Shown: positions 1 through 64,000 of the stretch, piece after piece
Position numbering within the stretch: the stretch's first letter is position 1
Layout of the letters: each line of letters starts with the position of its first letter
Assembly (NCBI RefSeq): GCF_000737315.1
Contig: NZ_JMCB01000006.1
Coordinates: 186,001 to 250,000 of the forward strand
Origin: Hyalangium minutum
GTDB taxonomy: Bacteria; Myxococcota; Myxococcia; Myxococcales; Myxococcaceae
Reading direction: 5' to 3'
Length of the DNA stretch: 64,000 nt
Translations under genes and position numbers: made by a program
The notes under the pieces: generated by a model
The model's database searches: none
Told to the model about the DNA's origin: nothing
The model's input: only the letters and a program-made list of their open reading frames with translations

Positions 1-3000
1 GAGCGCCTGCAGGTGCGCCAGTCCGATGAGGGACAGCGGCCCGGCCTGCTCATCCGTCGCCCCGGCGCTCGCCAGCTCCAGCCCCTTCTCGTACGCGGCC
101 TTCGCCTCGATGTGCCGGCCCGCCACGAACTCCACATCCCCCAGGTACGCGTAGGACAGACACAGCCCATGGGTGGTGCCCTGCTGCCGCGCCAGCCCCA
201 GCGCATGCACCAGCAGGTGCCGCGCCCGATCCAGCTGCCCCACATGGAACTGGTGCCGCCCCGCGTAGGCCGTGCCCATGCACAGGTACAGCCCCGTAAT
301 ATGGTGGGCCTCGGTGAAGGCGAGCAGCTCCGCGCTGCGCTGCACCCCCTCGTCCCAGCGGAACTCCGCCTCTGCGATGGCCGCGTAACAGAAGGTGGAA
401 GCCGCCATCCGCACCGGGTTGCCCAGCCTCAAGGCAATGCGCGCCGCCGACGCCGCGTACTCCCGGGCCCGCTTGAACTCGCCGCCATATGCCAGCCCCA
501 ACGCGAGCATCCCCTCGGCGTGCGTCTGCTCCACATACTCCCCCGCCTCCGCCGACTGCTGCGCCACCTCCGTGAGCATGGAGATGGAGGGCCCGAACCG
601 CCCCCACCCCGACAGCGCTCTCCCCATGATGCTCAACGGAGCATGGAGGTAGGAGCGCAGGTTCGGCTCCATGGCCGCCTCCAAGCACAGCTCGCTGTAC
701 TCCAGCGCCTTCGGGAAGTTGCCCTGCGCGTAGTACGCGCCCGCCCACGAGCTGTTGAGCGCCGCCTGCTGCTCCATCGTGGGGTCCTGCAGCAGCGCCT
801 GCCCCTGCTCCAGGTACCGGAGCATCTCCACCGCACTGCCCAGCAAGCACCCGATGCGCACCAGCCAATACAAGGAGCGCACCAGCACCTCATCCCGCTC
901 GGCCGAGGGAGGCTGAGCACTGGCCACGGTGAACGCCTTGCGCAGGTGCTGGTTGGCGCCGATGGGGTCCAACAACCGGTCCGCCTCCAGCCCTGCCTCC
1001 AGGTACGCACTGGCCGCCCGCACCGGCTGGCCCGCCTTCTCCCAGTGGTAGCCCTGCGTCCCCGGCGGGGCCTTGCGCTGCTGCAGCCGCTCGCCGATGC
1101 GCCGGTGGATGTCCTGCACGTTCTCCAGCCGCCCATCCGCCGCCAGCCGCTCGCGCAGCGTGTCATGCGCGAAGGTGCACCGGTCCCCCGCCACCACCAG
1201 CAGCCGCGCCTCCTCCGCCTCGGTGATGGCGGTGTGCACCTCTAGAGGAGAGAACAGCCCCAGCGCCTCCAGGTCCGACAGCCGGAACCGCCGGTCGAAG
1301 AGCGCGGCCACCCGCAGGACCTTCAGCACCCGCTCGTCCAGCCGCTCCAGCGCGCGCCCCACCACCGTGGAGACGGAGTCCGGAGGCCGGTACTCCCCAC
1401 TCAACCGGTCTGACAACCGGACACGCCCATCCGCCTCCCGGCTGAGGTAGTTCCCCAGCTGCAAGTCTCGAATGATCTGCGCGGCGACCAGCGGGTTGCC
1501 ACTGGCCAGGAACGGCACGGCCTGGACCAGGGCCTTCACCACGGCCGGGCTGGCGCCCCCCGCAAGCTGCGCCAGGAGCTGGCCGTTCTCCAGAGAGCTG
1601 AGCGCATCCAGGGTGAGCATCTCCAGCTCGCCGGTCTGCGCCAGGCGCGGCGGCGGCCGGGTGGTCGCCAGCAGCAGCACACCGGGAGGAGGGGCGGCGC
1701 TGATCCGCGAGAGCACGGCCAGGGTGCCCTCGTCCGCCGAGTGCACATCCTCCAGCACCAGCACCATCGGCCGCGCGGTACCAACGGCGGTGAGCAGGTG
1801 CATCAGCGCCTTGCCCACCCGCTCCGGCCCGAGCCCCTGGACGAGCACGCCCTCGGTGTCGCGCTCGGCGCCCTCCGGCAGCAGGCGGCTCAGCTCCGGC
1901 ACCAGCCGCCGCAGCTCCTGGGCCTCGCCCGCGAGCGCCTGCCCCGCCAGATGGCGCACCCGGTGCCCAGGCTCGCTGCGGATGCCCAGCAGCACCTCCA
2001 CCAGCTGCCCCAGCGCCTCGCGCAGCGGAGAGCACGGCACCAGCTCGCCCAGCTGCCGGCAGCGGCCGTACGTCACCAGCACCCGGGCGCTCACCTCGGG
2101 CGAGAGCAGCACCTCGGAGATGAGGCGGCTCTTCCCAATGCCGGCCTCGCCCACCACCATGAGCGCGCGGCCCTGGCGATCTCCCACCGAGTCCACCGCC
2201 TCGCGCAGCAGGGCCACCTCGCGAGCGCGGCCGACGAACGGCGCATTGTCCGAGGAGACCATCTCCGGAGGCAGGGGAGGCGGCGCCCAGTCGCTGGTGT
2301 TGCCGTGGAGCAGCTCGAAGTAGAGCCCCTTCAGGCGGCTGGCCAGCTGGCTCGCGCCGCCAAACCGGTGCGCCACGTCCGGCGCCAGCAGGGAGCGCAC
2401 CAGCGCCGCCACCGGGGGAGGCACCAAGGGCGCCACCTGCTCCAGCGGCGTCATCTTCCCCGCCCGCTTGAGCGAGCCCAGCGCCGCGTACGAGGCGTTG
2501 GTGGGGAACGGCAGGATGCACGCGAGCATCTCGTACAGCAGCGTCCCCAGGGAGAAGAGGTCCGCCTTCTCGGAGAACTCGCCCGTGCCGAAGAAGCACT
2601 CGGGGGCCATGTAGGCCAGCGTCCCGGCCATGGGCCCCCCCTCGTGCGTCCGGAAGCCGCCGGACAGCCGGGCCAGGCCGAAGTCCAGCACCTTCACCTT
2701 CGGCTCCACGGGGTCCGTAATAATGATGTTGGCCGGCTTGAGGTCCAGGTGGAGGACCTTGGAGTCGTGGCAGTAGGCCAGCGCCTCGGCGATGCGGCGC
2801 GTCAGTTGCAGGGCCTCCAGCACTTCCAGCGAGCCGCGCTCCTGAAGGTAGTTCCCCAGCACCACCCCGTGCACCAGCTCCATCACCAGATAGAGCCGCC
2901 CATCCTCCAGGAAGCCGTAGCCGAGCACCTCCACCAGCGCGGGGTGCCGCAGCCGCGCCAGCGCCTCAATCTCGTTCTGCTGCCAGACGAGCTGCTGCGC

Positions 3001-3195
3001 GGTGATGTTGCGGGCGGAGTGCTTGCTGACCTTGATGGCGACCTGCCGCTGCTCCGGGCCGCGCGCGCGGTACACCACGCCGAAGCCGCCCGAGCTGAGC
3101 ACGTCCTCGATGACATACGCCCCCACCGGCGTCCCCGGTTCGAGCGTACGGGGGACACCCTTCACATCGGATTTCTCCGGCGAAGGCAGTGCCAT
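1..3195 (-). CDS. Ser/Thr protein kinase + AAA_16/STAND-type ATPase + TPR-like helical region (C-terminus runs off the window)
   Basis: Translated by hand from the ATG at 3195; sampled segments stay in one frame down to base 1 (absent from the ORF track, presumably because its stop lies outside the window). Kinase motifs SSGGFGVVY, VAIK, HLDLKPAN, DFG, GTLAYMAPE; then PFVGRARE, Walker A GEAGIGKS, Walker B LVLEDVH; Ala/Leu-rich helical repeats follow. Confidence 0.9.
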   Translation of the reverse strand, partial: MALPSPEKSDVKGVPRTLEPGTPVGAYVIEDVLSSGGFGVVYRARGPEQRQVAIKVSKHSARNITAQQLVWQQNEIEALARLRHPALVEVLGYGFLEDGRLYLVMELVHGVVLGNYLQERGSLEVLEALQLTRRIAEALAYCHDSKVLHLDLKPANIIITDPVEPKVKVLDFGLARLSGGFRTHEGGPMAGTLAYMAPECFFGTGEFSEKADLFSLGTLLYEMLACILPFPTNASYAALGSLKRAGKMTPLEQVAPLVPPPVAALVRSLLAPDVAHRFGGASQLASRLKGLYFELLHGNTSDWAPPPLPPEMVSSDNAPFVGRAREVALLREAVDSVGDRQGRALMVVGEAGIGKSRLISEVLLSPEVSARVLVTYGRCRQLGELVPCSPLREALGQLVEVLLGIRSEPGHRVRHLAGQALAGEAQELRRLVPELSRLLPEGAERDTEGVLVQGLGPERVGKALMHLLTAVGTARPMVLVLEDVHSADEGTLAVLSRISAAPPPGVLLLATTRPPPRLAQTGELEMLTLDALSSLENGQLLAQLAGGASPAVVKALVQAVPFLASGNPLVAAQIIRDLQLGNYLSREADGRVRLSDRLSGEYRPPDSVSTVVGRALERLDERVLKVLRVAALFDRRFRLSDLEALGLFSPLEVHTAITEAEEARLLVVAGDRCTFAHDTLRERLAADGRLENVQDIHRRIGERLQQRKAPPGTQGYHWEKAGQPVRAASAYLEAGLEADRLLDPIGANQHLRKAFTVASAQPPSAERDEVLVRSLYWLVRIGCLLGSAVEMLRYLEQGQALLQDPTMEQQAALNSSWAGAYYAQGNFPKALEYSELCLEAAMEPNLRSYLHAPLSIMGRALSGWGRFGPSISMLTEVAQQSAEAGEYVEQTHAEGMLALGLAYGGEFKRAREYAASAARIALRLGNPVRMAASTFCYAAIAEAEFRWDEGVQRSAELLAFTEAHHITGLYLCMGTAYAGRHQFHVGQLDRARHLLVHALGLARQQGTTHGLCLSYAYLGDVEFVAGRHIEAKAAYEKGLELASAGATDEQAGPLSLIGLAHLQAL

Positions 3196-3424
3196 GATCC
3201 TGGAAAATGCCGATCATGCCACCGCGGGGCGGATGAAGCGAATACGTCACCCGGCGGAGGCACTGTGGGGGCATGCATGACCCAACCCGTCACGTCCTCG
3301 CCCGGAGAGAGACCCTCTCGGCCGGATGAACCGTTGGGTGGCCAACGGGGCGAGCCTCTCCAGTCCCCTGGAGGAGCGCCCCCTGCCTCATCTGGCACGG
3401 CTGCTCGCCGGTCGGGAGACCCGC

Positions 3425-4537
3425 TCAGTGCGCGGCGGCCAGGGACGGGATGCCCGCCAGCGCCGGAGGCCGTACGAAGTGGCCATACCTGCGGCTCGCG
3501 GCGTACCAGGCCACGTGTCCGTTCACGTTGTAGAGCAGCGTGTCGACGAACCCGAGCATGTGGCGGTCCTCCGGGAAGGACTCCCGGAGCTTGAGCGCGA
3601 TATAGGTGATGTCCGCGGCCAGGGAGTTGAGCCGGTCGAGCAGCGACTTGAAGCGGCGCAGCAAGGCCTCGCGGTCCTGCCCCCGGTCGAGCAGCAGCAC
3701 GTTGTCCAGCTCGCCGCACGCCAGCTCCTTGGCCAGCGAGAACACATCATTGACGAGGATGATGTGCCGGCAGGTGTTGGTGAGCAGCAGCTTCACGGGG
3801 TGCATCTCGCGGTGCTCGCGGCTCAGGCGGATGCGCTGGATGGCGAGGAACGCCTCGACTGACTGCACATAGGTGATGGTCTGCTCCCGGTTGTGCATGT
3901 ACGTGGACACCGTGGGCATGTACCCGGTCTCCGTATGCGCGCCATGCTCCCAGGCCACCGCGTCGAAGTAGTTCGCCATGCTGGCGATGAACCAGGCCAG
4001 CGGCATGTCCGTCTCCAGGCCCAGCTCGCGGATGTCCCGCAGCGCCTCGCAGAACGACTCGAGCAGCGGGAACTCGGAGGCCGGAGGGCTCAGCGCGCTC
4101 GGCACCTCGCCGGTGAGCATGCTCATGAAGAGCCCGAACGTCTTCTGGAGCTGGCTGTAGGGCAGGTATTGCGCGCCCGCGCGCAGGTCAATCATGTTGT
4201 CCAGCGCGTCATCCAGCGTGAAGAAGAACGCCTGCAGGTAGATGAACCACTTGGTGCGGTGGACGGGCAGCTGCGGCAGCGTGCACGCCGCCAGCGCCGC
4301 CAGCTGCGTCTGGCCGAACTTGTGGAAGTACGGCTCGCCCTCTCGAATGAGTCCCTTCCGCAGCGCCCAGGTGATGCACTCCTGCTCCGCTCGGGCGACA
4401 TCCGCGGGCGAAGACACGGGGTGCGGCCACCCATGGCCGGGCGCATTCAAGAGGTGCAGGTGCCCCTCCAGGCGCACCTGCGCGACGTTTCCGAGGTCAA
4501 ACTCAACAGCCAGCGGGGAGTGCTTGTCGAGAGGCAT
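3425..4537 (-). CDS. Class I terpene synthase/cyclase (single domain, about 370 aa)
   Basis: DDxxD motif (TLDDALD), NSE motif (NDVFSLAKE), C-terminal WxxxxxRY (WYAASRRY). GGAGG RBS lies 9 nt before the ATG at 4537; the 5281 start in the ORF track is a spurious extension. Confidence 0.92.
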   Translation of the reverse strand: MPLDKHSPLAVEFDLGNVAQVRLEGHLHLLNAPGHGWPHPVSSPADVARAEQECITWALRKGLIREGEPYFHKFGQTQLAALAACTLPQLPVHRTKWFIYLQAFFFTLDDALDNMIDLRAGAQYLPYSQLQKTFGLFMSMLTGEVPSALSPPASEFPLLESFCEALRDIRELGLETDMPLAWFIASMANYFDAVAWEHGAHTETGYMPTVSTYMHNREQTITYVQSVEAFLAIQRIRLSREHREMHPVKLLLTNTCRHIILVNDVFSLAKELACGELDNVLLLDRGQDREALLRRFKSLLDRLNSLAADITYIALKLRESFPEDRHMLGFVDTLLYNVNGHVAWYAASRRYGHFVRPPALAGIPSLAAAH

Positions 4538-4723
4538 GGCGGGGATCCTCCAACACAGACATCGTACGTCAGTGACACGGCAGGCTTCCCCTCGGAAACA
4601 CGCGAGACATGAATCACAGTCACCGTGAAAAAGGCCGTTCATCCTCTCTCTTTTCCAAGGGCGCGCGGTGTCCGTGATTACCCAGCGCGTGAACCCGGCC
4701 CTCCCGCCTAGCCTGTGCGGGAC

Positions 4724-5323
4724 ATGGATCCCACCCCGCTCGTCGTCGTCGCCGTCATCGCCATCCTCGGTGTCGCGATCTTCTCCATCGTCAACCAGGG
4801 CCAGAAGCGAAAGGCCCTCTGGGAGATGCTGGCCGGACAGCTCGGGCTGGAGCACCGCGGGAGCGTGCTGCTGGGCGAATACCAGGGCGTGCCAGTGCGC
4901 ATTGCCGTGGAGACGCGGCGCAACCCCCACGGCTATGACCAGCTCTGCGTGGTGCGAGCGGACATCCCGGGTGCACTGCCTGAGGGCTTCGTTGCCGCAC
5001 CGCGCCGTTGGACGTCGGGACTGGACCGGATGCTGGCCGACAACACCTTCCAGGCCTCGGACCCCGCGCTCCAGGAGTGCTACGTCTTCCAGAGCGACCA
5101 GCCCCAGCAAGGCCAGGCGCTCATCTATGAGCCCGAGGCGCAGAAGGCCCTGCTGGAGCTCTACAGCCCCAAGCGCGTGGGCTTCGTGGAGAAGAACCGG
5201 GTCCACGTCGCGTACACGGGGCTGGTGGAGGACGCCGAGGAGCTCCGCGCGGCCCTGCTGGACGTGACGCAGACAGCGCACACCCTGGCCCGGGCCCAGG
5301 CGCGCCTCGCGCAGGGCGCCTAG
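4724..5323 (+). CDS. Membrane-anchored hypothetical protein
   Basis: N-terminal hydrophobic helix (LVVVAVIAILGVAIFSIV) followed by a soluble domain; typical GC3 codon bias; divergent from the terpene synthase. Confidence 0.75.
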   Translation: MDPTPLVVVAVIAILGVAIFSIVNQGQKRKALWEMLAGQLGLEHRGSVLLGEYQGVPVRIAVETRRNPHGYDQLCVVRADIPGALPEGFVAAPRRWTSGLDRMLADNTFQASDPALQECYVFQSDQPQQGQALIYEPEAQKALLELYSPKRVGFVEKNRVHVAYTGLVEDAEELRAALLDVTQTAHTLARAQARLAQGA

Positions 5324-5332
5324 CCCCGGCGC

Positions 5333-5710
5333 TCAGCCCCGCCCGGGGCTCAGCAGCCGCTCCAGGCACGCCAGCAGCTCGTCCACGTGTGCGCCCTTGT
5401 GGAACACGGCATCCACCTGCACGGGCGGCGCGGCGCGGCCCTGGCCGGAGACGAGGACGATCTTCGCCGCGGGCACCCGGCGGCGCACCAACGGAATCAG
5501 CTCCCGCGCGTCCCCATCCCCGAGGCTCCAGTCCATCAGGACGGCGTCGTAGCGCGGCTGTCCCTCCAGGAGCTGGCCCGCCTGGGGCAGCGACTCCGCG
5601 ACGGCCACGGTGAAGCCCGCCTCCTCCAGCACTGCGGAGAGCGTCAGCCAGTTGGCTGGGTCGTCCTCCACCAGCAGCACGCTCCGGTGCGGTGTCCCCG
5701 AGTTCTCCAT
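5333..5710 (-). CDS. Single-domain response regulator (receiver)
   Basis: VLLVEDD, phosphoacceptor VLMD, VSG, conserved Lys (FHKG). Confidence 0.9.
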   Translation of the reverse strand: MENSGTPHRSVLLVEDDPANWLTLSAVLEEAGFTVAVAESLPQAGQLLEGQPRYDAVLMDWSLGDGDARELIPLVRRRVPAAKIVLVSGQGRAAPPVQVDAVFHKGAHVDELLACLERLLSPGRG

Positions 5711-5734
5711 CGGTGCCCCTCCCTCGGTGCCCGC

Positions 5735-6454
5735 TCAGGTACTGCGGGCGGCGCCGGCCTCGTCGGCGATGGGGAAGGAGACCTGGACCCGCGTGCCCAC
5801 CGGCTCGGCGGGCTTCAGCTCCACCCACGCGCGGCAGCGCAGCGCCAGCCGCTGGACGATGCACAGCCCCAGGCCCGCGTGCCCCGCCTTCGTCGTCATG
5901 AAGGGCTCGAACACCCGCGTCCGGAGCTCCTCGGGGACGCCCGATCCGGTGTCGCTCACCTCCAAGACAACGCGGCCCTCGTCCGTCCGCAGCGTGCGCA
6001 TCGAGAGCAGGCCTCCGCGCGGCATCGCCTCCACGGCGTTCTCCACCAGGCAGCGGATGAGCAGCGTGAGGCGCGCCGTGTCCGCCTGCACCAGGGCCCG
6101 CTCCTGCCAGGTGCTCTCCACCCGCACGAGGGAGGGCACCCCCGCACGCGCCAGCGCCTCTTGCGCCACGTCACACAGCCGCAGCCGGGTGCTGTCCTCG
6201 TCGGGCACCGGCAGGCCCCGTGTGGACAGCACCTCCTCGGCGGAGACCAGCTCGCGGTCAATGAGCTGGAAGAACGTCTCCATCCGCGGATCCGTCTTCC
6301 ACAGCTCCGTCTTCTGCGCCTGGCGCATCAGGTAATAGGAAGCGTTGCGGATGCTGGAGAAGCGGTTGCGCAGGTCATGCCGCAGCACGGCCGTGACCAC
6401 CTCGGCCACTGCCGCACGCTCGCGGGCCTCCAGCCCAGGGGTTTGCTCGTCCAT
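5735..6454 (-). CDS. Cytoplasmic histidine kinase with no input domain
   Basis: H-box LRHDLRN at about residue 24, N-box LVENAVEAM, G1 DTGSGV, FEPF, G2 GHAGLGL; start MDEQ at 6454. Confidence 0.88.
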   Translation of the reverse strand: MDEQTPGLEARERAAVAEVVTAVLRHDLRNRFSSIRNASYYLMRQAQKTELWKTDPRMETFFQLIDRELVSAEEVLSTRGLPVPDEDSTRLRLCDVAQEALARAGVPSLVRVESTWQERALVQADTARLTLLIRCLVENAVEAMPRGGLLSMRTLRTDEGRVVLEVSDTGSGVPEELRTRVFEPFMTTKAGHAGLGLCIVQRLALRCRAWVELKPAEPVGTRVQVSFPIADEAGAARST

Positions 6455-6455
6455 G

Positions 6456-7199
6456 TCAGCTCCTCGCCAGGGCCCGGCCACGGGTCCGTGCAATCGTCTG
6501 TGCCAGCTCCCGGATGGAGATGGGCTTGCGCATGCAGGCGACATCCCCCAGTGCTGCCACCTGCCGCATCATCTCGGGGACTTCGTGCCCGGACACCGCG
6601 ATGAACGCCACGGGCTGACCCGAACCCCTCAGCCGCTCCACCACCTGCGCGCCCGTCATCCCCGGCATCACCAAGTCCACCACGCAGACATCGATCTTCC
6701 CGGTGCGCATGCGCTCCAGCGCCTCGTCCCCGTCGTACGCCGCCTGCGCCCGGATGCCGCAGAGGCGTAGCCCCTCCACCGTCGCCTCCGCCACGTCCTG
6801 CGAGTCATCCACCACCAACACCTCGGGTACGAGTGCCGCGCGGCGCAGCGTCCTCAACAGGTGCGCCACGTCGAACGGCTTGTGGAGCACGGTGAAGACG
6901 CCCTCGGCCAGCGCGTCCTCCACCAGGTTCTCCTGGGCGAACGCCGTCATCAGCACCACGGGCAACCCGGGCTGCTCGCGCCGCAGGTGGCGGGCCAGCT
7001 CCACGCCGTGCAGCCCCGGCATGCGGATGTCCGCCAGCACCACGTCCACCGGCCGCTGGCGCACCACCCGCAGCGCCTCCTCGCCCGTGGGGGCCTCCAC
7101 CACCTCGTGGCCCTCCAGCTCGAGGTTGGCGGCGAGCGTCACCCGCATCGACTCCTCGTCATCCACCACCAGGACGCGCGCCGGGCTCACGGGGCTCAC
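6456..7199 (-). CDS. Response regulator made of two tandem receiver domains
   Basis: Two complete REC motif sets (VLVVDD..LADIRMPG..MTA..KP and VLVVDD..VVDLVMPG..VSG..KP). The GTG start abuts the upstream stop codon. Confidence 0.9.
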   Translation of the reverse strand: MSPVSPARVLVVDDEESMRVTLAANLELEGHEVVEAPTGEEALRVVRQRPVDVVLADIRMPGLHGVELARHLRREQPGLPVVLMTAFAQENLVEDALAEGVFTVLHKPFDVAHLLRTLRRAALVPEVLVVDDSQDVAEATVEGLRLCGIRAQAAYDGDEALERMRTGKIDVCVVDLVMPGMTGAQVVERLRGSGQPVAFIAVSGHEVPEMMRQVAALGDVACMRKPISIRELAQTIARTRGRALARS

Positions 7200-8615
7200 C
7201 TAGGCCGCTCGCGCCTGGGCCGGCGGCAACTGGATGACGAACTCACTGCCCCGGCCCTGCTCGCTCGACACCTGGAGCGTGCCGCCGTGGCGCTGCACCC
7301 GCGTGGCGACGATGGCCAGCCCCAGCCCCGTGCCCTCCTTCTTGGTGGTGAACAGCGGCTCGAAGATGCGCGGCAGCACGTCCGGCGGAATCCCGCCGCC
7401 ATCATCCACCACGCGCACGCGCAGCGGCTCGGCGCCGCCGCCGTCGGCCCGCACCACCACCTCGCCCGGGCGCCCCGCGGGAATGGCCTCCACCGCGTTC
7501 TGCACCAGGTTGATGAGCACCTGCCGGAACTGATCTCGGTCCAACAGCGGCACGGGCAGCGCCTCGGGCACCTGGTTGAGCACCCGCACCTGCTCGCGCG
7601 CGGGCACCACCCCCACCGCCTCCTCCACCAGCGGCCGCAGCGGACAGGGCTGGAGGCTCACCGGGCGCTCGCGCGCGAAGTCCAACAGGTCCGAGATGAT
7701 GCGCGCGCAGCTGTTCAGCTCCCGGTCCATCAACGCCAGGAACTGGGGCACGCGCGCGTCGTTCGCCAGCGGCTCCGGCCGTGCCAGGCGCTTGCAGAGG
7801 TACGCATGCGCGTTGCGCACGGCGGCCAGCGGGTTGCGCAGCTCATGGCCCACCCCGGCGGCCAGCTGGCCCACCGCCGCCAGCTTCTCCACCCGGATGA
7901 GGTGCTCCTGGGCACCCTTCAGCTCCGTCAGCGCCCGGTTCAGCTCCGCCGTCTTCTGGTGCTCGCGCTCGGAGGCCAGCTCCGCCACCGCGCGGCGCTC
8001 GGCCATCTCCCGCATCTCGCGCACCGCCTCGCGGATGGAGCGCAGCAGCACCAGGTCCAGGAACACCAGCCACACCGCGTGTTCCAGCAGCCGCCACCAC
8101 TCCGGGCTCGGCGTGCCGTAGATGGACTCCGGCCACAGCATGCCCCGCACCCAGTGGTCCAACACCACCACGCCGCTCGCGGTGAGCAGCACCGGCCACT
8201 CCCGGTAGAAGGCCAGGAACGTCAGCGAGCCCAGCGTGTGGAAGTGCGTCTCGATGCGCCCGCCCGTCAGGTGGATGAGCAGCGCGGACCAGAGCACCTG
8301 GCAGATGGCCACCGTGTGCCGGGTGAGCGAAGTACCGGGCCGCCGCCACACCTGGACAATGGTGACTGCGCTCAGCACCCCGCCGAGCACCACCGCCACC
8401 CAGATGTGCGAGTCAGCCGCCCGCGCCTTGCCTGCCCAGCCGTACGGCGAGAACACGGCCGCGAGGACGAGGGCCGCCAGCCACTGCGCGCCCATCAGCC
8501 AGGCGAAGAGCCGATCCACCCTCCGCCACACTTCCTGCTGGTGCTGAGAGAAGAGCCGGGCGACGCGCTCCTCGAGCTGCTCCGTCGCGCCGGGCTCCAC
8601 CACCGCCGGCTTCAT
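7200..8615 (-). CDS. Membrane sensor histidine kinase (multi-pass input domain + HisKA + HATPase_c)
   Basis: About six hydrophobic segments including LIHLTGGRIETHFH; coiled coil; H-box GHELRNPL, NLVQNAVEA, DDGGGI, FEPLFTTK, GTGLGL. Confidence 0.92.
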   Translation of the reverse strand: MKPAVVEPGATEQLEERVARLFSQHQQEVWRRVDRLFAWLMGAQWLAALVLAAVFSPYGWAGKARAADSHIWVAVVLGGVLSAVTIVQVWRRPGTSLTRHTVAICQVLWSALLIHLTGGRIETHFHTLGSLTFLAFYREWPVLLTASGVVVLDHWVRGMLWPESIYGTPSPEWWRLLEHAVWLVFLDLVLLRSIREAVREMREMAERRAVAELASEREHQKTAELNRALTELKGAQEHLIRVEKLAAVGQLAAGVGHELRNPLAAVRNAHAYLCKRLARPEPLANDARVPQFLALMDRELNSCARIISDLLDFARERPVSLQPCPLRPLVEEAVGVVPAREQVRVLNQVPEALPVPLLDRDQFRQVLINLVQNAVEAIPAGRPGEVVVRADGGGAEPLRVRVVDDGGGIPPDVLPRIFEPLFTTKKEGTGLGLAIVATRVQRHGGTLQVSSEQGRGSEFVIQLPPAQARAA

Positions 8616-8646
8616 GGCGGCAAGCCCTGTGCTGCGCTCCACGCCA

Positions 8647-9078
8647 TCACATCACCCGTTTCCAGGCCCCAAGCTCTGTCGTCAGCGAGCTCATCACCCG
8701 CTTGAGCCGCGCGGACTCCGCCGCGCGCTGCACAATCTCAATCAGGCGCTGCGGCTCGTACGGCTTGATGAGCAGGTAGTAGAGCCCCTGCATCTCGTAC
8801 TTGTCTCGCTTCTCCAGGTACTCGGCATGGCCGGTGACGAGCACCCCGGACATGTGCGGCTGGCGCGCCATCGCCTCGCGCAACAGCTGGATTCCGTTGC
8901 GACCCGGCATGTTGAAGTCCGTGCACAGCACGTCCACGCTGTTGCGCTCCATCAGCCGAAGCGCCTCGGTCGCATCCGGCGCCGTCAACACGCGGAAGTC
9001 CTCGGACAGGACCGCCGCCGCGGTGATGAGCACCGGGTGCTCATCATCAACCACCAGGACCGTGAGCCTCTCGTTCAT
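8647..9078 (-). CDS. Response regulator (receiver with short C-terminal helix)
   Basis: VLVVDDE, LCTDFNMPG, VTG, IKPY; start MNERL at 9078. Confidence 0.9.
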   Translation of the reverse strand: MNERLTVLVVDDEHPVLITAAAVLSEDFRVLTAPDATEALRLMERNSVDVLCTDFNMPGRNGIQLLREAMARQPHMSGVLVTGHAEYLEKRDKYEMQGLYYLLIKPYEPQRLIEIVQRAAESARLKRVMSSLTTELGAWKRVM

Positions 9079-9359
9079 GACTTCCAAGCGCCTCGTGGTA
9101 GCCCCCAACCTCGGGGTGGGTACAAGTAGGACAAGCGCCGGAGAACCCGGCACTGCCCGAGACGTTGTTGAAACACCGTACCCTGGGTGGATCGACACCG
9201 CCCCTCGCAGGCAGGGCTCAGGTTCGGCAGCGGACAAAGTCCGGCCCCAGGCTTTCCCAGAAGTCCTTTTTTTCACGCTATGACTTTCGGAAGTGAACGC
9301 TTGCGGGGCCTGCACGCTGATAGGTTGCGGCGGATCGCAGCCTCAGGGGGGCTCCCTTC

Positions 9360-10478
9360 ATGGAAGTTGAGGTCCGCTTCGCCACCACGGAAGACGAGCG
9401 TGCCGCCGTCTACCGTCTGCGCTACGCGACCTATGTGGAGGAGATGCACGTCTACACCCGGCAGGCCGATCACGAGCGCCACTGGTTCCTGGACTCGGAG
9501 GACACCGCGGCCCACTTGATGTACGCAAAGGTGGAAGAGGACGTGGTGGGGACGCTCCGGGTGCAGCTGGAGGCAGAGGGAGCCCTGCCCGAGCCCACGG
9601 CCTCGCGCTTCGCGCTGGAGCGCTTCCGGCCGCTGGTGCGCCCGGAGCAGATCTGCGTGGTGGGCCGCTTCATGGTGCGCCAGGACATGCGCGGCACGGC
9701 GGTGCCCTACCGGCTCATTCAAGAGAGCATCCGCTTCCAGCTCGCCCAGGGCCAGGAGCTGGCCTTCTGCGACTGCCAGCCGCACTTGCTCAACCTTTAT
9801 ATGTCGCTGGGGTTCCGGCCCTACCTGGGCACGTATGACCACCCGGAGTTCGGGGTGATGGTGCCGCTGGTGCTGGTGCTGCGGGACCGAGAGCACCTGG
9901 AGTGGGTGGGCTCGCCGCTGACGCCGCTGCTGCCCACGGACGCGCCGCCCTCGGAGGTGCCGGAGCGGGTGGCGCCGCTGCTGGCGAAGGCGCGCGGGGT
10001 GATGAGCCAGGAGCTGAGCGATCCGGACTCGTACTGGCGGGAGGTGCACGGGCTGATGGGCACGGCGCGCCCGGCCGTGTTCGCCGGTCTGTCCGAGCAG
10101 GAGCTGCAGGCGGTGCTGGCCAGCAGCCACGTCATCCAGTGCGCTCCGGGGGACTACCTCATCCGCAAGGGGCAGGTGGCGCGCACCGTGTTCGTGGTGC
10201 TCGCCGGCTCGCTGGAGGTGCGCGACGGAGAGCGCGCGGTAGCCACCGCGTCCGAGGGCGAGGTGCTCGGGGAGGTGGCCTTCCTGCTGTCCAGCTCTCG
10301 CATCAGCGACGTGTGCGCCACGGGCAATGGCGCGCGAGTGCTGTGCCTGAGCGAGAAGTCGCTGCGCGCGCTGATCGACTCCAGCTCGCGCGCGGCGGCG
10401 CTGCTGCTGCTCAACCTGTCGCGAGCGCTGGCGCACAAGCTGGTCCAGCGCGCGGACAACCCCAAGTCGGGCGGTTAG
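9360..10478 (+). CDS. GNAT-fold N-acyltransferase (FeeM/LuxI-like) fused to a C-terminal cyclic-nucleotide-binding domain
   Basis: N-terminal AVYRLRYATYVEE, VVGTLR, VVGRFMVRQDMRG, LYMSLGF; C-terminal GDYLIRKG..VFVVLAGSLEV..GEVLGEVAFLL...R. Confidence 0.82.
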   Translation: MEVEVRFATTEDERAAVYRLRYATYVEEMHVYTRQADHERHWFLDSEDTAAHLMYAKVEEDVVGTLRVQLEAEGALPEPTASRFALERFRPLVRPEQICVVGRFMVRQDMRGTAVPYRLIQESIRFQLAQGQELAFCDCQPHLLNLYMSLGFRPYLGTYDHPEFGVMVPLVLVLRDREHLEWVGSPLTPLLPTDAPPSEVPERVAPLLAKARGVMSQELSDPDSYWREVHGLMGTARPAVFAGLSEQELQAVLASSHVIQCAPGDYLIRKGQVARTVFVVLAGSLEVRDGERAVATASEGEVLGEVAFLLSSSRISDVCATGNGARVLCLSEKSLRALIDSSSRAAALLLLNLSRALAHKLVQRADNPKSGG

Positions 10479-10502
10479 GGCCGCCCGCGCGCCGGAACCT
10501 CC

Positions 10503-10835
10503 TCAGCGGTGCGCGTGCTGAGTCTCCGTGTAGTGCTGGAGCTGGTGGCGGACCGCCTCGAAGGCGTCATTCACCGCCTGATACGGGTCCTCGTGCTCAC
10601 GGCGCTCGGCGTGCTCGCGCCCGGCGAAGAGCTCCTTGCCCGGCACGTGCAGATCGACGCGCACGTGGAAGCGGTTGCCCTGGCGCTGGTGCTTGTGCGG
10701 CTGCTCCACCACGACGTGGCAGCCGACGATGCGATCGCAGAACTGCTCCAGCTTCTCCGCCTCACCCCGGATGTACTCGGCCATGGCCTCGCTCGTGTCC
10801 ATCCCCCGGAAGGTGATCTGCAGCGGTCGGTTCAT
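10503..10835 (-). CDS. HPF/RaiA family ribosome-associated protein
   Basis: LQITFRGMDTS start, CHVVVEQPH, VRVDLHVPG, DPYQAVNDAFEAVRHQL. Confidence 0.88.
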   Translation of the reverse strand: MNRPLQITFRGMDTSEAMAEYIRGEAEKLEQFCDRIVGCHVVVEQPHKHQRQGNRFHVRVDLHVPGKELFAGREHAERREHEDPYQAVNDAFEAVRHQLQHYTETQHAHR

Positions 10836-10881
10836 CTGTCGCCTCGGTAAAGGCCCCGTGGGCCGGTTCACCCTCTCTCCA

Positions 10882-10899
10882 TTGCATTCCCAGGGCCAG
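10882..10899 (-). promoter_or_regulatory. Putative sigma54 (-24/-12) promoter of the HPF-like gene
   Basis: Minus strand reads CTGGCCCTGGGAATGCAA: GG and GC are separated by exactly 10 nt, about 50 nt upstream of the ATG. Confidence 0.4.
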
Positions 10900-11115
10900 C
10901 ACGCTCCCAGGCGATTCAAGGGGTTACGCGCCCCCCGGACGCAGGCTTTGCGGCAAATCGCCTCACGGCCGCAGCGGCTGCGGGGCGTTCTGACACTCCT
11001 GCACGGACAGAGGGGCGCGCCTCACCGCCCGTCCACCGGCCGAGCGGCCCGCGAGGGGTTGCGCCAGCGTGCCTACCTTGTCCATCGGAGCCCTCCTGGC
11101 TCCCGAGGAGGCGGA

Positions 11116-12030
11116 ATGATTCGGTTTGGCCCCGCGGGGTGGACATATAAGGACTGGGAGGGGGTGGTGTACCCCAAGCCCAAGCCGAAGGGGTTCGATC
11201 CGCTGGAGGCCATGGCGTCGCTGTTCGACACCATCGAGCTCAACACCTCCTTCTATGCGCCCATGACGCCGCACAACGCGCACCTGTGGCTGGAGCGCAC
11301 GGCGTTCAACCCGGACTTCCGCTTCACGGCGAAGCTGTGGCGGCGCTTCACCCACGAGCGCTCCGAGCCCTGGACGGCGGAGGAGGTGCGGTGGACGCGG
11401 GTGGGGCTGGGCATCCTGGAGAAGGCCGGCCGGCTGGGGGCCGTGCTGGTGCAGTTCCCCTGGTCCTTCCGCAACGTGCCGGAGAACCGGGACCATGTGG
11501 ACGCCATCGTCTCGGCGTTCGAGGGCTTCCCGCTGGTGCTGGAGGTGCGGCACGCCTCGTGGAACGAGCCCTCGTACTACGCGGAGCTGGTGGAGCGGGG
11601 GCTGGGCTTCGTGAACATTGATCAGCCGCTCTTCAAGGACTCCATTGCCCCGAGCGCGCGGGCCACGGCGTCCGTGGGCTACGTGCGCGTGCACGGCCGC
11701 AACTACAAGGAGTGGTTCCGGCAGAAGGGCTCGGCGTACGACCGGTATGACTACCTGTACTCCGCGCGAGAGCTGGAGCCCTGGGCGGCGCGGACGAAGG
11801 AGGTCGCCTCGCACCCGCGCACGGAGGACGTGTACGTCATCACCAACAACCACGCGCGGGGCAAGGGCGTGACGAACGCGCTGATGTTGAAGGCGATGGT
11901 GACGGGCGAGCAGGTGGAGGCCCCCGCGACGCTGCTGCGCGAGTACCCCGAGCACCTGGCCCCATACGCCCGCCCGGTGGACCTGGCGGCCCGGGAGTGG
12001 GGGGCCCCGGGACTCTTGGGGGAAAGGTGA
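11116..12030 (+). CDS. DUF72 family protein
   Basis: GPAGWTYKDWEGVVYP, IELNTSFY, VQFPWSF, EVRHASW, VRVHGRN, YDYLYS, NNH; GAGGAGG RBS. Confidence 0.92.
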   Translation: MIRFGPAGWTYKDWEGVVYPKPKPKGFDPLEAMASLFDTIELNTSFYAPMTPHNAHLWLERTAFNPDFRFTAKLWRRFTHERSEPWTAEEVRWTRVGLGILEKAGRLGAVLVQFPWSFRNVPENRDHVDAIVSAFEGFPLVLEVRHASWNEPSYYAELVERGLGFVNIDQPLFKDSIAPSARATASVGYVRVHGRNYKEWFRQKGSAYDRYDYLYSARELEPWAARTKEVASHPRTEDVYVITNNHARGKGVTNALMLKAMVTGEQVEAPATLLREYPEHLAPYARPVDLAAREWGAPGLLGER

Positions 12031-12105
12031 CGTAGGGGGAATTGCATGTCTCCAGGCAAGCCGCTTCAATCCGCACCGGGATGCGTAAGGAGCCATGACC
12101 CGCCC

Positions 12106-12633
12106 GTGAACACAGCCCGTATCGAAGTCCTGGGGAACGCCATCCTCTCCGCGATGGAGGCGATGAAGATCGCTCCCGAGCGCGCTCAGCGCATCTTCGC
12201 GGAGCACGGCATCACCCAGCCGGAGAAAGACGCGTGGTACCCCGTGGACAGCGTGCTGCGGGCGTACCGGGACATCTTGAAACAGATCGGCCCGAACACC
12301 ATGAAGGCGGTGGGGCGCAACATCCCCAAGAACGCGGAGTTCCCCCGAGGCCTCACCACGGTGGAGCAAGCGCTGAAGTCCCTGAACACGGCCTACCGGA
12401 TGAACCACCGGGGTCCGGGCGGCATCGGCGGCTACCACTACGAGTCCACGAGCGCGAGGGCGGGGCAGGTCACCTGCGACAACCCGTATCCGTGCCCGGT
12501 GGACGAGGGGCTGGTGGAGGCCATCGCCGAGCGCTTCAAGCCCAAGGACGCCTTCTTCATCCGCCTGCATCATGATCCGGCGACGTGCCGGGGCCGTGGG
12601 GACGCCGCCTGCGTCTACCACGTGGCGTGGTAA
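12106..12633 (+). CDS. Stand-alone V4R/4VR-like ligand-binding protein, paralog 1
   Basis: WYP, IGPNT, HRG, CDNPYPC, DEG, CRxxGxxxCxY motifs shared with the next gene. Start codon uncertain (GTG 12106 chosen). Confidence 0.75.
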   Translation: MNTARIEVLGNAILSAMEAMKIAPERAQRIFAEHGITQPEKDAWYPVDSVLRAYRDILKQIGPNTMKAVGRNIPKNAEFPRGLTTVEQALKSLNTAYRMNHRGPGGIGGYHYESTSARAGQVTCDNPYPCPVDEGLVEAIAERFKPKDAFFIRLHHDPATCRGRGDAACVYHVAW

Positions 12634-12644
12634 GGGAACGGCGG

Positions 12645-13184
12645 ATGCCGCAACGCTTTCAGTTGGAGAAGTTCGAGGTGCAGGGCCAGGCCATCATGTC
12701 GGTGGTCGCGGCCATGGCCCTCATCCAACACCGAGCGCTGAAGATCCTCGCGGATCGCGGCATCACCCCGCTGGAGAAGGACCGCTGGTATCCGCTGGAT
12801 CGGCTCATGGAGGTCTTCAAGACCATCAGCACGGAGATTGGTCCCAACACGGTGAAGGCGGTGGGGCGGAAGATTCCGGAGAACGCGCAGTTCCCTCCGA
12901 ACCTCAAGACCATCGAGGAAGGCTTCCGCTCCATCGACGTGGCCTACCAGATGTGCCACCGAGGCCCAGGGAACGTGGGGGGCTACCACTACGCGCCGAC
13001 GGGCAGCCGCACGGCTCGGATGGTCTGCGACAACCCGTATCCGTGCGGCCTGGACGAGGGGCTGCTGGAGGCCATCGGAGAGCGCTTCCGGCCCATCGAC
13101 TCGCTCTGGGTGCGGGTGGAGCACCCACCCGGCCCCTGCCGGAAAAAGGGTGCGGCCTCCTGCACCTACAACCTGTCCTGGTAG
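12645..13184 (+). CDS. Stand-alone V4R/4VR-like ligand-binding protein, paralog 2
   Basis: About half of the aligned residues are identical to paralog 1 by manual alignment; AAGGGA RBS; the 3' end overlaps the convergent MFS gene by 19 nt. Confidence 0.8.
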   Translation: MPQRFQLEKFEVQGQAIMSVVAAMALIQHRALKILADRGITPLEKDRWYPLDRLMEVFKTISTEIGPNTVKAVGRKIPENAQFPPNLKTIEEGFRSIDVAYQMCHRGPGNVGGYHYAPTGSRTARMVCDNPYPCGLDEGLLEAIGERFRPIDSLWVRVEHPPGPCRKKGAASCTYNLSW

Positions 13185-14371
13185 CTGCGCGCTGCGCGAG
13201 CGGTCCCCCCTCCCAGCACCCCGAGCGCCACGAGCGCAAAGCCACCTCCCACGAGGCACACGCCCGTCCAGCCGAAGCGCACCCACGCCGAGGTGCCCAG
13301 CCAGGCGCCAGCGGCTCCTCCCACGAAGTAGGTCACCATGTAGACGGTGTTGAGCCGGCTGCGCGCCTCGGGGCGTAAGGAGTAGACGCGCGTCTGGTTC
13401 GAGATGTGGTTGGACTGGGCTCCCAGGTCCAGGAGGATGACGCCCAGCGCGATGCCCCACAGCCATTGCCCAAGCAGCGCCAGCACGACGAAGGAGGCCA
13501 GCAGCACGCCAATGGCCAGCGCGTTGATCTTCCGGTCCCCTCGGACGTCCGCGTAGCGCCCCACGAGCGGCGCCGCGGCCGCTCCCACGACTCCCACCGC
13601 GCCGAAGAGGCCCGCTGTCTGAGGACCGTAGTGCTCGGGCAGGCTCTGGAGGTAGAGGGCCAGCGTGGCCCAGAAGGCTCCGAACGAGCCGAAGGTGAGC
13701 GCTCCCAGCAGCGAGTGGAGCCGCAGCACGGGCTCCTCGCGCACCAGTCCTCCGATCGATCGCAGCAGTGCACCGTAGGGCATGGCCGCCACGGCCTCCT
13801 GAGACGGAAGGGCCAGCCGCAGGACTCCCGCCATCACCAGCATCAGTCCAGCGCCGATCCAGAACATCGCTCGCCAGCCCAGGTGCGTGCCGATGAAGCC
13901 CGCCGCCGTGCGCGACAGGAGGATGCCAATGAGCAGCCCGCTCATCACCGTGCCCACCACCCGCCCGCGCTCGGCCGGCGGGGCCAGATGCGCGGCGAAG
14001 GGCACCAGGAGCTGAGGGACGACGGTGGTGATGCCCACGGCGAAGCTCGCCGCCACCATCCACGCCAGGCTCGGCGCGAGCGCTGCGCCCATCAAGGCCA
14101 GGCTCACCAGCACCGTCATGGTGACGATGACGCGCCGCCGCTCGAGGCTGTCTCCCAAGGGGACGATGAGCAGCATGCCCGCCGCGTAGCCCACCTGTGT
14201 CATCGTCGGAACCCAGCCGAGCGCACTGCCCATCGCGCCCAGCTCCCGCCCGATGTCTCCCAGCAGGGGCTGGTTGTAATAGAGGTTGGCCGCCGCCATC
14301 CCCGAGGCTCCCGCCATCAGCCACACCAGGCCGGAGCTCAAATGCCCCGGCTGTCCTTCTGATTCGCCCAT
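13166..14371 (-). CDS. MFS transporter
   Basis: About 12 hydrophobic segments; NLYYNQPLL; motif-A-like LGDSLERRRVI. Confidence 0.92.
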   Translation of the reverse strand: MGESEGQPGHLSSGLVWLMAGASGMAAANLYYNQPLLGDIGRELGAMGSALGWVPTMTQVGYAAGMLLIVPLGDSLERRRVIVTMTVLVSLALMGAALAPSLAWMVAASFAVGITTVVPQLLVPFAAHLAPPAERGRVVGTVMSGLLIGILLSRTAAGFIGTHLGWRAMFWIGAGLMLVMAGVLRLALPSQEAVAAMPYGALLRSIGGLVREEPVLRLHSLLGALTFGSFGAFWATLALYLQSLPEHYGPQTAGLFGAVGVVGAAAAPLVGRYADVRGDRKINALAIGVLLASFVVLALLGQWLWGIALGVILLDLGAQSNHISNQTRVYSLRPEARSRLNTVYMVTYFVGGAAGAWLGTSAWVRFGWTGVCLVGGGFALVALGVLGGGTARAARSYQDRL

Positions 14372-14589
14372 CTCGACCGAGCCCCCTGCTTCCTGTTCTC
14401 GCGGGACTGTCCCTCAACGCTATGACGAAAGCATGACGGAAAGATGGCGGACGCCCGGAGATCACCGCTGGCGGACTTCATACCCTGCACGTTGGGAGGA
14501 GCCCACCGATGGTCCCATTCGGCACCGGACAGCAGAAGAGAGGCGCCATCCATCCCAGCCTCGAGGCGGGAGGAGCGTGGCTCGGTTGC

Positions 14590-15105
14590 ATGGGGATCTT
14601 CACAGGCCTGCTGTGGTTGTCATCGCAGCTACCCGCACGGCCCTCGGCGGCGGAGGAGAAACCACCGGAGCGCCCTCTCGCTGTGGCTCCTGTGCCTCCT
14701 CCCCTGCCCGAAGAGAAGGCCGAGCCCTTTGGGACGGACCTCGTGCTGAACCCCGCGCGCATGGGCGATGAACTCAGTTGCTCCGGCCCCAACGAGGACG
14801 TGATCCCCTTTGGCGTGGGCATGACGCGGCCGGAGTTCCTCTCCGGACCTGCGCTCGTACACACGCCCGAGGCACGCGAGGCCCACGTTCAGGGCCTCAT
14901 CATCGCCAAGTGCACCGTGACCTGCCGGGGTGAAGTCCGCGGCTGCCGCATCATCAAGCCGCTACCTTATATGGAGCAGGCCGCGCTCGACGTGCTCCAG
15001 AGCCGCCGCTACAAGCCCACGCGCTACCTGGGCAGGCCCGTCACCGTCTCCTATTTCTTCGGGCTCCGCGTCGAGCCTCCGGTGGACCCGCCCCCCTCTC
15101 CATAG
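14590..15105 (+). CDS. TonB C-terminal domain protein
   Basis: Hydrophobic N-terminus, Pro-rich linker, then TPEAREAHVQGLIIAKCTV..GEVRGCRIIKPL..AALDVLQSRRYKP..GRPVTV. Confidence 0.8.
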   Translation: MGIFTGLLWLSSQLPARPSAAEEKPPERPLAVAPVPPPLPEEKAEPFGTDLVLNPARMGDELSCSGPNEDVIPFGVGMTRPEFLSGPALVHTPEAREAHVQGLIIAKCTVTCRGEVRGCRIIKPLPYMEQAALDVLQSRRYKPTRYLGRPVTVSYFFGLRVEPPVDPPPSP

Positions 15106-15139
15106 ATAGCACTCGGATGCCGCACTCCCGCCAAGCGCC

Positions 15140-17533
15140 CTACTCGGCCCGCAGCGTGAGGCCCGGATCCACCTTGGCCGCCCGGCGCGCGGGCAACCAC
15201 GCCGCCACCAGGCCCACCGTGCCCAGCAGCGCCGCGCACCCCAGCAGCGTGGGGATGTCCGCCGGAGTCACTCCATAGAGGAGACTGCGCGCCACCTGCG
15301 CCAGCCCCACCGCCGCCGGGAGCCCCACCAGCAACGCAATCCCCAACATCCGCCCCACCGAGCCCACCACGAGCCGCACCAGGTTGCGCTCCGTCGCTCC
15401 CAATGCCCTGCGGATCGACAACTCGCGCGTGCGCTGGGTGATGCCGTAGGACACCACGCCCCAGATGCCCAGCGCCGCCAGCACCAGCGCCAGCCCCGAG
15501 AGCGCGGACAGCAGCGCCAGCAACAGCTCATGGCGCTGCCGGCTCCTCGCCACCAGCGAGCCAAGCTGCTCCAGCGCGGGCACCGGCAGCTCGGAGTCCA
15601 CGCCGTGCACCGCCTCGCGCACCTGCGCCAGCGTGGGCGCGGGCGTGCCTCGCATGAGCAAGTACAGCTGCGGCGGCCCCACCTGCGCCACGGGCCAATA
15701 GAACGCCGGAGCCGGAGCCGCCGTCAGCTCGCGGTGGCGCACGTCCCCCACCACGCCCACCACCGTCCACCACGTCTCACGGTCGATGGTGAAGCGGCTG
15801 CCCAGGGGCTCCCGTCCCGCGAGGAAGCTCCGCACGAAGGCCTCGTTGACCACCGCCACCGGAGCACTCCCCCAGGCGTCCGTCGAAGCCAGGAGCCTGC
15901 CCGTCTTCAGCGGCACGCCCAGGGCCTCAAAGGCGCCAGGGCTGACCACGCGGTGCTCGGCGCTGCGAGGCACTCCCGTGGCATCCGTCCCCTCCACCGT
16001 GACAGTCGACGAGGTGGTGGAGCCCCCCAGGTGCAGCTCCCGCTGCACCCCCACCGACTGAACCCCCGGGAGCGCCGCAACGGCCTCCTCCAACCGGTGG
16101 GCGGCGCGAATGCGCGAGGCCTCGTCCGGGTAGCGCTGGGCCGGCAGTTGCACCGCCGCGGACACCACGCCCTCGGCGTGGAAGCCCAGATCCACGGAGG
16201 AGAGGTGCGCGAGCGTCCGCACCAGCAGCCCCGCCCCCGTGAGCAGCACGAGCGCCAGGGTGAGCTGCACCACCACGAGCCCCGAGCGCAGCGGGTGGCG
16301 AGCCCCCGTGCTGCCGTGGCCGCCGCCCAGCAGCGGCAGGAGCGAGGCCCTCGAGGAGTCCAGCGCTCGCACCAACCCCAGGAGCACCGCCACGGCGCCA
16401 CAGAGTCCCGCTGTGAAGAGCAGCACGGGCAGGTGGAGCGTGGGCGGGGCCAGGTTCCGCAGCGCCGTGGGCAGCAGCGCCGAGAGCGCATCGGTCCCCC
16501 ACAGCGCCAGGAGCAGTCCCACCACGCCGCCCAGCAGCGACAGCAGGAGACTCTCGGCGAGCGCCTCGCTCACGCGGCGGCCCACGCTGGCCCCCAGCGC
16601 GGTGCGGATGGCGCCCTCCCGCCGGCGGTGCATCGCACGCGCCAGCATCAGGTTGGCCACGTTGGCGCAGGCAATGAGGAGCACGAAGGCCGCGGCGCCC
16701 CACAGCGCGAACACCACGCCCCGCGCCCGCCCCGTCACATCCTCCTGCCAGGCCAGAGCGTGCACCGTGTGCGCCGACTCCGTGGCGTCACTGGACTCGC
16801 GGGTGCCTCGCAGCATGGCACTGCGGCGGAGGGCCGCCTGGCGCGCGGACTCCATCGGCACGCCGGGCTTCAGCCGTCCCATCACCGACAGCATGTGGTT
16901 GCCTTGGGCCTCCGAGGAGGTGTCCAGGTGGAGGGGCAACCAGACCTCCACTTCGCGCGAGGAGTCCCCCAGCGCAAAGCCCGGCGGCAGCACCCCCGCG
17001 ACCCGCACGCTGGTGCCATCCAGCCAGAGCGTCTGATCCGCTGCCGCAGCCGCGGAGGTGAACACCCGCGTGGCCAGCCCGTTCGAGATGAGGGCGGAGG
17101 ACGCCGCCCCTGGGAGCGCATCCTCGGGCGTGAAGGCACGGCCTGCGGCAGGCGCCACGCCCACGACGGAGAGGAAGTTCGGGGTGATGCGGGCCGCCAG
17201 GAGGCGCTCGGGCAGCTCGCCACCCGTGCGGTTGACGAAGGTGTAGTGGAAGCTCATCACCCCACTGAAGGCCTGCGCCTCCTCGGCCCAAGCCGCAGCC
17301 TCGGGCTGGGAGACACTGCCGACTCCCCCCGAGGGCTGGTTGCAGTACAGCCGCACCAAGTCCCCGCTCTGGGGAAAGGGCAGCGGGCGCAGCACCAGCG
17401 CATGCACCATGCTGAAGATGACGGTGTTGGCCCCCAGCGCCAGCCCCAGCGTGAGCACCACGGCGAGGGTAAAGCTGGGGGTGCGGCGCAGACCGCGCCA
17501 GGCGAACCGGGCGTCTCTGAGGAAAACTTCCAT
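15140..17533 (-). CDS. Duplicated MacB/FtsX-type ABC transporter permease (ADOP-like)
   Basis: LRDARFAWRGLRRTPSFTLAVVLTLGLALGANTVIF, ACANVANLMLAR..RRREGAIRTALGAS, RTRELSIRRALGA, WLPARRAAKVDP. Confidence 0.92.
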   Translation of the reverse strand: MEVFLRDARFAWRGLRRTPSFTLAVVLTLGLALGANTVIFSMVHALVLRPLPFPQSGDLVRLYCNQPSGGVGSVSQPEAAAWAEEAQAFSGVMSFHYTFVNRTGGELPERLLAARITPNFLSVVGVAPAAGRAFTPEDALPGAASSALISNGLATRVFTSAAAAADQTLWLDGTSVRVAGVLPPGFALGDSSREVEVWLPLHLDTSSEAQGNHMLSVMGRLKPGVPMESARQAALRRSAMLRGTRESSDATESAHTVHALAWQEDVTGRARGVVFALWGAAAFVLLIACANVANLMLARAMHRRREGAIRTALGASVGRRVSEALAESLLLSLLGGVVGLLLALWGTDALSALLPTALRNLAPPTLHLPVLLFTAGLCGAVAVLLGLVRALDSSRASLLPLLGGGHGSTGARHPLRSGLVVVQLTLALVLLTGAGLLVRTLAHLSSVDLGFHAEGVVSAAVQLPAQRYPDEASRIRAAHRLEEAVAALPGVQSVGVQRELHLGGSTTSSTVTVEGTDATGVPRSAEHRVVSPGAFEALGVPLKTGRLLASTDAWGSAPVAVVNEAFVRSFLAGREPLGSRFTIDRETWWTVVGVVGDVRHRELTAAPAPAFYWPVAQVGPPQLYLLMRGTPAPTLAQVREAVHGVDSELPVPALEQLGSLVARSRQRHELLLALLSALSGLALVLAALGIWGVVSYGITQRTRELSIRRALGATERNLVRLVVGSVGRMLGIALLVGLPAAVGLAQVARSLLYGVTPADIPTLLGCAALLGTVGLVAAWLPARRAAKVDPGLTLRAE

Positions 17534-17625
17534 AGGGGCGACAGCCTCCGGAGCCCCCATCAAAGCAGGTTCCGCGCCAACCCCGCCGGGAGCCTCCCCC
17601 CTGCGAGCCGCCGAAGGGCCTCGCC

Positions 17626-18474
17626 TCAGACGAGCGGAGGCTGTCCGGTGCTGGGACGGCCCGTCCCGAATGCGGACACCGGGTGTGAATCCACCGGGGA
17701 CTCCCGGTACGAGCGGAGCTGACCGAAGAACCCGTTCGCCAGCGCATCCCTCCGGGCCAAGAGCCGCCGCTTCACCTCACGGAGCTCCTGCAGGGCCTCC
17801 CGGTGCTCCATCGAGAGCCAGGACAAGGACGAGGGCCGGGAGAACAGCTCATCCAGGCGCCGCTCGAACGTCTCGGCCTTCTCCACGAGCTGCCCCGACA
17901 CCATGTCCGCGTAGCTCGCGTATCCCCGCCGGATGACCAGATCCAGGGTGAGCACGCCCGCGCCCCAGCACAGGCGGGTGTACGCGGTCCAGAGCCCCAC
18001 CTGCTTCCGCATGACGTCACTCTGCGACAGGAGCGCCTCGGCGACCGCGATCAACTGCACGACGCTCCGGTACAGCTCCGTCCACAGGCCCGTGGCACGC
18101 TCCGCCTCCCGCGCGGCGAAGTGCATCTTCACCAGCTGGACGGCGGAGAGCAGCTGTCCCAGCAGCAGCATGTCCAGCGGGGCGGCCGTCACCGGCCTCT
18201 GCACGGACCGCTGGACGATCTCCTGAGACAGGGCCCGGAGCTGGCTCTCGGCGCTGAGCATGCGCGAGTCCAGGGCCTCGTGGAGCACGAGAGGAACCAG
18301 GGGCCGCAGGCACTCGGCCAGGGTGTCCTGATCCACGCGGGCCTCGCGGATCAACTGGATGATACGTCCTGTCTTGCCGTCTCGAATGACTCCGCCTTCC
18401 AGGTAGAGCTGGCCAGCCTCGATACCCTGCTGGACTTCCTGAGCGATCCCCCACTTCGCTTCCATGACGGGCAT
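17626..18474 (-). CDS. Hypothetical protein (N-terminal GGVIRDxxTGRII motif, helical remainder)
   Basis: GGGAGG RBS 8 nt before the ATG at 18474; open frame of about 282 aa with normal composition. Confidence 0.7.
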   Translation of the reverse strand: MPVMEAKWGIAQEVQQGIEAGQLYLEGGVIRDGKTGRIIQLIREARVDQDTLAECLRPLVPLVLHEALDSRMLSAESQLRALSQEIVQRSVQRPVTAAPLDMLLLGQLLSAVQLVKMHFAAREAERATGLWTELYRSVVQLIAVAEALLSQSDVMRKQVGLWTAYTRLCWGAGVLTLDLVIRRGYASYADMVSGQLVEKAETFERRLDELFSRPSSLSWLSMEHREALQELREVKRRLLARRDALANGFFGQLRSYRESPVDSHPVSAFGTGRPSTGQPPLV

Positions 18475-18719
18475 GTCTCGCGCCTCCCACGGCTCGAATA
18501 CCCGACTCGGAGGCGAGGCACCGCTGGCCACGGCCGGGCCTCGGCGGGAAACGTCCAGAACCCGGTGACTGGAGCGGTAGCCACGCGCGCTCGCTTGCAC
18601 TGGTGAACGGTCGCCCGCTGCACGGCACCGCCCCCTCAAAGTCTCATGATTTGAGCAACAAACCCTCGGGCCGCAGGCCGGTGGGGTGATTGTCGCTCAG
18701 AGGAGGTACGCTTGCGTGC

Positions 18720-19718
18720 ATGGATGACCAGCGCCACCACGACGCACGGACCCCACGCGGGAGCACGGACTCTGGCCTCTCTCGCCGGGAAGTCCTCGCC
18801 GCGGGGCTCGGCAGTGCCCTCCTCCTGGGTGCCGGCCCCGCCCAGTCTCCCTCCCAGGGCTCCGCCTCGGGCCCGGCCTCCGACGAGAAGCCCGCGATGA
18901 TCACCCGCCCCATCCCTCGCACCGGCGAGCAACTGCCCGTCATCGGGCTCGGCACGTGGCAGACGTTCAACGTGGGCACGGACGCCAAGGAGCGCGCCCC
19001 GCTCAAGGACGTGCTCAAGCGCTTCCTCGAGCGCGGCGGCCGCGTCATCGACTCCTCGCCCATGTATGACCGCGCCGAGCTCGTCGTGGGTGACTTGCTC
19101 ACGGAGCAGGGCCAGCAGCGCGCGCCCTTCCTCGCCTCGAAGGTGTGGACCATGGGCAAGACCGAGGGCGAGCAGCAGATGCGCACCTCCATCCAGCGCA
19201 TGGGCCGCGGGCGCATGGACCTGATGCAGGTGCACAACCTGGTGGACGTGAAGACGCACCTGGCCACCCTGCGCGAGTGGCAGGAGGCCGGCCGCATCCG
19301 CTACGTCGGCGTCACCCACTACCAGCCCTCGTCCTTCGACACGCTGGAGAAACTCGTCCGCCAGGAGGCCATCGACTTCGTGCAGCTGCCCTACTCCATC
19401 GTCCAGCGCGAGGTGGAGAACCGGCTGCTGCCCGCCTGTGCCGAGCGCGGTGTGGCGGTGCTCGTCATGAGCCCCTTCGAGCAGGGCGGCCTCTTCGAGA
19501 AGGTACGCGGCAAGCCGCTGCCGCCGTGGGCCGCGGACTTCGACTGCTCCAGCTGGGCGCAGTACTTCCTCAAGTTCATCCTCGGCCACCCCGCGGTGAC
19601 GTGCCCTATCCCCGCCACCAGCAACCCCAAGCACCTCGAGGACAACCTCAAGGCCGGCTTCGGCCGTCTGCCCGACGAGAAGACCCGCGCCAAGATGGTG
19701 AAGCACCTGGGCCTCTGA
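18720..19718 (+). CDS. Aldo/keto reductase with Tat-like leader
   Basis: SRREVLAAG twin-Arg leader; IGLGTW, IDSSPMY, SKV, QVHN catalytic tetrad pattern; IPATSNPKHLEDN. Confidence 0.92.
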   Translation: MDDQRHHDARTPRGSTDSGLSRREVLAAGLGSALLLGAGPAQSPSQGSASGPASDEKPAMITRPIPRTGEQLPVIGLGTWQTFNVGTDAKERAPLKDVLKRFLERGGRVIDSSPMYDRAELVVGDLLTEQGQQRAPFLASKVWTMGKTEGEQQMRTSIQRMGRGRMDLMQVHNLVDVKTHLATLREWQEAGRIRYVGVTHYQPSSFDTLEKLVRQEAIDFVQLPYSIVQREVENRLLPACAERGVAVLVMSPFEQGGLFEKVRGKPLPPWAADFDCSSWAQYFLKFILGHPAVTCPIPATSNPKHLEDNLKAGFGRLPDEKTRAKMVKHLGL

Positions 19719-19813
19719 GCGCTCGCCCTCCCGCCTGCACTCCTGGGAGACGGGCTCTCACCCTGGGTGTCCTCTCCACGCACCGCTGCTTACCCTGAGC
19801 GCGGGAGGCATGC

Positions 19814-20362
19814 ATGGCCAAGAAGAAGGCGGAGAAGAAGGACGGAAGCCAGAAGGACGCCATCACCCACCTCGGCGAGCTCATTCACGGCATCAAGGTG
19901 GCGATGATGACGACGGTGGAGAGCGACGGCAGCCTGCGCAGCCGTCCCATGTGGACGCATGACCGGGACTTCGATGGGGAGCTGTGGTTCTTCACCCGCG
20001 AGCACTCGGCCAAGGTGGGTGAGGTGGAGCATGACCACCACGTGAACCTCTCCTACGCCGAGCCCGGCAAGGACCACTTCGTCTCCGTCAGTGGGCGCTG
20101 CCGCCTGGTGCTCGACAAGGAGAAGGCCCGCGAGCTGTGGAACCCCTCCTTGAAAGCCTGGTTCCCGGACGGCCTGGAGGACCCGGAGCTTGCGCTGCTC
20201 TGCGTCAAGGTGGAGAAGGCCGAGTACTGGGACACGGCCGACAGCCGCATGGTGCAGCTGATCGGCTTCGTGAAATCCGTCCTCACTGGCGAGCCGTACA
20301 AGCCCGGCGAGAACGAGAAGGTGCAACTGGGCTCGGAGGATGCGGGCCTCAACGTGCACTGA
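19814..20362 (+). CDS. Pyridoxamine 5'-phosphate oxidase-like FMN-binding split-barrel protein (general stress protein 26 type)
   Basis: AMMTT..GSLRSRPM, LWFFT, VNLSY, VSVSG, LWNP..KAWFPDG.EDP, AEYWD. Confidence 0.88.
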   Translation: MAKKKAEKKDGSQKDAITHLGELIHGIKVAMMTTVESDGSLRSRPMWTHDRDFDGELWFFTREHSAKVGEVEHDHHVNLSYAEPGKDHFVSVSGRCRLVLDKEKARELWNPSLKAWFPDGLEDPELALLCVKVEKAEYWDTADSRMVQLIGFVKSVLTGEPYKPGENEKVQLGSEDAGLNVH

Positions 20363-20404
20363 GCGGCCCCTTCCGGACTGAGACACAGGGGCTCTGCTGT
20401 TTCA

Positions 20405-20445
20405 CACCCACCCGGCGCACCGAGCGCCCGGTGGGTGCGTCTTTT
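20405..20445 (+). terminator. Rho-independent terminator
   Basis: 13-bp stem with one mismatch (ACCCACCCGGCGC / GCGCCCGGTGGGT) followed by GCGTCTTTT, 42 nt after the stop codon. Confidence 0.6.
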
Positions 20446-20695
20446 GTCGCACCCGGGTTTTACTCAAGGGAGCAAGCGCGCTGGCTTCTTCCTCGGGGGC
20501 CGCCCTCTGAGCATTTCAGTGAAATCGTGGTAACGGAGCGGCGTTGAACTTCAAAACGCTTTAGAGTATCAACCATCCGCATCCGAGAGTTTCCCCCTTC
20601 CGGGGGACCGTGCCAGGCCGGGGCCAGCCGCATCCGCGGACTTGAGGGGCGTCACGAGGGCGGGACTCAGCCCGCAGCCTCGAAGGAACCTACAT

Positions 20696-22010
<1,315 letters not shown>

Positions 22011-22027
<17 letters not shown>

Positions 22028-22943
22028 CGCCAAGACCGGGTCGAAGACGTTCACGTGGCTCGTCACCCTCGCGGCGGCGGGCCACCTCGTCTTCGTCACC
22101 GCGATGGGGAGGCTGCGGTGGGAGCACGCCGCGGCCGACCTGTTGCTTGCGGGGCTGGCTTGGGCCGGCCCCGCGCCGCGGCGTTTTCTCCAAGGCGGCT
22201 TCCCGCTGTGGCTCACCGGCATGCTGCTGGACAACCAGTGGCTGTGGCTGGGCCTGCGCGGCCGCGTCCACACCGGGGACTTGTGGGAGCTGGAGCGTGT
22301 GCTCTTCCCGTGCCCGGACGGCACCACCTGGCCTGCGTACTTCGCCACGCGCACCCACGCGGTGCTCGATTTCTTCTGCGGCTTCTCCTACGCGGCCTAC
22401 CTCTACGAAGTCTTCGGACTGGCGCTGTTGTTCTTCTTCCGCAAGCACCCGCGCTTCGCGACCATGTGCTGGGCCTTCTGCCTGCTGAACGCCATGGGCG
22501 TGGTGACGTACATGCTCTACCCCGCGGCGCCTCCCTGGTACGTGATGGCGTACGGCCCCGGTCCCGCGGACCTCACGGCTCCACCGAGCCCCGCCGGCAC
22601 CGCGCGCTTCGACGCGCTGATGGGCATCAGCTACTTCGCGAAGTTCTACGCCCGCAACCCCAATGTCTTCGGGGCCATGCCCTCGCTGCACGCCGCCTAC
22701 CCGACCCTGGTCGTCTGGCAGTCGTGGGGGTTGGGCCGGAGCTGGCGCGTGGGCACCATTGCATTCGCCGCACTGGTGGCGTTCTCCGCCATCTACCTGC
22801 AACACCACTACATCTTGGACGTCGTGGCGGGAGTGGTTGCCGCTCTGGCCGCCTGCTGGATTGTTGAGTACGCCCTCGTCCGGCGTGAATCTCCAGCTTC
22901 CGCGACCGTCCCCGTCATGCCTGGAGGCGACAGCCGTGCTTGA
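22011..22943 (+). CDS. Aur1-like inositol phosphorylceramide synthase (PAP2_3 superfamily)
   Basis: YPAAPPWY, NVFGAMPSLHAAY and QHHYILD match the Aur1/LPT catalytic domains; multi-pass membrane protein; start overlaps the ino1 3' end by 17 nt. Confidence 0.85.
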
Positions 22944-24177
22944 AACCCTGATGGCCTGGATCATGGGAGACCTCTCCCCTTCCGCGCGAATCTGGACGGC
23001 GCTCGGCCCGGCGCTGCTCGCGTGTGCCTACTTCATCCTGGGGCTCGTGGCGTTCTGCGTGCGCGTGGCCATCAAGGGCGTGCCGCAGGATGAGGAGACG
23101 CTCAAGCGCGGCAGCACCATCCTGGTGGGCATGTTCCTGCGCCACTACTTCTTCTGGGTCACCCAGCCCCTGTGGAAAGTGATTTACCGCTCGGGGCTGC
23201 CGGCCAACGCGCTGTCCATGCTGTCGGGCCTGCTGGGCGTGTCCTCGGGCGTGGCGGTGGCGGCGGGGCGCTTCACGCTGGGCGGCTGGCTCTTCCTGGC
23301 CTCCGGCATTCTGGACGTGATGGACGGGCGCATCGCCCGCATCCGCAAGCAGGCCAACCCGGCCGGCGCGGCGCTGGACTCGGTGCTGGACCGGTACGTG
23401 GACTCGGCCATGCTGATGGGCCTGGCCTGGTACTACCGGGACAACTGGGTGCTGCTGCCGGTGCTGGTGGCGTTCCTGGGCACCTCGCTGGTGCCGTACG
23501 TGCGCGCCCGCGGCGAGGGCCTGGGCATCAACATCCGCGGCGGCGCCATGCAGCGCCTGGAGCGGGTGCTCTTCCTGGGCGTGGGCGTGGCGCTGGCGCC
23601 CATCTTCGAGGCCATCTGGTTCCCCGAGCAGAAGCACCCCATGCACTGGCTGGCGGTGGTGGGCATCGTCTTCGTGGCCATCATGAGCAACGTGACGGCG
23701 TTCTCGCGGTTCCGGGCGCTCGTCAACGCGCTGGCGCCGCCTCCTCCTACGAGCCGCAAGCGCTCGGGGCTGGCAATCCTGGGCCTCAACGCGCTGGCGG
23801 GCGCGGTGGCCACGGGCGTGGACTTCGTGTCCGTGCTGGGAATGGTGGAGAAGCTGAGCTTCACGCCCGTCATCGCCACGGCGCTGGGGTGCGTGCTGGG
23901 TGGGGTGGTGAACTACTCGATGAACCGGCTGCTGACATTCCGCAGCCAGAGCGCGGTGGCGCCGCAGCTTGCCCGTTATACGTTGGTGAGCGCGACAAGC
24001 GCGCTGCTCAACGCGGGGGGTGTGGCGTTGCTCACGCTGCACCCGCAATTGGCGTACACGCTGGGATGGTGGTTGGCTCGAGGGGCGGTGTACTTCGCGT
24101 GGAACCTCCCCCTCCAGCGGGACTACGTCTTCAATGACCCGCCGGAGGCGCTCATGGAGCGCCCTCATGCGGCATGA
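22936..24177 (+). CDS. CDP-alcohol phosphatidyltransferase (probable PIP/PI synthase) fused to a GtrA-like domain
   Basis: Signature DVMDGRIAR..GAALDSVLDRY; C-terminal four-helix GtrA pattern ATGVDF..GGVVNYSMNRLLTF..LARY; GGAGG RBS then GTG overlapping the upstream stop. Confidence 0.9.
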   Translation: MLETLMAWIMGDLSPSARIWTALGPALLACAYFILGLVAFCVRVAIKGVPQDEETLKRGSTILVGMFLRHYFFWVTQPLWKVIYRSGLPANALSMLSGLLGVSSGVAVAAGRFTLGGWLFLASGILDVMDGRIARIRKQANPAGAALDSVLDRYVDSAMLMGLAWYYRDNWVLLPVLVAFLGTSLVPYVRARGEGLGINIRGGAMQRLERVLFLGVGVALAPIFEAIWFPEQKHPMHWLAVVGIVFVAIMSNVTAFSRFRALVNALAPPPPTSRKRSGLAILGLNALAGAVATGVDFVSVLGMVEKLSFTPVIATALGCVLGGVVNYSMNRLLTFRSQSAVAPQLARYTLVSATSALLNAGGVALLTLHPQLAYTLGWWLARGAVYFAWNLPLQRDYVFNDPPEALMERPHAA

Positions 24178-25150
24178 CAAACTGTCTCTGCTAAGCCTGC
24201 TGGCCGTGCTCGCCCTGCCCTCGCTGGCGGGCGCGAGCGCCGTGCTGGAGCCGCTGCCCTCCTCGAACGACAACTACGGGGAGAGCTTCACCTTCATGGT
24301 GGACCTGGAGGACGGCACCTTCGTCTTCACCCAGTTCTCCATCACCAACCTGGGGCCGGGCTCGCGCCACGGCATCTGCCGGGCCACGGTGGTGCGCCCG
24401 GGGCAGAAGACTTGGTCGCCTCAGGTGAAGGTGAGCTCGGACGAGTGGGGCTACGACGCGGCCACCTCCACGCTGAAGATGGGGCCCTGCACGCTGCACG
24501 CTGGCACGGGCACTTTCCTGTCGCTGCCGCTGGACAACGGGCTGGTGAACATCACCTTCAGTGATCCGCCCTCGCCCAAGTCTCCTCCGGGCTCGGAGGT
24601 GGTAGTAGGCACCACGCGCTACCGCCACGAGGTGCTGCTGCCCTTCAGCGCGGCGAAGGTGGGTCTGCGGCTGCCGGGCTCCAACGCGCTGCTGGAGCTG
24701 TCCGGCGTGGGCTATGCGGACCACTCGCACTCCACGGTGGCTCCGGCGAAGCTGGCGCGCAGCTGGGTGCGCTTCCGGGCGCTGCGCTCGGGCGGCTCCA
24801 ACCTGCTGCTGCTGGCGCGCGAGGGCTTCGACGGAGGCTTCACCCCGGCCTACGTGTGGCCCGCGGGCGGTGAGCCGCAGGTGCTGCAGCGCTTCGAGCT
24901 GCGCCGCCAGCCGGGTGACTCGAAGAAGGCGGGCTGGGAGGCGGACCTGAGCGGCGCGGGGGGTGCGCTCTCACTGAAGGCCACCTCGCTGATGCTGCGC
25001 ACCGCGCCGGTGCAGGACCTGGGAATCTTGGGCAGCCTGGTGCGGCCGGTGGTGGGCTCGCCGGTGACATACCTCATGCGGGCGGTGCTGCAGCGCCCGG
25101 GGCAGCCAGACGTGCACGGGCTGATGGAAGTCACGCTGGATGAGGGGTGA
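24167..25150 (+). CDS. Secreted beta-rich protein resembling the Svf1/AttH double-lipocalin family
   Basis: Signal peptide (MRHDKLSLLSLLAVLALPSLAGA); ESFTFMVDLEDGTFVFTQF..TN, YRHEVLLP, PAKLARSW, VGSPVTY and HGLMEVT blocks follow the order I recall for yeast Svf1. Confidence 0.6.
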   Translation: MRHDKLSLLSLLAVLALPSLAGASAVLEPLPSSNDNYGESFTFMVDLEDGTFVFTQFSITNLGPGSRHGICRATVVRPGQKTWSPQVKVSSDEWGYDAATSTLKMGPCTLHAGTGTFLSLPLDNGLVNITFSDPPSPKSPPGSEVVVGTTRYRHEVLLPFSAAKVGLRLPGSNALLELSGVGYADHSHSTVAPAKLARSWVRFRALRSGGSNLLLLAREGFDGGFTPAYVWPAGGEPQVLQRFELRRQPGDSKKAGWEADLSGAGGALSLKATSLMLRTAPVQDLGILGSLVRPVVGSPVTYLMRAVLQRPGQPDVHGLMEVTLDEG

Positions 25151-25186
25151 GGAGAGGGGTATGGCGTCGGCGGACAGAGGTGCGCC

Positions 25187-25804
25187 GTGAACGTCTCGTT
25201 GCTACGAGAAGTGCACCACGTGCCGGGCGTGCGAGGGTGGGTGCGCAAGCAGGTGCTGCGCTCGGTGGCGCGCGTGGTGGAGTGGACGACGAAGCTCCCA
25301 GGGCGTGGAATGAACGTCTCCCAGGTGAACGACTGGCTGTGGGTGGGCGGCTCGGTGTCCCGCTCGCAGTACGCGGCGCTGAAGGCCCAGGGCATCACCG
25401 CGGTCATTGATTTGCGCGCCGAGCGCGTGGACGACGCGGCGGCGCTGGCGGCGCTCGGCATCGAGCTGCTGCACCTGCCGGTGACGGACCGGTATCCGCC
25501 GTCCGTGGAGCAGCTGATGAAGGGTGTGGAGTGGGCGCTGCCGCGGCTGAAGGCGGGGGGCAAGCTCTACACGCATTGCGAGCATGGCGTGGGCCGAGGC
25601 CCGCTGATGGGGCTGGCGGTGCTGGTGGCGCAGGGGGCCGATGTGAAGGAGGCGTACCGCGCGCTGCGCGAGCGCCGCTGGCAGGCCACCCTGAACGACC
25701 GGCAACTGGGAGGGCTCGCGGACTTCACCGTGGCGTGGGAGGCGAGGAAAGCCCCGGAGCGCGTCTCCCTTCCCCCCGCCTCACCGGGAGCCACCGGTAC
25801 CTGA
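25187..25804 (+). CDS. CX5R dual-specificity/lipid phosphatase (probable PIP or PIP-ceramide phosphatase)
   Basis: HCEHGVGRG active-site loop, GITAVIDLR, LPVTDRYPPS general-acid loop. Confidence 0.88.
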   Translation: MNVSLLREVHHVPGVRGWVRKQVLRSVARVVEWTTKLPGRGMNVSQVNDWLWVGGSVSRSQYAALKAQGITAVIDLRAERVDDAAALAALGIELLHLPVTDRYPPSVEQLMKGVEWALPRLKAGGKLYTHCEHGVGRGPLMGLAVLVAQGADVKEAYRALRERRWQATLNDRQLGGLADFTVAWEARKAPERVSLPPASPGATGT

Positions 25805-25873
25805 CAGAGACATTCCCCCCCGCATAAAGGTCTGGCTGCGGTCTGAGAGTTCCCTGCTAAAGAGGTCGTGCGT

Positions 25874-26554
25874 ATGAGCCGTTCCTACCTCCGCCATCAA
25901 TCCGGCCGCATGTTCGAGAACAACTTTCTCGAGGCCTGCTCGAGAGTGCACCCATCGGTGCCGTTCCTCTTCTACATCCCGCTGACGCTGGGCTTGTATG
26001 CCTGGTCTCTCTACGGGGGAAAGACGACGCTGGGGTACAGCGCGCTGTTCGTGCCGCTGGGCGTGCTGACGTGGCTTGGCATGGAGTACAGCCTCCACCG
26101 CTACTTCTTCCACTGGGAGGGCAACGGTCCGTTCACGCGGCGGGTGCATGAGATTACCCACGGCTACCACCACAAGTACCCGGACGACGCGGACCGGCTG
26201 GTGATGCCGCTGGGCGCGAGCATCCCGCTGGCCATCGTGATTGGCGGACTGCTGTGGCTGGTGGGCCAGCCGGTGGCGACGATTCCGTACTTCCTGGGCA
26301 TCGTCTGGGGCTACCTGGTGTACGACTTCCTCCACTGGTCCACGCACCACCGCACGCCGCGCACGGCGTGGGGCAAGGCGCTGCGCGCGCACCACATGGC
26401 GCACCACTTCGCCACGCCGGATCGCAACTTCGGCATCAGCAACATGTGGGTGGACATCCTGGTGGGCAGCGGTGGCCGCCGCCCCAAGCGGACCGAGCAG
26501 CCGGAGCAGCCGGAGGGCCAGCGCCCCGAGGTGACCTCCGGCGTGACGGAGTAG
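25874..26554 (+). CDS. Scs7/FA2H-like fatty acid (sphingolipid) alpha-hydroxylase without a cytochrome b5 domain
   Basis: His boxes EYSLHRYFFH, HGYHHKYP, YDFLHWSTH, HHMAHH; RLVMP; SRVHP start motif. Confidence 0.9.
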   Translation: MSRSYLRHQSGRMFENNFLEACSRVHPSVPFLFYIPLTLGLYAWSLYGGKTTLGYSALFVPLGVLTWLGMEYSLHRYFFHWEGNGPFTRRVHEITHGYHHKYPDDADRLVMPLGASIPLAIVIGGLLWLVGQPVATIPYFLGIVWGYLVYDFLHWSTHHRTPRTAWGKALRAHHMAHHFATPDRNFGISNMWVDILVGSGGRRPKRTEQPEQPEGQRPEVTSGVTE

Positions 26555-26677
26555 CCGAGTTACTGCGTCTCCTTCCCGGCGCGAAGAGGCACCCGAGCCG
26601 CTATACTCGGCTCGGCGGCCGGGCCTGATTCCAACATCCGTTCTCTCGGGGAGGACGGTCTCGAATCAGGGGTTTCG

Positions 26678-27526
26678 ATGAGACACCTCTTCGCGGTGCG
26701 CTCCTTTCTCTCCGCTCTCGCCTGCGCGCTCCTGTGCTCCTGCGTGACCTCCCGTGGCGCCGCGCCCGAGGAGGAGGACGAGGGTGCGCTGGGGTCCTTC
26801 CTGGACTCAGGAGCCTCGGGCCTCGTGTGCGATGGAACGCGGCTGGTAGGGGCCACCTCCTTCTCGCAGACGTGCCTGCCGACGGGGAAGAGCCCTGGCC
26901 CCACCGTGTCCGGCCTTGAGCCACTGTCCGCGCCGCTGCGCGAGTGCGTGCTCACGAGCCTCCCGGTGGAGACCGGCGGCGGCACCTCCCCCGAGTGCTT
27001 GAAGGGCGCGGCACAGGTGCTCCAAGGCCGACTGCGCCAGCTGGGCTGGCTGGAGGCCGAGGTCCTCCCCGCGACGGGCCGGCCGGACGTGTCCGAGGCC
27101 CAGCTGCAGGCCCAGCTCCGGAGCCGCTACCGGGTGGGCGTGATGCGGGTGGAGCACAGCGAGGAGCCCGGCGTCGTGGATCCGGAGAAGATCCTCGTGA
27201 AGGCGCGCGCGGCGGTGCCCGAGGGCTCCTGGTACACCTCGGGTGCCCTGGCGGAGATCCACGCCCGCGTCTTTCAGATGAAGAAGTTCCGCTCGGTCTG
27301 GGTGTACGGCGGCGAGCCGGATTACCGGAACAAGATCATCCCGGTGATCATCGACGTCTGGGAGAAGCCCCAGAAGCCGCGCAAGGTGAAGATGGCCCGG
27401 CCCGAGCGCCCGAGGCCGCGGGACAACTGCCCGAGACGCGACGCCATCTGCCTCAACGGGCAGGACTGCTCCTACGACACGGAGCACCGCTGCACCGTCT
27501 GCTTCTGCCGGCCCACCTTCCGCTGA
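26678..27526 (+). CDS. Lipoprotein with a POTRA-like domain and a Cys-rich tail
   Basis: Lipobox LCSC; RYRVG..GSWYTSGALAEIHARVFQMKKFRSV..IPVIIDVWE resembles POTRA; six Cys in the last 32 aa. Confidence 0.7.
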   Translation: MRHLFAVRSFLSALACALLCSCVTSRGAAPEEEDEGALGSFLDSGASGLVCDGTRLVGATSFSQTCLPTGKSPGPTVSGLEPLSAPLRECVLTSLPVETGGGTSPECLKGAAQVLQGRLRQLGWLEAEVLPATGRPDVSEAQLQAQLRSRYRVGVMRVEHSEEPGVVDPEKILVKARAAVPEGSWYTSGALAEIHARVFQMKKFRSVWVYGGEPDYRNKIIPVIIDVWEKPQKPRKVKMARPERPRPRDNCPRRDAICLNGQDCSYDTEHRCTVCFCRPTFR

Positions 27527-27546
27527 ACCGGATGAGGTCCTCCTCC

Positions 27547-28236
27547 ATGCTTCGCTCCCTGCTGCTCGTCTTCATCCACCTCTCGCTGGTGTCTTGTACC
27601 GCCAGCGCTCCGAAAGCTTCTCCGTCCTGGTGGCAGAGCCTCGACGACACCGAGGCACCCGTCGAAGACACCGAGGTGTCCTGCCGGGGCATCCGGGCGA
27701 GCGATGAACTCGATCGGCTCGCGAACTGCTGGCCCCAAGGCTCGCCTCGGCTCACGCCCATGGATGTGGCGGGGCTCGACGAGATGCGCGTCGAGCTCCG
27801 CGAGTGCCTGCTCGCGGACCTGCCAGCACCGGGAATGACAGGAGAGAACCAGGCCCGGTGCCAGCAGGGCCTGGCCGAGGTGCTCGATCAACGGCTCTAC
27901 CGGCTGGGATGGCTCCGGGCGGAGGTGGCTCCTCCGGGGAACGCGGAGGCGGGAGAGGCCCAAGCCCGGCCGCAGCTCACCGTGAAGCTCGGGCAGCGCT
28001 ACCGGATTGGCCAGCTCTTCGTGGCCACGGGCCCGAGTCAGCGCGTGAACTCCAAGAAGATCATCAAGCAAGCGCAGAAGGCGATCCCCAAGCCTCGCTG
28101 GTGCACCGAGACAGCGCTGGAGGAGATCCACGCCCGGGTGTTCGACACGTCGAAGTTCCAGGAGGTCCGGATCAATCGCGGCGAGCCCGATGAGCGGGCA
28201 GGGCGAGTGCCCATCGTCATCGTCATTCAGGAGTAG
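27547..28236 (+). CDS. Lipoprotein with a POTRA-like domain (paralog of the upstream gene)
   Basis: C-terminal part of ORF 26944..28236; GAGG RBS before ATG 27547; lipobox LVSC; shares LRECxL, RLxxLGWLxAEV, RYRxG, ALxEIHARVF, GEPD with the upstream gene. Confidence 0.75.
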   Translation: MLRSLLLVFIHLSLVSCTASAPKASPSWWQSLDDTEAPVEDTEVSCRGIRASDELDRLANCWPQGSPRLTPMDVAGLDEMRVELRECLLADLPAPGMTGENQARCQQGLAEVLDQRLYRLGWLRAEVAPPGNAEAGEAQARPQLTVKLGQRYRIGQLFVATGPSQRVNSKKIIKQAQKAIPKPRWCTETALEEIHARVFDTSKFQEVRINRGEPDERAGRVPIVIVIQE

Positions 28237-28272
28237 GGGCAGGCCAGAGCGGAAGCTAGGCTCTGGCCCTCC

Positions 28273-29928
28273 ATGGCCTTCCACTTCGACCGGAACTGCC
28301 GGCTGCTGGGCCCGTTCATCGGCCACACCACCGAGACGGAGGCCCGCATCTGGCTGCACGTGGCGGACCTGAAGCCCGGCGAGCGCCGCACGCTCCATGT
28401 CACCCTCCATCCGGACCGGCCGAACGCTCGCGCCGTGCAGCGGCTGACGCTCACCGTCTCCGAGGAGGACTGTGGCGTGGGCGTGGTCAACATCTCGGGG
28501 CTGGAGCCAGACACGCTCTACGTGTACCGGCTGACGTGGGACGAGGCAGGGCTGGCACCGATTGACCCCGGGGGCCTGGCGCCCGAGGAGCTGTGCTTCC
28601 GGACGCTGCCCCGGGCTGGCTTCAACCAGCAGCTCGATTTCCTGGTGATGAGCTGCCACAACCCGGAGACGGCGGTGCGCGATGGGGCGAACGGCTTCGC
28701 GGTATGGGAGCAGATGCCGGAGATCATCGCGCACAACAAGAACGTGCGCTTCGCGCTGCTGATGGGCGATCAGATCTACGCGGACGACATCGAGCGGAAA
28801 GCGCTGCGAGAGGAAGACCCGCTCAAGCGCGTGAAGCTGTACCTGGGCATCTACCGCAAGTACTGGAGCGACTTGCGCTACCGACGGGTGCTGTGTCGGC
28901 TGCCCGCCTATCTGATGTGGGACGACCACGACATCACGGATGGGTGGGGCTCGCGGGAGGACTCCTTCGAGGAGGCGCAGTCGGATGAGTTCAAGCCCTC
29001 GTGGAAGGGGATGTTCCAGTCGGCGCGGACGGCGTTCCAGCACATGCAGGCCTCGCGCAACCCGCCGCCGCTGTCGCCGGGGTACCAGGAGGGCTTCGAC
29101 ACATGCTTCCGGGTGGGGCGTGCGGGCTTCGTGCTGCCGGACCTGCGCAGCCACCGCAACGTGCGGCAGGGTCGCATCTGGACAGAGGCGCAGCAGGCCG
29201 CGGTGGAGCGGTGGGTGGCGTCGGAGCGGGAGAACCTGGACGTACTGTTCTTCTGCAGCAGCGTCGTGTTCTCGCACGGGCACCACGGGCTGGAGGCGCT
29301 GATGCGGAGCGGCTGGCCGTACGTGCTGCAGGCGGTGTCGTGGATGGGCTCCATCCGCTACGCGGGCCTGCGCAGCATGGCGAGCAGCTTCCACAAGAAC
29401 ATCGGAGACCTGCGGGATGATCTGAACGACAGCTGGGGTGCCGAGCCGAACCGGCGAGCCGCGGATCGGATGCTGGACTTCCTGTTCGGCCTGCAGAACC
29501 CGCCGAAGGGGCAGCGGCCGCTGAGCGTGGTGGTGCTGGCGGGGGACATCCACACGCCAGGGTACTCGACGCTGTACTCGTCGGATCCAGCGCACCGGGA
29601 ACGGCCGTCCATTCCGCACGTGGTGGCGTCTCCGGTGTCCTATCAGCCGTTCAGCTGGATGGCGGAGGCGGTGTACCGGCGGCTGACGCGCGTGGTGACG
29701 CTGGGGGAGCGAGGCGTGTACAGCGCGCAGGTGAGTCACCACTTCTCGCAGCGCAATGTGGTGGTGACGTCGCTGCGCAACGTGGCGGCGGACGAGTGGC
29801 ACCTCAAGGTGAAGTTCTACCTGGAGGGCTACCCGGAACCGCGCATCCTGCTGTTCGACTTGCACCGCACCTCGGGCCGCGAGGACATTCCCTGGCCCCA
29901 GGCGCGCGAGCCAAGCTTGCTGGGGTGA
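28273..29928 (+). CDS. PhoD/alkaline phosphatase D family metallophosphoesterase, no signal peptide
   Basis: GPFIGHTT, FN3-like region (GLEPDTLYVYRL), SCHN, MGDQIYADD, MWDDHDITDGWG, DLRSHR, LAGDIH. Confidence 0.85.
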   Translation: MAFHFDRNCRLLGPFIGHTTETEARIWLHVADLKPGERRTLHVTLHPDRPNARAVQRLTLTVSEEDCGVGVVNISGLEPDTLYVYRLTWDEAGLAPIDPGGLAPEELCFRTLPRAGFNQQLDFLVMSCHNPETAVRDGANGFAVWEQMPEIIAHNKNVRFALLMGDQIYADDIERKALREEDPLKRVKLYLGIYRKYWSDLRYRRVLCRLPAYLMWDDHDITDGWGSREDSFEEAQSDEFKPSWKGMFQSARTAFQHMQASRNPPPLSPGYQEGFDTCFRVGRAGFVLPDLRSHRNVRQGRIWTEAQQAAVERWVASERENLDVLFFCSSVVFSHGHHGLEALMRSGWPYVLQAVSWMGSIRYAGLRSMASSFHKNIGDLRDDLNDSWGAEPNRRAADRMLDFLFGLQNPPKGQRPLSVVVLAGDIHTPGYSTLYSSDPAHRERPSIPHVVASPVSYQPFSWMAEAVYRRLTRVVTLGERGVYSAQVSHHFSQRNVVVTSLRNVAADEWHLKVKFYLEGYPEPRILLFDLHRTSGREDIPWPQAREPSLLG

Positions 29929-29936
29929 CAAACGCC

Positions 29937-30473
29937 ATGCCCCAGCAGTTGAATCAAGAGGAGCGCCTCATGCGCTGGGCCCGAGAGCGGGAGAGCCTCT
30001 TTCTCGCGCTCCAGCGTGCCTCCATTCCAGAGAAGCTCGTCGCGTATAAGCAGCTCGAGAAGCGCATCCTCAAGGAGACGCGAACGGCCCAGGAGCGGCA
30101 GGTGATCCAAAGGAGAATCTCCATGGATCTGCTTGTGGCTACCAGTGATGGTTCGTGGAGGGGATTTTCCCCTTACCTGAGGCGAGCGGAGCGGCTCGGC
30201 TACGCCTCCATGTTTGATCGGTTGCTGGCTTGCGTCCTGGCAGCCCAGGCGTCCAAGCAATCTCCTGTAGGCAGGACCAAGGCGACCGCGCTCATCACCG
30301 ACATCGAGCGGCGAACGCGTGGCCGGAAGCTTCATCCGGGAGTCCGTGAGGAGATTGATGGCGCACTGTCACGCGCCCGCCGGATCTTGGGTATCAACAC
30401 GATCAAGGCTGGCGCGCACAGCTCAGCCTCTCCAACGAGCTTGAGTGCTCGCAAGCGCCGCCCGAGCAAATAA
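29937..30473 (+). CDS. Basic, helical hypothetical protein with atypical codon usage
   Basis: Begins 8 nt after the PhoD-like stop; locally lower GC (32 of 60 in bases 30121-30180); RLGY motif. Confidence 0.65.
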   Translation: MPQQLNQEERLMRWARERESLFLALQRASIPEKLVAYKQLEKRILKETRTAQERQVIQRRISMDLLVATSDGSWRGFSPYLRRAERLGYASMFDRLLACVLAAQASKQSPVGRTKATALITDIERRTRGRKLHPGVREEIDGALSRARRILGINTIKAGAHSSASPTSLSARKRRPSK

Positions 30474-30531
30474 CCGGTGCACCCGCGCCTAGCCTGCGGC
30501 GGCCATATGGAGGCGCTATGCTCCGCGCGCC

Positions 30532-31722
30532 ATGCCCTCTCCCTTCGCCGAGCACTTCCCCGCCCTGCGCTCGGGCTTCAGCTTCCTCGACAACGCCGCA
30601 GGCGCCCAGGTGCCCTCGCACACCATCGAGGCCATCACCCAGTTCCTCTCCCAGGGGAGCTGCAACGTGGGCCAGCCGTACCCAGCCTCCCGCGTTGCCA
30701 CGGAGATCAAAGCCCAGGCACGCGCTGCCACTGCGGACTTCCTCCACTGCAAGCCCGAGGAGGTCATGCTCGGCACCAGCGCCACCGCGCTCACCTTCCA
30801 GCTCGCCCGCGCCTTCTCGCGCATCTTCCAGCCGGGCGATGAGATTGTCGTCTCCGAGCTCGAGCACGAGTCCAACGCCAGCCCGTGGCGCTCGCTCGAG
30901 GCGCAAGGTGTCCACATCAAGGTGTGGAAGGCCCGCTGGCCCGCGGGGCAGCTGGAGCCCTCCCAGCTCCGCTCGCTGCTCACGCCACGCACGCGGCTCA
31001 TTGCCGTGACGGCCGCTTCCAACTCGGTGGGAAGCACTCCGGAGCTCGCCGCTGTCTCGGAGCTGGCTCGAACCGTGGGCGCCTGGGTCATCGTGGATGC
31101 CGTGCACTCCAGCCCTCACCACCTGCCAGACGTGCAGCGCTGGGGCGCGGACTTCGCCGTGTTCTCGCCCTATAAGGTCTTCGGCCCCCACCTCGGGTGC
31201 ATGTACGTGCGCCAGGAGCTGCTGCCCAGGCTGCCAGCGGATCGGCTGTGGTTCATCCCGGAGGACAGCCCTCAGAAGTTCGAGCCCGGCACCGCCAACC
31301 ACGAGGGCCTCGCAGGCTGGCTCGGCACGTTGCGCTACGTGAGAGAAGTGCTCGGGGACGGAAGTACCGGACGCCAGGGCCTGGAACAAGCCTGGCGCCG
31401 CATCGAATCCCTCGAGCGCCCCCTGCTCGAGAACGCCCTGGAGCGCCTGCTGCGTCATCCCCGCGTGACGCTCTATGGTCCCCCCGAACCCCAGGGCCGC
31501 GTGGCCACCTTCTGCTTCAACGTGCCGGGCCTCTCTCCCCGGGCCGTAGCCGAGCACCTCGCCCAGAACGGCGTGGCCGTGGCGGCGGGCCACTACTACG
31601 CCACCCTGGCCGCGCAGGCGCTCGGCATCATGCCCGAGGGAGCAGTGCGGGCCTCTCTGCTCCACTACAACACCCTCGAGGACATCGACCGTCTCCTCGC
31701 AGCCCTGGATACTCTCCCGTAG
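30532..31722 (+). CDS. Class V PLP-dependent enzyme, cysteine desulfurase-like but lacking the catalytic Cys
   Basis: FLDNAAGAQVP, EHESN, VDAVH, FSPYKVFGPH (PLP Lys), FEPGT; AAGHYYA stands where SufS has RxGHHCA. Confidence 0.9.
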   Translation: MPSPFAEHFPALRSGFSFLDNAAGAQVPSHTIEAITQFLSQGSCNVGQPYPASRVATEIKAQARAATADFLHCKPEEVMLGTSATALTFQLARAFSRIFQPGDEIVVSELEHESNASPWRSLEAQGVHIKVWKARWPAGQLEPSQLRSLLTPRTRLIAVTAASNSVGSTPELAAVSELARTVGAWVIVDAVHSSPHHLPDVQRWGADFAVFSPYKVFGPHLGCMYVRQELLPRLPADRLWFIPEDSPQKFEPGTANHEGLAGWLGTLRYVREVLGDGSTGRQGLEQAWRRIESLERPLLENALERLLRHPRVTLYGPPEPQGRVATFCFNVPGLSPRAVAEHLAQNGVAVAAGHYYATLAAQALGIMPEGAVRASLLHYNTLEDIDRLLAALDTLP

Positions 31723-31809
31723 ACACCTGCTTCCAGAAACGAGGCAGGCACTTGGACTCCTGTTTGGGCAGCATGAACTCTCTGCCCCCAAGAGCCGGTT
31801 GTGGGTGGC

Positions 31810-33507
31810 ATGCGTTTCTTCTCCGCCTCCCTGCTCTCTGTGCTCGTCGCGGGCACTGTCTCCGCCGCGCCCGCGGTCTGGACTGAAGGCCCGCTCCTCA
31901 AAGTGGGTCCCTCGACACCGGCCCAGAACCTCGCGCCCGCTCGCCTCTTGGCGGCTCGCAACGAGTTCGAGTCCTTCCAGATCGTCATCCGCGGGGAGGC
32001 CCCCGTCTCCGGCGTTCGCGCGAAGGTCGGCGAACTGACTGGCCCCCATGGCGCGAAGATCCCTCAGTCGAATGTGCGCCTCTACCGCGAGGCGCTCATC
32101 AACGTCACCACGCCATCGGGCGCGATCGGCGCCAAGGGGCGCTTTCCGGATGGCCTCATCCCAGATGTGGACGAGGTGGACGGCCAGATGCGCTCCGCTT
32201 TCCCCTTCGATATTCCCGCGGGTGAGGCGCACGCCCTCTGGGTGGATGTCCTCGTGCCCCTGGATGCACCGGCCGGCCTCTACACCGGCACCCTCCAGGT
32301 CTCCGCGGACGGGCTCGACACCCAGGTCCCCGTGGAGCTCGAGGTCCTCGGCTTCACCCTGCCCTCCACCCCAACGCTCTCGACGGCCTTCCGCGCCTGG
32401 CCCGCGTTCGTCTGCCTCGCTCACACGGGCACGGCCGACTGCGGGAGCCCCGAGACGGCCATCGAGCTGCTCTCGAAGTACGCGCGGCTTGCGCTCGATC
32501 ACCGCATCTCGCTCTCGAACCTCTTCGTCCTGCGCCGCGATCCCCAAGACACCGGAGTGGTGCTCGGCAAGAACGGCGAGGACTGGTCGGGCTTCGATAC
32601 GGCTTTCAGCCCGCTCCTGAACGGCACCGCGGCGACACAGCTCACCGGCGCGAAGCTCACCGCTGTCGAGTATGGCTGGGAACTCTCCCCCGAGGCGCTC
32701 GCGTCCTATGGCCAGCACGCCCGTGACAAGGGCTTTTTGGACCGCGTCTTCGACTACACCGCCGACGAGCCTCCTTATGGAAGCAAGTGGGAGGACATCG
32801 CGCCCCGGTCCGCCATCGTCCACGCCGCCGTCCCGGACATGCGCACGCTCGTCACCACGAACGTCAACGCCGCCACCGACAACAAGCTCGCGGACAGCCT
32901 CGACATCCTCGTGCCCGTCGTGAACCACATGGATGCACCCTTCGCCCCGTTCGCCGGCAATCAGCGGCCTCGCTACGAGGACTTCACCCGCCGGGGCGGA
33001 GAGCTCTGGCTGTACCAGAGCTGCATGAGCCACGGCTGCTCGTTCGGCGGCGCGGAGGAGGGCGCGTCCTGGCCGAGCTACATGGTCGATGTCTCCGCGC
33101 CTCGCAACCGCGCCATGCAGTGGGTCGACTTCGCGTACGGCGCGACGGGCGAGCTCTATTACGAGACCGTGCTCGCCTATGACCGTGACCCGTGGGCGGA
33201 CCAGTTCACCTTCAGCGGCAACGGCGATGGCACGCTGCTCTACCCCGGCAAGCCTTCGAAGATCGGCGGCAGCTCCGAGGTCCCCGTGCCCTCGCTGCGG
33301 CTCAAGCACATCCGCGACGGCATCGAGGACTACGAGTACCTGACCCTGCTGGCGAAGCTGGGGGACCGGGCGCTCGCGGAGAAGCTCGCGCGAGAGGTCG
33401 TCCCCACGGCCCACCGCATCAGCGAGAACCCGAACGTCATCCTCGAGGCGCGCCGCACCGCAGGCCGCCGGATCGCGGAGCTCAGCGCCCAGGCCGCTCC
33501 GGGCTGA
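31810..33507 (+). CDS. Secreted DUF4091/GH123-like glycoside hydrolase
   Basis: Signal peptide; AARNEFESFQ, ADEP, GNGDGTLLYPG, SLRLKHIRDGIEDYEYL. Confidence 0.85.
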   Translation: MRFFSASLLSVLVAGTVSAAPAVWTEGPLLKVGPSTPAQNLAPARLLAARNEFESFQIVIRGEAPVSGVRAKVGELTGPHGAKIPQSNVRLYREALINVTTPSGAIGAKGRFPDGLIPDVDEVDGQMRSAFPFDIPAGEAHALWVDVLVPLDAPAGLYTGTLQVSADGLDTQVPVELEVLGFTLPSTPTLSTAFRAWPAFVCLAHTGTADCGSPETAIELLSKYARLALDHRISLSNLFVLRRDPQDTGVVLGKNGEDWSGFDTAFSPLLNGTAATQLTGAKLTAVEYGWELSPEALASYGQHARDKGFLDRVFDYTADEPPYGSKWEDIAPRSAIVHAAVPDMRTLVTTNVNAATDNKLADSLDILVPVVNHMDAPFAPFAGNQRPRYEDFTRRGGELWLYQSCMSHGCSFGGAEEGASWPSYMVDVSAPRNRAMQWVDFAYGATGELYYETVLAYDRDPWADQFTFSGNGDGTLLYPGKPSKIGGSSEVPVPSLRLKHIRDGIEDYEYLTLLAKLGDRALAEKLAREVVPTAHRISENPNVILEARRTAGRRIAELSAQAAPG

Positions 33508-33632
33508 GGCCCGGACCTCATCTCGGCGGACTCAGCAGGGCATGGACGTGAATGTCTTCACCCGCGGTGCGAATCGGCACCTCTGGCAGAACGGATCCTT
33601 GTGTATCCTCGGGTCCTCTTCCGGAGCCTCCG

Positions 33633-36600
33633 ATGCCCACCACCCTTCGTCACTCCTTCTGTACCCTGACGTATGACTCCACCCACCGGCGCGAGGGCTT
33701 CGCGGACTGGGTGGTAGGCAATGCGTTCGCCTTCCACGCGGGCCAGGGTCCGGGGCCGCAGGTGCTCTTTCTCGGGAGCCCGGGCACGCTCGGCCAGGCG
33801 AGCAACCCGGTGAAGATCCAGCCGGAGGGGCTCGGCTTTCCTCCGCTCGTCGCGGTGATCACCGACAAGATGCTGTACCGCGAGGGCGACGACACCGTGC
33901 GCATCGTGGTGTACGCGCCCCGAGCCAGCGGCGCGGTGCAGCTCCGGCTCCTGCTCAACGGCTCGGAGCTGGCGAAGGTCCAGGTGGACGTGGACGAGAA
34001 CGGCCTGGGCCTGTTCGAGCTGAGGGATCCTGTCGCGGGCTCCTACTCCGTGGAGCAGGAAGCGGCGAAGGCCTCGTTCACCGTCGCGGCCTACAAGCTG
34101 GCGCCCCTCACCGGGCGGCTGGATCAGGTGCGCATCGAGGGCGGCAAGGGCGCGGAGACGCTGCACTTCACCGCGGTGCTGGAGACCTATGGAGCACCGC
34201 TCACGGGCTCGGTGAAGGTGACCCTCGTCGACATGGGCAGCCACCCGCCGGTTCATCGGACGTCTCTCACGCTGGAGGCCGATTCCGCCGGACGGCTCGA
34301 GGGCTCGGTCGCGCTCTCGGGTGCGGGCCCTTTCGCGCTGCAGGTGCAGGCCACGCGGGATGCGATGAAGACGGCCACCCTGCCCCTCCCCGGCTCGCGC
34401 CAGGAGGAGCGCGAGGAGGTGGTGCTCTCCGCGTGGGGCACTCGCACCGTGGCGCGCTTGGTGCCCTTCGAGGGCGCGCATGAGCGGCGAGGGCTGTGGA
34501 TCGGCTCCGGCGGCGAGAGCAAGGGCGCGCCCCTTCAGCTCGTGGAGGAGAACGGCAAGGCGCGGGTGCGCTTCCGGGCGGACATCGATGCGTGGCGCAT
34601 CGTCGTGATGGATGTGCACCGGGGCTCGGTCCAGGAGCTGTCCGGCGGGGCCACCGAGGCGGGCACTTCGCTGGATCTCCCCCTGGCCGGAACGTGGACG
34701 CTGGTGCTCGCAGGGCTCGCCTATCTGGGCCAGCGCTGGGAGGGCCGGGCCGCGCTCGTGGTCCCCGGCAAGCAGGTCCAGGTGCAGGCCCCGAAGACCG
34801 CGGGCCCGGGTGAAGAGGTGGACATCACCCTCCGAGGCACTCCGGGCGCCAGCGCCTTCGTGCTCGTCAAGGATCTGCGGCTGCAGGTGGCGGACACGCC
34901 TCAGTCCGCGACCGCCGCCTCCCTGCGCCGGCAGCTCGAGCATGCGCTCAAGGGCGTCAGCGATGGTCCAGTTCAGCGGACCCTCGATGCGCTGATCCCG
35001 CATCCTCCCCCACCGATGCCTCCCATGATGCCGGCCATGCCGATGATGGCCGTGCCCGCCCCCGCCCCCGGAGGTGCAGTGGTCCGGCGAGCTGGCGGCA
35101 TGCCACCCTCTCGGGCGCTGAGGGAAGAGAGGGCCACCGGCTCTCACCAAGCCCTCAGCAAGCAGGGAGGAGCCCCCGCGGCGGAAGCCGCCGCACCGGA
35201 CGAGAAGCCCGCGGAGGGACCCTCTCGGAGCTCATTCCCGGACGTGATGCTGGCGCGCGTCGTGCGGCTGGATGCGGAGGGCAAGGCAATCGTCCCGGTG
35301 AAGCTCGGCGACGGCATGGGCTCGCTGGCCGTGGAGGTCTTCTCGGTGACGCGCGAGGACTGGGCGGTGGCCCGCGCGGAGTTGCTGGTGACGAAGCCTG
35401 TCTTCGGAGAGCTGGTGCTGCCACGCTTCGTAGCGGCCGGAGACCACGCCGAGGGCGTGCTGCACGTCCGCGTGGCCTCAGGCGAGGCCACCGTCACCCT
35501 CCGGCGCGAGGGCAAGCCCGTGCGCCTGTTCTGCACCAATGAGAGCGGCGAGCAGCTGACCCTCACGGCACCAGGACAGGTGGTGCGCTTCGCCGCTCAG
35601 GCCGGCCGCTACCAGGCCGAGGTCCGCGGCGAGTCGCTCGTGGATCGCGCCGAGGGCAAGGTGGAGGAGCCCGGCAAGCTGGTCTGGCTGCAGCAGGCGC
35701 TGCGGATGCTGTCACCCGGCGAGCGCGTGGACCTGGAGCAGGAGCCGGGAGGCCTGGCGCTCAAGGTGCTGCCCTCGATCGACAAGACCTTCGATCGGAT
35801 GGTGGGCGGCCTTCGCTCTTACGCGCACTGCTGCTGTGAGCAGACGAGCGCCGTGCTGCTGGCGGCCACTGCCGCGTGGCTGACGGCGAAGGATGAGGAC
35901 ACGAAGCGCTCGGCGGCGGCGCACATGCGCGCGTGCATCGCCCGCGAGGAGTCCATGTACCTGCCGGGCAAGGGCTTCAAGGGCTGGCCCGAGTATCCGC
36001 CCGAGGTGTTCACGTACTCGCCCGGCGCCACGCTCAACCTGCTGCAGATGGACATGGTGAAGGCGTTCCCCATGGACAAGGAGCTGGCGAAGTCCGTGGA
36101 CCGCTGCCTGGAGATGGCCCGGGATGCGGCGAAGGCCCACGGGATTGATCCGGCCCCGCCGTCGCCCAAGTCCGCCCGGGAGGCCTACGGCCGCTTCTCG
36201 AAGTTCACCCAGGACCGCGAGAAGATGGCCGCCTTCATCCGCGAGCGCATCGAGCCGTGGGAGAAGCAGCTCAAGGCCATCCTCAAGTTCGAGTTGCCGG
36301 CCCTGCGCACGGAGAGCTACCACCACACCCCGGCGATGATCCGGGCGGAGACGGCCTTCGGGGCGGCGGCGCTGATCGAGGCCGGCGGAGAGCACCTGCC
36401 TCACGGACTCGCCCTGGCCAACACCGTTCTGGGGGCAGTCCAGGAGAACGGCAGCCTCTACTCCACGCTGGACTCGGTGGCGGCCATCACGCTGCTGGCG
36501 GCGCTGCGCAATGCCCGCATCGCCGTCGGGCCCGAGGGGAAGATCCGCGTGGATGGGCAGGACACGACGCTGGCCCAGGCAGTGACTCGCACGGGGCTCC

Positions 36601-37094
36601 GCCAGGTGGAGGCCGTGGAGGGCAGCGTGCAGGTGCAGGTGGATCGCATCGTCGAGGAGGACTACACGGCGATCAACGAGGGCGTGAAGGCCCACGTCGC
36701 GCTGATGCGCAGCGGCCGCGCGGCGGGCGTGCTGGCGCCGGGAGACTCGGTGGACCTGGTCATCACGCTGGAGAGTGGGTACCAGGCGGGAGACCTCGTG
36801 CACGTGTTCCTGCCGGATGCACTCTCGTGGGTGCATGGAGGCGGACAGGTGAAGCGCTTCTCACTGGACCTCGTGGGCCAGAACGAGATCCGCGTCCCGC
36901 TGGCCGCCACGGGTTTGACGCTGGATGCCAGCGGAGGCCCCGGCCGCCAGCGCTTCGCGGTGGCCGTGCGCAACATGTACGACGAGAAGCGGGGCAAGGG
37001 CTTCGGAGACCTCGAGGTGTCCGTCCACAAGACCGCCGGGCCCGGTGGATTGGCCCAGCGCGTCCTGAAGGGGCTCAAGGACCTGGTCGGCTGA
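33633..37094 (+). CDS. Alpha-2-macroglobulin-like thioester protein with no recognisable signal peptide
   Basis: MG2 signature TDKMLYREGD, low-complexity bait-like segment, RSSFPDV, VTKPVFGELVLPRFVAAGD, thioester YAHCCCEQTS; about 1153 aa. Confidence 0.85.
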   Translation: MPTTLRHSFCTLTYDSTHRREGFADWVVGNAFAFHAGQGPGPQVLFLGSPGTLGQASNPVKIQPEGLGFPPLVAVITDKMLYREGDDTVRIVVYAPRASGAVQLRLLLNGSELAKVQVDVDENGLGLFELRDPVAGSYSVEQEAAKASFTVAAYKLAPLTGRLDQVRIEGGKGAETLHFTAVLETYGAPLTGSVKVTLVDMGSHPPVHRTSLTLEADSAGRLEGSVALSGAGPFALQVQATRDAMKTATLPLPGSRQEEREEVVLSAWGTRTVARLVPFEGAHERRGLWIGSGGESKGAPLQLVEENGKARVRFRADIDAWRIVVMDVHRGSVQELSGGATEAGTSLDLPLAGTWTLVLAGLAYLGQRWEGRAALVVPGKQVQVQAPKTAGPGEEVDITLRGTPGASAFVLVKDLRLQVADTPQSATAASLRRQLEHALKGVSDGPVQRTLDALIPHPPPPMPPMMPAMPMMAVPAPAPGGAVVRRAGGMPPSRALREERATGSHQALSKQGGAPAAEAAAPDEKPAEGPSRSSFPDVMLARVVRLDAEGKAIVPVKLGDGMGSLAVEVFSVTREDWAVARAELLVTKPVFGELVLPRFVAAGDHAEGVLHVRVASGEATVTLRREGKPVRLFCTNESGEQLTLTAPGQVVRFAAQAGRYQAEVRGESLVDRAEGKVEEPGKLVWLQQALRMLSPGERVDLEQEPGGLALKVLPSIDKTFDRMVGGLRSYAHCCCEQTSAVLLAATAAWLTAKDEDTKRSAAAHMRACIAREESMYLPGKGFKGWPEYPPEVFTYSPGATLNLLQMDMVKAFPMDKELAKSVDRCLEMARDAAKAHGIDPAPPSPKSAREAYGRFSKFTQDREKMAAFIRERIEPWEKQLKAILKFELPALRTESYHHTPAMIRAETAFGAAALIEAGGEHLPHGLALANTVLGAVQENGSLYSTLDSVAAITLLAALRNARIAVGPEGKIRVDGQDTTLAQAVTRTGLRQVEAVEGSVQVQVDRIVEEDYTAINEGVKAHVALMRSGRAAGVLAPGDSVDLVITLESGYQAGDLVHVFLPDALSWVHGGGQVKRFSLDLVGQNEIRVPLAATGLTLDASGGPGRQRFAVAVRNMYDEKRGKGFGDLEVSVHKTAGPGGLAQRVLKGLKDLVG

Positions 37095-37111
37095 CCTGAC
37101 ACCAACGCCTC

Positions 37112-38104
37112 GTGGACAACCTCACGCACGGATTGCTGGGCCTCGCGGTAGGCGCGCTGCGCCGGCCTGACGCCGCAGGAGGCCCTCTGTCCGCCACGGA
37201 CAAGGCCGTGCTGCTGGGGTGCGCGCTGGCCGCCGAGCTGCCGGATCTGGACAACCTGCTGCCCTCGGAGAACTCGGTGGTGCACGCGCTCCAGGCGCAC
37301 CGCGGGCTCTCGCACGCGCTGGTGTTCACCCCGGTGGTGGCGTTGGCCGCGACGGCGGTGGCGAAGGCGGTCTTCCGCACAGCGCGCGTGGGGCCGGTGT
37401 TCCTCTTCAGCCTGATCTCGGTCTGCCTGGCGCACCTGTTGGCGGACCTGTGGACAGGCTGGGGCACGCGCGTGCTGCTGCCCTTCTCGGATCGGCGGTG
37501 GACGCTGGACTGGACGATGGTGGTGGATCCGTGGGTGACGCTGCCACTGCTCGTGGGCGCGGTCTGGGCCTGGCGCCGCAGGACCGTGTGGCGGCGAGCA
37601 CTGCTCGTGGGAGCGGCGCTCTCGGTGGCGTACCTGGGGCTGCGCGTCGCACTTCAGAACGTGCTGAGCGGGCGTGTCCGAGAGGCCTTGCCCGCCGCGG
37701 AGCGAGTGCAGGTGTTCCCCGCGTGGCTGTCGCTCACGACCTGGCGCTACGTGGCCCTGCTGCCGGATGAGTACGTGGTTGGCACGGCCTCCCTGGGCAG
37801 AGCGCCCATCGAGGAGCGGAGGTGGCCCCGGCCCGTCCCTGACGCACTGCCGGAGTCCGTGAGGAACATCCCCACCGTGCGCGAGGCGCTCGCCTGGGCG
37901 CGCTTTCCCCTCGTTTCACAGGTTCCCCGCCCTGACGGAGCCTCCGAGATCCGCATCGGCGATCTGCGCTACCACCTGAACGGCGAGCCGACGCTCCAGT
38001 TCATTCTGGAGCTCAATCCGGAGGGAGCCCTGCGCGCCGCCCGCCTGGAGCGAGGCGGGAGCGCGGCGGAGTTGCTGCGGCGGTGGCGAGGCCAAGACCG
38101 CTGA
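37112..38104 (+). CDS. YdjM/DUF457-type membrane metal-dependent hydrolase
   Basis: MDNLTHGLLG, LPDLD, HRGLSHAL, HLLADLWTGWG, VVDP. Confidence 0.9.
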   Translation: MDNLTHGLLGLAVGALRRPDAAGGPLSATDKAVLLGCALAAELPDLDNLLPSENSVVHALQAHRGLSHALVFTPVVALAATAVAKAVFRTARVGPVFLFSLISVCLAHLLADLWTGWGTRVLLPFSDRRWTLDWTMVVDPWVTLPLLVGAVWAWRRRTVWRRALLVGAALSVAYLGLRVALQNVLSGRVREALPAAERVQVFPAWLSLTTWRYVALLPDEYVVGTASLGRAPIEERRWPRPVPDALPESVRNIPTVREALAWARFPLVSQVPRPDGASEIRIGDLRYHLNGEPTLQFILELNPEGALRAARLERGGSAAELLRRWRGQDR

Positions 38105-38143
38105 GCGATGCGCTCCGCTCAGACCTGAGGTACCGCTGGCGCC

Positions 38144-40615
38144 TCAGGCCTCCTTGGCCGGAGCGGTGGGGCCGTGCTTGCGCCGCCAGCGCTCCACCAG
38201 CAGCAGCAGCGAAGGGAAGCCCAGCAGCACGATGAGAATGTTCACGCCGAACCCCAGGTTCGCCACGTTGCCGATCGAGTTGAGCCCCGGGTGCTGAGCA
38301 ATGGCCAACGCCAGGAAGCCGATGGCGCTCGTCAGCAGACCGCCCGTGATGGCCCGGCCCGTCTCCGCGTACACGGAGATGAAGTCACTGTCCGGCTCGG
38401 ACAACCGTTGGATGAGGTGCACGCCCGCGTCCACTGTCGTGCCCACCAGCACCGGCAGCACCACCAGGTTCAGGTAGTTGAACTGAATGCCCAGGATGGC
38501 CATCAGCCCCACCAGCCCCGCCACCGACAACAGCGTGGGCAACATGCAGATCAGCGCCGTGCGCAGCTTGCCCAACGTCACCCACATGGCCACCAGCACC
38601 GAGAGCACCGCCGCCGCCAGAATGCGCGGCCCCTCCTGCGCCACCATGTCCAGGATGTCCGCCACGATCAGCGCCTCGCCCGCCGCCGACACCTGCGAGC
38701 CGTCCGGCAGCTTCATCCCGCGCACCTCCTTGGTGAAGCGCCGCGTCCCGTAGCCATCCGCCAGGTTGATGGATGCGTACACCAGCACCACGCCGCTCCG
38801 GTTCCCATCCAGCCCCTCCAGCTCGTGCCGCATCGCCTCGGGCAGGTCCTTCTGACCGAAGGTCTGCGCCTGCGTCATCTTCAGGTACGTGGGCCAGTGA
38901 GCCTGCACGTCCTTGGGCAGCCGCTCCGGATCCAGCTTCGCCAGCTTGTCGTGGATGGCGTGCAGGACCGCCGCCTTCTCCTCCTGCTTGTCCGGCACCA
39001 GGTCCTCCTGCGAGCGGACGAAGTCGATGGTGGAGTCCTTGCCCTTCTGCGCCTTGCGCTCCTTGAGCTGGCGCACCACCTCGCGCTCCATCGTCGGCGA
39101 GTCCGTGACGACCACCACCGGAGACTGCGAGTGGCCCAGAATCTTGTCCATGCGCCGGTCCAGCCGCACGGACGGCAGCTCCATCGACTCCAGCTTGGAG
39201 CCGTCGTAGTTGAAGCTGACGTTCCACGCCTGGCTGATCAGCGCCACCAGCCCCACGCCCACCACGATGGCCACTCCGCGGTAGCTGCGCGGCAGCCACC
39301 GGGCCAGCATGGCCATCGGACCGGCCGAGCCCACGTGCTCGCGCGGCGTCCAGCCCCACTTCGCCGCCAGCCCCAGCAGCGCCGGGAGGATGAGCACGTA
39401 CGAGGCGATGCTCACCAGCATGCCCACCGCCGCGATGATGCCGAACTCGTGGAACGCGGCGAACTCGGAGATGGACAGGCTCAGGAACGTGAGCGCCGCC
39501 ACCACCGCGGAGATGAGCGCGGAGAAGCCCGTGTGACTGAAGGCCTCGCGCACCGCCTCCAGCGAGTCCTTCCCCTCCGAGCGCAGCGTCGTGTACCGCC
39601 CCAGGAGGTGGATGCCGTGCTCCACGCCCAGGCCGCCCAGCACCGCGCCCAGGAAGCCGGTGAGCAGGTTCACCTGCCCGTAGAACAGGCCCACGAAGCC
39701 GTATGTCCACGCCAGGCCTCCCAGCACCGGCAGCACCGCGAAGGCCACGCTCAGCACGCTGCGGAAGTGGAACCCCAGGTAGAGCAGCAGCAGCACCAGC
39801 GCGATGCTCGAGGCCTGCGCCAAGTCGTTGGTGATCAGCGCCTGGTGGTCAATCTTCTTCTTGAAGGTGCCCGACAAGGCCGTCTGGAAGCCGGGCCCAT
39901 ACTTGGACAAGTCCTGCTGCTTCAGGAACTCGTCCACTTGGGACACCACCTTCTTGGCGTAGCCCAGGTCGGCGCTGTTGCCCTTCGGCTTGAGCATCAG
40001 CACCACCATCTTCTCCTCCGGATCCAGGTAGTACGGATCCTTCGCCACCGCCTGCTCCTCGCTGCCGCGGCGCAGGAAGAGCTTCTGTTCCAGCTTGTGC
40101 TTGAAGTCCTCGAAGCCAATGGAGGGCGGAGGCGCATCCTCCAGCTCGACGAAGAGCGGGTTGGCCCGCTGCTTCTCCCAGGTGATGCGATCGTCGAGCT
40201 GCTTCTGGAGCCCTTGCAGGTCCTCCAGCTCCGCGTAGTACAGCACGCGCTCCTCGAAGAAGGCGTCCGAGCGCTTGTAGTTGACGTAGCGGACCTCGGA
40301 GAGCTGGCCCAGCTTGGGAGCCATGTCGTCGGCGAACTGCTTGAGCTTGTCAGCGTCCGCGTTCATGCCCACGACGACCAGGTAGCCCTGCCCGCCGAAG
40401 CGCTTCTTCAGCTTCTCCAGGTCCTGCACGCTGGGGAAGGACTTGGGCAGCAAGCCCACCAGGTCAGAGCTCAGGGAGAGCTTCCGCGCGAAGAAGCCGC
40501 CCACCACCACCAACAACGCCGCCAGGGCCAGCGCCTGCCAGGGCTTGCGATGGTTGCGCGCCGCCAGCGCGCCCATCAACTTCTCCATCCGCTGCCCCAA
40601 CCCGATCTCGCTCAT
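38144..40615 (-). CDS. MMPL/RND family lipid transporter (HpnN-like), copy 1
   Basis: Two repeats of TM1 + large periplasmic loop + five TMs; GLGVEHGIHLLGRY and GTTVDAGVHL motifs. Confidence 0.92.
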   Translation of the reverse strand: MSEIGLGQRMEKLMGALAARNHRKPWQALALAALLVVVGGFFARKLSLSSDLVGLLPKSFPSVQDLEKLKKRFGGQGYLVVVGMNADADKLKQFADDMAPKLGQLSEVRYVNYKRSDAFFEERVLYYAELEDLQGLQKQLDDRITWEKQRANPLFVELEDAPPPSIGFEDFKHKLEQKLFLRRGSEEQAVAKDPYYLDPEEKMVVLMLKPKGNSADLGYAKKVVSQVDEFLKQQDLSKYGPGFQTALSGTFKKKIDHQALITNDLAQASSIALVLLLLYLGFHFRSVLSVAFAVLPVLGGLAWTYGFVGLFYGQVNLLTGFLGAVLGGLGVEHGIHLLGRYTTLRSEGKDSLEAVREAFSHTGFSALISAVVAALTFLSLSISEFAAFHEFGIIAAVGMLVSIASYVLILPALLGLAAKWGWTPREHVGSAGPMAMLARWLPRSYRGVAIVVGVGLVALISQAWNVSFNYDGSKLESMELPSVRLDRRMDKILGHSQSPVVVVTDSPTMEREVVRQLKERKAQKGKDSTIDFVRSQEDLVPDKQEEKAAVLHAIHDKLAKLDPERLPKDVQAHWPTYLKMTQAQTFGQKDLPEAMRHELEGLDGNRSGVVLVYASINLADGYGTRRFTKEVRGMKLPDGSQVSAAGEALIVADILDMVAQEGPRILAAAVLSVLVAMWVTLGKLRTALICMLPTLLSVAGLVGLMAILGIQFNYLNLVVLPVLVGTTVDAGVHLIQRLSEPDSDFISVYAETGRAITGGLLTSAIGFLALAIAQHPGLNSIGNVANLGFGVNILIVLLGFPSLLLLVERWRRKHGPTAPAKEA

Positions 40616-40788
40616 GTGTGTCTGCTCTTCTGTCCGAAAGTCCGCGATTGCAGCCGCCCACCATGGCGAGGGCCCTGACCGGAGTCAATGAATCGCCGGG
40701 GGGCGGCCAGGCAGGCAGGGGGTGCTCAGGCACCCCGGGCCAAGTCCCCTGACAGACCCCCAAGAGACATGGTTTCTTCCCGGCCGCC

Positions 40789-42477
40789 ATGCTGAAGCCA
40801 CGTCGCAAGCGCTGGCCCTGGTTGCTCGCTGGGCTGGTCGTCCTGGGAGTTACCTACATGCTGCGCCCTGCTCCCCCCAAGGGACGCCCTGCGGATCCTC
40901 CGTATCTCACCTTCTTCCTGGTGGATGGCCTGTCCCAGGAGGTGTTCCAGCGGGAGTTGGAAGCCGGGCGCCTGCCAAACTTCTCCCGGCTCATCTCCGA
41001 GGGCCTCTATGTGGAGGACGGCATCGCTGCCTTCCCGAGCATGACGGGCTACGGCTTCTACCCCTTCATCACCGGGCAGGATGCGGTGCGCAGCGGCGTG
41101 CTGGGCCTGCGCTGGTTCCGGCGCGAGGCCCCCGAGGGCAACTTCCGCGCCTACGTGGGCCGCACCAACGTGATGATGAACGAGGACTTCGCCGCCGAGC
41201 CTCGCACGCTCTTCGAGTGCTTCCCGGGGCAGCACAGCTTCTCGGTGAACAGCTACGCCAACCGCGGCGTGGTGCGGAACGAGAAGCTCGGCTGGGGCTT
41301 CAGCATGGCCAAGTACCAGGAGAAGTACCCGCTCATCCGGTTCCTGGGGGGCACGCCGTGGCTGGGGCCTCGCTTCATCCCGGACTGGTACGGCGCCGAG
41401 ACGCAGGTGCTGGAGCTGGCGCTGGAGGACCTGGCCGACAAGCCCAAGGTGCAGTGGGTCACCTTCGCCAGCCCGGACGGCCGCAACCACATCGTCGGCA
41501 CGGACGACACGTACGTGAAGCTGGTGCGCCATATCGACTCGCTCATCGGCCGTTACCGCGAGGAGAGCCAGCGCCTAGGCCAGGAGGAGCACCGCCTGTA
41601 CGCCGTCATCTCGGACCACGGCGTCACCGACGTGCACAAGAACGTGGATCTGCGGGTGGCGCTGGGCACGGCGGGGCTGCGCGCCTGGCGCGGCGAGGCC
41701 ACCCACCTGCGCCAGAGCCGCCTGAATGATCCGATCTCCACCTGGGCGGACACGGACGTCGTCCTCGCGGTGAACGGCAACACGATGAACTACGTGTACC
41801 TGCGCAACCCGGCCGCCCAGGGCGAGCAGGCGTGGCGCACGCAGCCCGCGCCGGGCACGGCCTTCCAGCTGCCTCCGCACCAGGGCGGCGCGCCCGTGGA
41901 CGTGGTGAAGGTGCTGCGCGAGGCAGAGGGCGTGGAGCTGGTGGTGACCCGCGCCGACGCCGCCGGACAGGTGCGCGTCTTCTCGCGCACGGGCGAGGGC
42001 CGCATCACCCCGAGTGAGGGTGGGCTCTCCTACTCCTGCGAGGGCGAGGATCCCCTGGGCTACGCGCAAGGCGAGGCCAGCCGGGTGCTGTGCGACGGCC
42101 GTCCGCGCTCGGATCGCGACTGGCTGAAGGCCACCCACGCCCTGGGCTTTCCGGACGCGGTGGTGCGGCTACACCGGCTGATGTCGGCGCCGGACGTGGC
42201 GGACCTCGTGGTGACGGCGGCGCTCGGTTACGACTTGGCGGCCGACTACGAGCTGGTGGTGGGCAACTACCGGGGCGGCCACGGAGGCCTGCGCGCGGAT
42301 CAGCTCCGCGTGCCGTACATCCTCTCTGGCCCTGGAGTGCCGATGGGCCAGCGACTGGCCACGGCCCGGGCCGAGGACATCGGGGCAACAGTGCTGCGCC
42401 TGGCCGGCTGCCCGCCCGCCGAGCAGCGGGCCGGCGAGGATTTGATCCCGGCCGTGGCCACGCCCGCTCCCCCCTGA
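40789..42477 (+). CDS. Alkaline phosphatase superfamily nucleotide pyrophosphatase/phosphodiesterase, membrane-anchored
   Basis: N-terminal TM anchor; FLVDG, AFPSMT, DGRNH, ISDHG, GGHGG metal-ligand motifs. Confidence 0.88.
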   Translation: MLKPRRKRWPWLLAGLVVLGVTYMLRPAPPKGRPADPPYLTFFLVDGLSQEVFQRELEAGRLPNFSRLISEGLYVEDGIAAFPSMTGYGFYPFITGQDAVRSGVLGLRWFRREAPEGNFRAYVGRTNVMMNEDFAAEPRTLFECFPGQHSFSVNSYANRGVVRNEKLGWGFSMAKYQEKYPLIRFLGGTPWLGPRFIPDWYGAETQVLELALEDLADKPKVQWVTFASPDGRNHIVGTDDTYVKLVRHIDSLIGRYREESQRLGQEEHRLYAVISDHGVTDVHKNVDLRVALGTAGLRAWRGEATHLRQSRLNDPISTWADTDVVLAVNGNTMNYVYLRNPAAQGEQAWRTQPAPGTAFQLPPHQGGAPVDVVKVLREAEGVELVVTRADAAGQVRVFSRTGEGRITPSEGGLSYSCEGEDPLGYAQGEASRVLCDGRPRSDRDWLKATHALGFPDAVVRLHRLMSAPDVADLVVTAALGYDLAADYELVVGNYRGGHGGLRADQLRVPYILSGPGVPMGQRLATARAEDIGATVLRLAGCPPAEQRAGEDLIPAVATPAPP

Positions 42478-42633
42478 GCAGGCGGACAGGCATTTCACCC
42501 TGTCCTCCAGGGCAGGGCATGGCCACCTTGCGGCCCGAAGGGACCCACGTTTCGTGGGCCCTCTGGAGGGGGATTCGCCCTCTTCCGTGGCGCCAGGAGG
42601 GCCTGGACACGGGGGATCAGGCGAGGCCGCGAT

Positions 42634-45153
42634 ATGGCTTCGGATCCGACAACGCCCGCCGGCTGGCGGGGACGTCTTGAGCAGCGCCTCGGCGGGCTGG
42701 CGGACTACAACTACCGCCACCCCTGGCTAGCGCTCGCCATTGCCCTGGCGCTGAGCGTGCTGGGGGTCTTCTTCGCGCGGGGACTGTCGCTTGATGCGAA
42801 CCTGGTGAGCCTGCTTCCCCAGTCCTTCCAGAGCGTGAAGGATCTGCAGGAGCTGGAGGAGCGCTTCGGCGGGCTCGGGTGGGTGGCCGTGGTAGGCGAG
42901 GGGGCGGACCCCGAAGCCCTGCGCCGCTTCGCGGACGATCTGGCGCCCCAGCTGGAGGCCTTGCCTGACATCCGCTTCGTGGAGTCGAAGCGCCCCGGGC
43001 CCTTCCTCCAGGAGCACGCGCTCTACTTCCTCTCCTTGGAGGATCTGCTGCAGGTGGAGCAGCGCATCGACGCGCGCCTCACGTACGAGAAGCAGCGCGC
43101 CAACCCGCTCTATGTCCCGCTGGTGGACGAGCCCGTGCCCTCGCTGGACTTCTCGGACCTGGAGGCGAAGTACGGCGCGGGCAGCGTGCGCAGGCTCTCG
43201 GGCCCCACGGGGGGAGAATACTATCTGGATCCGGTGGCGCGCCGTGTGGTGCTGCTGGCCAAGCCCGAGGGCATCTCCGCGGACCTGGACTTCTCCAAGC
43301 GCGTCGTCGGCGAGGTGGAGAAGCTGCTGGCCGCGCAGGACCTGTCCAAGTACGGGCCGGACTTCCACACGGCCATCACTGGTACCTTCCAGAAGAAGCT
43401 GGATCAACAGAAGCAGATCGGCCGGGACATCGCGGTGTCCTCGGCGGTGGCGGGCGTGCTGCTGCTGATCTACCTGCTGCTGCACTTCCGCAGCGCGCTC
43501 GCGGTGGCGGTGGTGCTGGCGCCGGTAGGCATGGGCCTGGCGTGGACGTACGGGCTGGTGGGCGTGGCGTACGGGCGGGTGAACCTGCTCACGGGCTTCC
43601 TGGGCGCCATCCTCGGAGGTCTCGGCATCGAGCACGGCATCCACCTGCTGGGGCGCTACCTCTATCTGCGCGGCCAGAAGTGGCAGGCGGAGGCGGCCAC
43701 GCGCGAGGCCTTCACGCACACGGGCAGCGCGGCGCTCACCTCGGCGCTCGTGGCGGCGCTCACCTTCTTCCTGCTGGGCACCTCGCACTTCCGCGCGTTC
43801 CGTGAGTTCGGCGTCATCGCCGGCTTCGGCATGCTGCTCATGGTGCTGGCCTACGTGCTGGTGCTGCCCGCGGTGCTGGGGCTGGCAGCGAAGCTGGGCT
43901 GGAAGCCCGGCCCGGGCGCCACGAAACACCAGCGCTCTCCGCTGGGCCGCCTGCTGGTGCGGCTGCACCGCCCCCTCACCGTGGTGTCGATGGTGGTCAT
44001 CGCCCTGCTGGTGGCGAACGTGGGCCGCGTGCGCTTCAACTACAACTTCGGCTCGCTGGCGGATCAGCACCTGCCCTCCTTCGTGCTGGACCGGCAGGTG
44101 ACGCAGCTGATTGGCTACTCGCAGTCTCCTCTGGTGATGCTGCCCCACAGCCCGGCGGAGGAGAGTGCCGTGGTGGAGGAACTGCACGCGAACCAGGCCC
44201 GTCTGGGCGAGCACTCCACGGTGGACTTCATCGCCTCGCTGGACACGCTGGTGCCGCGGGACCAGGTGAAGAAGCAGGAAGTGCTCCGCCGCCTCCAGAC
44301 CCTGCTGGAAGATGTGCCCGAGGGGCAGCTCGACGCCCAGCAACGCGAGCAGCTCGCGGAGCTGCGCCAGGCGACGCGGGCCGAGCCCTTCACCCTCGAG
44401 CAACTGCCTGCCTCCATGCGCCGGCCCTTCACGGACCTGAGCGGCCAGAGCCACTTCGTGCTGGTGTACCCGCGGGTGAGCCTGGATGACGGGCAGGGCA
44501 TCCGCGCCCTGGCCCGCGAGCTGCGCCAGGTGAAGACGCCCAGCGGCGGGCCCGTCGCCGTGGCGGGCGAGCCCATGGTGCTCGCGGACATCCTCAACAT
44601 GGTCACGCGCGAGTCGCCGTTCATTCTCATCGGCTCGCTGGTGGCGGTGCTGCTGGCCATGTGGGTGACTTTGGGGAGCCTGCGCCTGGCGCTGCTGTGC
44701 CTGACGCCCACCGTGGTGTCGCTGTTCGCGCTGGTGGGGCTGATGCCGCTGCTCAACGTGCAGTTCAACTACCTCAACATCCTCGTTATCCCCGTGCTCA
44801 TCGGGACGACCGTGGATGCGGGCGTCCACCTGCTCACGCAGCTCGTGTCACCGGAGAGCGACTTCGTCTCCGTCTACTCAGAGACGGGCCGCGCCATCAC
44901 GGGCGGTCTGCTGACGAGCGCCTTGGGCTTCGGCGCGCTCTTCCTCGCCGATCACCCGGGCCTCAACTCCATTGGCACGCTGGCCAACCTGGGCTTCGGC
45001 GTGAATCTGCTGGTGATGCTGGTGGCCTTCCCCGCGCTCCTGCTGCTGCTGTCCGAGCGGCGGCGGCGCAAGCGGCTCCAGCAGCAGGCCCATGCCCGGG
45101 ACGAGGCGCTCCCTCCCCCGGCCCGGCCGAGCGACGCTCCCTCGGCGAGCTGA
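42634..45153 (+). CDS. MMPL/RND family lipid transporter (HpnN-like), copy 2
   Basis: Same architecture as copy 1; shared QDLSKYGPxFxTAxxGTF, GLGIEHGIHLLGRY, GTTVDAGVHL and HPGLNSIG blocks. Confidence 0.92.
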   Translation: MASDPTTPAGWRGRLEQRLGGLADYNYRHPWLALAIALALSVLGVFFARGLSLDANLVSLLPQSFQSVKDLQELEERFGGLGWVAVVGEGADPEALRRFADDLAPQLEALPDIRFVESKRPGPFLQEHALYFLSLEDLLQVEQRIDARLTYEKQRANPLYVPLVDEPVPSLDFSDLEAKYGAGSVRRLSGPTGGEYYLDPVARRVVLLAKPEGISADLDFSKRVVGEVEKLLAAQDLSKYGPDFHTAITGTFQKKLDQQKQIGRDIAVSSAVAGVLLLIYLLLHFRSALAVAVVLAPVGMGLAWTYGLVGVAYGRVNLLTGFLGAILGGLGIEHGIHLLGRYLYLRGQKWQAEAATREAFTHTGSAALTSALVAALTFFLLGTSHFRAFREFGVIAGFGMLLMVLAYVLVLPAVLGLAAKLGWKPGPGATKHQRSPLGRLLVRLHRPLTVVSMVVIALLVANVGRVRFNYNFGSLADQHLPSFVLDRQVTQLIGYSQSPLVMLPHSPAEESAVVEELHANQARLGEHSTVDFIASLDTLVPRDQVKKQEVLRRLQTLLEDVPEGQLDAQQREQLAELRQATRAEPFTLEQLPASMRRPFTDLSGQSHFVLVYPRVSLDDGQGIRALARELRQVKTPSGGPVAVAGEPMVLADILNMVTRESPFILIGSLVAVLLAMWVTLGSLRLALLCLTPTVVSLFALVGLMPLLNVQFNYLNILVIPVLIGTTVDAGVHLLTQLVSPESDFVSVYSETGRAITGGLLTSALGFGALFLADHPGLNSIGTLANLGFGVNLLVMLVAFPALLLLLSERRRRKRLQQQAHARDEALPPPARPSDAPSAS

Positions 45154-45382
45154 TCCACACGCTTCAGATGGAAACGGGCCTCAGGGCGCGCTCCGGCGCA
45201 CCCCTGGGGCCCGCTTGCGTTTCACAGAGGTTTCGTCGAGCCCCGGCACGAATTGACAGGCCCATGGAGCCGCCGCCCGGAGAGCGTGCAGCCACTCGGG
45301 CGGTCCCTGCACGTGTGGGTCTTACTGCTCAGGTTCCCGGCCAGAAGCGACACGGACACGAACAGACAAAGGGAGAGACACC

Positions 45383-45865
45383 ATGAAGACCACGATGAAG
45401 TTCCTGGCCGCCGGTCTGCTCGCGAGCGCGCTGACCTTCGTTGGCTGCAAATCGAACTCTTCCGCCGAGCGCGCGAGTGAGCCCGCCACGGCACCCGCCA
45501 CGGACACGGGTACTGACACGGGTACGGGTACCAGCACGACTCCCCCTCCGGGCACGGGCGGCTCGGGCGACATCAGCAAGACGAAGCAGTCGGATGACAA
45601 CCTCCGCATGCCGGAGGAGGATCCGCTGCGCACCCCAGAGAGCGAGAGCATCCGCGACGCCGAGTCCGAGCCGGGCGTCCATGAAGGCAGCAAGGTGGAT
45701 CCAGGCATCGGCGGCTCCGGCTTCCCCGACGACTCGGCCATCGACGAGAACCTGAACCCGGGCGGCAACGTGGACGACACGCTGCGCACGCCGGGCTCGC
45801 CCGCGGACATCGTCCCCGATAACAACCTCAACAACGACAGCACGCTGCCCGAGAACACGCGCTAA
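45383..45865 (+). CDS. Acidic low-complexity lipoprotein
   Basis: AAAGGGAGA RBS; lipobox FVGC; TG repeats and recurring DDNLRMP / EDPLRTP / DDTLRTP. Confidence 0.8.
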   Translation: MKTTMKFLAAGLLASALTFVGCKSNSSAERASEPATAPATDTGTDTGTGTSTTPPPGTGGSGDISKTKQSDDNLRMPEEDPLRTPESESIRDAESEPGVHEGSKVDPGIGGSGFPDDSAIDENLNPGGNVDDTLRTPGSPADIVPDNNLNNDSTLPENTR

Positions 45866-46062
45866 CCCGCGCCTCTCCGCGAGCAGCAGCCCCGGCAGCG
45901 CCCACGCACCCGCGTGGGCGTTGCCGTTTGGAGCGCGGGAGAACAGGTCACCTTCTCCCTCCCATCACCGCGAGGAGCATCACGCGCCGCATCAACGCCA
46001 CGCGTCACGGCCCAGGAGGCTCGACATGGCGGCGCAGGGTTGGTGAACCTGGAAGAACCCCC

Positions 46063-47778
46063 ATGAAACAGTACGAGAAGAAGTACGACGCCGACGGCCA
46101 CCCCTACCTCGAAACCTCGCTGCCGGGCCTTTTGCTCACGCGCCTGCCGCTGCTCAACAAGGGCACCTCCTTCACCTGGGAGGAGCGCAAGCAGTTCGGG
46201 CTGATGGGCGTGCTGCCCACCCACGTCTCCACGCTGGAGGAGCAGGTCGAGCGCTCCTACGCGAACTTCAAGAGCTTCCGCACGGACCTGGAGAAGCACG
46301 TCTTCCTGCGCGCGCTGCAGGACCGCAGCGAGGTGCTCTTCTACGCGCTCATCGATCGGCACATCGAGGAGATGATGCCCATCATCTACACCCCCACGGT
46401 GGCGCAGGCGGTGGAGCAGTTCAGCCGCATCTACCGCTACCCCCGCGGGCTGGTGGTGAACCCGGAGAACATCGGGCAGATCGACTCGCTCCTGGAGAAC
46501 ACGCCCTTCCCAGACGTGCAGCTCATCGTCGCCACGGACAACGAGGGCATCCTCGGCATTGGTGACCAGGGCTTCGGCGGCCTGGCCATCTGCATCGGCA
46601 AGCTGTCGCTCTACACGGCGGCGGCGGGCATCGACCCGGCGGTGACGCTGCCCGTGGAGCTGGACGTGGGCACGAACCGCAAGGACCTGCTGGAGGATCC
46701 GCTCTACCTGGGCGTGAAGCGGCCGCGCATGGAGGGCCAGGAGTACGACGACTTCATCCACCGCTTCGTCACCGCGCTCCAGCGCCGGTTCCCCAACGTG
46801 CTGCTGCAGTGGGAGGACTTCAGCAAGCAGAAGGCGTTCGACGTGCTGAGCCGGTACCAGGATGTGGTGCCCTCACTGAATGACGACATCCAGGGCACGG
46901 GCGCGGTGGTGCTGGCGGGACTGCTGGCGGCGGCGCGCACCAGCCAGCAGGACCTGAAGCAGCAGATGTTCCTCATCCACGGGGCGGGCGCGGGCGGCGT
47001 GGGCGTGGCGCGGCAGATCGCCCGGGGCCTGCAGCTGCAGGGGCTGACCCTGGATCAGGCGCGGCAGCGCATCTTCCTGATCGACTCCAAGGGCCTCATC
47101 CTGAAGGACCGCAAGGGGCTGGAGCCGTACAAGCTCGAGTTCGCCCACGAGCCAGCGCGGGTGGCGGGCTGGAAGCTGCAGAACGGCATCCCGAGCCTCC
47201 TGGAGACGGTGAAGGAGGCGAAGGTGACGGTGCTGCTGGGCCTGTCCGGGCAGCGCGGGGCGTTCGGCGAGGAGGTGGTGCGAGCGGTGGCGGCGAACAC
47301 GCCGTACCCGGTGGTGTTCGCGCTCTCCAACCCCACGGCGAACAGCGAGGCGGTGCCGGCGGACATCTACCGGTGGACGGAGGGCAAGGCGCTGGTGGCC
47401 ACGGGCAGCCCGTTCGACGACGTGATGTGGGACGGGGCGGCGCACCCGGTGGGCCAGGGCAACAACGCGTTCATCTTCCCAGGCCTCGGGCTCGGCGTGC
47501 TCGCGAGCCGGGCGCGTCGGGTGACGGATGGGATGCTGACCGCCGCGTCACTGGCGCTCTCCGAGTTCGTGGACAAGGGGCGGCTGGCGCAGGGCGGGCT
47601 CTACCCACGGATGGACAAGATCCACGTGGCGAGCAAGCAGGTGGCGGTAGCGGTCATCCGCCAGGCCCAGAAGGAGGGCGTGGCCGCGGAGCAACTGCCG
47701 GAGGATCTGGAGGCACACCTCGAGGCGCGCATGTGGCGCCCCGAGTTCCTCCCCATCCGCAAGGGCCGTGGCGGCTGA
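46063..47778 (+). CDS. maeA: NAD-dependent malic enzyme
   Basis: PLLNKGTSF, PIIYTPTVA, TDNEGILGIGDQG, LDVGTN, QWEDF, NDDIQGTG, GAGAGG, LSNPT, GQGNN. Confidence 0.95.
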   Translation: MKQYEKKYDADGHPYLETSLPGLLLTRLPLLNKGTSFTWEERKQFGLMGVLPTHVSTLEEQVERSYANFKSFRTDLEKHVFLRALQDRSEVLFYALIDRHIEEMMPIIYTPTVAQAVEQFSRIYRYPRGLVVNPENIGQIDSLLENTPFPDVQLIVATDNEGILGIGDQGFGGLAICIGKLSLYTAAAGIDPAVTLPVELDVGTNRKDLLEDPLYLGVKRPRMEGQEYDDFIHRFVTALQRRFPNVLLQWEDFSKQKAFDVLSRYQDVVPSLNDDIQGTGAVVLAGLLAAARTSQQDLKQQMFLIHGAGAGGVGVARQIARGLQLQGLTLDQARQRIFLIDSKGLILKDRKGLEPYKLEFAHEPARVAGWKLQNGIPSLLETVKEAKVTVLLGLSGQRGAFGEEVVRAVAANTPYPVVFALSNPTANSEAVPADIYRWTEGKALVATGSPFDDVMWDGAAHPVGQGNNAFIFPGLGLGVLASRARRVTDGMLTAASLALSEFVDKGRLAQGGLYPRMDKIHVASKQVAVAVIRQAQKEGVAAEQLPEDLEAHLEARMWRPEFLPIRKGRGG

Positions 47779-47784
47779 GCCTCC

Positions 47785-47994
47785 TCAGCTCACCCCCACG
47801 CCCGGATAGGGAATGGACGAGGGCTGCGGCTCGATGACGCGGCCCTCGTGGTGATGGCCCGGCGTCTTCGCGGGGCCCTCAGAGGGCCGCATCGGTGGAA
47901 CGCTCGGGGCGCGCTCGTCGTCCTCCGTGTTCGCGGTGCGGCCCGGGTGCGGCTTCTCGGGGGTGGGAATGTGCAGCACGTCCTTCTTGCTCAT
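47785..47994 (-). CDS. Small Pro-rich hypothetical protein (69 aa)
   Basis: GGAGG RBS 7 nt before the ATG; MSKKDVLHIPTPEKPHPGRTA. Confidence 0.6.
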   Translation of the reverse strand: MSKKDVLHIPTPEKPHPGRTANTEDDERAPSVPPMRPSEGPAKTPGHHHEGRVIEPQPSSIPYPGVGVS

Positions 47995-48128
47995 GGCCAG
48001 CCTCCAGGTGCTCTTTCGTCTCCTCCAAAAGTGGTGAGCCCTCGGTTGGCCAGGTACCCTCTCCAGGAGAGCGCGGACGCCCCGCTTGCATGGCAGGCGG
48101 GAGAGCGCTCCATCCCTTGAAACGAAGA

Positions 48129-48168
48129 CTCCCGCACGCCAGCGCCCAAAGGCACTGGCGCGCGGGAG
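48129..48168 (-). terminator. Stem-loop downstream of the DUF4142 gene
   Basis: Nested inverted repeat CTCCCGC-CGCCAG-GCC / GGC-CTGGCG-GCGGGAG just after the stop codon. Confidence 0.5.
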
Positions 48169-48181
48169 AGGCGAGGGGCGC

Positions 48182-48991
48182 CTAGTACTTCTTCGTGTTG
48201 CCCGGATCCATCTTGTTCTGGGTGCCGATGTCCTGGGAACCCTTGTGGGTGTCACCCGCGCCGCCGGTCCCCGAGTCCATGGGCTTCATGCTGCCCGAGC
48301 CGCCCACGCCCGTGCCCGCGCCCGGACCGATCCGGCCGAGCAGCGTATAGGCCTGCTGCCGGTGCTGGGTGACAGGGGTGATCAGGTCCTGGAGCAGCGG
48401 GGTCAGCGAGGCGTCCGTCGTGCCCTGCTTGGCCGCCATCAGCTGGCCGAGCGCCTCGTCGTGGCCCCCCACCATGATCGCCAGGAAACACGAGTCGAAC
48501 GGGGTGCCCTTGAGCGCCTGGAGCTTCTCCATGTTGGCCTTGTGAGCCGCCATGGACTTGCGCTCCACGTCGTTCATCGGCTGGGGCTCGGCCAGCTTGA
48601 GGCCCTTCTGCTGCGCGTAGCTCATCACCTTCTGGTCCGCCGCGGTGTGGTCCTTCACCAGCGTCTCACCGTAGGACTTCACGTCCGGGCTCTGGGCGTT
48701 CTGCTGCGCCAGCTGGCCCAGCTTGATCTCCGCCTGGTTCACGTGGTGCAGCCGCTCGAGCATCGCCTTCTCGTCGGCTGGGATCATGAATCCCGTGTGC
48801 TCCAGCATGCCGTCTTTGGCCATGCTCTTGCCCTTCATCGCTTGGCCCTGGGGAATTCCCTGGCTGCCCCGGTTGACTCCCTGGCTGCCCGGGTTCACGC
48901 CCGGGGTGGCCTGGGTGGTGCTCTGAGCGAGCGCGGTACCACCCAGCACCAATGAACCAGCGAGGAGGAGTCCCTGAATCGTGCGCTTCAT
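48182..48991 (-). CDS. Secreted DUF4142 family protein
   Basis: Signal peptide; LHHVNQAEIKLGQLAQQNA..VKSYGETLVKDH; FDSCFLAIMVGGH; AAGGGAG RBS. Confidence 0.9.
   Translation of the reverse strand: MKRTIQGLLLAGSLVLGGTALAQSTTQATPGVNPGSQGVNRGSQGIPQGQAMKGKSMAKDGMLEHTGFMIPADEKAMLERLHHVNQAEIKLGQLAQQNAQSPDVKSYGETLVKDHTAADQKVMSYAQQKGLKLAEPQPMNDVERKSMAAHKANMEKLQALKGTPFDSCFLAIMVGGHDEALGQLMAAKQGTTDASLTPLLQDLITPVTQHRQQAYTLLGRIGPGAGTGVGGSGSMKPMDSGTGGAGDTHKGSQDIGTQNKMDPGNTKKY
48857..48898. repeat. Two imperfect 21-bp tandem repeats inside the DUF4142 gene
   Basis: TCCCTGGCTGCCCCGGTTGAC / TCCCTGGCTGCCCGGGTTCAC, encoding VNxGSQG twice. Confidence 0.85.
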
Positions 48992-49217
48992 GTGCTGCTC
49001 TCCCTTCGTCGAGGAGCCGCTTGGGTGGGCCCCTCTACGGGTTCCCAACCTCGCGGCGGATGAAAAGCGGGCGCACCTTGGCCGTCCGGAGCGCCGAGGT
49101 CACCTCCTCGCCTGTCACGGACGTGCACCGCCGCACGTTGTGGCTCCCGGGGGTTCCTCCACTGGACGGTGCCACTGTCCTTCAGGAGGGAGAGCACCCG
49201 GGGTGCCCGGGCCAGCC

Positions 49218-50060
49218 TCAGCGGCGGCGCTTGCCCAACACGTCGATCTGAGTGGCGTACGTATCCCCGGCCACGAGATCGAATGAGGCGCGTACCTCAC
49301 TCCCCTGCCGGATGCGGGTCACCGGAATGCGCCGCTGGCCACTCCTGGCGCGCGAGTCCTCGTTCAGGCGCAGGACGTACGGCTCACCGGTCTCGGAGTC
49401 GATGACCTCGATGGAGCGCTTGGAGACCTTGCTCACGCGGCCCTCCACCATGGAGCTGGCGATGGGCTGTGGCTGCTGCTCCTGCTGAGAGCCCGAGCCC
49501 CCTGTGCCCGTCTCCGCGCTCTGGGCATGGGTGGAGCGGCGGACGCCCTTCACTTCGTCAAGCTCCGCTCGGAGCCGATCCACCTCGGCCCGCAGCTGGG
49601 CGACTTCCACCCGAACATCATTGGAGGCAGAGCCCACCGAAGTGCGCTCGTTCGCACGAGGTGAGCTGGTCGCGATATCGCCACTGCCAGCACCCACTGC
49701 GCTCCCCGCGCTGCCCACGGTGCCAGTACCTGTTCCGGTACCTGTCCCGGTTCCGGCCATGCCCGGCTCAGCAGGCCCATAGAAGGTCTGTCCCACGCCC
49801 GGGGCGGCTCCGGGGGCCTGGCCTCCCGCGACCTGCGACTGGGGCTGGGGCTGGGGCTGGACCGAGAACGAGCCCGCTGCCGGTGGCCCGCCCAGCGCCG
49901 CACCCCCGCTCGCTCCCTGGCCTTGCGGGGTGACTGCACCACCGGCAGCGCTTCCAACGGGCGCACCAGTGCCCGCCCCTCCGCCACTCTGCTGGGCGTG
50001 GCTCGTCTGGGACAGGCAGAACGTGGCCGCGAGTGCAGCCGCCAGGATGACCTTTCTCAT
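49218..50060 (-). CDS. Secreted Gly/Ala/Gln-rich protein with a coiled coil and a C-terminal OB-like (DUF5666-like) domain
   Basis: Signal peptide MRKVILAAALAATFCLSQTSHA; VAQLRAEVDRLRAEL; VEGRVSKVS..IRQGSEVRASF. Confidence 0.75.
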   Translation of the reverse strand: MRKVILAAALAATFCLSQTSHAQQSGGGAGTGAPVGSAAGGAVTPQGQGASGGAALGGPPAAGSFSVQPQPQPQSQVAGGQAPGAAPGVGQTFYGPAEPGMAGTGTGTGTGTGTVGSAGSAVGAGSGDIATSSPRANERTSVGSASNDVRVEVAQLRAEVDRLRAELDEVKGVRRSTHAQSAETGTGGSGSQQEQQPQPIASSMVEGRVSKVSKRSIEVIDSETGEPYVLRLNEDSRARSGQRRIPVTRIRQGSEVRASFDLVAGDTYATQIDVLGKRRR

Positions 50061-50316
50061 GGGCTCGGCTCCTCTTTCATTCCCCTGCAGGGAAGTTGGG
50101 TTGCCAACACCCCGTCACCAAGGGGGGCGCGCCCCGCCCTCCGCATGCCTGCCCGCTGGCGAGAGGCTCCTGCGAGCCAGACTGCTGTTCAGTGCCGGTC
50201 ACAACACACGCTCAGTACAGAGCGAACGCTCTTTCATCTCTTCGACAGACCTTGAACCCCCCCCGACATGCCTCCACCTTGGACTGGCACGCAACAAAGA
50301 GAGGGACGGCAGGGCG

Positions 50317-52455
<2,139 letters not shown>

Positions 52456-52470
52456 CCCCACAAAGACCAC

Positions 52471-52501
52471 GGGCCGGCTCCCAGGGGGTAAGAGCCGGCC
52501 C
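52471..52501. terminator. Perfect 10-bp inverted repeat after glgX
   Basis: GGGCCGGCTC-N11-GAGCCGGCCC between convergent genes; no clear U tract. Confidence 0.5.
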
Positions 52502-52709
52502 GCTTGGCGCTTCAGGCGACTGCCAGGGTGGGGGCCCCGCCCTGAAGCTAACGAGTGCTCGCTGGCCGCGGATCAAGCGCCTTCGCTCCGGGGGAACAGC
52601 GAGACAAGAGCTTTCTATCAATTCACGAGTATTCTTGTAAACCGCGAATTTAGCAAAAGACGAATTATCCAATTTTGGCGGGCCCTTAGCCCTGCTCCGC
52701 TTCGAGGGC

Positions 52710-53324
52710 TCAGACGTCGAAGAAGTCCACTTCGCCGCTCTCCAGGCTGTACTCGGCGCCCACCACGCGCAGGCCCTGCTCCAGCACCAGGCGCTCCAGC
52801 AGCGCCGAGCCGTGCTTGAGGTGGCTCACCGAGGCGCGGACGTTGGCGCGCACCGCCTCGTGGATCAGCCGCGGCCGGTCCTTGGCCAGCTCCGTGTGCA
52901 CCAGCGCCTCGATGGCGGGCCGCACCCGGCTCACGATGGAGAGCAGGTTGGGCGAGCGCGGCACGTCCGGCTTCTCGATGACTTCGAGCGTCGTATCGAT
53001 GGCGCCACAGAACGTGTGGCCCATCACCACCACGAGCCGGGTGCCGAAGGCCTCGGCGGCGAACTCGACGCTGCCCACCTGCGAGGGCGCGACGATGTTG
53101 CCCGCCACGCGGATGACGAACAGGTCTCCAAGCCCCTGATCAAAGACGATCTCCGCGGGCACCCGCGAGTCCGAGCACCCGAGCACGATGGCGAAGGGCT
53201 TCTGGCCTTGCACCAGCTCGTCCCGCCGGAGCTGGCTCATCATGGCCTCGGTGCTGCGGAGGTGGTTGACGAACCTCCGGTTGCCGTCCTTCAGCCGCTG
53301 CAGCGCCTCCTGGGGATCCACCAT
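52710..53324 (-). CDS. Beta-class carbonic anhydrase
   Basis: LGCSDSRVP, FDQGLGDLFVIRVAGN, GHTFCGA zinc ligands. Confidence 0.95.
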   Translation of the reverse strand: MVDPQEALQRLKDGNRRFVNHLRSTEAMMSQLRRDELVQGQKPFAIVLGCSDSRVPAEIVFDQGLGDLFVIRVAGNIVAPSQVGSVEFAAEAFGTRLVVVMGHTFCGAIDTTLEVIEKPDVPRSPNLLSIVSRVRPAIEALVHTELAKDRPRLIHEAVRANVRASVSHLKHGSALLERLVLEQGLRVVGAEYSLESGEVDFFDV

Positions 53325-53500
53325 GCCGACTCCTCTACCCCAGGGCCCCGCCCTGCCGCGAGGAGAACCGCGCCCCCGTTTGTGTCGCCCCCGGGACGGG
53401 ACACGGGCCTCGCTGTCCCCACGGGCTCGGGGTAGCCTGCGCCCCCTTCATCCCTCAGCCGCCGGCCGTGGCAGCGCGGACCGGCGCAGGAGCCCGCCGC

Positions 53501-55315
53501 ATGTCGTCCCCGAACCACTACAAGCCCAACCTGCGCGACCTGTACTTCAACCTCTTTGAGTTCCTCGACATCGGCCGCACCTCGCTGGGCAAGGGTCCCT
53601 TCGGCGACATCGACGAGACGGCGGCGCGGCAGACGCTGGAGACATTCGCGCAGGTGTGCGTGAACGAGGTCGCCCCCAGCTTCGCCGAGTCCGAGCACGC
53701 GCCGCCCGTGCTGGAGAACGGCGAGGTGAAGCTGCCGCCGCTGCTCAAGAAGGCCATCTCCGCCTACTACGACGCGGGGATGAACCAGCTGGAGCTGCCT
53801 CCTCACATGGGAGGCCTGGGCGCGCCGCCGTCGCTGGCCTGGGGCGCCTTCGAGCTGCTGGTGGGCGCCAGCGCGCCGGTGGCCTTCTACACGCTGGGCA
53901 CGCTCGTCTCGCGCGTCATCGACCGGCTGGGCACCGAGGCCCAGAAGAAGCGCTTCCTGCCCGCCATCACCGAGCAGCGGTGGATTGGCACCATGGTGCT
54001 CACCGAGCCGGACGCCGGCAGCGACGTGGGCGCCGCGCGCGCCAAGGCGCGGCACGTGGGCGGGGACGTGTGGGAGATTGAAGGCGTCAAGCGCTTCATC
54101 ACCAGCGCGGAGCATGACGCCTCCGAGAATATCATCCACATGGTGTTGGCGCGGCCCGAGGGCGCGGGGCCGGGCACCAAGGGCCTGTCGCTGTTCATCG
54201 TCCCGAAGTTCTGGGTGGAGGAGGACGGCAAGCTGGGCGAGCGCAACGGGGTGGTGTGCACCAAGCTCGAGAAGAAGATGGGCCTCAAGGGCTCCGTCAC
54301 CTGCGAGCTGACGTTCGGGGACGGCAAGCCGGCGCGCGGCCTGCTGCTCGGCGAGGTGCACGAGGGCATCCGGCAGATGTTCCACATCATCGAGCAGGCG
54401 CGCATGGCGGTGGGCATGAAGTCCATGGCCACGCTGTCCACCGCGTACCTGAACGCGCTGGAGTTCACCCAGGACCGCAAGCAGGGCTCGGACCTGCTCG
54501 CCGCGCGCGACAAGACGGCCCCGCGCGTGGCCATCATCCGCCACCCGGACGTGCGCCGCATGCTGATGGCGCAGAAGGCCCACGCCGAGGGCATGCGCGC
54601 CCTGGCCCTCTTCACCGCCTCCATCCAGGACCAGGTGGAGATCAAGGGCGGCCACCGCGCGCTGGAGGCCGCGGAGCTGGACGCGCTCAACGACTTGCTG
54701 CTGCCGCTGGTGAAGGGCTACTGCTCGGAGAAGGCGTACGAGCTGCTGGCGGTGTCGCTGCAGTGCTTCGGCGGCTCGGGGTACCTGGCGGACTACCCGG
54801 TGGAGCAGTACATCCGCGACCAGAAGATCGACACGCTCTACGAGGGCACCACGCACATCCAGGCGCTGGACCTCATCATGCGCAAGCTGGCGCGCGACGG
54901 CGGGGCCACCTTCCAGGGGCTGCTGGGGCAGATCCGGCAGACGGCCGAGTCGGACCTGGGTGGCAAGGAGCTGGAGACGGAGCGCAAGGCGCTGGGCGAG
55001 GCGCTGGGCGCGCTGGAGACGATGCTCGGCGCGCTCATGGGCAAGCTGGGCGAGTCGCTCTACCACGTGGGCCTGCAGGGCAACCGGGTGCTGGCCTCGG
55101 TGGCGGAAGTGGTGATCGGCTGGCTGCTGGTGCGCCACGCGGCGGTGGCGCTGGAGCGCACCAAGGTGAACCCGGGCGACAAGGCCTTCTACGCGGGCAA
55201 GCTCGCCTCGGCGCGCTGGTTCTGCAAGGAGGTGCTGCCGAACATCGCGCACCATGCGCGTATGGTGGAGCAGGGCAGCCTGGACCTGATGGAAGTGCCC
55301 GACGAGGCCTTCTAG
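53501..55315 (+). CDS. Acyl-CoA dehydrogenase (FadE5-like, about 600 aa)
   Basis: HYKPNLRD, TMVLTEPDAGSD, GVKRFITS, GTKGLSLF, EKKMG, IDTLYEGTTHIQ. Confidence 0.95.
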   Translation: MSSPNHYKPNLRDLYFNLFEFLDIGRTSLGKGPFGDIDETAARQTLETFAQVCVNEVAPSFAESEHAPPVLENGEVKLPPLLKKAISAYYDAGMNQLELPPHMGGLGAPPSLAWGAFELLVGASAPVAFYTLGTLVSRVIDRLGTEAQKKRFLPAITEQRWIGTMVLTEPDAGSDVGAARAKARHVGGDVWEIEGVKRFITSAEHDASENIIHMVLARPEGAGPGTKGLSLFIVPKFWVEEDGKLGERNGVVCTKLEKKMGLKGSVTCELTFGDGKPARGLLLGEVHEGIRQMFHIIEQARMAVGMKSMATLSTAYLNALEFTQDRKQGSDLLAARDKTAPRVAIIRHPDVRRMLMAQKAHAEGMRALALFTASIQDQVEIKGGHRALEAAELDALNDLLLPLVKGYCSEKAYELLAVSLQCFGGSGYLADYPVEQYIRDQKIDTLYEGTTHIQALDLIMRKLARDGGATFQGLLGQIRQTAESDLGGKELETERKALGEALGALETMLGALMGKLGESLYHVGLQGNRVLASVAEVVIGWLLVRHAAVALERTKVNPGDKAFYAGKLASARWFCKEVLPNIAHHARMVEQGSLDLMEVPDEAF

Positions 55316-55421
55316 AGGAATTCCGCGGGGTTGGCGGCGGGCACGTCCCTCAGTGAACATTGACTTGCCCGTCAGTACGACGGTAGAGCCTCCTGCCCGG
55401 AACGCCTGATCGGGAGGATCG

Positions 55422-56471
55422 ATGTCGTCGAGGACAGCCCCAACAGACTACGAGGTCGTGCAGAACGCCGAGCCGCACCCGGCTCGCACGGCCGCCATCC
55501 TCAGAGCCCACCCGGAGGTGCGCAAGCTGTTCGGGCGCACCCCGGCCACCGCGCTGTTCGTGCCCATCATCCTGGTGATGCAGTTCGGCACGGCGTGGAT
55601 GGTGAAGGACCAGCCGTGGTGGGTCATCGTCCTGGCGGCGTACACGCTGGGCGCCATCGTCAACAACACCTGCTACGTCATCATCCACGAGGCCACGCAC
55701 AGCCTCATCTTCAAGGGCCGCATGGGCAACCTGCTGGCGGCCATCGGGGCGGATCTGGTGCACGTCATCCCCTCGGCGGTGACGTTCACGCGCTTCCACC
55801 TGGTGCACCACCGGCACCAGGGCGAGTTCGACCTGGACGCGGACCTGCCCTCGCACGCCGAGGCGAAGCTGGTGGGCAACAGCACCCTCATGAAGGCGCT
55901 GTGGGTCACCTTCTTCCCGCTGATGCAGGCGCTGCGCATGCCGCGCTTCTCCAAGCTGGTCAGCTTCTGGGAGCCGTGGACGGTGGTGAACGCGCTGGCG
56001 GTGTTCGCGGTGGACGCGGCCGTGTTGTTCCTGATGGGGCCCTGGGCGTTCCTCTACATCGTCCTGAGCATCTTCTTCTCCATCGGCCTGCACCCGCTGG
56101 GCGGCCGGCTCATCCAGGAGCACTTCATCGTGGCCCACCCGCAGGAGACGTACTCCTACTATGGGCCGTGGAACCTCACCGCGCTGAACGTGGGCTACCA
56201 CAACGAGCACCATGACTTCTCCGCGGTGCCGTGGAACAAGCTGCCGCAGGTGCGCGCGCTGGCGCCCGAGCACTACGACACGCTGGTGTGGCACCGCTCG
56301 TGGACGGGGCTGCTGGTGAAGTTCATCTTTGATCCGTCGCTGAGCCTCTACAGCCGCATCACCCGCCCCGGTCCGCAGAAGCGCAAGGTGCTCACGGGCG
56401 GCGTGGGCCGCGTGCCGGACTCGGTGGAGTCGCTGCAGAAGCCGCCTTCCGCCGTCGACTCGGCCGCCTGA
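55422..56471 (+). CDS. DES1/DEGS-like sphingolipid delta-4 desaturase or C4-hydroxylase
   Basis: EPHxxRxxxILxxHPE N-terminus, His boxes HEATH, HLVHH, HNEHH, and GLHPLGG..EH..ETYSYYGPWN..NVGYHNEHHDF. Confidence 0.88.
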   Translation: MSSRTAPTDYEVVQNAEPHPARTAAILRAHPEVRKLFGRTPATALFVPIILVMQFGTAWMVKDQPWWVIVLAAYTLGAIVNNTCYVIIHEATHSLIFKGRMGNLLAAIGADLVHVIPSAVTFTRFHLVHHRHQGEFDLDADLPSHAEAKLVGNSTLMKALWVTFFPLMQALRMPRFSKLVSFWEPWTVVNALAVFAVDAAVLFLMGPWAFLYIVLSIFFSIGLHPLGGRLIQEHFIVAHPQETYSYYGPWNLTALNVGYHNEHHDFSAVPWNKLPQVRALAPEHYDTLVWHRSWTGLLVKFIFDPSLSLYSRITRPGPQKRKVLTGGVGRVPDSVESLQKPPSAVDSAA

Positions 56472-56516
56472 GTGCTGCGATAGTCTCGCGCCTCAACACC
56501 ACTGGAGAGGAACTCG

Positions 56517-56927
56517 ATGGGTCTTGCAGAGAAGCGCGCAGTGGCGGCTTACCAGAAGGACAAGTGGCCGACGTGGCAGCAGAAGCTGAACGCCATCACT
56601 GGCTTTGAGCCCACCTACGAGATCGCGTGGGATCAGCTGGCCAAGGAGGGCTACTCGGCCGAGTACCCCACCATGTTCGACTACAACTTCTTCGAGCCCT
56701 TGGAGATCGCGCTGAAGTCGATCTGCCAGGACGACCTGGGCAAGGACGCCCTCAAGGAGAAGATCAAGAAGGTCTCCATCACCAGCACCCGGAGCTGGTG
56801 CTCGCTGGAGGTCAAGATCGAGGGCGACACGCTCAAGCTCGACGCGGATCCTTCCTATGAGCGCTCGAACGGGAGCGTGACCTCCTACGCGGACAAGATG
56901 CGCCTGGCGCTCGAGGCCGCGCTGTAG
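56517..56927 (+). CDS. Conserved hypothetical protein (MGLAEKRA family)
   Basis: GGAGAGGA RBS; strong GC3 bias; 136 aa with DDLGKDALK motif. Confidence 0.8.
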   Translation: MGLAEKRAVAAYQKDKWPTWQQKLNAITGFEPTYEIAWDQLAKEGYSAEYPTMFDYNFFEPLEIALKSICQDDLGKDALKEKIKKVSITSTRSWCSLEVKIEGDTLKLDADPSYERSNGSVTSYADKMRLALEAAL

Positions 56928-56935
56928 CTCCGGAC

Positions 56936-57349
56936 TCAGCCCCGGTTCGGCTCTTGGGAGACCGGGAGCCGGACCATGCGGTCCATCAAGTGCTCAAGGG
57001 CCTTCGCTGGGTCCTCGCACAGCCCCGAGTGGAACGGGGACGTCTGAATCACGGTGCTGCGCGGCGCGATGAGCCAGTGCCACCGCTCCTTCTGAGGCAG
57101 CTGCCCAATGGGCCCCGCGGTCCGGCCTCCCGCGCAGATGCGGGGAATGGCCTCCAGGTGGGCTCTCACGCCTTCCACATCCACCTCGGGCGCGAGCGCG
57201 AGAAGGCGCCGCTCGTCCAGCTCCACCTGGGCTCCGAGGAAGCGGTGGGTGAGGCAGTAGAGGATGACGCCCGCGTTGATGAACTCGCCGCGCTCCACGC
57301 GCGGCACGACGCGGATGATGGCGTAATCAAAAGAGCTGGGCGCGGGCAC
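56936..57349 (-). CDS. DUF3037 domain protein
   Basis: FDYAIIRVVPRVERGEFINAGV; RWHWLIAPRSTVIQTSPFHSG. Confidence 0.9.
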   Translation of the reverse strand: MPAPSSFDYAIIRVVPRVERGEFINAGVILYCLTHRFLGAQVELDERRLLALAPEVDVEGVRAHLEAIPRICAGGRTAGPIGQLPQKERWHWLIAPRSTVIQTSPFHSGLCEDPAKALEHLMDRMVRLPVSQEPNRG

Positions 57350-58106
57350 GCTCCGCCTCCTCGATGAACTTCGGGGCCGCCTCGAGCCGCCCGCGCAGCC
57401 ACGCCAGGTACGCCTCGCGGTGGGCCTGCGGGGTGGAGAAGGCCTCCTCGTTGCCCAGCCACGCGTCGGGGATGAGCGCCACCGTGCGCTCCAGCACCTC
57501 GGGCGTCAGCCGGGTGCGCAGCGTGGCCTCCGTCGCGCGCAGCGCCGTGGCCCAGCGCAGCAGCACATGGTCCTTGATGGGAGCGAAGGCCGTCCCCGCG
57601 CGCTCCAGGTACCCGTCCCACGAGTGGTGGAAGTACATGGACGCGCCGTGGTCGATGAGCCAGAGCGCCTTGTGCCAGTGCAGCATGTTGGGGTTCTTCG
57701 GGGTCCGGTCCACGTTCGTCACGTAGGCATCGAAGCAGACGATCTCCGAGGCCTCCTGAGCGGAGGGCGGCGGGCCGGCGACCGGGTCGAACGTGATGGA
57801 GCCCGGCAGGTAGTCCATCGCCAGGTTCAGCCCTCCGCTGGCCTTGATGAGGTCACGGATCTCTCCGTCCGGCTCGGCGCGGCCCAGCACGGGGTCCAGG
57901 TGCATGAACACAAGCTCCGGGACGCGCAGGCCCATGGCACGGGCCAGTTCGCCCGCCACCAGCTCGGCGATGAGCACCTTGAGCCCCTGCCCCGCGCCTC
58001 GGAACTTCAGCACGTACAGCCCGGAGTCCTCCGCTTCGACGATGGCGGGCATCGAGCCCCCCTCGCGCAGCGGCGTCACGTACCTGGTCGCCGTCACCGT
58101 CCTCAT
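57327..58106 (-). CDS. HipA-like (HipA_2) kinase
   Basis: TPLREGGSMP, YVLKFRGAGQG, ELVAGELA, NVDRTPKNPN, LIDHG; 3' end overlaps the DUF3037 start by 23 nt. Confidence 0.88.
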   Translation of the reverse strand: MRTVTATRYVTPLREGGSMPAIVEAEDSGLYVLKFRGAGQGLKVLIAELVAGELARAMGLRVPELVFMHLDPVLGRAEPDGEIRDLIKASGGLNLAMDYLPGSITFDPVAGPPPSAQEASEIVCFDAYVTNVDRTPKNPNMLHWHKALWLIDHGASMYFHHSWDGYLERAGTAFAPIKDHVLLRWATALRATEATLRTRLTPEVLERTVALIPDAWLGNEEAFSTPQAHREAYLAWLRGRLEAAPKFIEEAERARAQLF

Positions 58107-58199
58107 GGTCCCGCACTTATCACGGCACCGCGCGTGCACCTTGAGTCCTGAAACTGGAAACAAGTAAGACGCGCTGAACCTGAATAATCGGAGGCGCCC

Positions 58200-59402
58200 A
58201 TGCGGATGCCCAGGACGGCGGTACTGGCGTTGCTCGTCACCCTCGCGTTCACCCCCGCGGCCCTGGCGGGCCAGAGCGCCTCGAAGCGCTGGGCGGCGAG
58301 CCGCGGCGACTTCACCGCGTGGCAGCTCAGCGGCGCGAGCCGTGCGGCGGATGGCTCGCTGCAGTTGCTGCCGGGCCAGTCGTGGGCGGGGACGGATCCG
58401 TATGGGCCCGGCGGCTTCGCGGGCGGCACGTACTACAACGGCGGCTCGTTCGTGCAGGGCGAGGTGACCAGCCCCATCGTCACGCCGTCCTTCGGCTTCC
58501 GGCAGGCCATTGCCTCGTGGGAGGCGCGCACGCCTCCGGGCACCTGGGTGGAGAGCTTCATCCGCGTGCAGGTGTCTGGCACCTGGACGAAGTGGTACAG
58601 CCTGGGCGTGTGGGCGGCGGATGGCTCGGCGGTGCAGCGGCACTCGGCCACCTCGCAGTCGGACAGCGTGGCGTACGTGGCCACGGACACACTTGTCGTC
58701 ACGGCGAAGAAGGCCTCGGCCACGGCGTGGCAGGTGAAGGTGCGGCTCTTCAGCGCCGATGGTGTGGCGACGCCGAGCCTGGATGCCAGCGCTGTGACGG
58801 TGTCTCTGGCGCCAGACCGGCCCTCCTCGTTCCCTCCGGGCAGCTCCACGCGCTGGAACACGGTGCTCGCGGTGCCACAGTGCTCGCAGATGGTGTACCC
58901 GGACGGCGGCGAGGTCTGGTGCAGCCCCACGTCCACGGCCATGGTGCTGCGATACTGGGTCGGCGAGTCCACGACCACCTGCGAGCCGCACGTGCGCGCG
59001 GCCGTGAGCGGCGTCCATGACTGGTACTACGACGGGCACGGCAACTGGCCGTTCAACACGGCGTATGCGGCGGCCCAGGGGCTCCAGGCGCATGTGTCTC
59101 GCTTCACGAGCTTCTCGCAGCTGGAGCCGTGGATCTCCGCGGGCGTCCCCGCCATCCTCAGCGTTGCCTGGCGCAGCGGTGAGCTGACGGGCGCGCCCAT
59201 CTCCTCCACGGCGGGTCACCTCATCGTGCTCGTGGGCTTCGATGCGGCGGGCAACCCCGTGGTGAATGATCCGGCGGGCGCCAGCAACACCGCCGTGCGC
59301 CGGACGTACCTGCGCTCGCAGCTAGAGCCGCTGTGGCAGAACGCTTCGGCGGGCACCGCGTATCTCATCTATCCCCAGGGCTGGACGGTGCCCGCCCTGT
59401 GA
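58200..59402 (+). CDS. Secreted peptidase C39-like protein
   Basis: Signal peptide; PQCSQM, WCSPTSTAM (Cys), GHLIVLVGF (His), VNDP (Asp). Confidence 0.88.
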   Translation: MRMPRTAVLALLVTLAFTPAALAGQSASKRWAASRGDFTAWQLSGASRAADGSLQLLPGQSWAGTDPYGPGGFAGGTYYNGGSFVQGEVTSPIVTPSFGFRQAIASWEARTPPGTWVESFIRVQVSGTWTKWYSLGVWAADGSAVQRHSATSQSDSVAYVATDTLVVTAKKASATAWQVKVRLFSADGVATPSLDASAVTVSLAPDRPSSFPPGSSTRWNTVLAVPQCSQMVYPDGGEVWCSPTSTAMVLRYWVGESTTTCEPHVRAAVSGVHDWYYDGHGNWPFNTAYAAAQGLQAHVSRFTSFSQLEPWISAGVPAILSVAWRSGELTGAPISSTAGHLIVLVGFDAAGNPVVNDPAGASNTAVRRTYLRSQLEPLWQNASAGTAYLIYPQGWTVPAL

Positions 59403-59872
59403 GCGGTGCGTCCCACACCTTCTCGTTCGCCTCGATCCTGGCAGCGCCTCCCGAGAAGGTGTGGGCTCGCGTGAGCACCTTGTCGGGCGTGAACGCGGAG
59501 ATGGCGCCCTGGTTCCGGATGACCGGGCCCCAGGGCGTCGATCACCTCGAGCCCGGGCAGCTCGCGCTGGGCCAGCGGCTCTTCCGGTCGTGGCTGCTGC
59601 TCTTCGGGGTGCTGCCGCTGGACTACGACGACCTCACCTTCGTGCGGTTCGAGCCGGGCAAGGGCTTCCTGGAGCGCTCGCGGATGATCTCCGCGAAGGT
59701 GTGGGAGCACGAGCGAACACTTGAGCCCCACCCCGAGGGCACGCTGCTCACCGATCGCATCCGCTTCGAGCCGCGCCTGCCCCTGCCCGGGCTCCGAGGG
59801 CTGTACAGCAGCGTGTTCCGCCACCGCCACGCGCAGCTGCGGCGGCACTTCGGCGGGCGGCTCGCGAGCTGA
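59399..59872 (+). CDS. SRPBCC/START-like small protein
   Basis: GTGA overlap with the C39 gene stop; APPEKVWA, WEHERTLEP, TLLTDRI, FRHRH. Confidence 0.8.
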   Translation: MSGASHTFSFASILAAPPEKVWARVSTLSGVNAEMAPWFRMTGPQGVDHLEPGQLALGQRLFRSWLLLFGVLPLDYDDLTFVRFEPGKGFLERSRMISAKVWEHERTLEPHPEGTLLTDRIRFEPRLPLPGLRGLYSSVFRHRHAQLRRHFGGRLAS

Positions 59873-59995
59873 GGGTTCGGAGCCCCGCTCTTACTGAAAG
59901 ACAGGCACACTGCGGGTACGCCCGGTCCTCACGGCGCAGAGCGCCATGCTTCCGCTCGTGCTGGACAGCCGCGAGTGAAGCAGGCACCGTGCCCG

Positions 59996-60025
59996 CCCTC
60001 GCGCCGTGCTGCCGTGGCGCGAGGG
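59996..60025. other. Perfect 10-bp inverted repeat upstream of the S9 peptidase RBS
   Basis: CCCTCGCGCC-N10-GGCGCGAGGG. Confidence 0.45.
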
Positions 60026-60056
60026 ACACCCCTGTCACTTCGACTCGGAGGAAGCC

Positions 60057-62117
<2,061 letters not shown>

Positions 62118-62121
62118 TCCC

Positions 62122-63514
62122 GTGTCACGCCTGCTTTCTCTGGCATTGCTGATGCTGCTGTCCACCGCGCTGGTGGGCGGCAGTTGTGACGAGCCGGAGG
62201 CGGTGGGCCTCGAAGAGCTGCAGCGGGACGTTCCTCCGCCCTTCGATTACGCGCTGTACTGCGACGTCCACGGGAAGCTCGTGGGCGATCGCTCCGCTGT
62301 GCTGCTCGTGCACCGCGCCGAACACCTCGAGCGTGTGTATGCCGACGCACAGGCGGGAGACCGTCGCGCCCAGGCCCTCTTCCGCCAGCTGGAGGCCGTC
62401 CTCCAGCGCACCGGAGCGGAGCTGGCGGACCGTTCGCTGGGATTCACCTGTAACTCCCTGCCAGCCTGCGTGGTGGCCTGGCACCAGCTGGACGCGTTCA
62501 TGCCTTCGCGCGGCGCGGGAGGCATGCGCCTGCGGCAGGTGATGGCGGACAGCTTTGTTTGCGCGCGAGGCCAAGCTCAAGCACGTGCGCAACACCGTCA
62601 TCTCCGCGGCGCTCGACGTGCTGCTGGTGGGCACGGTGCTCAAAACGGGCGCTACGGGTACGGCTGGGGTGGCGGCGGGCACGGCAGAAGCCTCGGCAGG
62701 CACCGTGGAGGCGGGGAGACTGGCGCTGGCTGGGGTGGAGACACGTCTGGCGGAGGAGGAGCTGCCAGCGCTGGAAGCCCGGATGGTCGAGGCCGAGGCG
62801 CTGGAGGTGGGCCCTCGATACCCCGCCCGCCTGGAAGCATTGACACGCTACCGGCCTTCGGGCGCCCAGCCACCCTCGGGAGTGGAAGCCGACCATCCCC
62901 GGTGGACCAGCTACGTGGCCTACTGGGAGCGGCGCTACGAGGAGCTCGCGGGCACCCGACCTCTGTCACAGGGGCAAGTTGCGGTGAAGCCTCCTCTGAC
63001 GTGGGACGCCTATTCGTCCCTACTCGGAAGGTTCCAACGCTCGCTGGAGTTTCAGCGCAGCGCGTCGCGCATGCTTCAGCAGGCTCGCGAACCTGGCAGC
63101 CCTCGGGAGTGGGTGCCCGACATGAAGCAGCCGCTGGCCGCAGAGAACACGGGCCTGAAGCATGAAGGCAGCGACCTTGTCACCTACGCGGATGCTCTGG
63201 TCGTGGACGACGCCTCACTAGGCTCGGGCACTCGGCCGAATGTTCAAACCTTCAGCATGAAGCAGCGCGACTTCGCCGCCATGAGCGAAGGCGACGCCTT
63301 CAAGCAAGCACAGATTGATGCCTTTGAAGCACAGACGAAAGACGGGGGAACCGTCGAAGTGCGCAGGCGTGGCCATCCTCTCTTCGGAAAGAAAGTGGTC
63401 GTGACCCGAGTGCACCTCGTTTATGACGGGAAGGATCTCTCGCTCTCCATCAAGAACGCCCTCTTGAGAGGAGCGCGCAGCCAAAAGGTTGAACTCCACC
63501 TCCATGTCCCCTGA
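62122..63514 (+). pseudogene. Frameshifted lipoprotein polymorphic toxin (SitA-like) with a putative PD-(D/E)xK-type C-terminal domain
   Basis: Signal-like N-terminus ending VGGSC. Frame 62122 reads ..ADSF then degenerates, while frame 62555 continues FAREAK..; TTTG is duplicated at 62554-62561, and removing one copy gives a single 462-aa ORF. Confidence 0.75.
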
Positions 63515-64000
63515 AGAGTGGACCCAATCTGACGATTTCGTCCTTGAACTCATCTCGCCCATTGATCCGCTGTCGCGCGGCTTTGCGGGGCTCGAGCCCC
63601 TTCTGGACGTTATTGAATCGCTGGACGAAGCGCTTCGCCCGGACACGATGCACTTCATGCGCGGGCGCCGGACTCTGCAGTACTCGCGCCAGATGCTGCG
63701 CAAGCGGTTCCAAGACACTCACGGTATTGACACGGTCAACATCCTGTTTGGCCGTTCTCGGCCTCCTGAGATCATTCTCGACCTCATGGGCAGAACCAGC
63801 GAGGAGGAGGTCACCTGCAGCTTCCATCTGGTGGTGAAGCCTTTCTCCTTCGTCTGCGAGCCCAGCCGCGCAAATCATCATGCTGAGCATTTCGTCTCCC
63901 TCGTACGCGCTTTGGCTTCCTGCATGCCTCTGTTTCACGGCGTGGCTCACAGCCGCACCGATTTCTGGCTGAGCAGCGACCCTCGCGCGAAGAACCCCCT
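63504..64000 (+). CDS. Putative immunity protein (partial, runs off the window)
   Basis: Translated by hand: MSPEEWTQSDDFVLEL..YSRQMLRKRF..LVRALAS..AHSRTDF, with no stop to base 64000. The ATG overlaps the toxin 3' end by 11 nt; AT-richer codons. Confidence 0.75.
   Translation, partial: MSPEEWTQSDDFVLELISPIDPLSRGFAGLEPLLDVIESLDEALRPDTMHFMRGRRTLQYSRQMLRKRFQDTHGIDTVNILFGRSRPPEIILDLMGRTSEEEVTCSFHLVVKPFSFVCEPSRANHHAEHFVSLVRALASCMPLFHGVAHSRTDFWLSSDPRAKNP

Follow-up and report, generated by a model that had tools for sequence, protein, structure and literature searches.

Comparative sequence and structure analyses revealed that a gene in the 64-kb stretch of Hyalangium minutum DNA studied here (the whole of which we call the window) encodes an acyltransferase domain of the FeeM / N-acyl amino acid synthase (NAS) family followed by a cyclic-nucleotide-binding (CNB) domain, and that this FeeM-CNB fusion defines a bacterial family which is large and widespread and has apparently not been studied. 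We put at about even the chance that the protein is a self-contained, cNMP-gated N-acyltransferase making an N-acyl amide or a lyso-aminolipid. A broader proposal, which we hold more tentatively and at somewhat below even, is that it is the founding example of phylum-spanning effector enzymes whose synthesis of N-acyl amino acids, N-acyl amines or lyso-aminolipids is turned on directly by cAMP or cGMP. The initial annotation of the locus had gone further, to a LuxI-related, cNMP-gated synthase whose N-acyl signal is read by the adjacent membrane kinase; the gated N-acyl synthase stands as a reasonable reading in view of the FeeM-like fold and the intact CNB cassette, whereas the kinase as reader and the LuxI membership are not supported.

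To our knowledge, few direct enzyme-level targets of bacterial cAMP or cGMP are known besides the CRP-type regulators, and among cNMP-gated GNAT enzymes the principal case is mycobacterial Pat. With the FeeM-CNB family, cNMP-gated GNATs would gain a second class with a different chemistry and, if the broader proposal is true, cyclic-nucleotide signalling would be linked to lipid signals or to the remodelling of membranes without any transcription factor. N-acyl amides and aminolipids have poorly understood roles in bacteria as signals, surfactants and membrane components; a connection between second messengers and their production would give a handle on when and why bacteria produce such lipids.

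Domain architecture and the acyltransferase domain

The 372-aa ORF with its ATG start was recovered exactly at the position given in the initial annotation (Table 1), and an antisense ORF (9273..10436, minus strand) was rejected as a high-GC artefact, homology favouring the plus strand. The same two-domain layout was found in 124 homologues of ~370 aa each, and an ORF of this kind, with more than 120 full-length homologues of identical layout, is by sequence comparison far beyond chance. The full-length AlphaFold (AF2) model (pLDDT 91.7) has a pTM of 0.89, which indicates a defined predicted arrangement of the two domains; in the linker between them, helices are modelled at residues 200-209 and 222-233 with pLDDT 76-91. 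The CNB region consists of a beta-barrel and the C-terminal B and C helices, with no DNA-binding domain behind it. Pfam and Foldseek both return the architecture originally described, a FeeM/LuxI-fold GNAT at the N-terminus and a CNB domain at the C-terminus.

Table 1. Features of the FeeM-CNB locus in the window (positions are those of the window).
Feature	Position	Strand	Description	Evidence
FeeM-like acyltransferase + cNMP-binding domain gene	9360..10478	+	372 aa, ATG start, stop codon within coordinates	ORF list, Pfam, homologues, AF2
N-terminal GNAT domain	9360..9917	+	FeeM/LuxI fold, aa 1-186	Pfam, Foldseek, PDB sequence profile search
RLRYxxY motif	9414..9434	+	aa 19-25 (YRLRYATY), start of GNAT helix 1	235-member conservation
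D-C-Q-P-H motif	9771..9785	+	aa 138-142, strand 5 / helix 4 junction	235-member conservation
Helical linker	9918..10067	+	aa 187-236, between enzyme domain and CNB N-terminal helices	AF2 secondary structure
Cyclic-nucleotide-binding domain	10068..10457	+	aa 237-366	Pfam cNMP_binding, PDB sequence matches, Foldseek
Phosphate-binding cassette	10269..10319	+	GEVAFLLSSSRISDVCA, aa 304-320	235-member conservation
Divergent intergenic region	9079..9359	.	281 nt, between response-regulator and acyltransferase genes	Sequence; alignment with three relatives
Two invariant blocks, fixed spacing	9289..9326	+	GGAAGTGAACGCT 9289-9301, CTGATAGGTT 9317-9326	Alignment
Single-domain response regulator	8647..9078	-	143 aa, divergent	Pfam Response_reg
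Rest of phosphorelay	5333..8642	-		Pfam
Membrane histidine kinase	7200-8642	-		Pfam
Double-REC protein	6456-7199	-		Pfam
HATPase-only protein	5735-6544	-	Start uncertain	Pfam
REC protein	5333-5710	-		Pfam
Hibernation-promoting factor HPF	10503..10919	-	Convergent	Pfam (Ribosomal_S30AE)

The family is large, as a search with the N-domain reaches ~1,050 cluster representatives (50% identity) at E<=1e-10, and the fusion is spread over Myxococcota, Alpha- and Gammaproteobacteria, Acidobacteriota, Actinomycetota, Chloroflexota, Spirochaetales and others. By a local CNB HMM, the CNB domain is present in 122 of the 145 best N-domain representatives; the remaining 23, at 96-334 aa, are shorter than the ~370-aa fusion, and most of them look like fragments. 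By this HMM-based count the fusion of enzyme and sensor is near-obligate in the family. Our literature search found no paper on the FeeM-CNB fusion family, nor biochemistry for any member.

Two Pfam models match the window N-domain above their gathering scores, namely FeeM (PF21926, residues 16-171, E 2.4e-11, 44.1 bits against 27) and Acetyltransf_5 (PF13444, E 9e-10), and both of them match all 32 family N-domains examined; the generic Acetyltransf_1 model matches 23 of the 32, weakly. The model of the N-domain (pLDDT 96) has FeeM (2G0B) as its top Foldseek match (E 7e-10, TMq 0.75, TMt 0.80); next come the AHL synthases BjaI, RpaI, MesI, LasI and TofI across the whole 195 aa, with the small protein acetyltransferases HP0935 and S. 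lividans PAT further down the list. When the PDB sequences were searched with the N-domain profile, BjaI scored best (E 2e-5). Judged by its PF21926 score and its predicted LuxI/FeeM-type GNAT fold, the N-domain belongs to the FeeM/NAS family. FeeM resembles it over the whole domain and, as with FeeM/NAS enzymes, the window protein stands alone, with no dedicated carrier protein gene nearby; however, its N-domain has only 16-19% sequence identity to these enzymes, whose characterised members have no known CNB domain.

The N-terminal RLRYxxY motif reported in the initial annotation is well conserved among 235 family members (R19 in 196, R21 in 209, Y22 in 221 and Y25 in 206) and aligns with the RLRHDIF motif of BjaI. 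Within the D-C-Q-P-H motif, C139, P141 and H142 are kept in 224, 220 and 214 members, respectively, and R111 (233/235) and D176 (234/235) are nearly invariant. As no polar residues of the enzyme domain are better conserved than D-C-Q-P-H, R103, R111, Y147, R153 and D176, we infer that these are candidate active-site residues. With regard to the catalytic Glu proposed for FeeM, the residue preceding R103 varies (S in 65, T in 54, E in 53 and G in 34 of the 235 members).

PF13444 also includes the OlsB-type N-acyltransferases of ornithine, glutamine and glycine lipid synthesis. All family N-domains match this model, and PlsC-type (OlsA-like) genes lie near the FeeM-CNB gene in two related loci (L010 and L012); a two-step OlsB/OlsA scheme for aminolipid synthesis has been described (PMC11631085). 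OlsB proteins, however, have no CNB domain and the window has no PlsC-type gene; against the OlsB equivalogs NF052554 and NF052555 of NCBIfam, the window protein scored 25.2 and 17.1 bits, with cut-offs of 350 and 320.

One alternative is that the protein is a cNMP-regulated protein lysine acyltransferase, an analogue of cAMP-Pat with reversed domain order. MtPat (Rv0998) and MsPat (4AVA-4AVC) are the only characterised CNB-GNAT enzymes and are cAMP-activated protein lysine acetyltransferases (PMC8556138); they likewise carry both domains in one polypeptide, with detectably similar CNB domains, and the Acetyltransf_1 matches and the two lower-ranking acetyltransferase folds described above point in the same direction. 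Nevertheless, we consider this alternative unlikely. The best families and folds are those of FeeM, OlsB-type enzymes and AHL synthases, and these enzymes all attach long acyl chains to small amines. The window GNAT belongs to the FeeM/LuxI/OlsB branch rather than the Pat branch. In addition, the similarity to Pat is restricted to the CNB domain: the NCBIfam Pat model NF058543 (ActPatMycb56) reaches 36.5 bits against a cut-off of 460 and covers residues 240-322 only, and the 4AVA match is confined to the same part. The domain order is opposite to that of mycobacterial Pat, as had been noted, the enzyme domain being N-terminal in the window protein.

Cyclic-nucleotide-binding domain and proposed regulation

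The C-terminal part matches Pfam cNMP_binding (PF00027) at residues 260-341 (E 4e-13, 49.6 bits against 27.5), its PDB sequence matches are the CNB domains of PKG, PKA-R, SthK, CNG/HCN channels and MtPat, and its Foldseek matches are CNB domains as well. The phosphate-binding cassette begins G304-E305-V-A-F-L-L-S-S-S-R314-I-S-D-V, and among the 235 members G304 is kept in 233, E305 in 221, A307 in 201 and R314 in 223. The phosphate-binding residues that had been read as retained are therefore intact, with conservation of 94-99%, and the cassette has the Gly-Glu and Arg of nucleotide-binding CNB domains, from which cNMP binding itself is predicted.

Alternatively, the CNB domain may no longer sense cAMP or cGMP but bind another ligand or none, serving for example in dimerisation, so that the enzyme would not be cNMP-gated. 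FNR, CooA and the KCNH-type CNB homology domains provide models for dimerisation or other allosteric input, and many bacterial CNB-fold domains bind other ligands. Such a role would agree with the residue behind the cassette Arg, which is Ile in the window protein and its clade instead of the usual Ser, Thr or Ala (T in 100, S in 51 and I in 42 of the 235 members), and with the lack of a cyclase near most loci, the window included. It is nonetheless improbable, since the Gly-Glu and Arg that are lost in non-nucleotide CNB homologues are conserved here, and since cyclases or other CNB proteins neighbour the gene in ~20 loci.

With the reading as a cNMP-gated N-acyltransferase, the CNB domain would sense cAMP or cGMP and would pass the signal via the helical linker to the FeeM-type GNAT domain, which would move a fatty acyl group from acyl-ACP or acyl-CoA onto an amino acid or a small amine, at the amino group. 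This would yield an N-acyl amide or lyso-aminolipid that acts as a signal, a surfactant or a membrane-lipid precursor. We infer this acyl donor, acyl acceptor and nucleotide, as well as the direction of regulation: by analogy with mycobacterial cAMP-Pat, in which cAMP allosterically activates the GNAT domain via relief of autoinhibition (PMC8556138), the cyclic nucleotide would activate the enzyme by releasing autoinhibition.

The adjacent phosphorelay and the promoter region

Upstream, the acyltransferase gene is separated from a divergent response-regulator gene by an intergenic region of 281 nt, as originally noted, since the ATG of the latter ends at 9078 on the minus strand, matching its 143-aa orthologues. 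Alignment of this region with three relatives showed conserved blocks, including two invariant ones with fixed spacing (Table 1) that stand 34-71 nt upstream of the acyltransferase ATG; the window contains a single occurrence of the two-block pattern, where 0.06 would be expected. These blocks are probably the gene's own promoter, an element which we take to resemble the ECF-sigma type (-35 GAAC / -10 CTGAT). Scans around the acyltransferase gene found no sigma-70-like promoter and no intrinsic terminator.

The response regulator is the only upstream neighbour retained in all relatives of at least 61% identity, and its orthologues adjoin the gene in four loci (L010, L011, L012 and L090). Downstream, HPF is the constant neighbour in relatives of at least 61% identity, as seen in L001, in L090 and by tblastn; its true start probably lies downstream of the longest-ORF start.

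The phosphorelay next door had suggested a signal synthase-receptor locus, in which the N-acyl product of the enzyme is sensed by the adjacent membrane histidine kinase. The two do lie side by side in divergent orientation in the window and likewise in Hyalangium versicolor and one Myxococcaceae MAG, and a lipid could in principle be bound by the polytopic membrane sensor domain of the kinase. However, these two close relatives are the only ones in which the kinase sensor domain adjoins the gene. The phosphorelay block is present in L010 and L011, but the 77%-identical relative L012 retains the response regulator and HPF while the kinase and the whole block are missing, and a homologue of the sensor domain occurs in none of the ~80 distant loci. 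Near the distant homologues, two-component genes are no more frequent than the background (8 of ~81 loci within 5 kb); Response_reg accounts for two matches among 104 immediate-neighbour ORFs in one scan and is not among the 25 top families of the remaining 103 ORFs. The sensor domain itself has 2,194 homologues, mostly stand-alone membrane proteins of ~235 aa, and these form part of another conserved trio, near which no FeeM-CNB gene is found. Furthermore, the close relatives keep the downstream HPF and DUF72 genes equally well, so the arrangement of gene and phosphorelay is plain synteny. Since the linkage, whose loss had been set beforehand as refuting the proposal, is not conserved beyond this shallow synteny, we hold it quite improbable that the kinase reads the product. 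The phosphorelay is a lineage-specific neighbour, a local accident of gene order and not a partner, a result that removes a tempting but unsupported synthase-receptor story.

Gene neighbours across distant loci

Genomic context analyses revealed no conserved operon partner for the FeeM-CNB gene. In BLAST clustering of ORFs within 5 kb, no family occurs in more than 12 of 86 loci (window included), and among 207 ORFs lying no more than 600 nt away at 79 distant loci, Pfam assigned 97 and 90 different families, none of them dominant. These counts are based on ORF sets that possibly contain spurious frames, although such frames cannot give Pfam hits. At most loci the neighbours are unrelated housekeeping genes. 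A search for a dedicated ACP (jackhmmer on six-frame ORFs, seeded with E. coli AcpP) found none in 90 loci or in the window; similarly, the 64 kb of the window contain no cyclase (by HMM), second CNB protein, ACP or PlsC-type gene.

Some distant loci nevertheless contain genes that hint at cNMP-controlled lipid chemistry, namely those for cyclases, cNMP-patatin lipases, a PLP decarboxylase and PlsC-type acyltransferases. Of 85 loci, 13 have a class III cyclase within 8 kb, and in six it directly adjoins the gene, an enrichment (Fisher p 0.008) whose p value overstates independence, as five of the six adjacent cases belong to one subclade with 59-84% mutual identity. These adjacent cyclases are large signalling proteins with kinase-AAA_16-TPR-cyclase, hydrolase-cyclase or SAM-cyclase-AAA_16 architectures. 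Genes for cNMP-patatin lipases flank the FeeM-CNB gene in L002 and L091, and a PLP amino-acid decarboxylase is translationally coupled downstream of it in five Acidobacteriota loci. A PlsC-type gene lies within 3 kb in the distant loci L024, L070 and L074. In addition, among the close relatives, genes for a PlsC-type O-acyltransferase and a Rieske oxygenase adjoin the response regulator in L012 and lie beyond the phosphorelay in L010, with the Rieske gene alone found in L011, at the cut end of the locus. If the broader proposal is true, the signal, the acyl chains or the amine would come from such lineage-specific cyclases, lipases, decarboxylases and acyltransferases.

A further alternative is that the enzyme is a cNMP-controlled LuxI-type AHL synthase, which we regard as very unlikely. 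BjaI as the top PDB sequence match, the AHL synthases among the best fold matches and the shared RxRxxxF/Y N-terminal motif of the CoA-dependent BjaI, RpaI and MesI would speak for it. The LuxI signature is nevertheless missing: Autoind_synth (PF00765) matches only one of the 32 N-domains, weakly (E 0.0027), with no match of the window protein at E<=0.01, and the BjaI alignment shows no counterpart of the Trp conserved in the N-terminal SAM-binding block of LuxI. Nor was a LuxR-type gene found in the window from position 1 to ~20.4 kb or among the recurrent neighbours elsewhere.

Finally, it is extremely unlikely that the protein is the effector of a Pycsar-like anti-phage system of cyclase and CNB-domain effector, since the PADLOC PycTIR/PycC matches to its CNB domain (E 1e-11 to 4e-13) are generic and no stronger than those of Pfam, the neighbouring cyclases, some of which match PycC models and six of which are adjacent, are large signalling proteins rather than minimal PycC, 85% of loci have no cyclase, and the gene is syntenic in relatives among housekeeping neighbours. 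Membership in a defence system was therefore rejected for the window, where the PADLOC domain matches are generic and no cyclase is present. Like other CNB-effector fusions, such as cNMP-patatin/NTE-like lipases and the CNB-TIR/TM proteins of Pycsar, the window protein joins a CNB sensor to an effector; in contrast to them, its effector chemistry is different and FeeM-CNB loci show no defence-island context.

The cut gene at 1..3195 was also considered as a cNMP source and was rejected, as no cyclase domain is present in its orthologues, which are PknK-like and ~1,190 aa long; the gene had resembled the kinase-AAA_16-TPR-cyclase neighbours of L042, L047 and L053.

A FeeM-type acyltransferase fused to a cyclic-nucleotide-binding domain

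All of the sequence elements described in the initial annotation, namely the FeeM and cyclic-nucleotide-binding (CNB) domains, the conserved RLRYxxY motif (aa 19-25), the conserved phosphate-binding cassette G304-E305...R314 and the divergent spacer, were recovered where it had placed them, in a window of ~69% G+C. The full-length FeeM-CNB protein was modelled with a pLDDT of 91.7 and a pTM of 0.89 (AlphaFold2, 49-sequence alignment), and because the pTM is so high for a two-domain protein, a defined inter-domain arrangement is predicted. The N-domain modelled alone reached a pLDDT of 96.0, and its best fold match in the PDB was FeeM (2G0B; E 7e-10, TMq 0.75, TMt 0.80), followed by the AHL synthases BjaI, RpaI, MesI, LasI and TofI, with generic small GNATs aligning over a smaller share of the query; by sequence profile, BjaI was the top PDB match (E 2e-5). 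Both its Pfam score, which exceeds the threshold, and its fold place the enzyme domain within the FeeM/NAS-OlsB branch of GNATs; it lacks the LuxI signature, and the protein falls outside the OlsB and Pat equivalog models. In the C-terminal half, similarity is to CNB domains, namely those of PKG, PKA-R, SthK, CNG/HCN channels, CRP-type regulators and MtPat, and the chain stops directly past the C-helix and therefore carries no DNA-binding domain. As in MtPat, CNB and GNAT domains are joined within a single chain by the same logic; however, the domain order and GNAT subfamily are different, and the substrate class probably differs as well.

Among 5.8 billion proteins searched, 124 matched, nearly all of ~370 aa with both FeeM and cNMP_binding; the nearest named homologues are from Hyalangium (79-80% identity), which assigns the window to a Hyalangium-like myxobacterium. 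The N-domain alone gave 1,052 matches at E<=1e-10 against 1.84 billion cluster representatives; 122 of the 145 best carried the CNB domain, and most of the other 23 (96-334 aa, below the ~370-aa fusion length) look like fragments. Scanning one genome per species yielded 163 loci, and the best 80 of these 163, which were retained, span Myxococcota, Alphaproteobacteria (including the cultured Dongia deserti), Gammaproteobacteria, Acidobacteriota, Actinomycetota, Chloroflexota, Verrucomicrobiota, Spirochaetales, Binatia, Rhodothermales and others. Among 235 family members, conservation was counted for G304 (233), E305 (221) and R314 (223) of the CNB domain, and for R111 (233), D176 (234), G151 (234), Y147 (228), R153 (225), C139 (224), R103 (221) and H142 (214) of the enzyme domain. 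The position after the cassette Arg varies between Thr (100), Ser (51) and Ile (42, including the window protein), so nucleotide preference is not readable from sequence. Full-text searches gave no paper mentioning such a fusion, and this widely distributed family, which is amenable to experiment, appears not to have been studied. In L012, the locus of a 77%-identical relative in a long-read MAG, the FeeM-CNB frame is split, with the N-part continuing in one frame and a separate ORF encoding the CNB part, probably through an assembly indel rather than as a pseudogene.

Coordinates of features in the window, the FeeM-CNB protein and homologous loci (L-numbers)
Feature	Location	Strand	Details
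FeeM-CNB ORF	window 9360..10478	+	372 aa
FeeM (PF21926)	aa 16-171		E 2.4e-11, 44.1 bits vs 27-bit cut-off (Pfam)
Acetyltransf_5 (PF13444)			E 9e-10 (Pfam)
cNMP_binding (PF00027)	aa 260-341		E 4e-13, 49.6 vs 27.5 bits (Pfam)
Divergent spacer	window 9079..9359		281 nt, taking response-regulator start at 9078
Promoter-like blocks	window 9289-9326	+	34-71 nt 5' of ATG
Further conserved spacer blocks	window ~9160-9224		towards response-regulator side
Kinase sensor domain	window 7923-8642	-	N-terminal 240 aa
HATPase_c-only protein	window 5735-6544	-	
PknK-like gene	window 1-3195	-	cut by window start
Terpene synthase, family 2	window 3425-5281	-	Pfam domain aa 351-530
Tandem paralogues	window 12046-12633; 12585-13184	+; +	195; 199 aa
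Split FeeM-CNB frame	L012 7974-9455	+	CNB part, ORF 8755-9111
Rieske/KshA_C + PlsC-type genes	L012 5380-7167	-	
Rieske/KshA_C + PlsC-type genes	L001 3603-5291	-	
~1,460-aa cyclase protein	L042 9096-13466	-	
~1,460-aa cyclase protein	L047 9248-13660	+	
~1,460-aa cyclase protein	L053 6233-10615	-	
cNMP-patatin lipases	L002 8239-9966; 11112-14336	+	both sides of FeeM-CNB gene
cNMP-patatin lipase	L091 1426-3645	-	downstream of FeeM-CNB gene
PLP decarboxylase, Acidobacteriota/Bryobacterales	L006 11105-12565	+	
PLP decarboxylase, Acidobacteriota/Bryobacterales	L009 11104-12573	+	
PLP decarboxylase, Acidobacteriota/Bryobacterales	L021, L039, L043	+	

Relation to the adjacent phosphorelay

It had been proposed that FeeM-CNB is a cNMP-gated synthase of an N-acyl signal read by the adjacent membrane kinase. 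The response regulator, membrane kinase, double-REC, HATPase-only and REC genes all lie upstream of the homologue in H. versicolor (80% identity) and in a Myxococcaceae MAG (77%), and the hibernation-promoting factor (HPF) gene is kept downstream in both, together with DUF72 in H. versicolor; this shared arrangement is plain synteny. In L012, the response regulator (81%) and HPF (73%) are retained and the whole kinase block is absent. Both flanks are still present on the short contig of a 61%-identical relative, and the neighbour in a 49%-identical relative is a cNMP-NTE-patatin lipase. Comparison of close relatives thus indicates that the response regulator and HPF are the stable flanks in this lineage and that the kinase block comes and goes.

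The N-terminal membrane domain of the kinase was found in none of the distant FeeM-CNB loci. Two-component genes of any type lay <=5 kb away in 8 of ~81 distant loci, and of 207 ORFs located <=600 nt from the gene, a first set of 104 gave two Response_reg entries, while in the remaining 103 this family ranked below the 25 leading ones; this frequency is the expected background. Seen from the kinase side, homologues of the sensor domain number 2,194 (about 50% identity); most are stand-alone proteins of ~235 aa, and in three Myxococcales contexts these form a conserved trio with a ~215-aa protein upstream and a ~70-aa protein downstream, with no FeeM-CNB gene nearby in any of the three. Given L012 and the distant loci, the proposed linkage does not extend beyond shallow synteny, and co-occurrence breaks down from the kinase side as well. 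The architecture and a plausible cNMP gating are retained from the original interpretation, but the signal-receptor pairing with the kinase is not.

When the window and three relatives were aligned, two invariant blocks, GGAAGTGAACGCT and CTGATAGGTT, were observed at fixed spacing in the divergent spacer, a pattern typical of a promoter; this candidate promoter resembles ECF-sigma sites. This suggests that the FeeM-CNB gene has its own transcriptional control, apart from the relay. Further conserved blocks occur elsewhere in the spacer.

Within the window phosphorelay, no protein carries an output domain. The kinase sensor domain is polytopic and has no Pfam match, and the HATPase_c-only protein has no recognisable HisKA domain and a weak HPTransfase match. 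H. versicolor has a 211-aa gene without a Pfam match between the response regulator and the kinase, which is absent from the window.

Neighbours of homologous loci and a proposed mechanism

The commonest neighbour family occurs in at most 12 of 86 loci, and the FeeM-CNB gene behaves as a self-contained unit. Class III cyclase domains were found <=8 kb away in 13 of 85 loci and directly adjacent in six (Pfam-verified), five of which belong to one subclade (59-84% identity) and are therefore not independent. The same ~1,460-aa neighbour, with a double zinc ribbon, Ser/Thr kinase, AAA_16, TPR and C-terminal class III cyclase, is present in three MAGs assigned to different phyla (L042, L047 and L053), whose FeeM-CNB proteins are mutually 59-70% identical, suggesting either a two-gene module that moves horizontally or mis-binning. 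Other CNB proteins recur as well, among them cNMP-patatin lipases that flank the gene in L002 and L091, one carrying a fused MFS domain and another an NTE P-loop domain, and L002 has a cyclase-AAA_16-TPR gene 3.3 kb downstream; these loci look like a compact cNMP-lipid gene cluster. In five Acidobacteriota loci, a same-strand group II PLP amino-acid decarboxylase, whose closest matches, both below threshold, are to diaminobutyrate and aspartate decarboxylases, overlaps or abuts the FeeM-CNB stop codon and is often followed by a DUF3667 protein. P450s and PlsC-type acyltransferases are near the gene in a few loci. Taken together, the recurrent neighbours suggest links to cyclic-nucleotide signalling and to the chemistry of lipids or amines.

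Rieske/KshA_C oxygenase and PlsC-type acyltransferase (PF01553) genes abut the response regulator in L012 and lie just beyond the phosphorelay in H. versicolor (L001); at least the Rieske gene does so in the Myxococcaceae MAG (L011), at the locus's cut end. The PlsC-type acyltransferase of these relatives may be an OlsA-like partner in an aminolipid pathway.

The folds, conserved motifs, domain fusion and taxonomic spread are established here; we infer the ligand, the substrates and the sign of regulation, with MtPat, in which cAMP relieves autoinhibition (PMC8556138), as an analogous precedent. The CNB domain would bind a cyclic nucleotide, and the N-terminal CNB helices and linker (aa 187-236) would move, altering either the accessibility or the geometry of the FeeM-type active site; acylation of a small amine by the enzyme would then draw on housekeeping acyl-ACP or acyl-CoA. 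The product may be an N-acyl amide or lyso-aminolipid, since FeeM/NAS and OlsB-type enzymes make these (PMC11631085).

The 64-kb window contains no cyclase, second CNB protein, ACP, PLP decarboxylase, P450, PlsC-type acyltransferase or Rieske/KshA_C oxygenase, and none of the recurrent neighbours of other loci. The PknK-like Ser/Thr kinase-AAA_16-TPR gene at the window edge was rejected as a cyclase source, as its full-length orthologues (~1,190 aa) have no cyclase domain. It adjoins a terpene synthase gene whose longest ORF is over-extended N-terminally. Downstream of FeeM-CNB, two tandem paralogues without a Pfam match are 48% identical and have a common CDNPYPC...C...C motif.

Follow-up and report, generated by a model that had tools for sequence, protein, structure and literature searches.

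A myxobacterial inositol-lipid operon encodes a predicted periplasmic double-calycin protein, a candidate lipid carrier

Introduction

Lipid carriers of the bacterial envelope that work with RND or MCE systems include MlaC and mycobacterial LprG, the latter together with MmpL transporters, alongside the HpnN-type MMPL export of hopanoids. How sphingolipids and inositol lipids move from the inner to the outer membrane of Gram-negative bacteria is an open question on which the protein described here bears. One preprint calls the passage of bacterial sphingolipids to the outer membrane 'a mystery', for which Lpt paralogues have been offered in Caulobacter only (bioRxiv 10.64898/2026.04.12.717747).

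In structure, the closest described protein is NE1406, the 'putative AttH' of Nitrosomonas europaea (PDB entry 2ICH; DUF2006/PF09410). Its authors suggested that it cooperates with membrane transporters to carry lipids, 2ICH was tied to PF08622 by HHpred (E 1.5e-7), and a calycin Trp/Arg signature in the N-terminal barrel is among the marks of the group (PMC2954199). Yeast Svf1 requires His273 and His274 of its cap helix for ceramide binding, as shown experimentally (PMC10038888). In gene content, the closest described system is the cluster BT_1522-BT_1526 of Bacteroides thetaiotaomicron, in which the function of BT_1522 has been demonstrated (PMC9246714).

A preliminary description of a stretch of 64,000 nucleotides from Hyalangium minutum (contig NZ_JMCB01000006.1, positions 186,001 to 250,000; hereafter the window) had named one of its genes, here called T, a probable bacterial Svf1 homologue and periplasmic ceramide carrier, and had placed it in a conserved Aur1-Svf1-Scs7 trio. 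We followed up this description by family searches, structure prediction and a survey of gene neighbourhoods.

The operon in the window

The operon runs on the plus strand in the order MIPS, Aur1-like PAP2, PIP synthase-GtrA, T, phosphatase and fatty-acid hydroxylase. The gene for myo-inositol-1-phosphate synthase (MIPS; 20642..22027; PF07994 3.9e-88, PF01658 6.3e-32) is followed by that for an Aur1-like PAP2 protein (21957..22943; PF14378 1e-25), a putative phosphoinositol (dihydro)ceramide synthase equivalent to BT_1522, which matches NF052609 PhinosDhcerSyn (phosphoinositol dihydroceramide synthase) at 5e-43, below the curated cut-off. The true start of this gene probably lies 3' of 21957, as the open reading frame overlaps the MIPS gene. 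The third gene (22954..24177) encodes a fusion of PIP synthase, a CDP-alcohol phosphatidyltransferase, with a GtrA-like 4-TM part (PF01066 1.3e-14, PF04138 6.4e-15; NF040950, NF052561 and NF045883 at 1e-26 to 1e-35), equivalent to BT_1523 plus BT_1524. T itself is a genuine open reading frame (24167..25150; ATG at 24167, TGA at 25148-25150) encoding 327 aa, with GGAG 7 nt 5' of the start codon. Its start overlaps the stop of the PIP synthase-GtrA gene by 11 nt (ATGCGGCATGA), and the preliminary description was right that the gene is embedded in a bacterial inositol-lipid operon with an Aur1-like PAP2 gene; T is also translationally coupled to this operon. Downstream of T are encoded a dual-specificity-phosphatase-type (DSP-type) protein without signal peptide (25187..25804; PF22741, PF22785, PF00782), which is likely the PIP-to-PI phosphatase in place of the PgpA-like BT_1525, and a fatty-acid hydroxylase membrane protein with an Scs7/FA2H-type catalytic domain (25868..26554; PF04116 9.6e-15) and without a cytochrome b5 domain.

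Two genes for MMPL/RND-type lipid transporters lie 13 kb from T, outside the operon: MMPL 1 (38144..40615, minus strand; PF03176 3.4e-42) and MMPL 2 (42634..45153, plus strand; PF03176 4.5e-38). Both resemble the MMPL protein whose gene directly follows T in another locus (L039), MMPL 1 with 50.7% identity over 805 aa in blastp and MMPL 2 with 54% identity in tblastn, and MMPL 1 is syntenic with the T operon across Myxococcaceae. The orthologous MMPL pair is found 1-13 kb downstream of T in the lineage of the window (1-7 kb in about 30 loci). Between both MMPL genes of the window, a type I phosphodiesterase/NPP-family protein is encoded (40789..42477, plus strand; PF01663 5.5e-20), a family that recurs in locus L049, divergent to an operon of T, MMPL and OEP genes. 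An AttFGH-type link between T and a MacB-like permease (15140-17563) was dropped, the permease gene being on the other strand and 6.6 kb away; its neighbour (17626-18639) encodes a helical protein without a family match.

Export signal and predicted fold of T

T begins with a Sec-type signal peptide (aa 1-23, 24167..24235, plus strand), which was correctly noted in the preliminary description: a basic n-region, a hydrophobic core and an AxA site can be read directly from the N terminus MRHDKLSLLSLLAVLALPSLAGA, with predicted cleavage between AGA and the S of the following SAV. The hydrophobic N terminus is found in 35 of 35 aligned homologues, and the segment is kept as a linker or an extra TM segment in three fusion proteins (P0143, P0148 and P0099). 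Export of T is supported by its sequence. Cys71 and Cys108 form an invariant, disulfide-type pair in the family alignment, which fits an oxidising compartment. All 129 close homologues are annotated 'hypothetical'. Despite one UniRef name 'Lipoprotein', we ruled out T as a lipoprotein, as it has no lipobox Cys.

Single-protein searches of Pfam (E <= 10), NCBIfam and PDB sequences with T gave zero matches, and profile-level searches of Pfam and PDB sequences with 85 family members gave no match for the target. DUF7064 matched one family member marginally (E 0.013). The T profile matches 529 cluster representatives at E <= 1e-3, and those examined are the best 150 of 529; bridging families might sit in the weaker tail. 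The T family, for which Pfam and NCBIfam hold no model, is thus undescribed, albeit inside a known fold superfamily.

The AF2 model of T (pLDDT 91.2, pTM 0.87) found 2ICH as its best Foldseek match (E 3e-11, TM 0.61, 328 aligned columns, 15% identity), bearing out the lipocalin-barrel match that the preliminary description had anticipated from AlphaFold and Foldseek. Full-length matches comprised 21 PDB chains (E <= 8e-7, TM 0.55-0.62, 326-380 columns), all of the AttH-like double-calycin fold, and the next-ranked match fell to TM 0.15. After 2ICH, the model matched the Diels-Alderases Fsa2, Phm7 and CghA, kievitone hydratase (7A0T) and the 25-phosphosteroid lyase 9G2I, a phosphate binder with the highest TMq (0.62, 16% identity). 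The model indicates two barrels with a small helical cap over the cleft between them. T as an outer-membrane beta-barrel was ruled out, porin and autotransporter matches remaining at TM < 0.2. An AF2 model of an Svf1 protein (P0335, pLDDT 85) likewise found 2ICH best (E 6e-11), followed by the same PDB list. The likeness of T and Svf1, judged via these common PDB neighbours of the two models rather than by direct superposition, supports a shared fold. T is thus predicted to have an AttH-like double-calycin fold of two lipocalin-like barrels, the superfamily to which Svf1 also belongs.

At the sequence level, PF07143 (CrtC_N), PF09410 and PF17186 (Lipocalin_9) matched 0 of 85 family members at E <= 1, and the family profile did not retrieve 2ICH from PDB sequences. 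Without a sequence match to AttH or CrtC, the T family stands apart as a sequence family of its own inside the fold. An Svf1 profile likewise did not retrieve 2ICH from PDB sequences.

Among 35 homologues, the polar residues E39, D46, Y183, D185, H186, R202, R204, R218, E219, R278, R305 and E321 are invariant, and E39 and E321 are at least 90% conserved over 85 diverse family members. The basic residues of barrel 2 (W200-x-R202-x-R204, R218, R278, R305) form a conserved set that would fit a negatively charged phospho-inositol head group. Such conservation, together with Foldseek neighbours that are mainly enzymes (7A0T, 9G2I, Fsa2, Phm7, CghA), might also point to a periplasmic enzyme that modifies the inositol lipid or a by-product, as a hydratase, a lyase, a cyclase-type enzyme or by head-group remodelling. 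We consider an enzymatic role unlikely. Svf1, a binder, keeps no fewer polar residues, among them a Glu in each of those two strands that carry E39 and E321 in T; the literature on myxobacterial ceramide-phosphoinositol, as searched, gave no further modification for which such an enzyme would be needed; and the operon of T, MMPL and OEP only (L049) better suits a part of a transport system than a biosynthetic step.

Gene neighbourhoods of the T family

We surveyed the neighbourhoods of 66 T loci. The constant neighbour was PIP synthase-GtrA, not the Aur1-like gene; it adjoins T in nearly all loci for which upstream sequence exists (Myxococcaceae, Archangiaceae, Anaeromyxobacteraceae). The two are even joined in fusion proteins, as CDP-OH_P_transf plus GtrA plus T (P0143, P0148) or GtrA plus T (P0099), although fusions of overlapping genes could be frameshift or gene-calling artefacts. 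The DSP-type phosphatase gene is directly 3' of T in every locus of Myxococcaceae and Archangiaceae. The fatty-acid hydroxylase gene belongs to the operon in the Hyalangium/Archangiaceae type alone; in Corallococcus it lies on the other strand, and it was not found in the flanks examined of Myxococcus and Pyxidicoccus loci. The PAP2 gene adjoins T in L002-type loci and is two genes upstream of T in the window, but is absent within 8-10 kb of T in L039, L040, L041, L046 and L049, so that operon types without it exist (PIPS-T-OEP, PIPS-T-MMPL-MlaC-OEP and T-MMPL-OEP, where PIPS stands for PIP synthase). Co-occurrence with the Aur1-like gene is thus not constant over the 66 loci, and the postulated Aur1-Svf1-Scs7 trio dissolves into a constant PIP synthase-GtrA, a PAP2 gene missing from several operon types and a hydroxylase gene that is part of the operon in one type only.

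Genes for MMPL transporters, MlaC and TolC-like OEP recur around T. The arrangements, which are independent of one another, comprise MIPS-PIPS/GtrA-T-MMPL-MlaC-OEP (L039), PIPS/GtrA-T-OEP (L040, L041, L046, L068), PIPS/GtrA-T-MMPL (L067), T-MMPL on a short contig (L072) and MMPL..OEP..MlaC-PIPS-GtrA..T beside PAP2 (L052, L057); in L043, an RND pump is encoded upstream of a 25%-identical T member. Lipid-related neighbours were absent at the distant members L050 and L051. In L049, the genes of T-MMPL-OEP are separated by gaps of 24 and 37 nt, no MFP gene is present, and T occupies the gene position of the MFP adaptor. T as an RND/MMPL periplasmic adaptor of the MFP/HlyD type was nevertheless ruled out, as no MFP/HlyD Pfam domain was found in any of the 85 family members searched and the double beta-barrel of T is a different fold.

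The tightest link of T, by gene overlap and fusions, is to PIP synthase-GtrA, and T might serve that protein in a structural or regulatory way without any transport, for instance as a periplasmic cap or stabiliser, or the linkage might have no lipid-related meaning. Deletion of the GtrA-like BT_1524 in Bacteroides had no lipid phenotype, indicating that cluster members can be dispensable (PMC9246714). We regard this explanation as improbable: T is also found without PIP synthase-GtrA, with MMPL-OEP or RND pumps (L049, L043), and its fold is one employed for hydrophobic ligands.

Comparison with Svf1

For comparison we used 120 database proteins, all with PF08622 and PF17187; the query served as bait alone, and the comparisons rest on the retrieved proteins. 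The yeast Svf1 blocks listed in the preliminary description are contained in these proteins by alignment (VETxTFYFxDLxTGxxGFAQxIHSN, WGSMRHVFWPR, QGMKPHHAAKAW, ERVDVM..GTKPYIYQ, EVTFIS), and the strings quoted from T are all present in the order given: ESFTFMVDLEDGTFVFTQFSITN (39-61), RHEVLLP (153-159), PAKLARSW (193-200), R278..VQDL..VVGSPVTY302 and HGLMEVT (317-323). However, no sequence-level test connected the two families. The Pfam models Svf1 and Svf1_C, which with AttH had been put forward as a check, matched 0 of 85 T family members at E <= 1, and the target itself had no match to them at E <= 10. BLASTP of T against the ScSvf1-like P0266, a single comparison, gave E 0.78 and 2.2, which is not significant. 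Alignment by hhalign of the 85-sequence T family to 30 Svf1 sequences (Saccharomycotina only, Neff about 2.9) gave Prob 0.13% and E 0.44 (0.1-0.3% overall), and five further settings gave non-significant P of 0.15-0.57. The best local hhalign alignment paired barrel 2 of T with barrel 1 of Svf1, and hmmsearch --max in both directions reached <= 4.3 bits.

An ungapped profile-profile scan over about 390 offsets gave a more favourable picture for part of the blocks. ESFTFMV, DLEDG..TNL (12.5 versus 5.3 for the second-best offset), GYADHS..PAKLARSW and EVTLD each scored best at the position in Svf1 expected for them, and for PVTYLMR this position ranked third. For RHEVLLP and MLRTAPVQDLGILGS the expected site was not the best. 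As the scan blocks were picked post hoc, the ranks are suggestive only. Three of the five motif blocks thus hold at the profile level, while two are unconserved in T's own family; the 'RH' of RHEVLLP, for instance, is not conserved among the homologues. In the AF2 models of T and Svf1, all five blocks are in topologically equivalent elements: the beta1-beta2 hairpin, the long strand preceding the domain crossover, the strand/short-helix/strand opening barrel 2, the helix preceding the last hairpin, and the final strand. The proposed motif parallel is borne out as structural equivalence; at the sequence level, similarity beyond chance was not confirmed.

When the models are compared, the short helix 193-196 of T lies where Svf1 has its cap helix. 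However, His273/His274 correspond to A194-K195 in T, and the family consensus at the cap is P-x-[KD]-[DL]-L-A, with no His there in 35 homologues. Where Svf1 has a cytosolic amphipathic helix, T has a signal peptide, which suggests that T acts on the opposite side of a membrane. With uniformly negative sequence and profile tests, Ala-Lys in place of the cap His-His and no amphipathic helix, membership of T in the Svf1 family is not supported. That T is a true Svf1 orthologue, binding ceramide specifically and feeding the Aur1-like IPC synthase, is very doubtful, because the common fold superfamily, the collinear weak matches in equivalent elements (three ranking first in the scan) and the PAP2/Aur1-like gene two genes upstream in the window or adjoining T in L002-type loci stand against the failure of every significance test, a missing ceramide-binding His-His (PMC10038888), a cytosolic versus a periplasmic location, and operon types that have T and the constant PIP synthase but no PAP2.

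Proposed role of T

We propose that T binds lipid as a soluble protein of the periplasm and serves the surrounding inositol-lipid pathway by handing lipid across the periplasm, a proposal to which we give about even chances. The export signal, the fold, the conserved gene linkage and the fusions are results of the analysis, whereas lipid binding, the identity of the ligand and the direction of transport are inferred. The full-length structural matches of T are all AttH-like proteins with two barrels whose ligands or substrates are hydrophobic, in favour of a carrier; against it, most solved proteins of the AttH-like fold are enzymes, the MMPL genes of the window stand outside the operon, and the distant members L050 and L051 lack lipid-related neighbours. 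The genes around T speak for PI or IPC no less than for ceramide. T is best read as a candidate lipid-binding component of PI/IPC export, and ceramide specificity is not part of this reading.

In the proposed pathway, PIP synthase would make PIP at the cytoplasmic face and the DSP-type phosphatase would convert it to PI, as their families suggest. The lipid would then be brought to the periplasmic leaflet, perhaps by way of the GtrA domain fused to the synthase, and where an Aur1-like PAP2 protein is present, the lipid and ceramide would yield inositol phosphoceramide. At the inner membrane, T would collect PI, IPC or both as anionic inositol lipids and pass them across the periplasm in cooperation with MMPL/RND transporters, carriers of the MlaC type and outer-membrane proteins like TolC. 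Since its gene neighbours are an inositol-lipid synthase or pumps for lipid export, T makes a good candidate for the step, so far missing, that moves inositol lipids through the periplasm towards the outer membrane. It would be no general requirement of the pathway, since the Bacteroides inositol-lipid cluster works without a T-like gene (PMC9246714).

A broader version of this model is possible, though tentative. T might represent a new class of periplasmic lipid-transfer proteins, the soluble partner of an MMPL/RND plus TolC-like route that delivers PI/IPC to the myxobacterial outer membrane, and might replace the membrane-fusion adaptor in T-MMPL-OEP operons. Because T and yeast Svf1 share fold, topology and a few invariant positions, AttH/Svf1 double-calycins could then be an ancient lipid-transfer family for inositol-sphingolipid traffic in bacteria and eukaryotes.

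In Myxococcus xanthus, a producer of ceramide-phosphoinositol, the T family provides a specific candidate (the orthologue P0079) that is amenable to genetics. Its predicted partners are PIP synthase-GtrA and two MMPL transporters, to which related lineages add MlaC and OEP. A name and a testable role would fall to more than 500 sequence clusters annotated 'hypothetical'.

Comparison with known systems

The window shares with the B. thetaiotaomicron cluster BT_1522-BT_1526 (PMC9246714) a MIPS, a PIP synthase, a GtrA-like protein and an Aur1-like PI-DHC synthase. The Bacteroides cluster has a PgpA-like PIP phosphatase and no T-like gene, whereas in the window PIP synthase and GtrA are fused, the phosphatase is of DSP type, and T and the fatty-acid hydroxylase are added.

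With carriers of the MlaC/LprG type, T shares a predicted job, that of a small soluble exported protein holding lipid between membranes, and its gene adjoins MMPL and MlaC genes; fold and sequence are unrelated. NE1406 is bacterial and exported like T and is its best structural match. However, identity is 15%, the models PF07143, PF09410 and PF17186 are without a match in the T family, and the context of NE1406 consists of ABC/LolD-type transporters instead of PIP synthase-GtrA and MMPL/MlaC/OEP.

Svf1, a ceramide binder of the ER/cis-Golgi interface, is cytosolic, peripheral at the cis-Golgi, with an N-terminal amphipathic helix, whereas T has a signal peptide and is predicted to be periplasmic. 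Unlike Svf1, T has no acidic inter-barrel loops and carries an invariant disulfide-type Cys pair, and its constant gene partner is PIP synthase rather than IPC synthase. Both have, according to the models, two lipocalin-like barrels with the same order of elements around all five blocks. In both families, one invariant Glu stands in beta1 and another in the final strand, a P-x3-A-x2-W strand-helix-strand motif opens barrel 2, and there is a genetic tie to inositol-sphingolipid synthesis. An Svf1-type fold is thus tied to inositol-lipid pathways in bacteria and in yeast, either by common descent or as a reused lipid-binding scaffold.

An inositol-lipid operon encoding a predicted exported protein

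The 327-aa target protein is encoded on the + strand at 24167-25150 (ATG at 24167, TGA ending at 25150), in DNA of ~69% GC whose nearest relatives come from Hyalangium and other Archangiaceae/Myxococcaceae. A GGAG lies 7 nt 5' of the start. An 11-nt overlap between this start and the end of the gene before it indicates translational coupling. As the preliminary description had claimed, the N-terminus (MRHDKLSLLSLLAVLALPSLAGA before SAV) reads as a signal peptide with all three Sec regions, without a lipobox cysteine. This Sec-like N-terminus is common to 35/35 aligned homologues, as is the invariant Cys71/Cys108 pair, and both fit an exported, soluble periplasmic protein. Aggregicoccus sp. 17bor-14 has two paralogues (P0098 and P0111, 49% and 41% identical to the target), indicating duplication in some lineages.

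The label "IPC operon" was right in outline, and in myxobacteria the cluster corresponds to the Bacteroides inositol-lipid genes BT_1522-BT_1526 (PMC9246714, which also cites ceramide-phosphoinositol in Myxococcus xanthus). Upstream of the target are myo-inositol-1-phosphate synthase (MIPS, 20642-22027), a PAP2_3 protein (21957-22943; best NCBIfam model phosphoinositol dihydroceramide synthase, 5e-43, under the curated cut-off) and a 407-aa CDP-alcohol phosphatidyltransferase-GtrA fusion matching PIP-synthase models (PIPS/GtrA, 22954-24177); downstream are a dual-specificity-type phosphatase without a signal peptide (DSP, 25187-25804) and a fatty-acid hydroxylase (25868-26554). From MIPS to DSP, the genes overlap or almost abut. 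The longest PAP2 ORF overlaps the MIPS end by 71 nt (21957-22027), compared with 23 nt in M. xanthus (locus L001), so translation of PAP2 probably begins at a more downstream site. PIPS and GtrA are fused here and in most Myxococcota loci, whereas Bacteroides (BT_1523 and BT_1524) and L002-type loci encode them separately. The fusion hints that GtrA is active in the pathway, although deletion of BT_1524 gave no lipid phenotype in Bacteroides (PMC9246714). The presumed PIP phosphatases of the different lineages are unrelated, being DSP/PTP-type in the window, HAD-family in L002-type clusters (L002 5043-5741) and PgpA-like in Bacteroides, which looks like non-orthologous displacement.

A new sequence family with a known fold

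The target has zero matches in Pfam, NCBIfam or PDB sequences, even at E <= 10. Its 129 close homologues, all from Myxococcota, are without exception "hypothetical proteins", and profile searching across 1.84 billion representatives recovered 529 clusters at E <= 1e-3. With 35 homologues as input, AF2 gave a confident model (pLDDT 91.2, pTM 0.87). Foldseek matched it to 21 PDB chains at E <= 8e-7, all of a single fold, before dropping to 2O62_B (E 3.8e-4, TM 0.15). The top match was NE1406, a "putative AttH" (2ICH; E 3e-11, TM 0.61); others were the fungal Diels-Alderases Fsa2, Phm7 and 7DMN, kievitone hydratase and 25-phosphosteroid lyase. When a genuine Svf1 (P0335) was modelled (pLDDT 85), Foldseek gave it an identical list, again headed by 2ICH (E 5.7e-11). 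HHpred is reported to link NE1406 to PF07143 (1e-15) and PF08622/Svf1 (1.5e-7) (PMC2954199). Judged from the models, the target and Svf1 thus belong to one fold superfamily. Most solved relatives of this fold are enzymes and many polar residues of the target are invariant, which would suit an enzyme acting on the lipid; we consider this unlikely, and favor a carrier.

Relationship to Svf1

The preliminary description had read the protein as a probable Svf1 homologue, with a profile match among the tests. Svf1, Svf1_C, CrtC_N and Lipocalin_9 matched 0/85 diverse family members at E <= 1. For direct comparison, an Svf1 sequence used solely as bait fetched 660 database proteins; the best 120 of these all contain PF08622 and PF17187, and many bear the name Svf1 in their source records. 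P0266 (481 aa) has G7/G8, V12 and H273/H274 at precisely the residue numbers given for Svf1 in PMC10038888 and is, by this numbering, ScSvf1 or nearly so. Against a 30-sequence Svf1 alignment, hhalign gave the target family a probability of 0.13% (E 0.44; P 0.15-0.57 with five more settings), hmmsearch with every filter off gave <= 4.3 bits in both directions, and BLASTP gave E 0.78.

The motif strings on which the homology had been proposed are present, those quoted for the target in the target itself and those given for Svf1 in real Svf1 proteins, and the weak BLASTP and HMMER alignments coincide exactly with these collinear blocks. In an ungapped profile-profile scan (~390 offsets), DLEDGTFVFTQFSITNL (12.5 vs 5.3 for the runner-up), GYADHS..PAKLARSW, EVTLD and, tied with one other, ESFTFMV were top matches at the expected Svf1 sites. 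PVTYLMR ranked third; RHEVLLP, whose "RH" is unconserved within the target's own family, and the R..VQDL stretch had no match there. DSSP strings of both AF2 models place all blocks in equivalent elements. The two families share one invariant Glu in beta1 (E39 in the target, E57 in Svf1), another in the final strand (E321, E463), and P-x3-A-x2-W at the strand-helix-strand opening barrel 2. Because the blocks were chosen after the fact, their matches are a hint, not proof, of very remote common ancestry.

Svf1 is cytosolic with an N-terminal amphipathic helix, whereas the target has a signal peptide instead. His273/His274 in the small cap helix of Svf1 are required to hold ceramide (PMC10038888), whereas the target has Ala194-Lys195, and His is absent from this position in every aligned family member. 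The target thus cannot be assigned to the Svf1 family, and on the profile half of its own refutation criterion the original proposal fails; the protein may nevertheless work like Svf1.

Gene neighbourhoods

The most informative evidence on the target is its gene neighbourhood. We gathered 76 loci, assessed their neighbours with tblastn and Pfam, and drew up a table of the 66 that were not duplicates. Type A (the window, Myxococcaceae, Archangiaceae) is MIPS-PAP2-PIPS/GtrA-target-DSP, with or without the hydroxylase. Type B (L039/L070) is MIPS-PIPS/GtrA-target-MMPL transporter-MlaC carrier-TolC-like outer-membrane protein (OEP), type C (L040, L041, L046, L068) PIPS/GtrA-target-OEP, and type D (L067, L072) target-MMPL, with or without PIPS/GtrA. 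In type E (L049), a divergent phosphodiesterase gene precedes target-MMPL-OEP, with gaps of 24 and 37 nt and no adaptor (MFP) gene. Type F (L002, L052, L054, L055, L057, L058, L061, L074) is MMPL..OEP..MlaC-PIPS-GtrA..target with PAP2 divergent. Distant members (25-40% identity) follow an RND pump (L043), lie near a DedA-type protein and an ABC exporter (L047) or MatE genes (L044), or have uninformative surroundings (L050, L051). CDP-OH_P_transf and GtrA (P0143, P0148) or GtrA alone (P0099) are also fused to the target domain, the former signal peptide being retained as a hydrophobic linker.

The Aur1-like PAP2 gene occurs in only 2/6 architectures, and the hydroxylase was found only in Hyalangium/Archangiaceae and Corallococcus loci. 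The proposed Aur1-Svf1-Scs7 trio is thus not conserved; the constant partner is PIPS-GtrA. Components of envelope lipid export recur beside the target. The constant linkage and the fusions would also suit a protein that partners PIPS-GtrA without taking part in transport, and the linkage might even lack lipid-related meaning; together these readings seem improbable to us beside a carrier.

A divergent pair of MMPL/RND lipid-transporter genes lies 1-7 kb downstream in ~30 type A loci, its synteny with the inositol-lipid operon being kept across Myxococcaceae; it is further from the target in the window. Its members (38144-40615, -; 42634-45153, +) share 51% and 54% identity with the MMPL after the target in L039. 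Between them is a PF01663 type I phosphodiesterase/NPP-family protein (40789-42477), of the family adjoining target-MMPL-OEP in L049, which may have inositol lipids or sphingolipids as its substrates.

Two tandem paralogous ORFs without a Pfam family (26678-27526 and ~27550-28236, the second with a lipoprotein-type signal, LSLVSC) share LRECxLxxLP, LGWLxAEV, ALxEIHARVF and GEPD motifs; in Hyalangium-type loci they are conserved 3' of the operon, and a PhoD-like phosphatase (28273-29928) comes next. Between operon and MMPL genes are a GH123-family glycoside hydrolase (31801-33507), of a family with some members that cleave GalNAc from glycosphingolipids, then a 1180-aa protein with a weak alpha-2-macroglobulin-domain match (33552-37094) and a YdjM membrane protein (37112-38104). 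An 807-aa MacB/AttFG-like permease (15140-17563, -), with two FtsX domains and MacB periplasmic core domains, is of a kind usually beside AttH-like proteins; no AttH-like gene adjoins it in the window.

Proposed role and comparison with known systems

From the observed export signal, fold, gene linkage and fusion proteins, we infer the following steps. PIP would be synthesized on the cytoplasmic side and converted to PI by dephosphorylation, and the lipid would reach the periplasmic leaflet, perhaps with the help of GtrA. There, if PAP2 is present, it could be joined with ceramide into IPC. The target would take up the anionic inositol lipid, its conserved W200-R202-R204, R218, R278 and R305 suiting a phospho-inositol head group, and, in concert with MMPL, MlaC and OEP proteins, hand it on towards the outer membrane. 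We give this mechanism roughly an even chance. That the target is a ceramide-specific Svf1 orthologue, along the lines first proposed, seems improbable.

Our literature search found no description of the target family, nor of an AttH-like protein linked to periplasmic lipid traffic. The bacterial sphingolipid route to the outer membrane is stated to be unknown, with Lpt paralogues proposed for Caulobacter (bioRxiv 10.64898/2026.04.12.717747, 2026), and the target makes this question directly testable in M. xanthus. The target is a new sequence family in a known fold and a new context, while its putative job, that of a periplasmic lipid carrier, is of a known kind.

Follow-up and report, generated by a model that had tools for sequence, protein, structure and literature searches.

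An A2M/TEP-like protein without export signals from Hyalangium minutum belongs to a large bacterial clade for which a cytoplasmic location is well supported

A gene of Hyalangium minutum was found to encode a protein of 1153 residues which, as judged from its predicted structure, is a member of the A2M/TEP/C3 superfamily with the complete architecture of this group, i.e. MG domains, a bait-like linker, an A2M/MG7 domain, a thioester domain (TED) and C-terminal beta domains. It represents a large uncharacterised clade, no description of which was found in the literature searched, and a cytoplasmic location of the protein and its relatives is well supported. We lean towards the view that, inside the cell, cleavage or a signal sets it off to trap or tag a target covalently. 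The window analysed here is a stretch of 64,000 nucleotides (NZ_JMCB01000006.1, positions 186,001 to 250,000, forward strand), and all coordinates refer to it. Its relevant features are the following.

33597..33628, + strand: conserved 5' block, comprising CCTTGTGTAT (33597-33606) and CCGGAGCC, the latter with the GGAG ribosome-binding site (33623-33626)
33633..37094, + strand: coding sequence of the A2M/TEP-like, putative thioester protein, 1153 aa plus stop
33633..33851, + strand: N-terminal beta domain, aa 1-73, defined by AF2 strands, with conserved G29-x-x-F32-x-F34 and no signal peptide in a hydrophobicity scan
33852..35012, + strand: MG-type beta-sandwich domains, aa 74-460, starting with DKMLYREGDDTVRIVV and FTVAAYKLAPL, the MG2 and MG3 signatures
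35013..35225, + strand: bait-like region, aa 461-531, rich in Pro, Ala, Met and Gly, predicted disordered, hypervariable
35226..35732, + strand: A2M/MG7-type domain, aa 532-700, matched by PF00207 and aligning to Sa-A2M and ECAM
35772..36527, + strand: TED, a predicted alpha/alpha toroid of 10-11 AF2 helices, aa 714-965, assigned by alignment to the Sa-A2M TED and by Foldseek
35820..35846, + strand: family signature Y730-A-H732-C-C734-C735-E736-Q737-T738, from the alignment to Sa-A2M and the family alignment
36528..37037, + strand: C-terminal beta domains, aa 966-1135, of the CUB-remainder and MG8/receptor-binding-domain type, with invariant GGGQ-K and RNM-x-E
37038..37091, + strand: C-terminal amphipathic helix PGGLAQRVLKGLKDLVG, aa 1137-1153 (AF2 helix, aa 1140-1152)
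37112..38104, + strand: gene of a YdjM-family inner-membrane hydrolase, GTG start, 17 nt past the stop of the A2M-like gene (Pfam YdjM, E 2.9e-29)

The AF2 model of the protein (pLDDT 80.5, pTM 0.71) displayed the chain of MG beta-sandwich domains and the overall fold of the A2Ms. When the full-length model was submitted to Foldseek, ECAM, A2ML1, A2M, TEP1, CD109 and C3/C5 were retrieved with a probability of 1.0 and E values from 3e-35 (best) to 1e-28. The MG-type domains were modelled with pLDDT values of 85-95, and their DKMLYREG and FTVAAYKLAP segments aligned to the MG2/MG3 region of human A2M. The Pfam A2M domain was recognised with 24.4 bits (gathering cutoff 21) and contains both RSSFP (aa 532-536, 35226-35240) and LPRFVAAGD (aa 596-604, 35418-35444), a segment aligned to the MPRFLAGGD region of Sa-A2M and ECAM. 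As in canonical A2Ms, the R-x-x-F-P start of this domain is directly preceded by the bait-like region, where pLDDT falls below 50 across aa 465-528. In comparison with the homolog P0002, this region retained 44% identity and the flanking domains 94-96%; plain drift of a disordered linker is an alternative cause of such hypervariability. Thus, the assignment to the A2M superfamily made in the initial annotation was borne out, and the bait-like region and the RxxFP, LPRF..GD, CxEQ and MG2 signatures on which it relied were all located.

The thioester motif lies at the homologous position of the TED. Nucleotides 35820-35852 translate to YAHCCCEQTSA, which phmmer aligned to YPYGCLEQTT, the thioester site of Salmonella A2M (4u48), CCEQ standing in place of the CLEQ of Sa-A2M. 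By this alignment, the predicted thioester pair would be made of C734, the middle cysteine (35832-35834), and Q737 (35841-35843). The pattern Y-x-H-x-C-C-E-Q-T was invariant in an alignment of 19 family sequences; CCEQ occurred in 146 of 165 family proteins, and CxEQ was absent from 11 of them. The run of three cysteines, previously singled out for a possible redox role, is not a family feature: C733 varies among relatives (A, G, L or C) and C735 is nearly invariant, so that only two cysteines belong to the signature. The invariant second cysteine and the histidine at -2 differ from the canonical GCGEQ or CLEQ, which could mean a different chemistry.

The reading frame that contains the gene spans 33552-37094 (+) and thus extends upstream of the ATG. 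The true start is nevertheless the ATG at 33633, 6 nt downstream of GGAG. An earlier in-frame start with an export signal was considered but discarded, since the extension lacks a hydrophobic core and orthologs have the frame interrupted by stops 12-20 codons ahead of the ATG; similarity between orthologs upstream of it is seen at the DNA level only. The 5' block was almost unchanged across four orthologous loci (73-97% protein identity), the DNA farther upstream of it being unalignable. It is probably a promoter-proximal or leader element; a scan of 33300-38300 for promoter (including sigma-70) and terminator consensus sequences gave no match.

Neither the protein nor its in-frame upstream extension contains an N-terminal hydrophobic core, a lipobox or a Tat motif, in agreement with the initial annotation. 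The Kyte-Doolittle maximum over 10 residues was 1.45, versus 2.39 for the control, the secreted GH123 neighbour. Signal peptides, lipoboxes, Tat motifs and membrane helices were likewise lacking in 19 close relatives. The same result was obtained for 48 full-length genomic loci, whose hosts span at least 8 phyla and include Myxococcota, Gemmatimonadota, Acidobacteriota, Melainabacteria, Thiotrichaceae, Planctomycetota and Riflebacteria. The conserved N-terminus is preceded, in the majority of these loci, by an in-frame stop fewer than 30 codons away, and 160 of 196 family members have at most 30 aa ahead of the start of the family profile. Taken with fusions of relatives to intracellular modules, these roughly 50 signal-less relatives make it almost certain that the protein is cytoplasmic, as had been proposed. 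At the other end of the protein, the C-terminal helix has a hydrophobic moment of 0.79, the 99.9th percentile within the protein; it is 89-100% conserved in close orthologs and present in only some sub-clades of the family. The tail bears no cysteine and no hydrophobic span. It may be a membrane- or partner-binding tail.

The family comprises at least 405 clusters at 50% identity (E<=1e-30) in at least 8 phyla and is present in myxobacteria, Obscuribacterales, Thiomargarita and Ca. Uabimicrobium. Extensions of relatives were identified as FHA, MerR HTH, MerR plus T5orf172, ankyrin, zinc ribbon, protein kinase and MshEN modules; FHA domains are found at the N-terminus of some relatives and inserted inside the bait region of others. 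The Hyalangium protein has no FHA or kinase module of its own. At least 69 members carry a TPR insert, and the compactness noted initially, correct for a protein of 1153 aa, is a trait of the sub-clade devoid of this insert rather than of the whole family. The family profile hit human A2M with an E value of 1.5e-12, better than the bacterial A2Ms; the match takes in the MG1-MG3 region, profile positions 32-204 aligning to residues 61-245. No true viral relative was detected in IMG/VR by two protein-guided scans and one motif scan, six DNA motif matches being attributed to chance by hmmsearch, and a fold search of BFVD returned nothing beyond generic Ig-like repeat matches. Some MerR-fused members were seen in phage-like contexts.

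The gene is flanked by a GH123-like gene and by YdjM, and no pbpC, mag or yfa gene adjoins it, as the initial annotation had stated for pbpC and yfa. Its YdjM neighbour is probably co-transcribed with it in the Hyalangium locus. The adjacency recorded earlier is real, but YdjM is not a partner: it was absent beside every homolog examined, including one of 81% identity. When all flanking ORFs of about 65 loci were clustered, no conserved operon partner emerged, and the YdjM, GH123, MMPL, aminotransferase and phosphodiesterase genes of the window were never recurrent. The survey of signal-less A2M clades and their neighbours that had been suggested at the outset hence yielded a large family and no conserved gene partner. 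Recurrence was limited to Ser/Thr kinases (15 loci), histidine kinases (5 loci) and order-level synteny. The 15 loci with Ser/Thr kinase genes at most 6 kb away are a raw count, part of which reflects synteny shared within one order; in Obscuribacterales and Riflebacteria loci, such a kinase lies directly upstream on the same strand. No protease gene was consistently adjacent (Lon, Hsp70 and a C1 peptidase in a single locus each). PADLOC-DB v2 gave no match for the protein, YdjM or the FHA-fused and MerR-fused relatives, and the locus is surrounded by lipid and carbohydrate metabolism genes, with no defence-island context.

According to the mechanism that we favour, with restrained confidence, the protein would fold with a buried Cys734-Gln737 thioester. 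The trigger would act on the exposed, fast-evolving bait region, most likely by proteolytic cleavage or, in relatives, perhaps by the docking of a phospho-Thr protein via the FHA domain. The ensuing conformational change would expose the thioester, which could then react with a nearby amine or hydroxyl group and become covalently coupled to the triggering protease or to another intracellular target. In relatives, the thioester module would be wired to Ser/Thr kinase/FHA signalling, to c-di-GMP (MshEN) or to DNA binding (MerR), and in the clade of the Hyalangium protein the C-terminal helix may position the protein on the inner side of the membrane. ECAM retains its reactivity towards methylamine and proteases when produced without the signal and lipoprotein sequence (PMC3328433), indicating that a signal-less thioester protein is chemically feasible. 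As to the target, the comparative data favour Ser/Thr phospho-signalling at least as strongly as the phage or injected-effector proteases put forward in the initial annotation.

Another reading, which we regard as rather unlikely, is that the protein serves for complement-like covalent tagging and not for protease trapping: a signalling event like phospho-Thr docking or the action of a kinase, or contact with a foreign structure, would unleash the thioester, and the marked target would be a non-protease (a phage or invader protein, or a cellular substrate), destined for sequestration or degradation. The FHA domains of relatives, at the N-terminus or inside the bait region, the fused and neighbouring kinases, the phage-like contexts of some MerR fusions and hosts rich in conflict and signalling systems all point this way; the FHA domains inserted in the bait region suggest recognition rather than cleavage in some members. 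For the Hyalangium protein itself, however, the metabolic surroundings, the lack of a PADLOC match and the lack of its own FHA or kinase module argue against tagging, and cleavage-activated proteins classically have their bait-like linker just ahead of the A2M domain. It is quite improbable, in our opinion, that no thioester is formed and that H-x-C-C-E-Q instead senses metal or the redox state, or the protein works non-covalently, as a scaffold or a cage resembling a chaperone, with the A2M fold only as a conformational switch. The family-specific vicinal cysteines and histidine would fit such a role, as would Lon and Hsp70 flanking single loci, and type II bacterial A2Ms are known to trap proteases without a thioester (PMC5764988). 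Nevertheless, the motif occupies the homologous TED position, and E736, Q737 and T738 vary no more than the cysteines do, the pattern expected of a thioester and not of a simple metal site.

Non-classical export (by outer-membrane vesicles, T1SS, T6SS or lysis) followed by action outside the cytoplasm appears highly unlikely. Myxobacteria do release many proteins in vesicles, and the conserved C-terminal helix might in theory direct secretion. Furthermore, the site of action is outside the cytoplasm for every A2M/TEP protein characterised (PMC5764988, PMC3328433). Against export, the helix is missing from many members, and the MerR HTH, FHA, kinase, MshEN and ankyrin fusions of relatives are hard to reconcile with it. 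No secretion-system gene is present in the 64-kb window or recurrent across the approximately 65 loci, no PAAR/MIX-type domain was found, and neither MYXO-CTERM nor any other NCBIfam model matched the protein, which lacks the N-terminal signal, C-terminal Cys sorting domain and membrane helix of sorted myxobacterial surface proteins. The earlier suggestion of a cargo for non-Sec export found no support.

Thioester-based covalent capture has so far been treated as an extracellular or periplasmic strategy. Full-text literature searches retrieved no report of a bacterial A2M or TEP located in the cytoplasm. A signal-less family with the thioester signature and with FHA, kinase, MerR and MshEN fusions would imply covalent trapping or tagging inside bacterial cells, linked to signalling. 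As a tentative and rather doubtful extension, the family might constitute a prokaryotic intracellular complement-like surveillance module, in which a spring-loaded thioester, set off by kinase/FHA signalling or by a foreign protease of phage, prey or injected-effector origin, would bind its target covalently, and fused relatives would relay the event to MerR transcription, phospho-signalling or c-di-GMP; it could also be the ancestral cytoplasmic form of the secreted bacterial A2Ms and of animal TEP/complement. The origin of the TEP/complement lineage is touched upon here, since human A2M is matched by the family profile no less well than the periplasmic A2Ms of bacteria are. For protein engineering, the family would offer a small, monomeric thioester scaffold that can be expressed in the cytoplasm.

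With the type II A2Ms (P. aeruginosa MagD, E. coli YfaS) the protein shares the bacterial A2M fold and a bait region (PMC5764988). MagD, however, has no thioester and bears a signal peptide; the six-gene mag operon encodes it, and it works at the periplasmic face of the inner membrane (PMC5764988); in the Hyalangium protein the motif is present, and mag-like neighbours and a signal are absent. The likeness to type I A2Ms (ECAM/YfhM, Sa-A2M; 5a42, 4ziq, 4rtd, 4u48) extends from the overall fold and the monomer-sized multi-MG architecture to the bait preceding an A2M domain with P-R-F..G-D and the C-x-E-Q-T of the TED. ECAM is a protein of 1653 aa with a signal peptide and lipobox, anchored in the periplasm and usually encoded beside pbpC (PMC3328433, PMC5764988), whereas the Hyalangium protein is shorter, with fewer MG domains, and has neither export signal nor pbpC, no PBP family recurring in the approximately 65 loci. 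In place of the 13 domains and approximately 1650 aa of type I, only aa 540-800 align in sequence, to ECAM 930-1210; similarity to type I A2Ms is marginal (phmmer E 6e-6), and H-x-C-C-E-Q contrasts with their Y-G-C-L-E-Q. Fold, domain order and thioester position are also those of eukaryotic A2M, A2ML1, CD109, insect TEP1 and C3/C4/C5. These proteins are secreted, glycosylated, disulfide-bonded, in many cases oligomeric, and have GCGEQ; the Hyalangium protein, in contrast, would be intracellular and is one to two MG domains shorter, and its family is decorated with FHA, kinase, MerR and TPR modules.

The predicted A2M-like thioester protein of the window (1153 aa) is encoded in a single open frame, and the motifs named in the initial annotation were all found in it, as listed here.

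33552-37094, + strand: open frame, single
33597-33628: conserved 5' block of about 45 nt, CCTTGTGTAT ... CCGGAGCC, just upstream of the start codon
33633, + strand: start ATG of the coding sequence, with GGAG six bases upstream
DKMLYREG and FTVAAYKLAP: MG2/MG3 signatures, aligned by the family profile with human A2M residues 61-245
aa 461-531: Pro/Ala/Met-rich segment
aa 532-536: RSSFP, inside the Pfam A2M domain
aa 596-604: LPRFVAAGD, inside the Pfam A2M domain
35820-35849, + strand: YAHCCCEQTS

Comparison with close homologs showed that they use the same Met as start, and stops break the frame 12-20 codons ahead of the ATG in orthologous loci. The upstream similarity left among orthologs is the 5' block, conserved as non-coding DNA; it varies hardly at all among four orthologous loci, the DNA farther upstream being unalignable, and may serve the gene as a leader or a promoter -10 element.

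The Pfam A2M domain scored above its gathering threshold. In an AlphaFold2 model built with 19 homologs (mean pLDDT 80.5, pTM 0.71), a series of beta-sandwich domains is followed by an all-helical domain (aa 717-961), whose second helix is opened by the CCEQ motif, then by further beta domains and a terminal helix (aa 1140-1152); the single disordered stretch covers aa 465-528. When the model was compared with the PDB by Foldseek, full-length matches were obtained with the E. coli A2M (ECAM), A2ML1, human A2M, TEP1, the Salmonella A2M (Sa-A2M), CD109 and C3/C5 (E 3e-35 to 1e-28, probability 1.0), so that on the modelled fold membership of the A2M/TEP/C3 superfamily is secure. By sequence, the protein is remote from all characterised proteins: its best PDB E-value was 6e-6 with the single sequence and 1.5e-12 with a profile (human A2M), and no NCBIfam model matched it. 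Its compact size reflects fewer MG domains than in ECAM and, within the family, the lack of a TPR insert, present between MG domains in most members (at least 69). The C-terminal helix is amphipathic (hydrophobic moment 0.79, the 99.9th percentile within the protein), is retained by the clade of the window protein and by a few other clades, and may tether the protein to the membrane.

Neither a hydrophobic core, nor a lipobox, nor a Tat motif was found in the N-terminus or its in-frame extension, the adjoining GH123-like protein serving as a control with an obvious signal peptide; the N-termini of the 18 first-round homologs were likewise devoid of all three (18/18). A scan of one genome per species gave 61 loci, spanning Myxococcota, Longimicrobiales, Acidobacteriota, Obscuribacterales, Thiomargarita and other Thiotrichaceae, Gemmatales, Riflebacteria, Ca. 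Xenobia, Ca. Uabimicrobium and others. The pre-homology regions of the 48 full-length loci contained no signal-like segment, and in most of these there is no room for a signal peptide, since less than 30 codons separate an upstream in-frame stop from the conserved N-terminus. An exhaustive profile search returned 2380 proteins at E<=1e-3 and, at E<=1e-30, 405 clusters at 50% identity; among 196 members with a covered N-terminus, 160 have at most 30 residues ahead of the profile start. The 30 members with longer extensions carry FHA, MerR-type HTH (12 members, two also with T5orf172/MUG113), ankyrin repeats, zinc ribbons, a protein kinase or MshEN, the latter in P0104 and P0061. C-terminal extensions of 150-370 aa related to the N-terminal part of T2SSE ATPases are present in five further homologs (P0067, with E 6.6e-8, P0115, P0122, P0106 and P0143), and the MshEN and T2SSE-like pieces possibly indicate a link to c-di-GMP or pilus-ATPase-type regulation. 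All these attached modules, TPR included, act in the cytoplasm. Taken together with the lack of export signals and the upstream stops, they make cytoplasmic residence of the family, and by homology of the window protein, the only economical reading; the cytoplasmic location initially proposed is thus strongly supported.

As an impression rather than an enrichment figure, the family stands out in bacteria that are large, predatory or otherwise complex in their cell biology. Examples are the phagocytosis-like planctomycete Ca. Uabimicrobium amorphum (locus L069), Thiomargarita and other Thiotrichaceae including giant sulfur bacteria (L054-L057, L060), and Obscuribacterales (L021-L049).

The gene lies among metabolic and envelope genes (inositol-1-phosphate synthase, CDP-alcohol phosphatidyltransferase, fatty-acid hydroxylase, PhoD phosphatase, class V aminotransferase, the GH123-like gene, YdjM, two MMPL transporters, phosphodiesterase and malic enzyme), and the window holds neither a secretion system nor a defence island. 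YdjM starts 17 nt after the A2M-like gene and is probably co-transcribed with it here. A partnership is not supported, as YdjM is missing beside the Hyalangium rubrum homologs and an 81%-identical metagenomic homolog; none of the window neighbours recurs beside any other homolog locus examined. When flanking ORFs of about 65 loci were clustered, the sole recurrent family was that of Ser/Thr protein kinases (15 loci, a raw count partly due to shared synteny and not relative to genome background); in Obscuribacterales and Riflebacteria their genes directly precede the homolog on the same strand. Read alongside the fusions to FHA and kinase domains, these neighbours form a coherent lead toward a kinase link.

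Several loci deserve separate mention. In the window, genes for a myo-inositol-1-phosphate synthase, a fatty-acid hydroxylase and a CDP-alcohol phosphatidyltransferase fused to a GtrA-type membrane domain form a cluster suggestive of inositol-lipid synthesis. Nearby, two MMPL/RND-type transporters flank the region of the A2M-like gene; cluster and transporters together take up 20642-27526, 38144-40615 and 42634-45153. In a Haliangiales MAG (L004, 5276-14071), an FHA-fused homolog lies between Lon protease and Hsp70 genes on one strand, and in another Myxococcales MAG (L005, 6385-7971) only 30 nt separate the homolog from the end of a preceding C1-family peptidase gene; both are single cases, possibly due to chance. 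Divergently upstream of P0005, an 81%-identical homolog, is a defence-type OLD-family (AAA_21 + TOPRIM) nuclease gene (L008, 1383-3230), with LodA-like oxidase genes downstream. The MerR-HTH-fused P0153 and P0137, the latter also with T5orf172 (L071, 8001-11879; L078, 8001-12332), sit amid many small unannotated ORFs with a common upstream metallophosphoesterase; one L071 neighbour matches a PHROG major head protein (E 1.8e-15), and both members may be carried by phage or prophage.

The bait-like region, predicted to be disordered, changes far faster than the remaining protein. Against P0002 (89% identity overall) it retains 44% identity with 22% gaps, versus 94-96% in the flanking domains; against P0006 the values are 23% versus 74-88% elsewhere. 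Such behaviour is typical of A2M baits, yet expected of any disordered linker. A recognition role is hinted at by the FHA domain inserted there (about aa 490-600) in P0087, P0088 (Pfam E 1.8e-15), P0093, P0120 and locus L068, and the linker may be a phospho-Thr recognition site as well as a protease cleavage site.

At the thioester site, phmmer placed YAHCCCEQTS exactly on YPYGCLEQTT, the Salmonella A2M thioester. The consensus of 165 family proteins is Y-x-H-x-C-C-E-Q-T-[AS]; C-C-E-Q occurs in 146, C-x-E-Q with another residue in eight, and the motif is absent from 11. By homology, C734 and Q737 make up the predicted thioester pair, and the adjacent C735 is characteristic of the family. At C733, the first Cys of the CCC run, relatives have A, L, G or C; the run is thus not conserved, and the redox role once suggested for it is not supported. 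A non-thioester redox or metal role of H-x-C-C is a rival reading; at the sequence level, the invariant E, Q and T speak for retention of the thioester chemistry. Its formation in the cytoplasm is chemically plausible by analogy, since ECAM made without its signal and lipoprotein sequence still reacts with methylamine and proteases (PMC3328433).

Architecture, motif conservation and cytoplasmic location of the window protein are shown here, and it is best read as an A2M/TEP spring-trap working inside the cell, for which we infer the bond, the trigger and the target. In the resting protein the thioester would be buried; a trigger would act on the exposed variable linker, and after the ensuing conformational change the thioester would form a covalent link with a nucleophile close by on the protein that set it off. 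Such covalent trapping is plausible, as predicted from architecture and motif. In a rival reading, with which the FHA inserts and kinase neighbours are also compatible, kinase/FHA control would direct a complement-like tagging of targets other than proteases. Export by a non-classical route, put forward initially, is not supported, the window being without a secretion system.

A widespread intracellular thioester-protein family would be unexpected to A2M and complement specialists, and the predictions of the spring-trap reading are directly testable by simple biochemistry. The case for novelty rests on a likeness to known A2Ms confined to superfamily-level features, on the lack of a PADLOC model for the protein and of any description of a cytoplasmic bacterial A2M/TEP family in the full-text literature searched, and on the generic NCBI name ("alpha-2-macroglobulin family protein") of the Hyalangium rubrum homolog (73% identity). 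What is known is the fold and probably the chemistry; what is new is the cellular compartment and the domain partners. Two types of bacterial A2M are known, both periplasmic: type I combines a thioester with a lipoprotein signal and is encoded next to pbpC, and type II (MagD/YfaS) has no thioester and belongs to a six-gene operon (PMC5764988; PMC3328433). The window protein lacks the features of localisation and context by which both types are defined, and shares with the A2M/TEP/C3 proteins only those of the superfamily.

What the first reader, a model, noticed from the sequence alone, without database searches (positions are those of the whole stretch)
55422..56471. Eukaryote-like DES1/DEGS sphingolipid desaturase, completing a dispersed sphingolipid toolkit
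Seen: the DEGS-type N-terminal EPHxxR..ILxxHPE and the ETYSYYG..NVGYHNEHHDF block, beyond generic desaturase His boxes; it follows an acyl-CoA dehydrogenase. Known: DES1 introduces the delta-4 double bond of ceramide and DES2 can C4-hydroxylate; most sphingolipid-making bacteria stop at dihydroceramide. Inference: with the Aur1-, Scs7- and Svf1-like genes, this genome encodes four eukaryote-type sphingolipid-tailoring functions within 36 kb, which bears on the origin of the eukaryotic pathway.
Basis: partly seen in the sequence, partly recalled or inferred. Interest (0 to 1): 0.72.

Follow-up and report, generated by a model that had tools for sequence, protein, structure and literature searches.

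The report
Bacterial-clade sphingolipid DES desaturase gene
The gene is a real, intact member of the DES/DEGS sphingolipid desaturase family in the myxobacterium Hyalangium minutum, but it belongs to a large, little-studied bacterial branch of that family found in hundreds of species, so it is not a specially eukaryote-like gene.

Summary
ORF 55422-56471 (+), 349 aa, has a Shine-Dalgarno sequence, the Lipid_DES N-terminal domain, a FA_desaturase domain, all three His boxes and the quoted motifs. It aligns end to end with vertebrate DES1 (35% identity, E = 2e-66).

The window is from Hyalangium minutum DSM 14724. The closest named relative (88%) is already annotated as a sphingolipid delta-4 desaturase in Stigmatella aurantiaca. 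Homologues with the same architecture occur in at least 585 species-level bacterial genomes from about eight phyla.

In a bootstrapped tree, all bacterial sequences form a clan (81%) that excludes 22 named eukaryotic DES proteins. The window protein scores 482 bits against a bacterial DES profile and 294 against a eukaryotic one. It is no closer to eukaryotes than other bacterial members are. This rules out a generic desaturase and a recent eukaryotic import. The direction of any ancient transfer is unresolved.

An upstream operon of a type characterised in Bacteroides (inositol-phosphate synthase, phosphoinositol-dihydroceramide synthase, PIP synthase, Scs7-like hydroxylase) supplies a plausible substrate. 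No Svf1-like gene could be confirmed. I found no biochemical study of a bacterial DES.

Most likely function: dihydroceramide delta-4 desaturation. This is inferred, not shown.

The parts
55422..56471 (+). DES/DEGS-family membrane desaturase gene (349 aa)
   Evidence: ORF. Pfam Lipid_DES + FA_desaturase. Exact product called in assembly GCA_000737315.1. 88% identical to the S. aurantiaca protein named sphingolipid delta-4 desaturase.
55412..55417 (+). Shine-Dalgarno sequence GGGAGG, four bases upstream of the ATG
   Evidence: Read directly from the sequence.
55440..55544 (+). Lipid_DES N-terminal domain (aa 7-41), containing EPHPAR and ILRAHPE
   Evidence: PF08557, E = 1.3e-10, 41 bits against a cut-off of 23. 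H19 is invariant in 50 bacterial and 22 eukaryotic sequences.
55617..56279 (+). FA_desaturase catalytic domain (aa 66-286)
   Evidence: PF00487, E = 1.2e-26. The AF2 model (pLDDT 80.9) matches membrane di-iron enzymes.
55686..55700 (+). His box 1, HEATH (aa 89-93)
   Evidence: H89 and H93 are conserved in at least 95% of 190 family members.
55797..55811 (+). His box 2, HLVHH (aa 126-130)
   Evidence: H126, H129 and H130 are conserved in at least 95% of 190 members.
56199..56213 (+). His box 3, HNEHH (aa 260-264), preceded by ETYSYYG (aa 242-248)
   Evidence: H260, H263 and H264 are conserved in at least 95%. N261 is shared with DES1-type and invertebrate or protist DES, whereas vertebrate DES2 has M or V.
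53468..55315 (+). Acyl-CoA dehydrogenase directly upstream (106-nt gap; public call starts at 53501). It is a conserved neighbour only in the close Hyalangium/Stigmatella lineage.
   Evidence: Pfam Acyl-CoA_dh_N/M/1/C. Adjacency is kept in L001, L002 and L081 but not in the more distant P0010.
22011..22943 (+). PAP2_3 protein, probable phosphoinositol-(dihydro)ceramide synthase (Aur1/BT_1522-like). It marks inositol sphingolipid synthesis in this organism, the likely source or sink of the DES substrate.
   Evidence: Pfam PAP2_3, E = 1e-25. NCBIfam NF052609 PhinosDhcerSyn, E = 5e-43, below its equivalog cut-off. Public gene call.
20696..22027 (+). myo-inositol-1-phosphate synthase, first gene of the inositol-lipid operon
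   Evidence: Pfam NAD_binding_5 (3.9e-88) and Inos-1-P_synth. Gene call.
22936..24177 (+). CDP-alcohol phosphatidyltransferase (PIP-synthase type) fused to a GtrA-like membrane domain
   Evidence: Pfam. NCBIfam archaetidylinositol phosphate synthase, BT1523-type PIP synthase and PIPSynth hits.
25874..26554 (+). Scs7/FA2H-like fatty acid hydroxylase without a cytochrome b5 domain, last gene of the operon
   Evidence: Pfam FA_hydroxylase, E = 9.6e-15. Best PDB relative is yeast Scs7, E = 7.5e-13. Exact product on record.

Best explanation
The gene encodes an integral-membrane di-iron oxidase of the DES/DEGS family. It belongs to a bacterial branch of that family and has been inherited vertically within the Hyalangium/Stigmatella lineage of myxobacteria. 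Most likely it uses O2 and a separate electron donor (it has no fused cytochrome b5 domain) to remove hydrogens from C4-C5 of the long-chain base of a dihydroceramide. This would convert the iso-branched dihydroceramides of this myxobacterium, or their phosphoinositol derivatives, into delta-4-unsaturated ceramides.

Shown: the gene is intact, it belongs to the family, the catalytic residues are conserved, it sits in a bacterial clade, and an inositol-sphingolipid operon lies in the same 64 kb.

Inferred: the substrate, the regiochemistry (desaturation rather than C4-hydroxylation) and the electron donor.
For: Lipid_DES and FA_desaturase are both above the Pfam gathering scores. The alignment with primate DES1 is colinear over aa 1-315 (35% identity, E = 2e-66), and with rodent DES2 it is 34%. 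H19, H89, H93, H126, H129, H130, H224, H234, H260, H263 and H264 are invariant in all 50 bacterial and 22 named eukaryotic sequences. Box 3 reads HNEHH, as in DES1 and in invertebrate and protist DES, not HM/VEHH as in vertebrate DES2. The AF2 model is confident (pLDDT 80.9, pTM 0.79) and its only meaningful fold matches are membrane di-iron enzymes: a subunit of the chloroplast Ycf2-FtsHi complex, AlkB and SCD1. All 120 best homologues share the two-domain architecture, and the 88% relative in S. aurantiaca is named sphingolipid delta-4 desaturase. The same window carries MIPS, a PI-dihydroceramide-synthase-like PAP2_3 protein, a PIP synthase and an Scs7-like hydroxylase in one operon. The equivalent Bacteroides cluster makes phosphoinositol dihydroceramide (PMC9246714). 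Myxobacteria make sphingolipids, including ceramide phosphoinositol, and have functional FA2H homologues (cited in PMC9246714 and PMC10002949).
Against: I found no biochemical or genetic study of any bacterial DES homologue. DES is not clustered with sphingolipid genes here (29 kb from the inositol operon) or in any of 77 bacterial loci examined. Many carriers (Ignavibacteria, Gemmatimonadota, Acidobacteriota, Verrucomicrobiota) are not established sphingolipid producers, so the bacterial clade may have another substrate. All 50 bacterial sequences have Arg where all 22 eukaryotic ones have His (position 229, in HPxxG[H/R]), so the active-site surroundings may differ. Spt and ceramide synthase genes are not in the window, so I could not confirm them for this genome. 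The DES1-type Asn in box 3 is probably ancestral and is weak evidence for desaturase over hydroxylase activity.
Confidence: 0.6

Rival explanations
1. The enzyme acts on dihydroceramide as a C4-hydroxylase (DES2-like). It would make phytoceramide-type bases, the usual backbone of inositol phosphorylceramides in fungi and plants, with or without desaturase activity.
For: The family includes bifunctional DES2 enzymes (34% identity). The organism has a phosphoinositol-ceramide synthase operon. No Sur2-type base hydroxylase was identified in the window; the only FA_hydroxylase is closest to Scs7.
Against: Box 3 is HNEHH in all 50 bacterial sequences, as in DES1-type enzymes, whereas vertebrate DES2 has HM/VEHH. 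This is a weak discriminator outside vertebrates. The bacterial clade is equally distant from DES1 and DES2, which are a vertebrate duplication (95-98% bootstrap clan).
Confidence: 0.15
2. The bacterial DES clade acts on a different lipid with a similar head region rather than on ceramide. Candidates are sulfonolipids or capnoids, N-acyl amino-alcohol lipids or ether lipids. In that case the family name is misleading for bacteria.
For: The clade is widespread in phyla not known for sphingolipids. No neighbour family is conserved across phyla and no Spt or ceramide synthase gene lies next to DES in 77 loci. Nine positions, including R229 in place of H, separate bacteria from eukaryotes. Here the conserved neighbour is an acyl-CoA dehydrogenase, not a sphingolipid gene.
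Against: The sphingolipid-specific Lipid_DES domain and most family-wide conserved residues are retained. Carriers include known sphingolipid-producing groups (Myxococcota, Bacteroidota). The window itself carries an inositol-sphingolipid operon. The ACAD adjacency is confined to close relatives.
Confidence: 0.2
3. The gene is a recent horizontal acquisition from a eukaryote, a truly 'eukaryote-like' gene in a myxobacterium.
For: The family was first described in eukaryotes. Myxobacteria carry several eukaryote-like lipid genes (PMC13012113, PMC8237579).
Against: The window protein lies within a bacterial clan (81% bootstrap) that excludes all 22 named eukaryotes. It scores 482 against 294 bits for bacterial and eukaryotic profiles. 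Mean identity is 52% to other bacterial phyla and 36% to eukaryotes. GC3 of 0.96 matches the host genome. Synteny is conserved with three related genomes.
Confidence: 0.03

Closest known systems
Eukaryotic sphingolipid delta-4 desaturase DES1/DEGS1 (human DEGS1, Drosophila ifc and similar)
   Same: Same two-domain architecture (Lipid_DES + FA_desaturase), similar length, and a colinear alignment over aa 1-315 at 35% identity. All three His boxes and the additional conserved His residues are present, as are ETYSYYG and HNEHHDF.
   Different: It belongs to a separate bacterial clan. It has Arg instead of the eukaryote-invariant His at position 229, plus eight other clade-specific substitutions. 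It has no N-terminal Met-Gly, the site I recall as myristoylated in DES1. Bacteria generally lack the cytochrome b5 system I recall as the eukaryotic donor, so the redox partner must differ. Its activity has not been tested.
Vertebrate DES2/DEGS2 (bifunctional delta-4 desaturase / C4-monooxygenase)
   Same: Same architecture, 34% identity.
   Different: DES2 has M or V in box 3 (HM/VEHH), whereas the window protein has N. DES1 and DES2 are a vertebrate-level duplication, so the bacterial protein is orthologous to neither in particular.
Annotated but uncharacterised bacterial homologues, e.g. S. aurantiaca 'sphingolipid delta-4 desaturase' (P0005) and 'fatty acid desaturase' entries from Bacteroidota, Ignavibacteria and Dadabacteria
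   Same: 88% identity to the Stigmatella protein and the same gene neighbourhood (ACAD upstream, DUF3037/HipA_2 downstream). 48-57% identity to other phyla, with identical architecture.
   Different: These names are automatic annotations; I found no experimental work on any of them. The window has a 136-aa ORF after DES, where Stigmatella has Fer2 and molybdopterin-oxidoreductase genes.
Bacteroides thetaiotaomicron inositol-lipid cluster BT_1522-BT_1526 (context, not the DES gene)
   Same: The window operon at 20696-26554 has MIPS, a PAP2-type PI-dihydroceramide synthase homologue, a PIP synthase and a GtrA-like membrane module, as in BT_1526, BT_1522, BT_1523 and BT_1524.
   Different: PIP synthase and GtrA are fused into one protein. 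The phosphatase is a dual-specificity PTP type rather than PgpA-like BT_1525. An Scs7-like hydroxylase and an unknown 327-aa protein are added. B. thetaiotaomicron makes dihydroceramide-based lipids, and that paper reports no DES.

Membership tests
DES/DEGS sphingolipid delta-4 desaturase family | N-terminal Lipid_DES domain (PF08557) above the curated threshold | tested here: met
   41 bits against a gathering score of 23, aa 7-41.
DES/DEGS sphingolipid delta-4 desaturase family | Membrane FA_desaturase domain with three His boxes (HX3H, HX2HH, HX2HH) | tested here: met
   PF00487, 94.4 bits. HEATH, HLVHH and HNEHH are invariant across 190 family members.
DES/DEGS sphingolipid delta-4 desaturase family | Full-length colinear homology to named DES1/DES2 proteins | tested here: met
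   35% over aa 1-315, E = 2e-66 with primate DES1; 34%, E = 5e-60 with rodent DES2.
DES/DEGS sphingolipid delta-4 desaturase family | Groups with DES proteins rather than with other desaturase subfamilies | tested here: met
   All 120 best hits carry PF08557 + PF00487. The only other curated hit is CrtW at 23.7 bits against a cut-off of 350. It sits in a clan sister to named eukaryotic DES. No outgroup was included, so the root is unknown.
DES/DEGS sphingolipid delta-4 desaturase family | Eukaryote-invariant His in the HPxxGH motif (window position 229) | tested here: not met
   Arg in the window protein and in 50 of 50 bacterial sequences; His in 22 of 22 named eukaryotes. It has not been established that this residue defines the activity, so I treat it as a clade difference and not as an exclusion.
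DES/DEGS sphingolipid delta-4 desaturase family | Catalyses 4,5-desaturation (or C4-hydroxylation) of dihydroceramide | not testable with these tools
   Needs lipidomics or an enzyme assay. I found no published bacterial example.
DES/DEGS sphingolipid delta-4 desaturase family | The host makes the substrate (sphingolipid pathway present) | tested here: inconclusive
   A PI-dihydroceramide-synthase-like gene and an Scs7-like hydroxylase are in the window, and myxobacteria are reported sphingolipid producers. Spt and ceramide synthase are not in the 64 kb, so I could not check them.
Eukaryotic-origin DES (recent eukaryote-to-bacterium transfer) | Nested within eukaryotic sequences in a phylogeny | tested here: not met
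   The bacterial clan has 81% bootstrap and excludes all 22 named eukaryotes. The protein scores 482 against 294 bits for bacterial and eukaryotic HMMs.
Generic glycerolipid acyl-chain desaturases / CrtW ketolases | Best match to those families and no Lipid_DES domain | tested here: not met
   The Lipid_DES domain is present. CrtW scores 23.7 bits against a cut-off of 350.

The most novel reading that the evidence does not exclude
The bacterial DES clade, together with bacterial PI-ceramide synthases and FA2H/Scs7-like hydroxylases, is the ancestral stock of the eukaryotic ceramide-tailoring enzymes. If so, eukaryotic DEGS arose by an early bacterium-to-eukaryote transfer, and true 4-unsaturated ceramides are made by hundreds of environmental bacterial species, contrary to the view that bacteria stop at dihydroceramide.
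Probability: 0.15. Interest if true: 0.75.

Novelty: new member of a known kind. Interest (0 to 1): 0.4.

Why it matters
Bacterial sphingolipids are generally described as dihydroceramide-based, and I found no bacterial DES enzyme that has been studied. This gene is one member of a large bacterial DES clade: at least 585 species-level genomes, and 493 clusters at 50% identity across the whole family at E <= 1e-30.

The gene sits in a cultured type strain, H. minutum DSM 14724, and has an 88% orthologue in S. aurantiaca, which (from my own knowledge) has been genetically manipulated. One knockout with lipidomics could therefore show whether bacteria make 4-unsaturated or 4-hydroxylated ceramides, or whether the bacterial clade has a new substrate.

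On the origin of the eukaryotic pathway, the result is sobering. Myxobacteria are not specially close to eukaryotes for this gene.

Tried and rejected
(1) Naming the 50%-cluster representatives by exact look-up. All ten were unnamed metagenomic or Logan sequences, so I gave up that route and got named eukaryotes from a profile search instead. Fungi and plants are still missing from the named set.

(2) Guilt by association. I clustered the neighbours of 77 bacterial DES loci and ran Pfam on the recurrent ones. They were lineage-specific neighbours only (aldo/keto reductase, pyruvate:ferredoxin oxidoreductase, multihaem cytochromes, RF3, phytoene/squalene synthase), with no sphingolipid genes.

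(3) Looking for the Svf1-like gene. Pfam at E <= 1 on all unannotated ORFs, NCBIfam, PDB sequence search and the precomputed Pfam hits of the public gene calls all found nothing.

(4) PDB sequence search for a solved DEGS structure found none. The fold search gave only distant di-iron membrane enzymes.

(5) Promoter and terminator scan of 53200-57500. No promoter-like sites, and two terminator-like sites inside the ORF at chance level, so it says nothing about the operon.

(6) Ten literature searches found no paper on bacterial DES enzymology or phylogeny. Lorenzen 2014 and Stankeviciute 2022 were not held.

(8) I rejected the CrtW ketolase reading (23.7 bits against 350).

Full report
OBSERVATION

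GC at the three codon positions is 0.62/0.43/0.96, the pattern of genuine genes in this 69% GC window. A GGGAGG Shine-Dalgarno sequence lies four bases upstream of the ATG. The identical 349-aa product is a called gene in a public assembly.

The translation contains all the quoted motifs: EPHPAR, ILRAHPE, ETYSYYG and NVGYHNEHHDF. Pfam finds the Lipid_DES N-terminal domain (PF08557, aa 7-41, 41 bits against a gathering score of 23) and FA_desaturase (PF00487, aa 66-286, 94 bits against 29.7). The gene upstream (53468-55315) is an acyl-CoA dehydrogenase with all four ACAD domains.

SOURCE ORGANISM

The exact protein is encoded on contig JMCB01000006.1 (1.04 Mb) of assembly GCA_000737315.1. Accession JMCB00000000 is Hyalangium minutum DSM 14724T, a cultured myxobacterium of the Cystobacter/Archangium/Stigmatella family (PMC5441343).

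FAMILY MEMBERSHIP

- The protein aligns colinearly over residues 1-315 with primate DES1 (35% identity, E = 2e-66) and rodent DES2 (34%, E = 5e-60). I fished out these named proteins using a human DEGS1 sequence recalled from memory as bait. Only the returned database sequences were used.
- In an alignment of 190 family members, the eight His of the three boxes (HEATH 89-93, HLVHH 126-130, HNEHH 260-264) are conserved. So are H19, H224 and H234, in all 50 bacterial and all 22 named eukaryotic sequences.
- NCBIfam has no specific model. The only hit is CrtW at 23.7 bits against a cut-off of 350.
- No DEGS structure has been solved.
- An AlphaFold2 model built on a 17-sequence alignment is confident (mean pLDDT 80.9, pTM 0.79). 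Its only significant Foldseek matches are membrane di-iron enzymes: a subunit of the chloroplast Ycf2/Orf2971-FtsHi complex (TM about 0.58), AlkB and SCD1.
- Hydropathy shows four to five hydrophobic stretches flanking the His boxes.

This is a DES-family protein.

HOW EUKARYOTE-LIKE IS IT?

The closest named relative (88% identity) is already called 'sphingolipid delta-4 desaturase' in Stigmatella aurantiaca. All 120 best hits share the two-domain architecture, and many come from Bacteroidota, Ignavibacteria and Dadabacteria at 50-56% identity.

The loci are in Ignavibacteria, Bacteroidota, Acidobacteriota, Gemmatimonadota, Verrucomicrobiota, Dadabacteria and Myxococcota. The Bacteroidota include Saprospiraceae, Chitinophagaceae and the cultured species Chitinophaga filiformis and Flavisolibacter longurius. 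These sit on long bacterial contigs with bacterial neighbours, so they are not eukaryotic contamination.

I assembled 50 bacterial sequences, 22 named eukaryotic DES and 118 unnamed representatives at 50% clustering. The eukaryotes were vertebrate DES1 and DES2, insects, a crustacean, molluscs, a brachiopod, a cnidarian, a hemichordate, a priapulid, a diatom, an oomycete and a EukProt protist.

- In a neighbour-joining tree with 200 bootstraps, the window protein lies in a myxobacterial subclade of 13 sequences (100%).
- That subclade lies inside a clan holding all 50 bacterial sequences plus five unnamed representatives (81%).
- The clan excludes every named eukaryote. An earlier tree without the named invertebrates and protists gave the same picture.

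A check that does not use the tree agrees. The window protein scores 481.9 bits against an HMM built only from non-myxobacterial bacterial DES, and 293.9 bits against an HMM of the named eukaryotes.

Mean identity is 52% to other bacterial phyla and 35.6% to eukaryotes. Other bacterial members average 37.5% to eukaryotes, so the myxobacterial proteins are no closer to eukaryotes than the rest.

Nine alignment positions separate the two groups cleanly. The most notable is Arg229 in 50 of 50 bacterial sequences against His in 22 of 22 eukaryotes, in the HPxxG[R/H] motif.

Conclusion: the gene is neither a recent eukaryotic import nor specifically eukaryote-like. It is a member of a broad bacterial branch of the DES family. 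My tree is unrooted and lacks named fungi and plants, so the direction of any ancient transfer between bacteria and eukaryotes is unresolved.

GENOMIC CONTEXT

The order glgX, carbonic anhydrase (minus strand), ACAD, DES, then DUF3037 and HipA_2 (minus strand) is conserved in two related MAGs and in S. aurantiaca at 82-91% protein identity. The gene is therefore a stable, vertically inherited part of this lineage.

The 136-aa ORF between DES and DUF3037 (56517-56927) is present only in the window. Stigmatella has ferredoxin-like and molybdopterin-oxidoreductase genes there instead.

ACAD is not upstream of DES in a more distant member of the myxobacterial subclade. Across 77 bacterial loci, no neighbour family recurs beyond single lineages, and none is a sphingolipid gene. 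Context therefore neither supports nor contradicts a sphingolipid substrate.

THE 'TOOLKIT'

About 29 kb upstream there is a compact operon with overlapping gene ends:
- myo-inositol-1-phosphate synthase (20696-22027);
- a PAP2_3 protein (22011-22943) whose best NCBIfam match is phosphoinositol dihydroceramide synthase (E = 5e-43, below the equivalog cut-off);
- a PIP-synthase-type CDP-alcohol transferase fused to a GtrA-like domain (22936-24177);
- an unknown 327-aa protein;
- a dual-specificity phosphatase;
- a 226-aa fatty acid hydroxylase (25874-26554) whose best solved relative is yeast Scs7 (E = 7.5e-13), without a cytochrome b5 domain.

This matches, part for part, the B. thetaiotaomicron BT_1522-1526 cluster that makes phosphatidylinositol and phosphoinositol dihydroceramide (PMC9246714). 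M. xanthus is reported to make ceramide phosphoinositol, and myxobacterial FA2H homologues are reported to be functional and tied to sphingolipid formation (cited in PMC9246714 and PMC10002949).

So the 'Aur1-like' and 'Scs7-like' genes are real. They form a known type of bacterial cluster, not a dispersed eukaryotic toolkit. I could not confirm any Svf1-like gene: no Pfam Svf1 hit at E <= 1 in any unannotated ORF, and none in the precomputed annotation of 15.8-36.5 kb.

MECHANISM

What is shown is an intact DES-family di-iron membrane enzyme in an organism with an inositol-sphingolipid operon. What I infer is that it desaturates the C4-C5 bond of dihydroceramide or a derivative.

Box 3 reads HNEHH, as in DES1 and in the invertebrate and protist enzymes. 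Vertebrate DES2 has M or V at that position. This leans towards desaturation over C4-hydroxylation, but only weakly, because Asn is probably the ancestral state.

There is no fused cytochrome b5 domain, so a separate electron donor is needed. From general knowledge of bacterial membrane desaturases, that would be a ferredoxin or flavodoxin system; I did not test this.

The main rivals are C4-hydroxylation (about 0.15) and a non-ceramide substrate for the bacterial clade (about 0.2). The second gains weight from the clade's spread into phyla not known to make sphingolipids, and from the R229 difference.

LITERATURE

Ten full-text searches found no biochemical, genetic or phylogenetic treatment of bacterial DES homologues. 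Two key papers were not held. The library misses most subscription journals, so this is absence of evidence only.

VERDICT

The gene is real and correctly assigned to its family, and a close relative is already annotated as such. It is a new member of a known kind.

The interest lies less in this gene than in the large, apparently unstudied bacterial DES clade it represents, and in the fact that a cultured type strain carries it next to a recognisable inositol-sphingolipid operon. That makes a direct test easy. Interest 0.4.

Noticed in passing
window 20696-26554 (+): Inositol-lipid operon resembling Bacteroides BT_1522-1526, with three differences. PIP synthase and the GtrA-like membrane protein are fused into one 413-aa protein. 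The phosphatase is a dual-specificity PTP type instead of PgpA-like. An Scs7-like hydroxylase lacking a cytochrome b5 domain is appended.
   Followed up: partly
window 24167-25150 (+), 26678-27526 (+), 27547-28236 (+), 29937-30473 (+): Four genes in or just after the inositol operon have no Pfam, NCBIfam or PDB match.
   Followed up: partly
window 56517-56927 (+): A 136-aa ORF with host-like codon bias (GC3 0.92) lies between DES and DUF3037 and is a called gene in the assembly. It is absent from the same position in two related MAGs and in S. aurantiaca, and matches no family.
   Followed up: partly
window 31801-33507 (+): A GH123-family glycoside hydrolase lies a few genes downstream of the inositol-sphingolipid operon, after a PhoD-like phosphatase and a class-V aminotransferase. 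From memory, the founding GH123 enzyme is a glycosphingolipid beta-N-acetylgalactosaminidase.
   Followed up: no
window 38144-40615 (-), 40789-42477 (+), 42634-45153 (+): Two MMPL/RND-type transporters with sterol-sensing-domain similarity flank a type I phosphodiesterase/nucleotide pyrophosphatase. This may be a lipid export module.
   Followed up: no
window 9360-10478 (+): A FeeM-like N-acyl amino acid synthase (GNAT) domain is fused to a cyclic-nucleotide-binding domain.
   Followed up: no
window 3425-5281 (-): A 618-aa protein with a terpene synthase family 2 C-terminal metal-binding domain.
   Followed up: no
window 56936-57349 (-) and about 57327-58106 (-): A DUF3037 and HipA_2-like gene pair lies downstream of DES and is conserved in the same position in S. 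aurantiaca and related MAGs.
   Followed up: partly
DES alignment, window protein residue 229 (nt 56106-56108): Every bacterial DES examined (50 of 50) has Arg where every named eukaryotic DES (22 of 22) has His, in the HPxxG[R/H] motif next to the conserved His224 and His234. Eight further positions also separate the two groups.
   Followed up: partly
L080 8041-8964 (Archangium sp. MAG) and protein P0392 (oomycete Thraustotheca clavata): A second, divergent DES type (51% identity) is attributed to an Archangium MAG and falls outside the Hyalangium/Stigmatella subclade. The oomycete protein is 658 aa and consists of two tandem DES units.
   Followed up: no
L085 and L086, 11108-12379 (-): In one bacterial lineage (P0118; taxonomy not determined), a UDP-glycosyltransferase lies convergent to DES and a PhyH-family dioxygenase lies upstream. 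This hints at glycolipid tailoring in that lineage.
   Followed up: no
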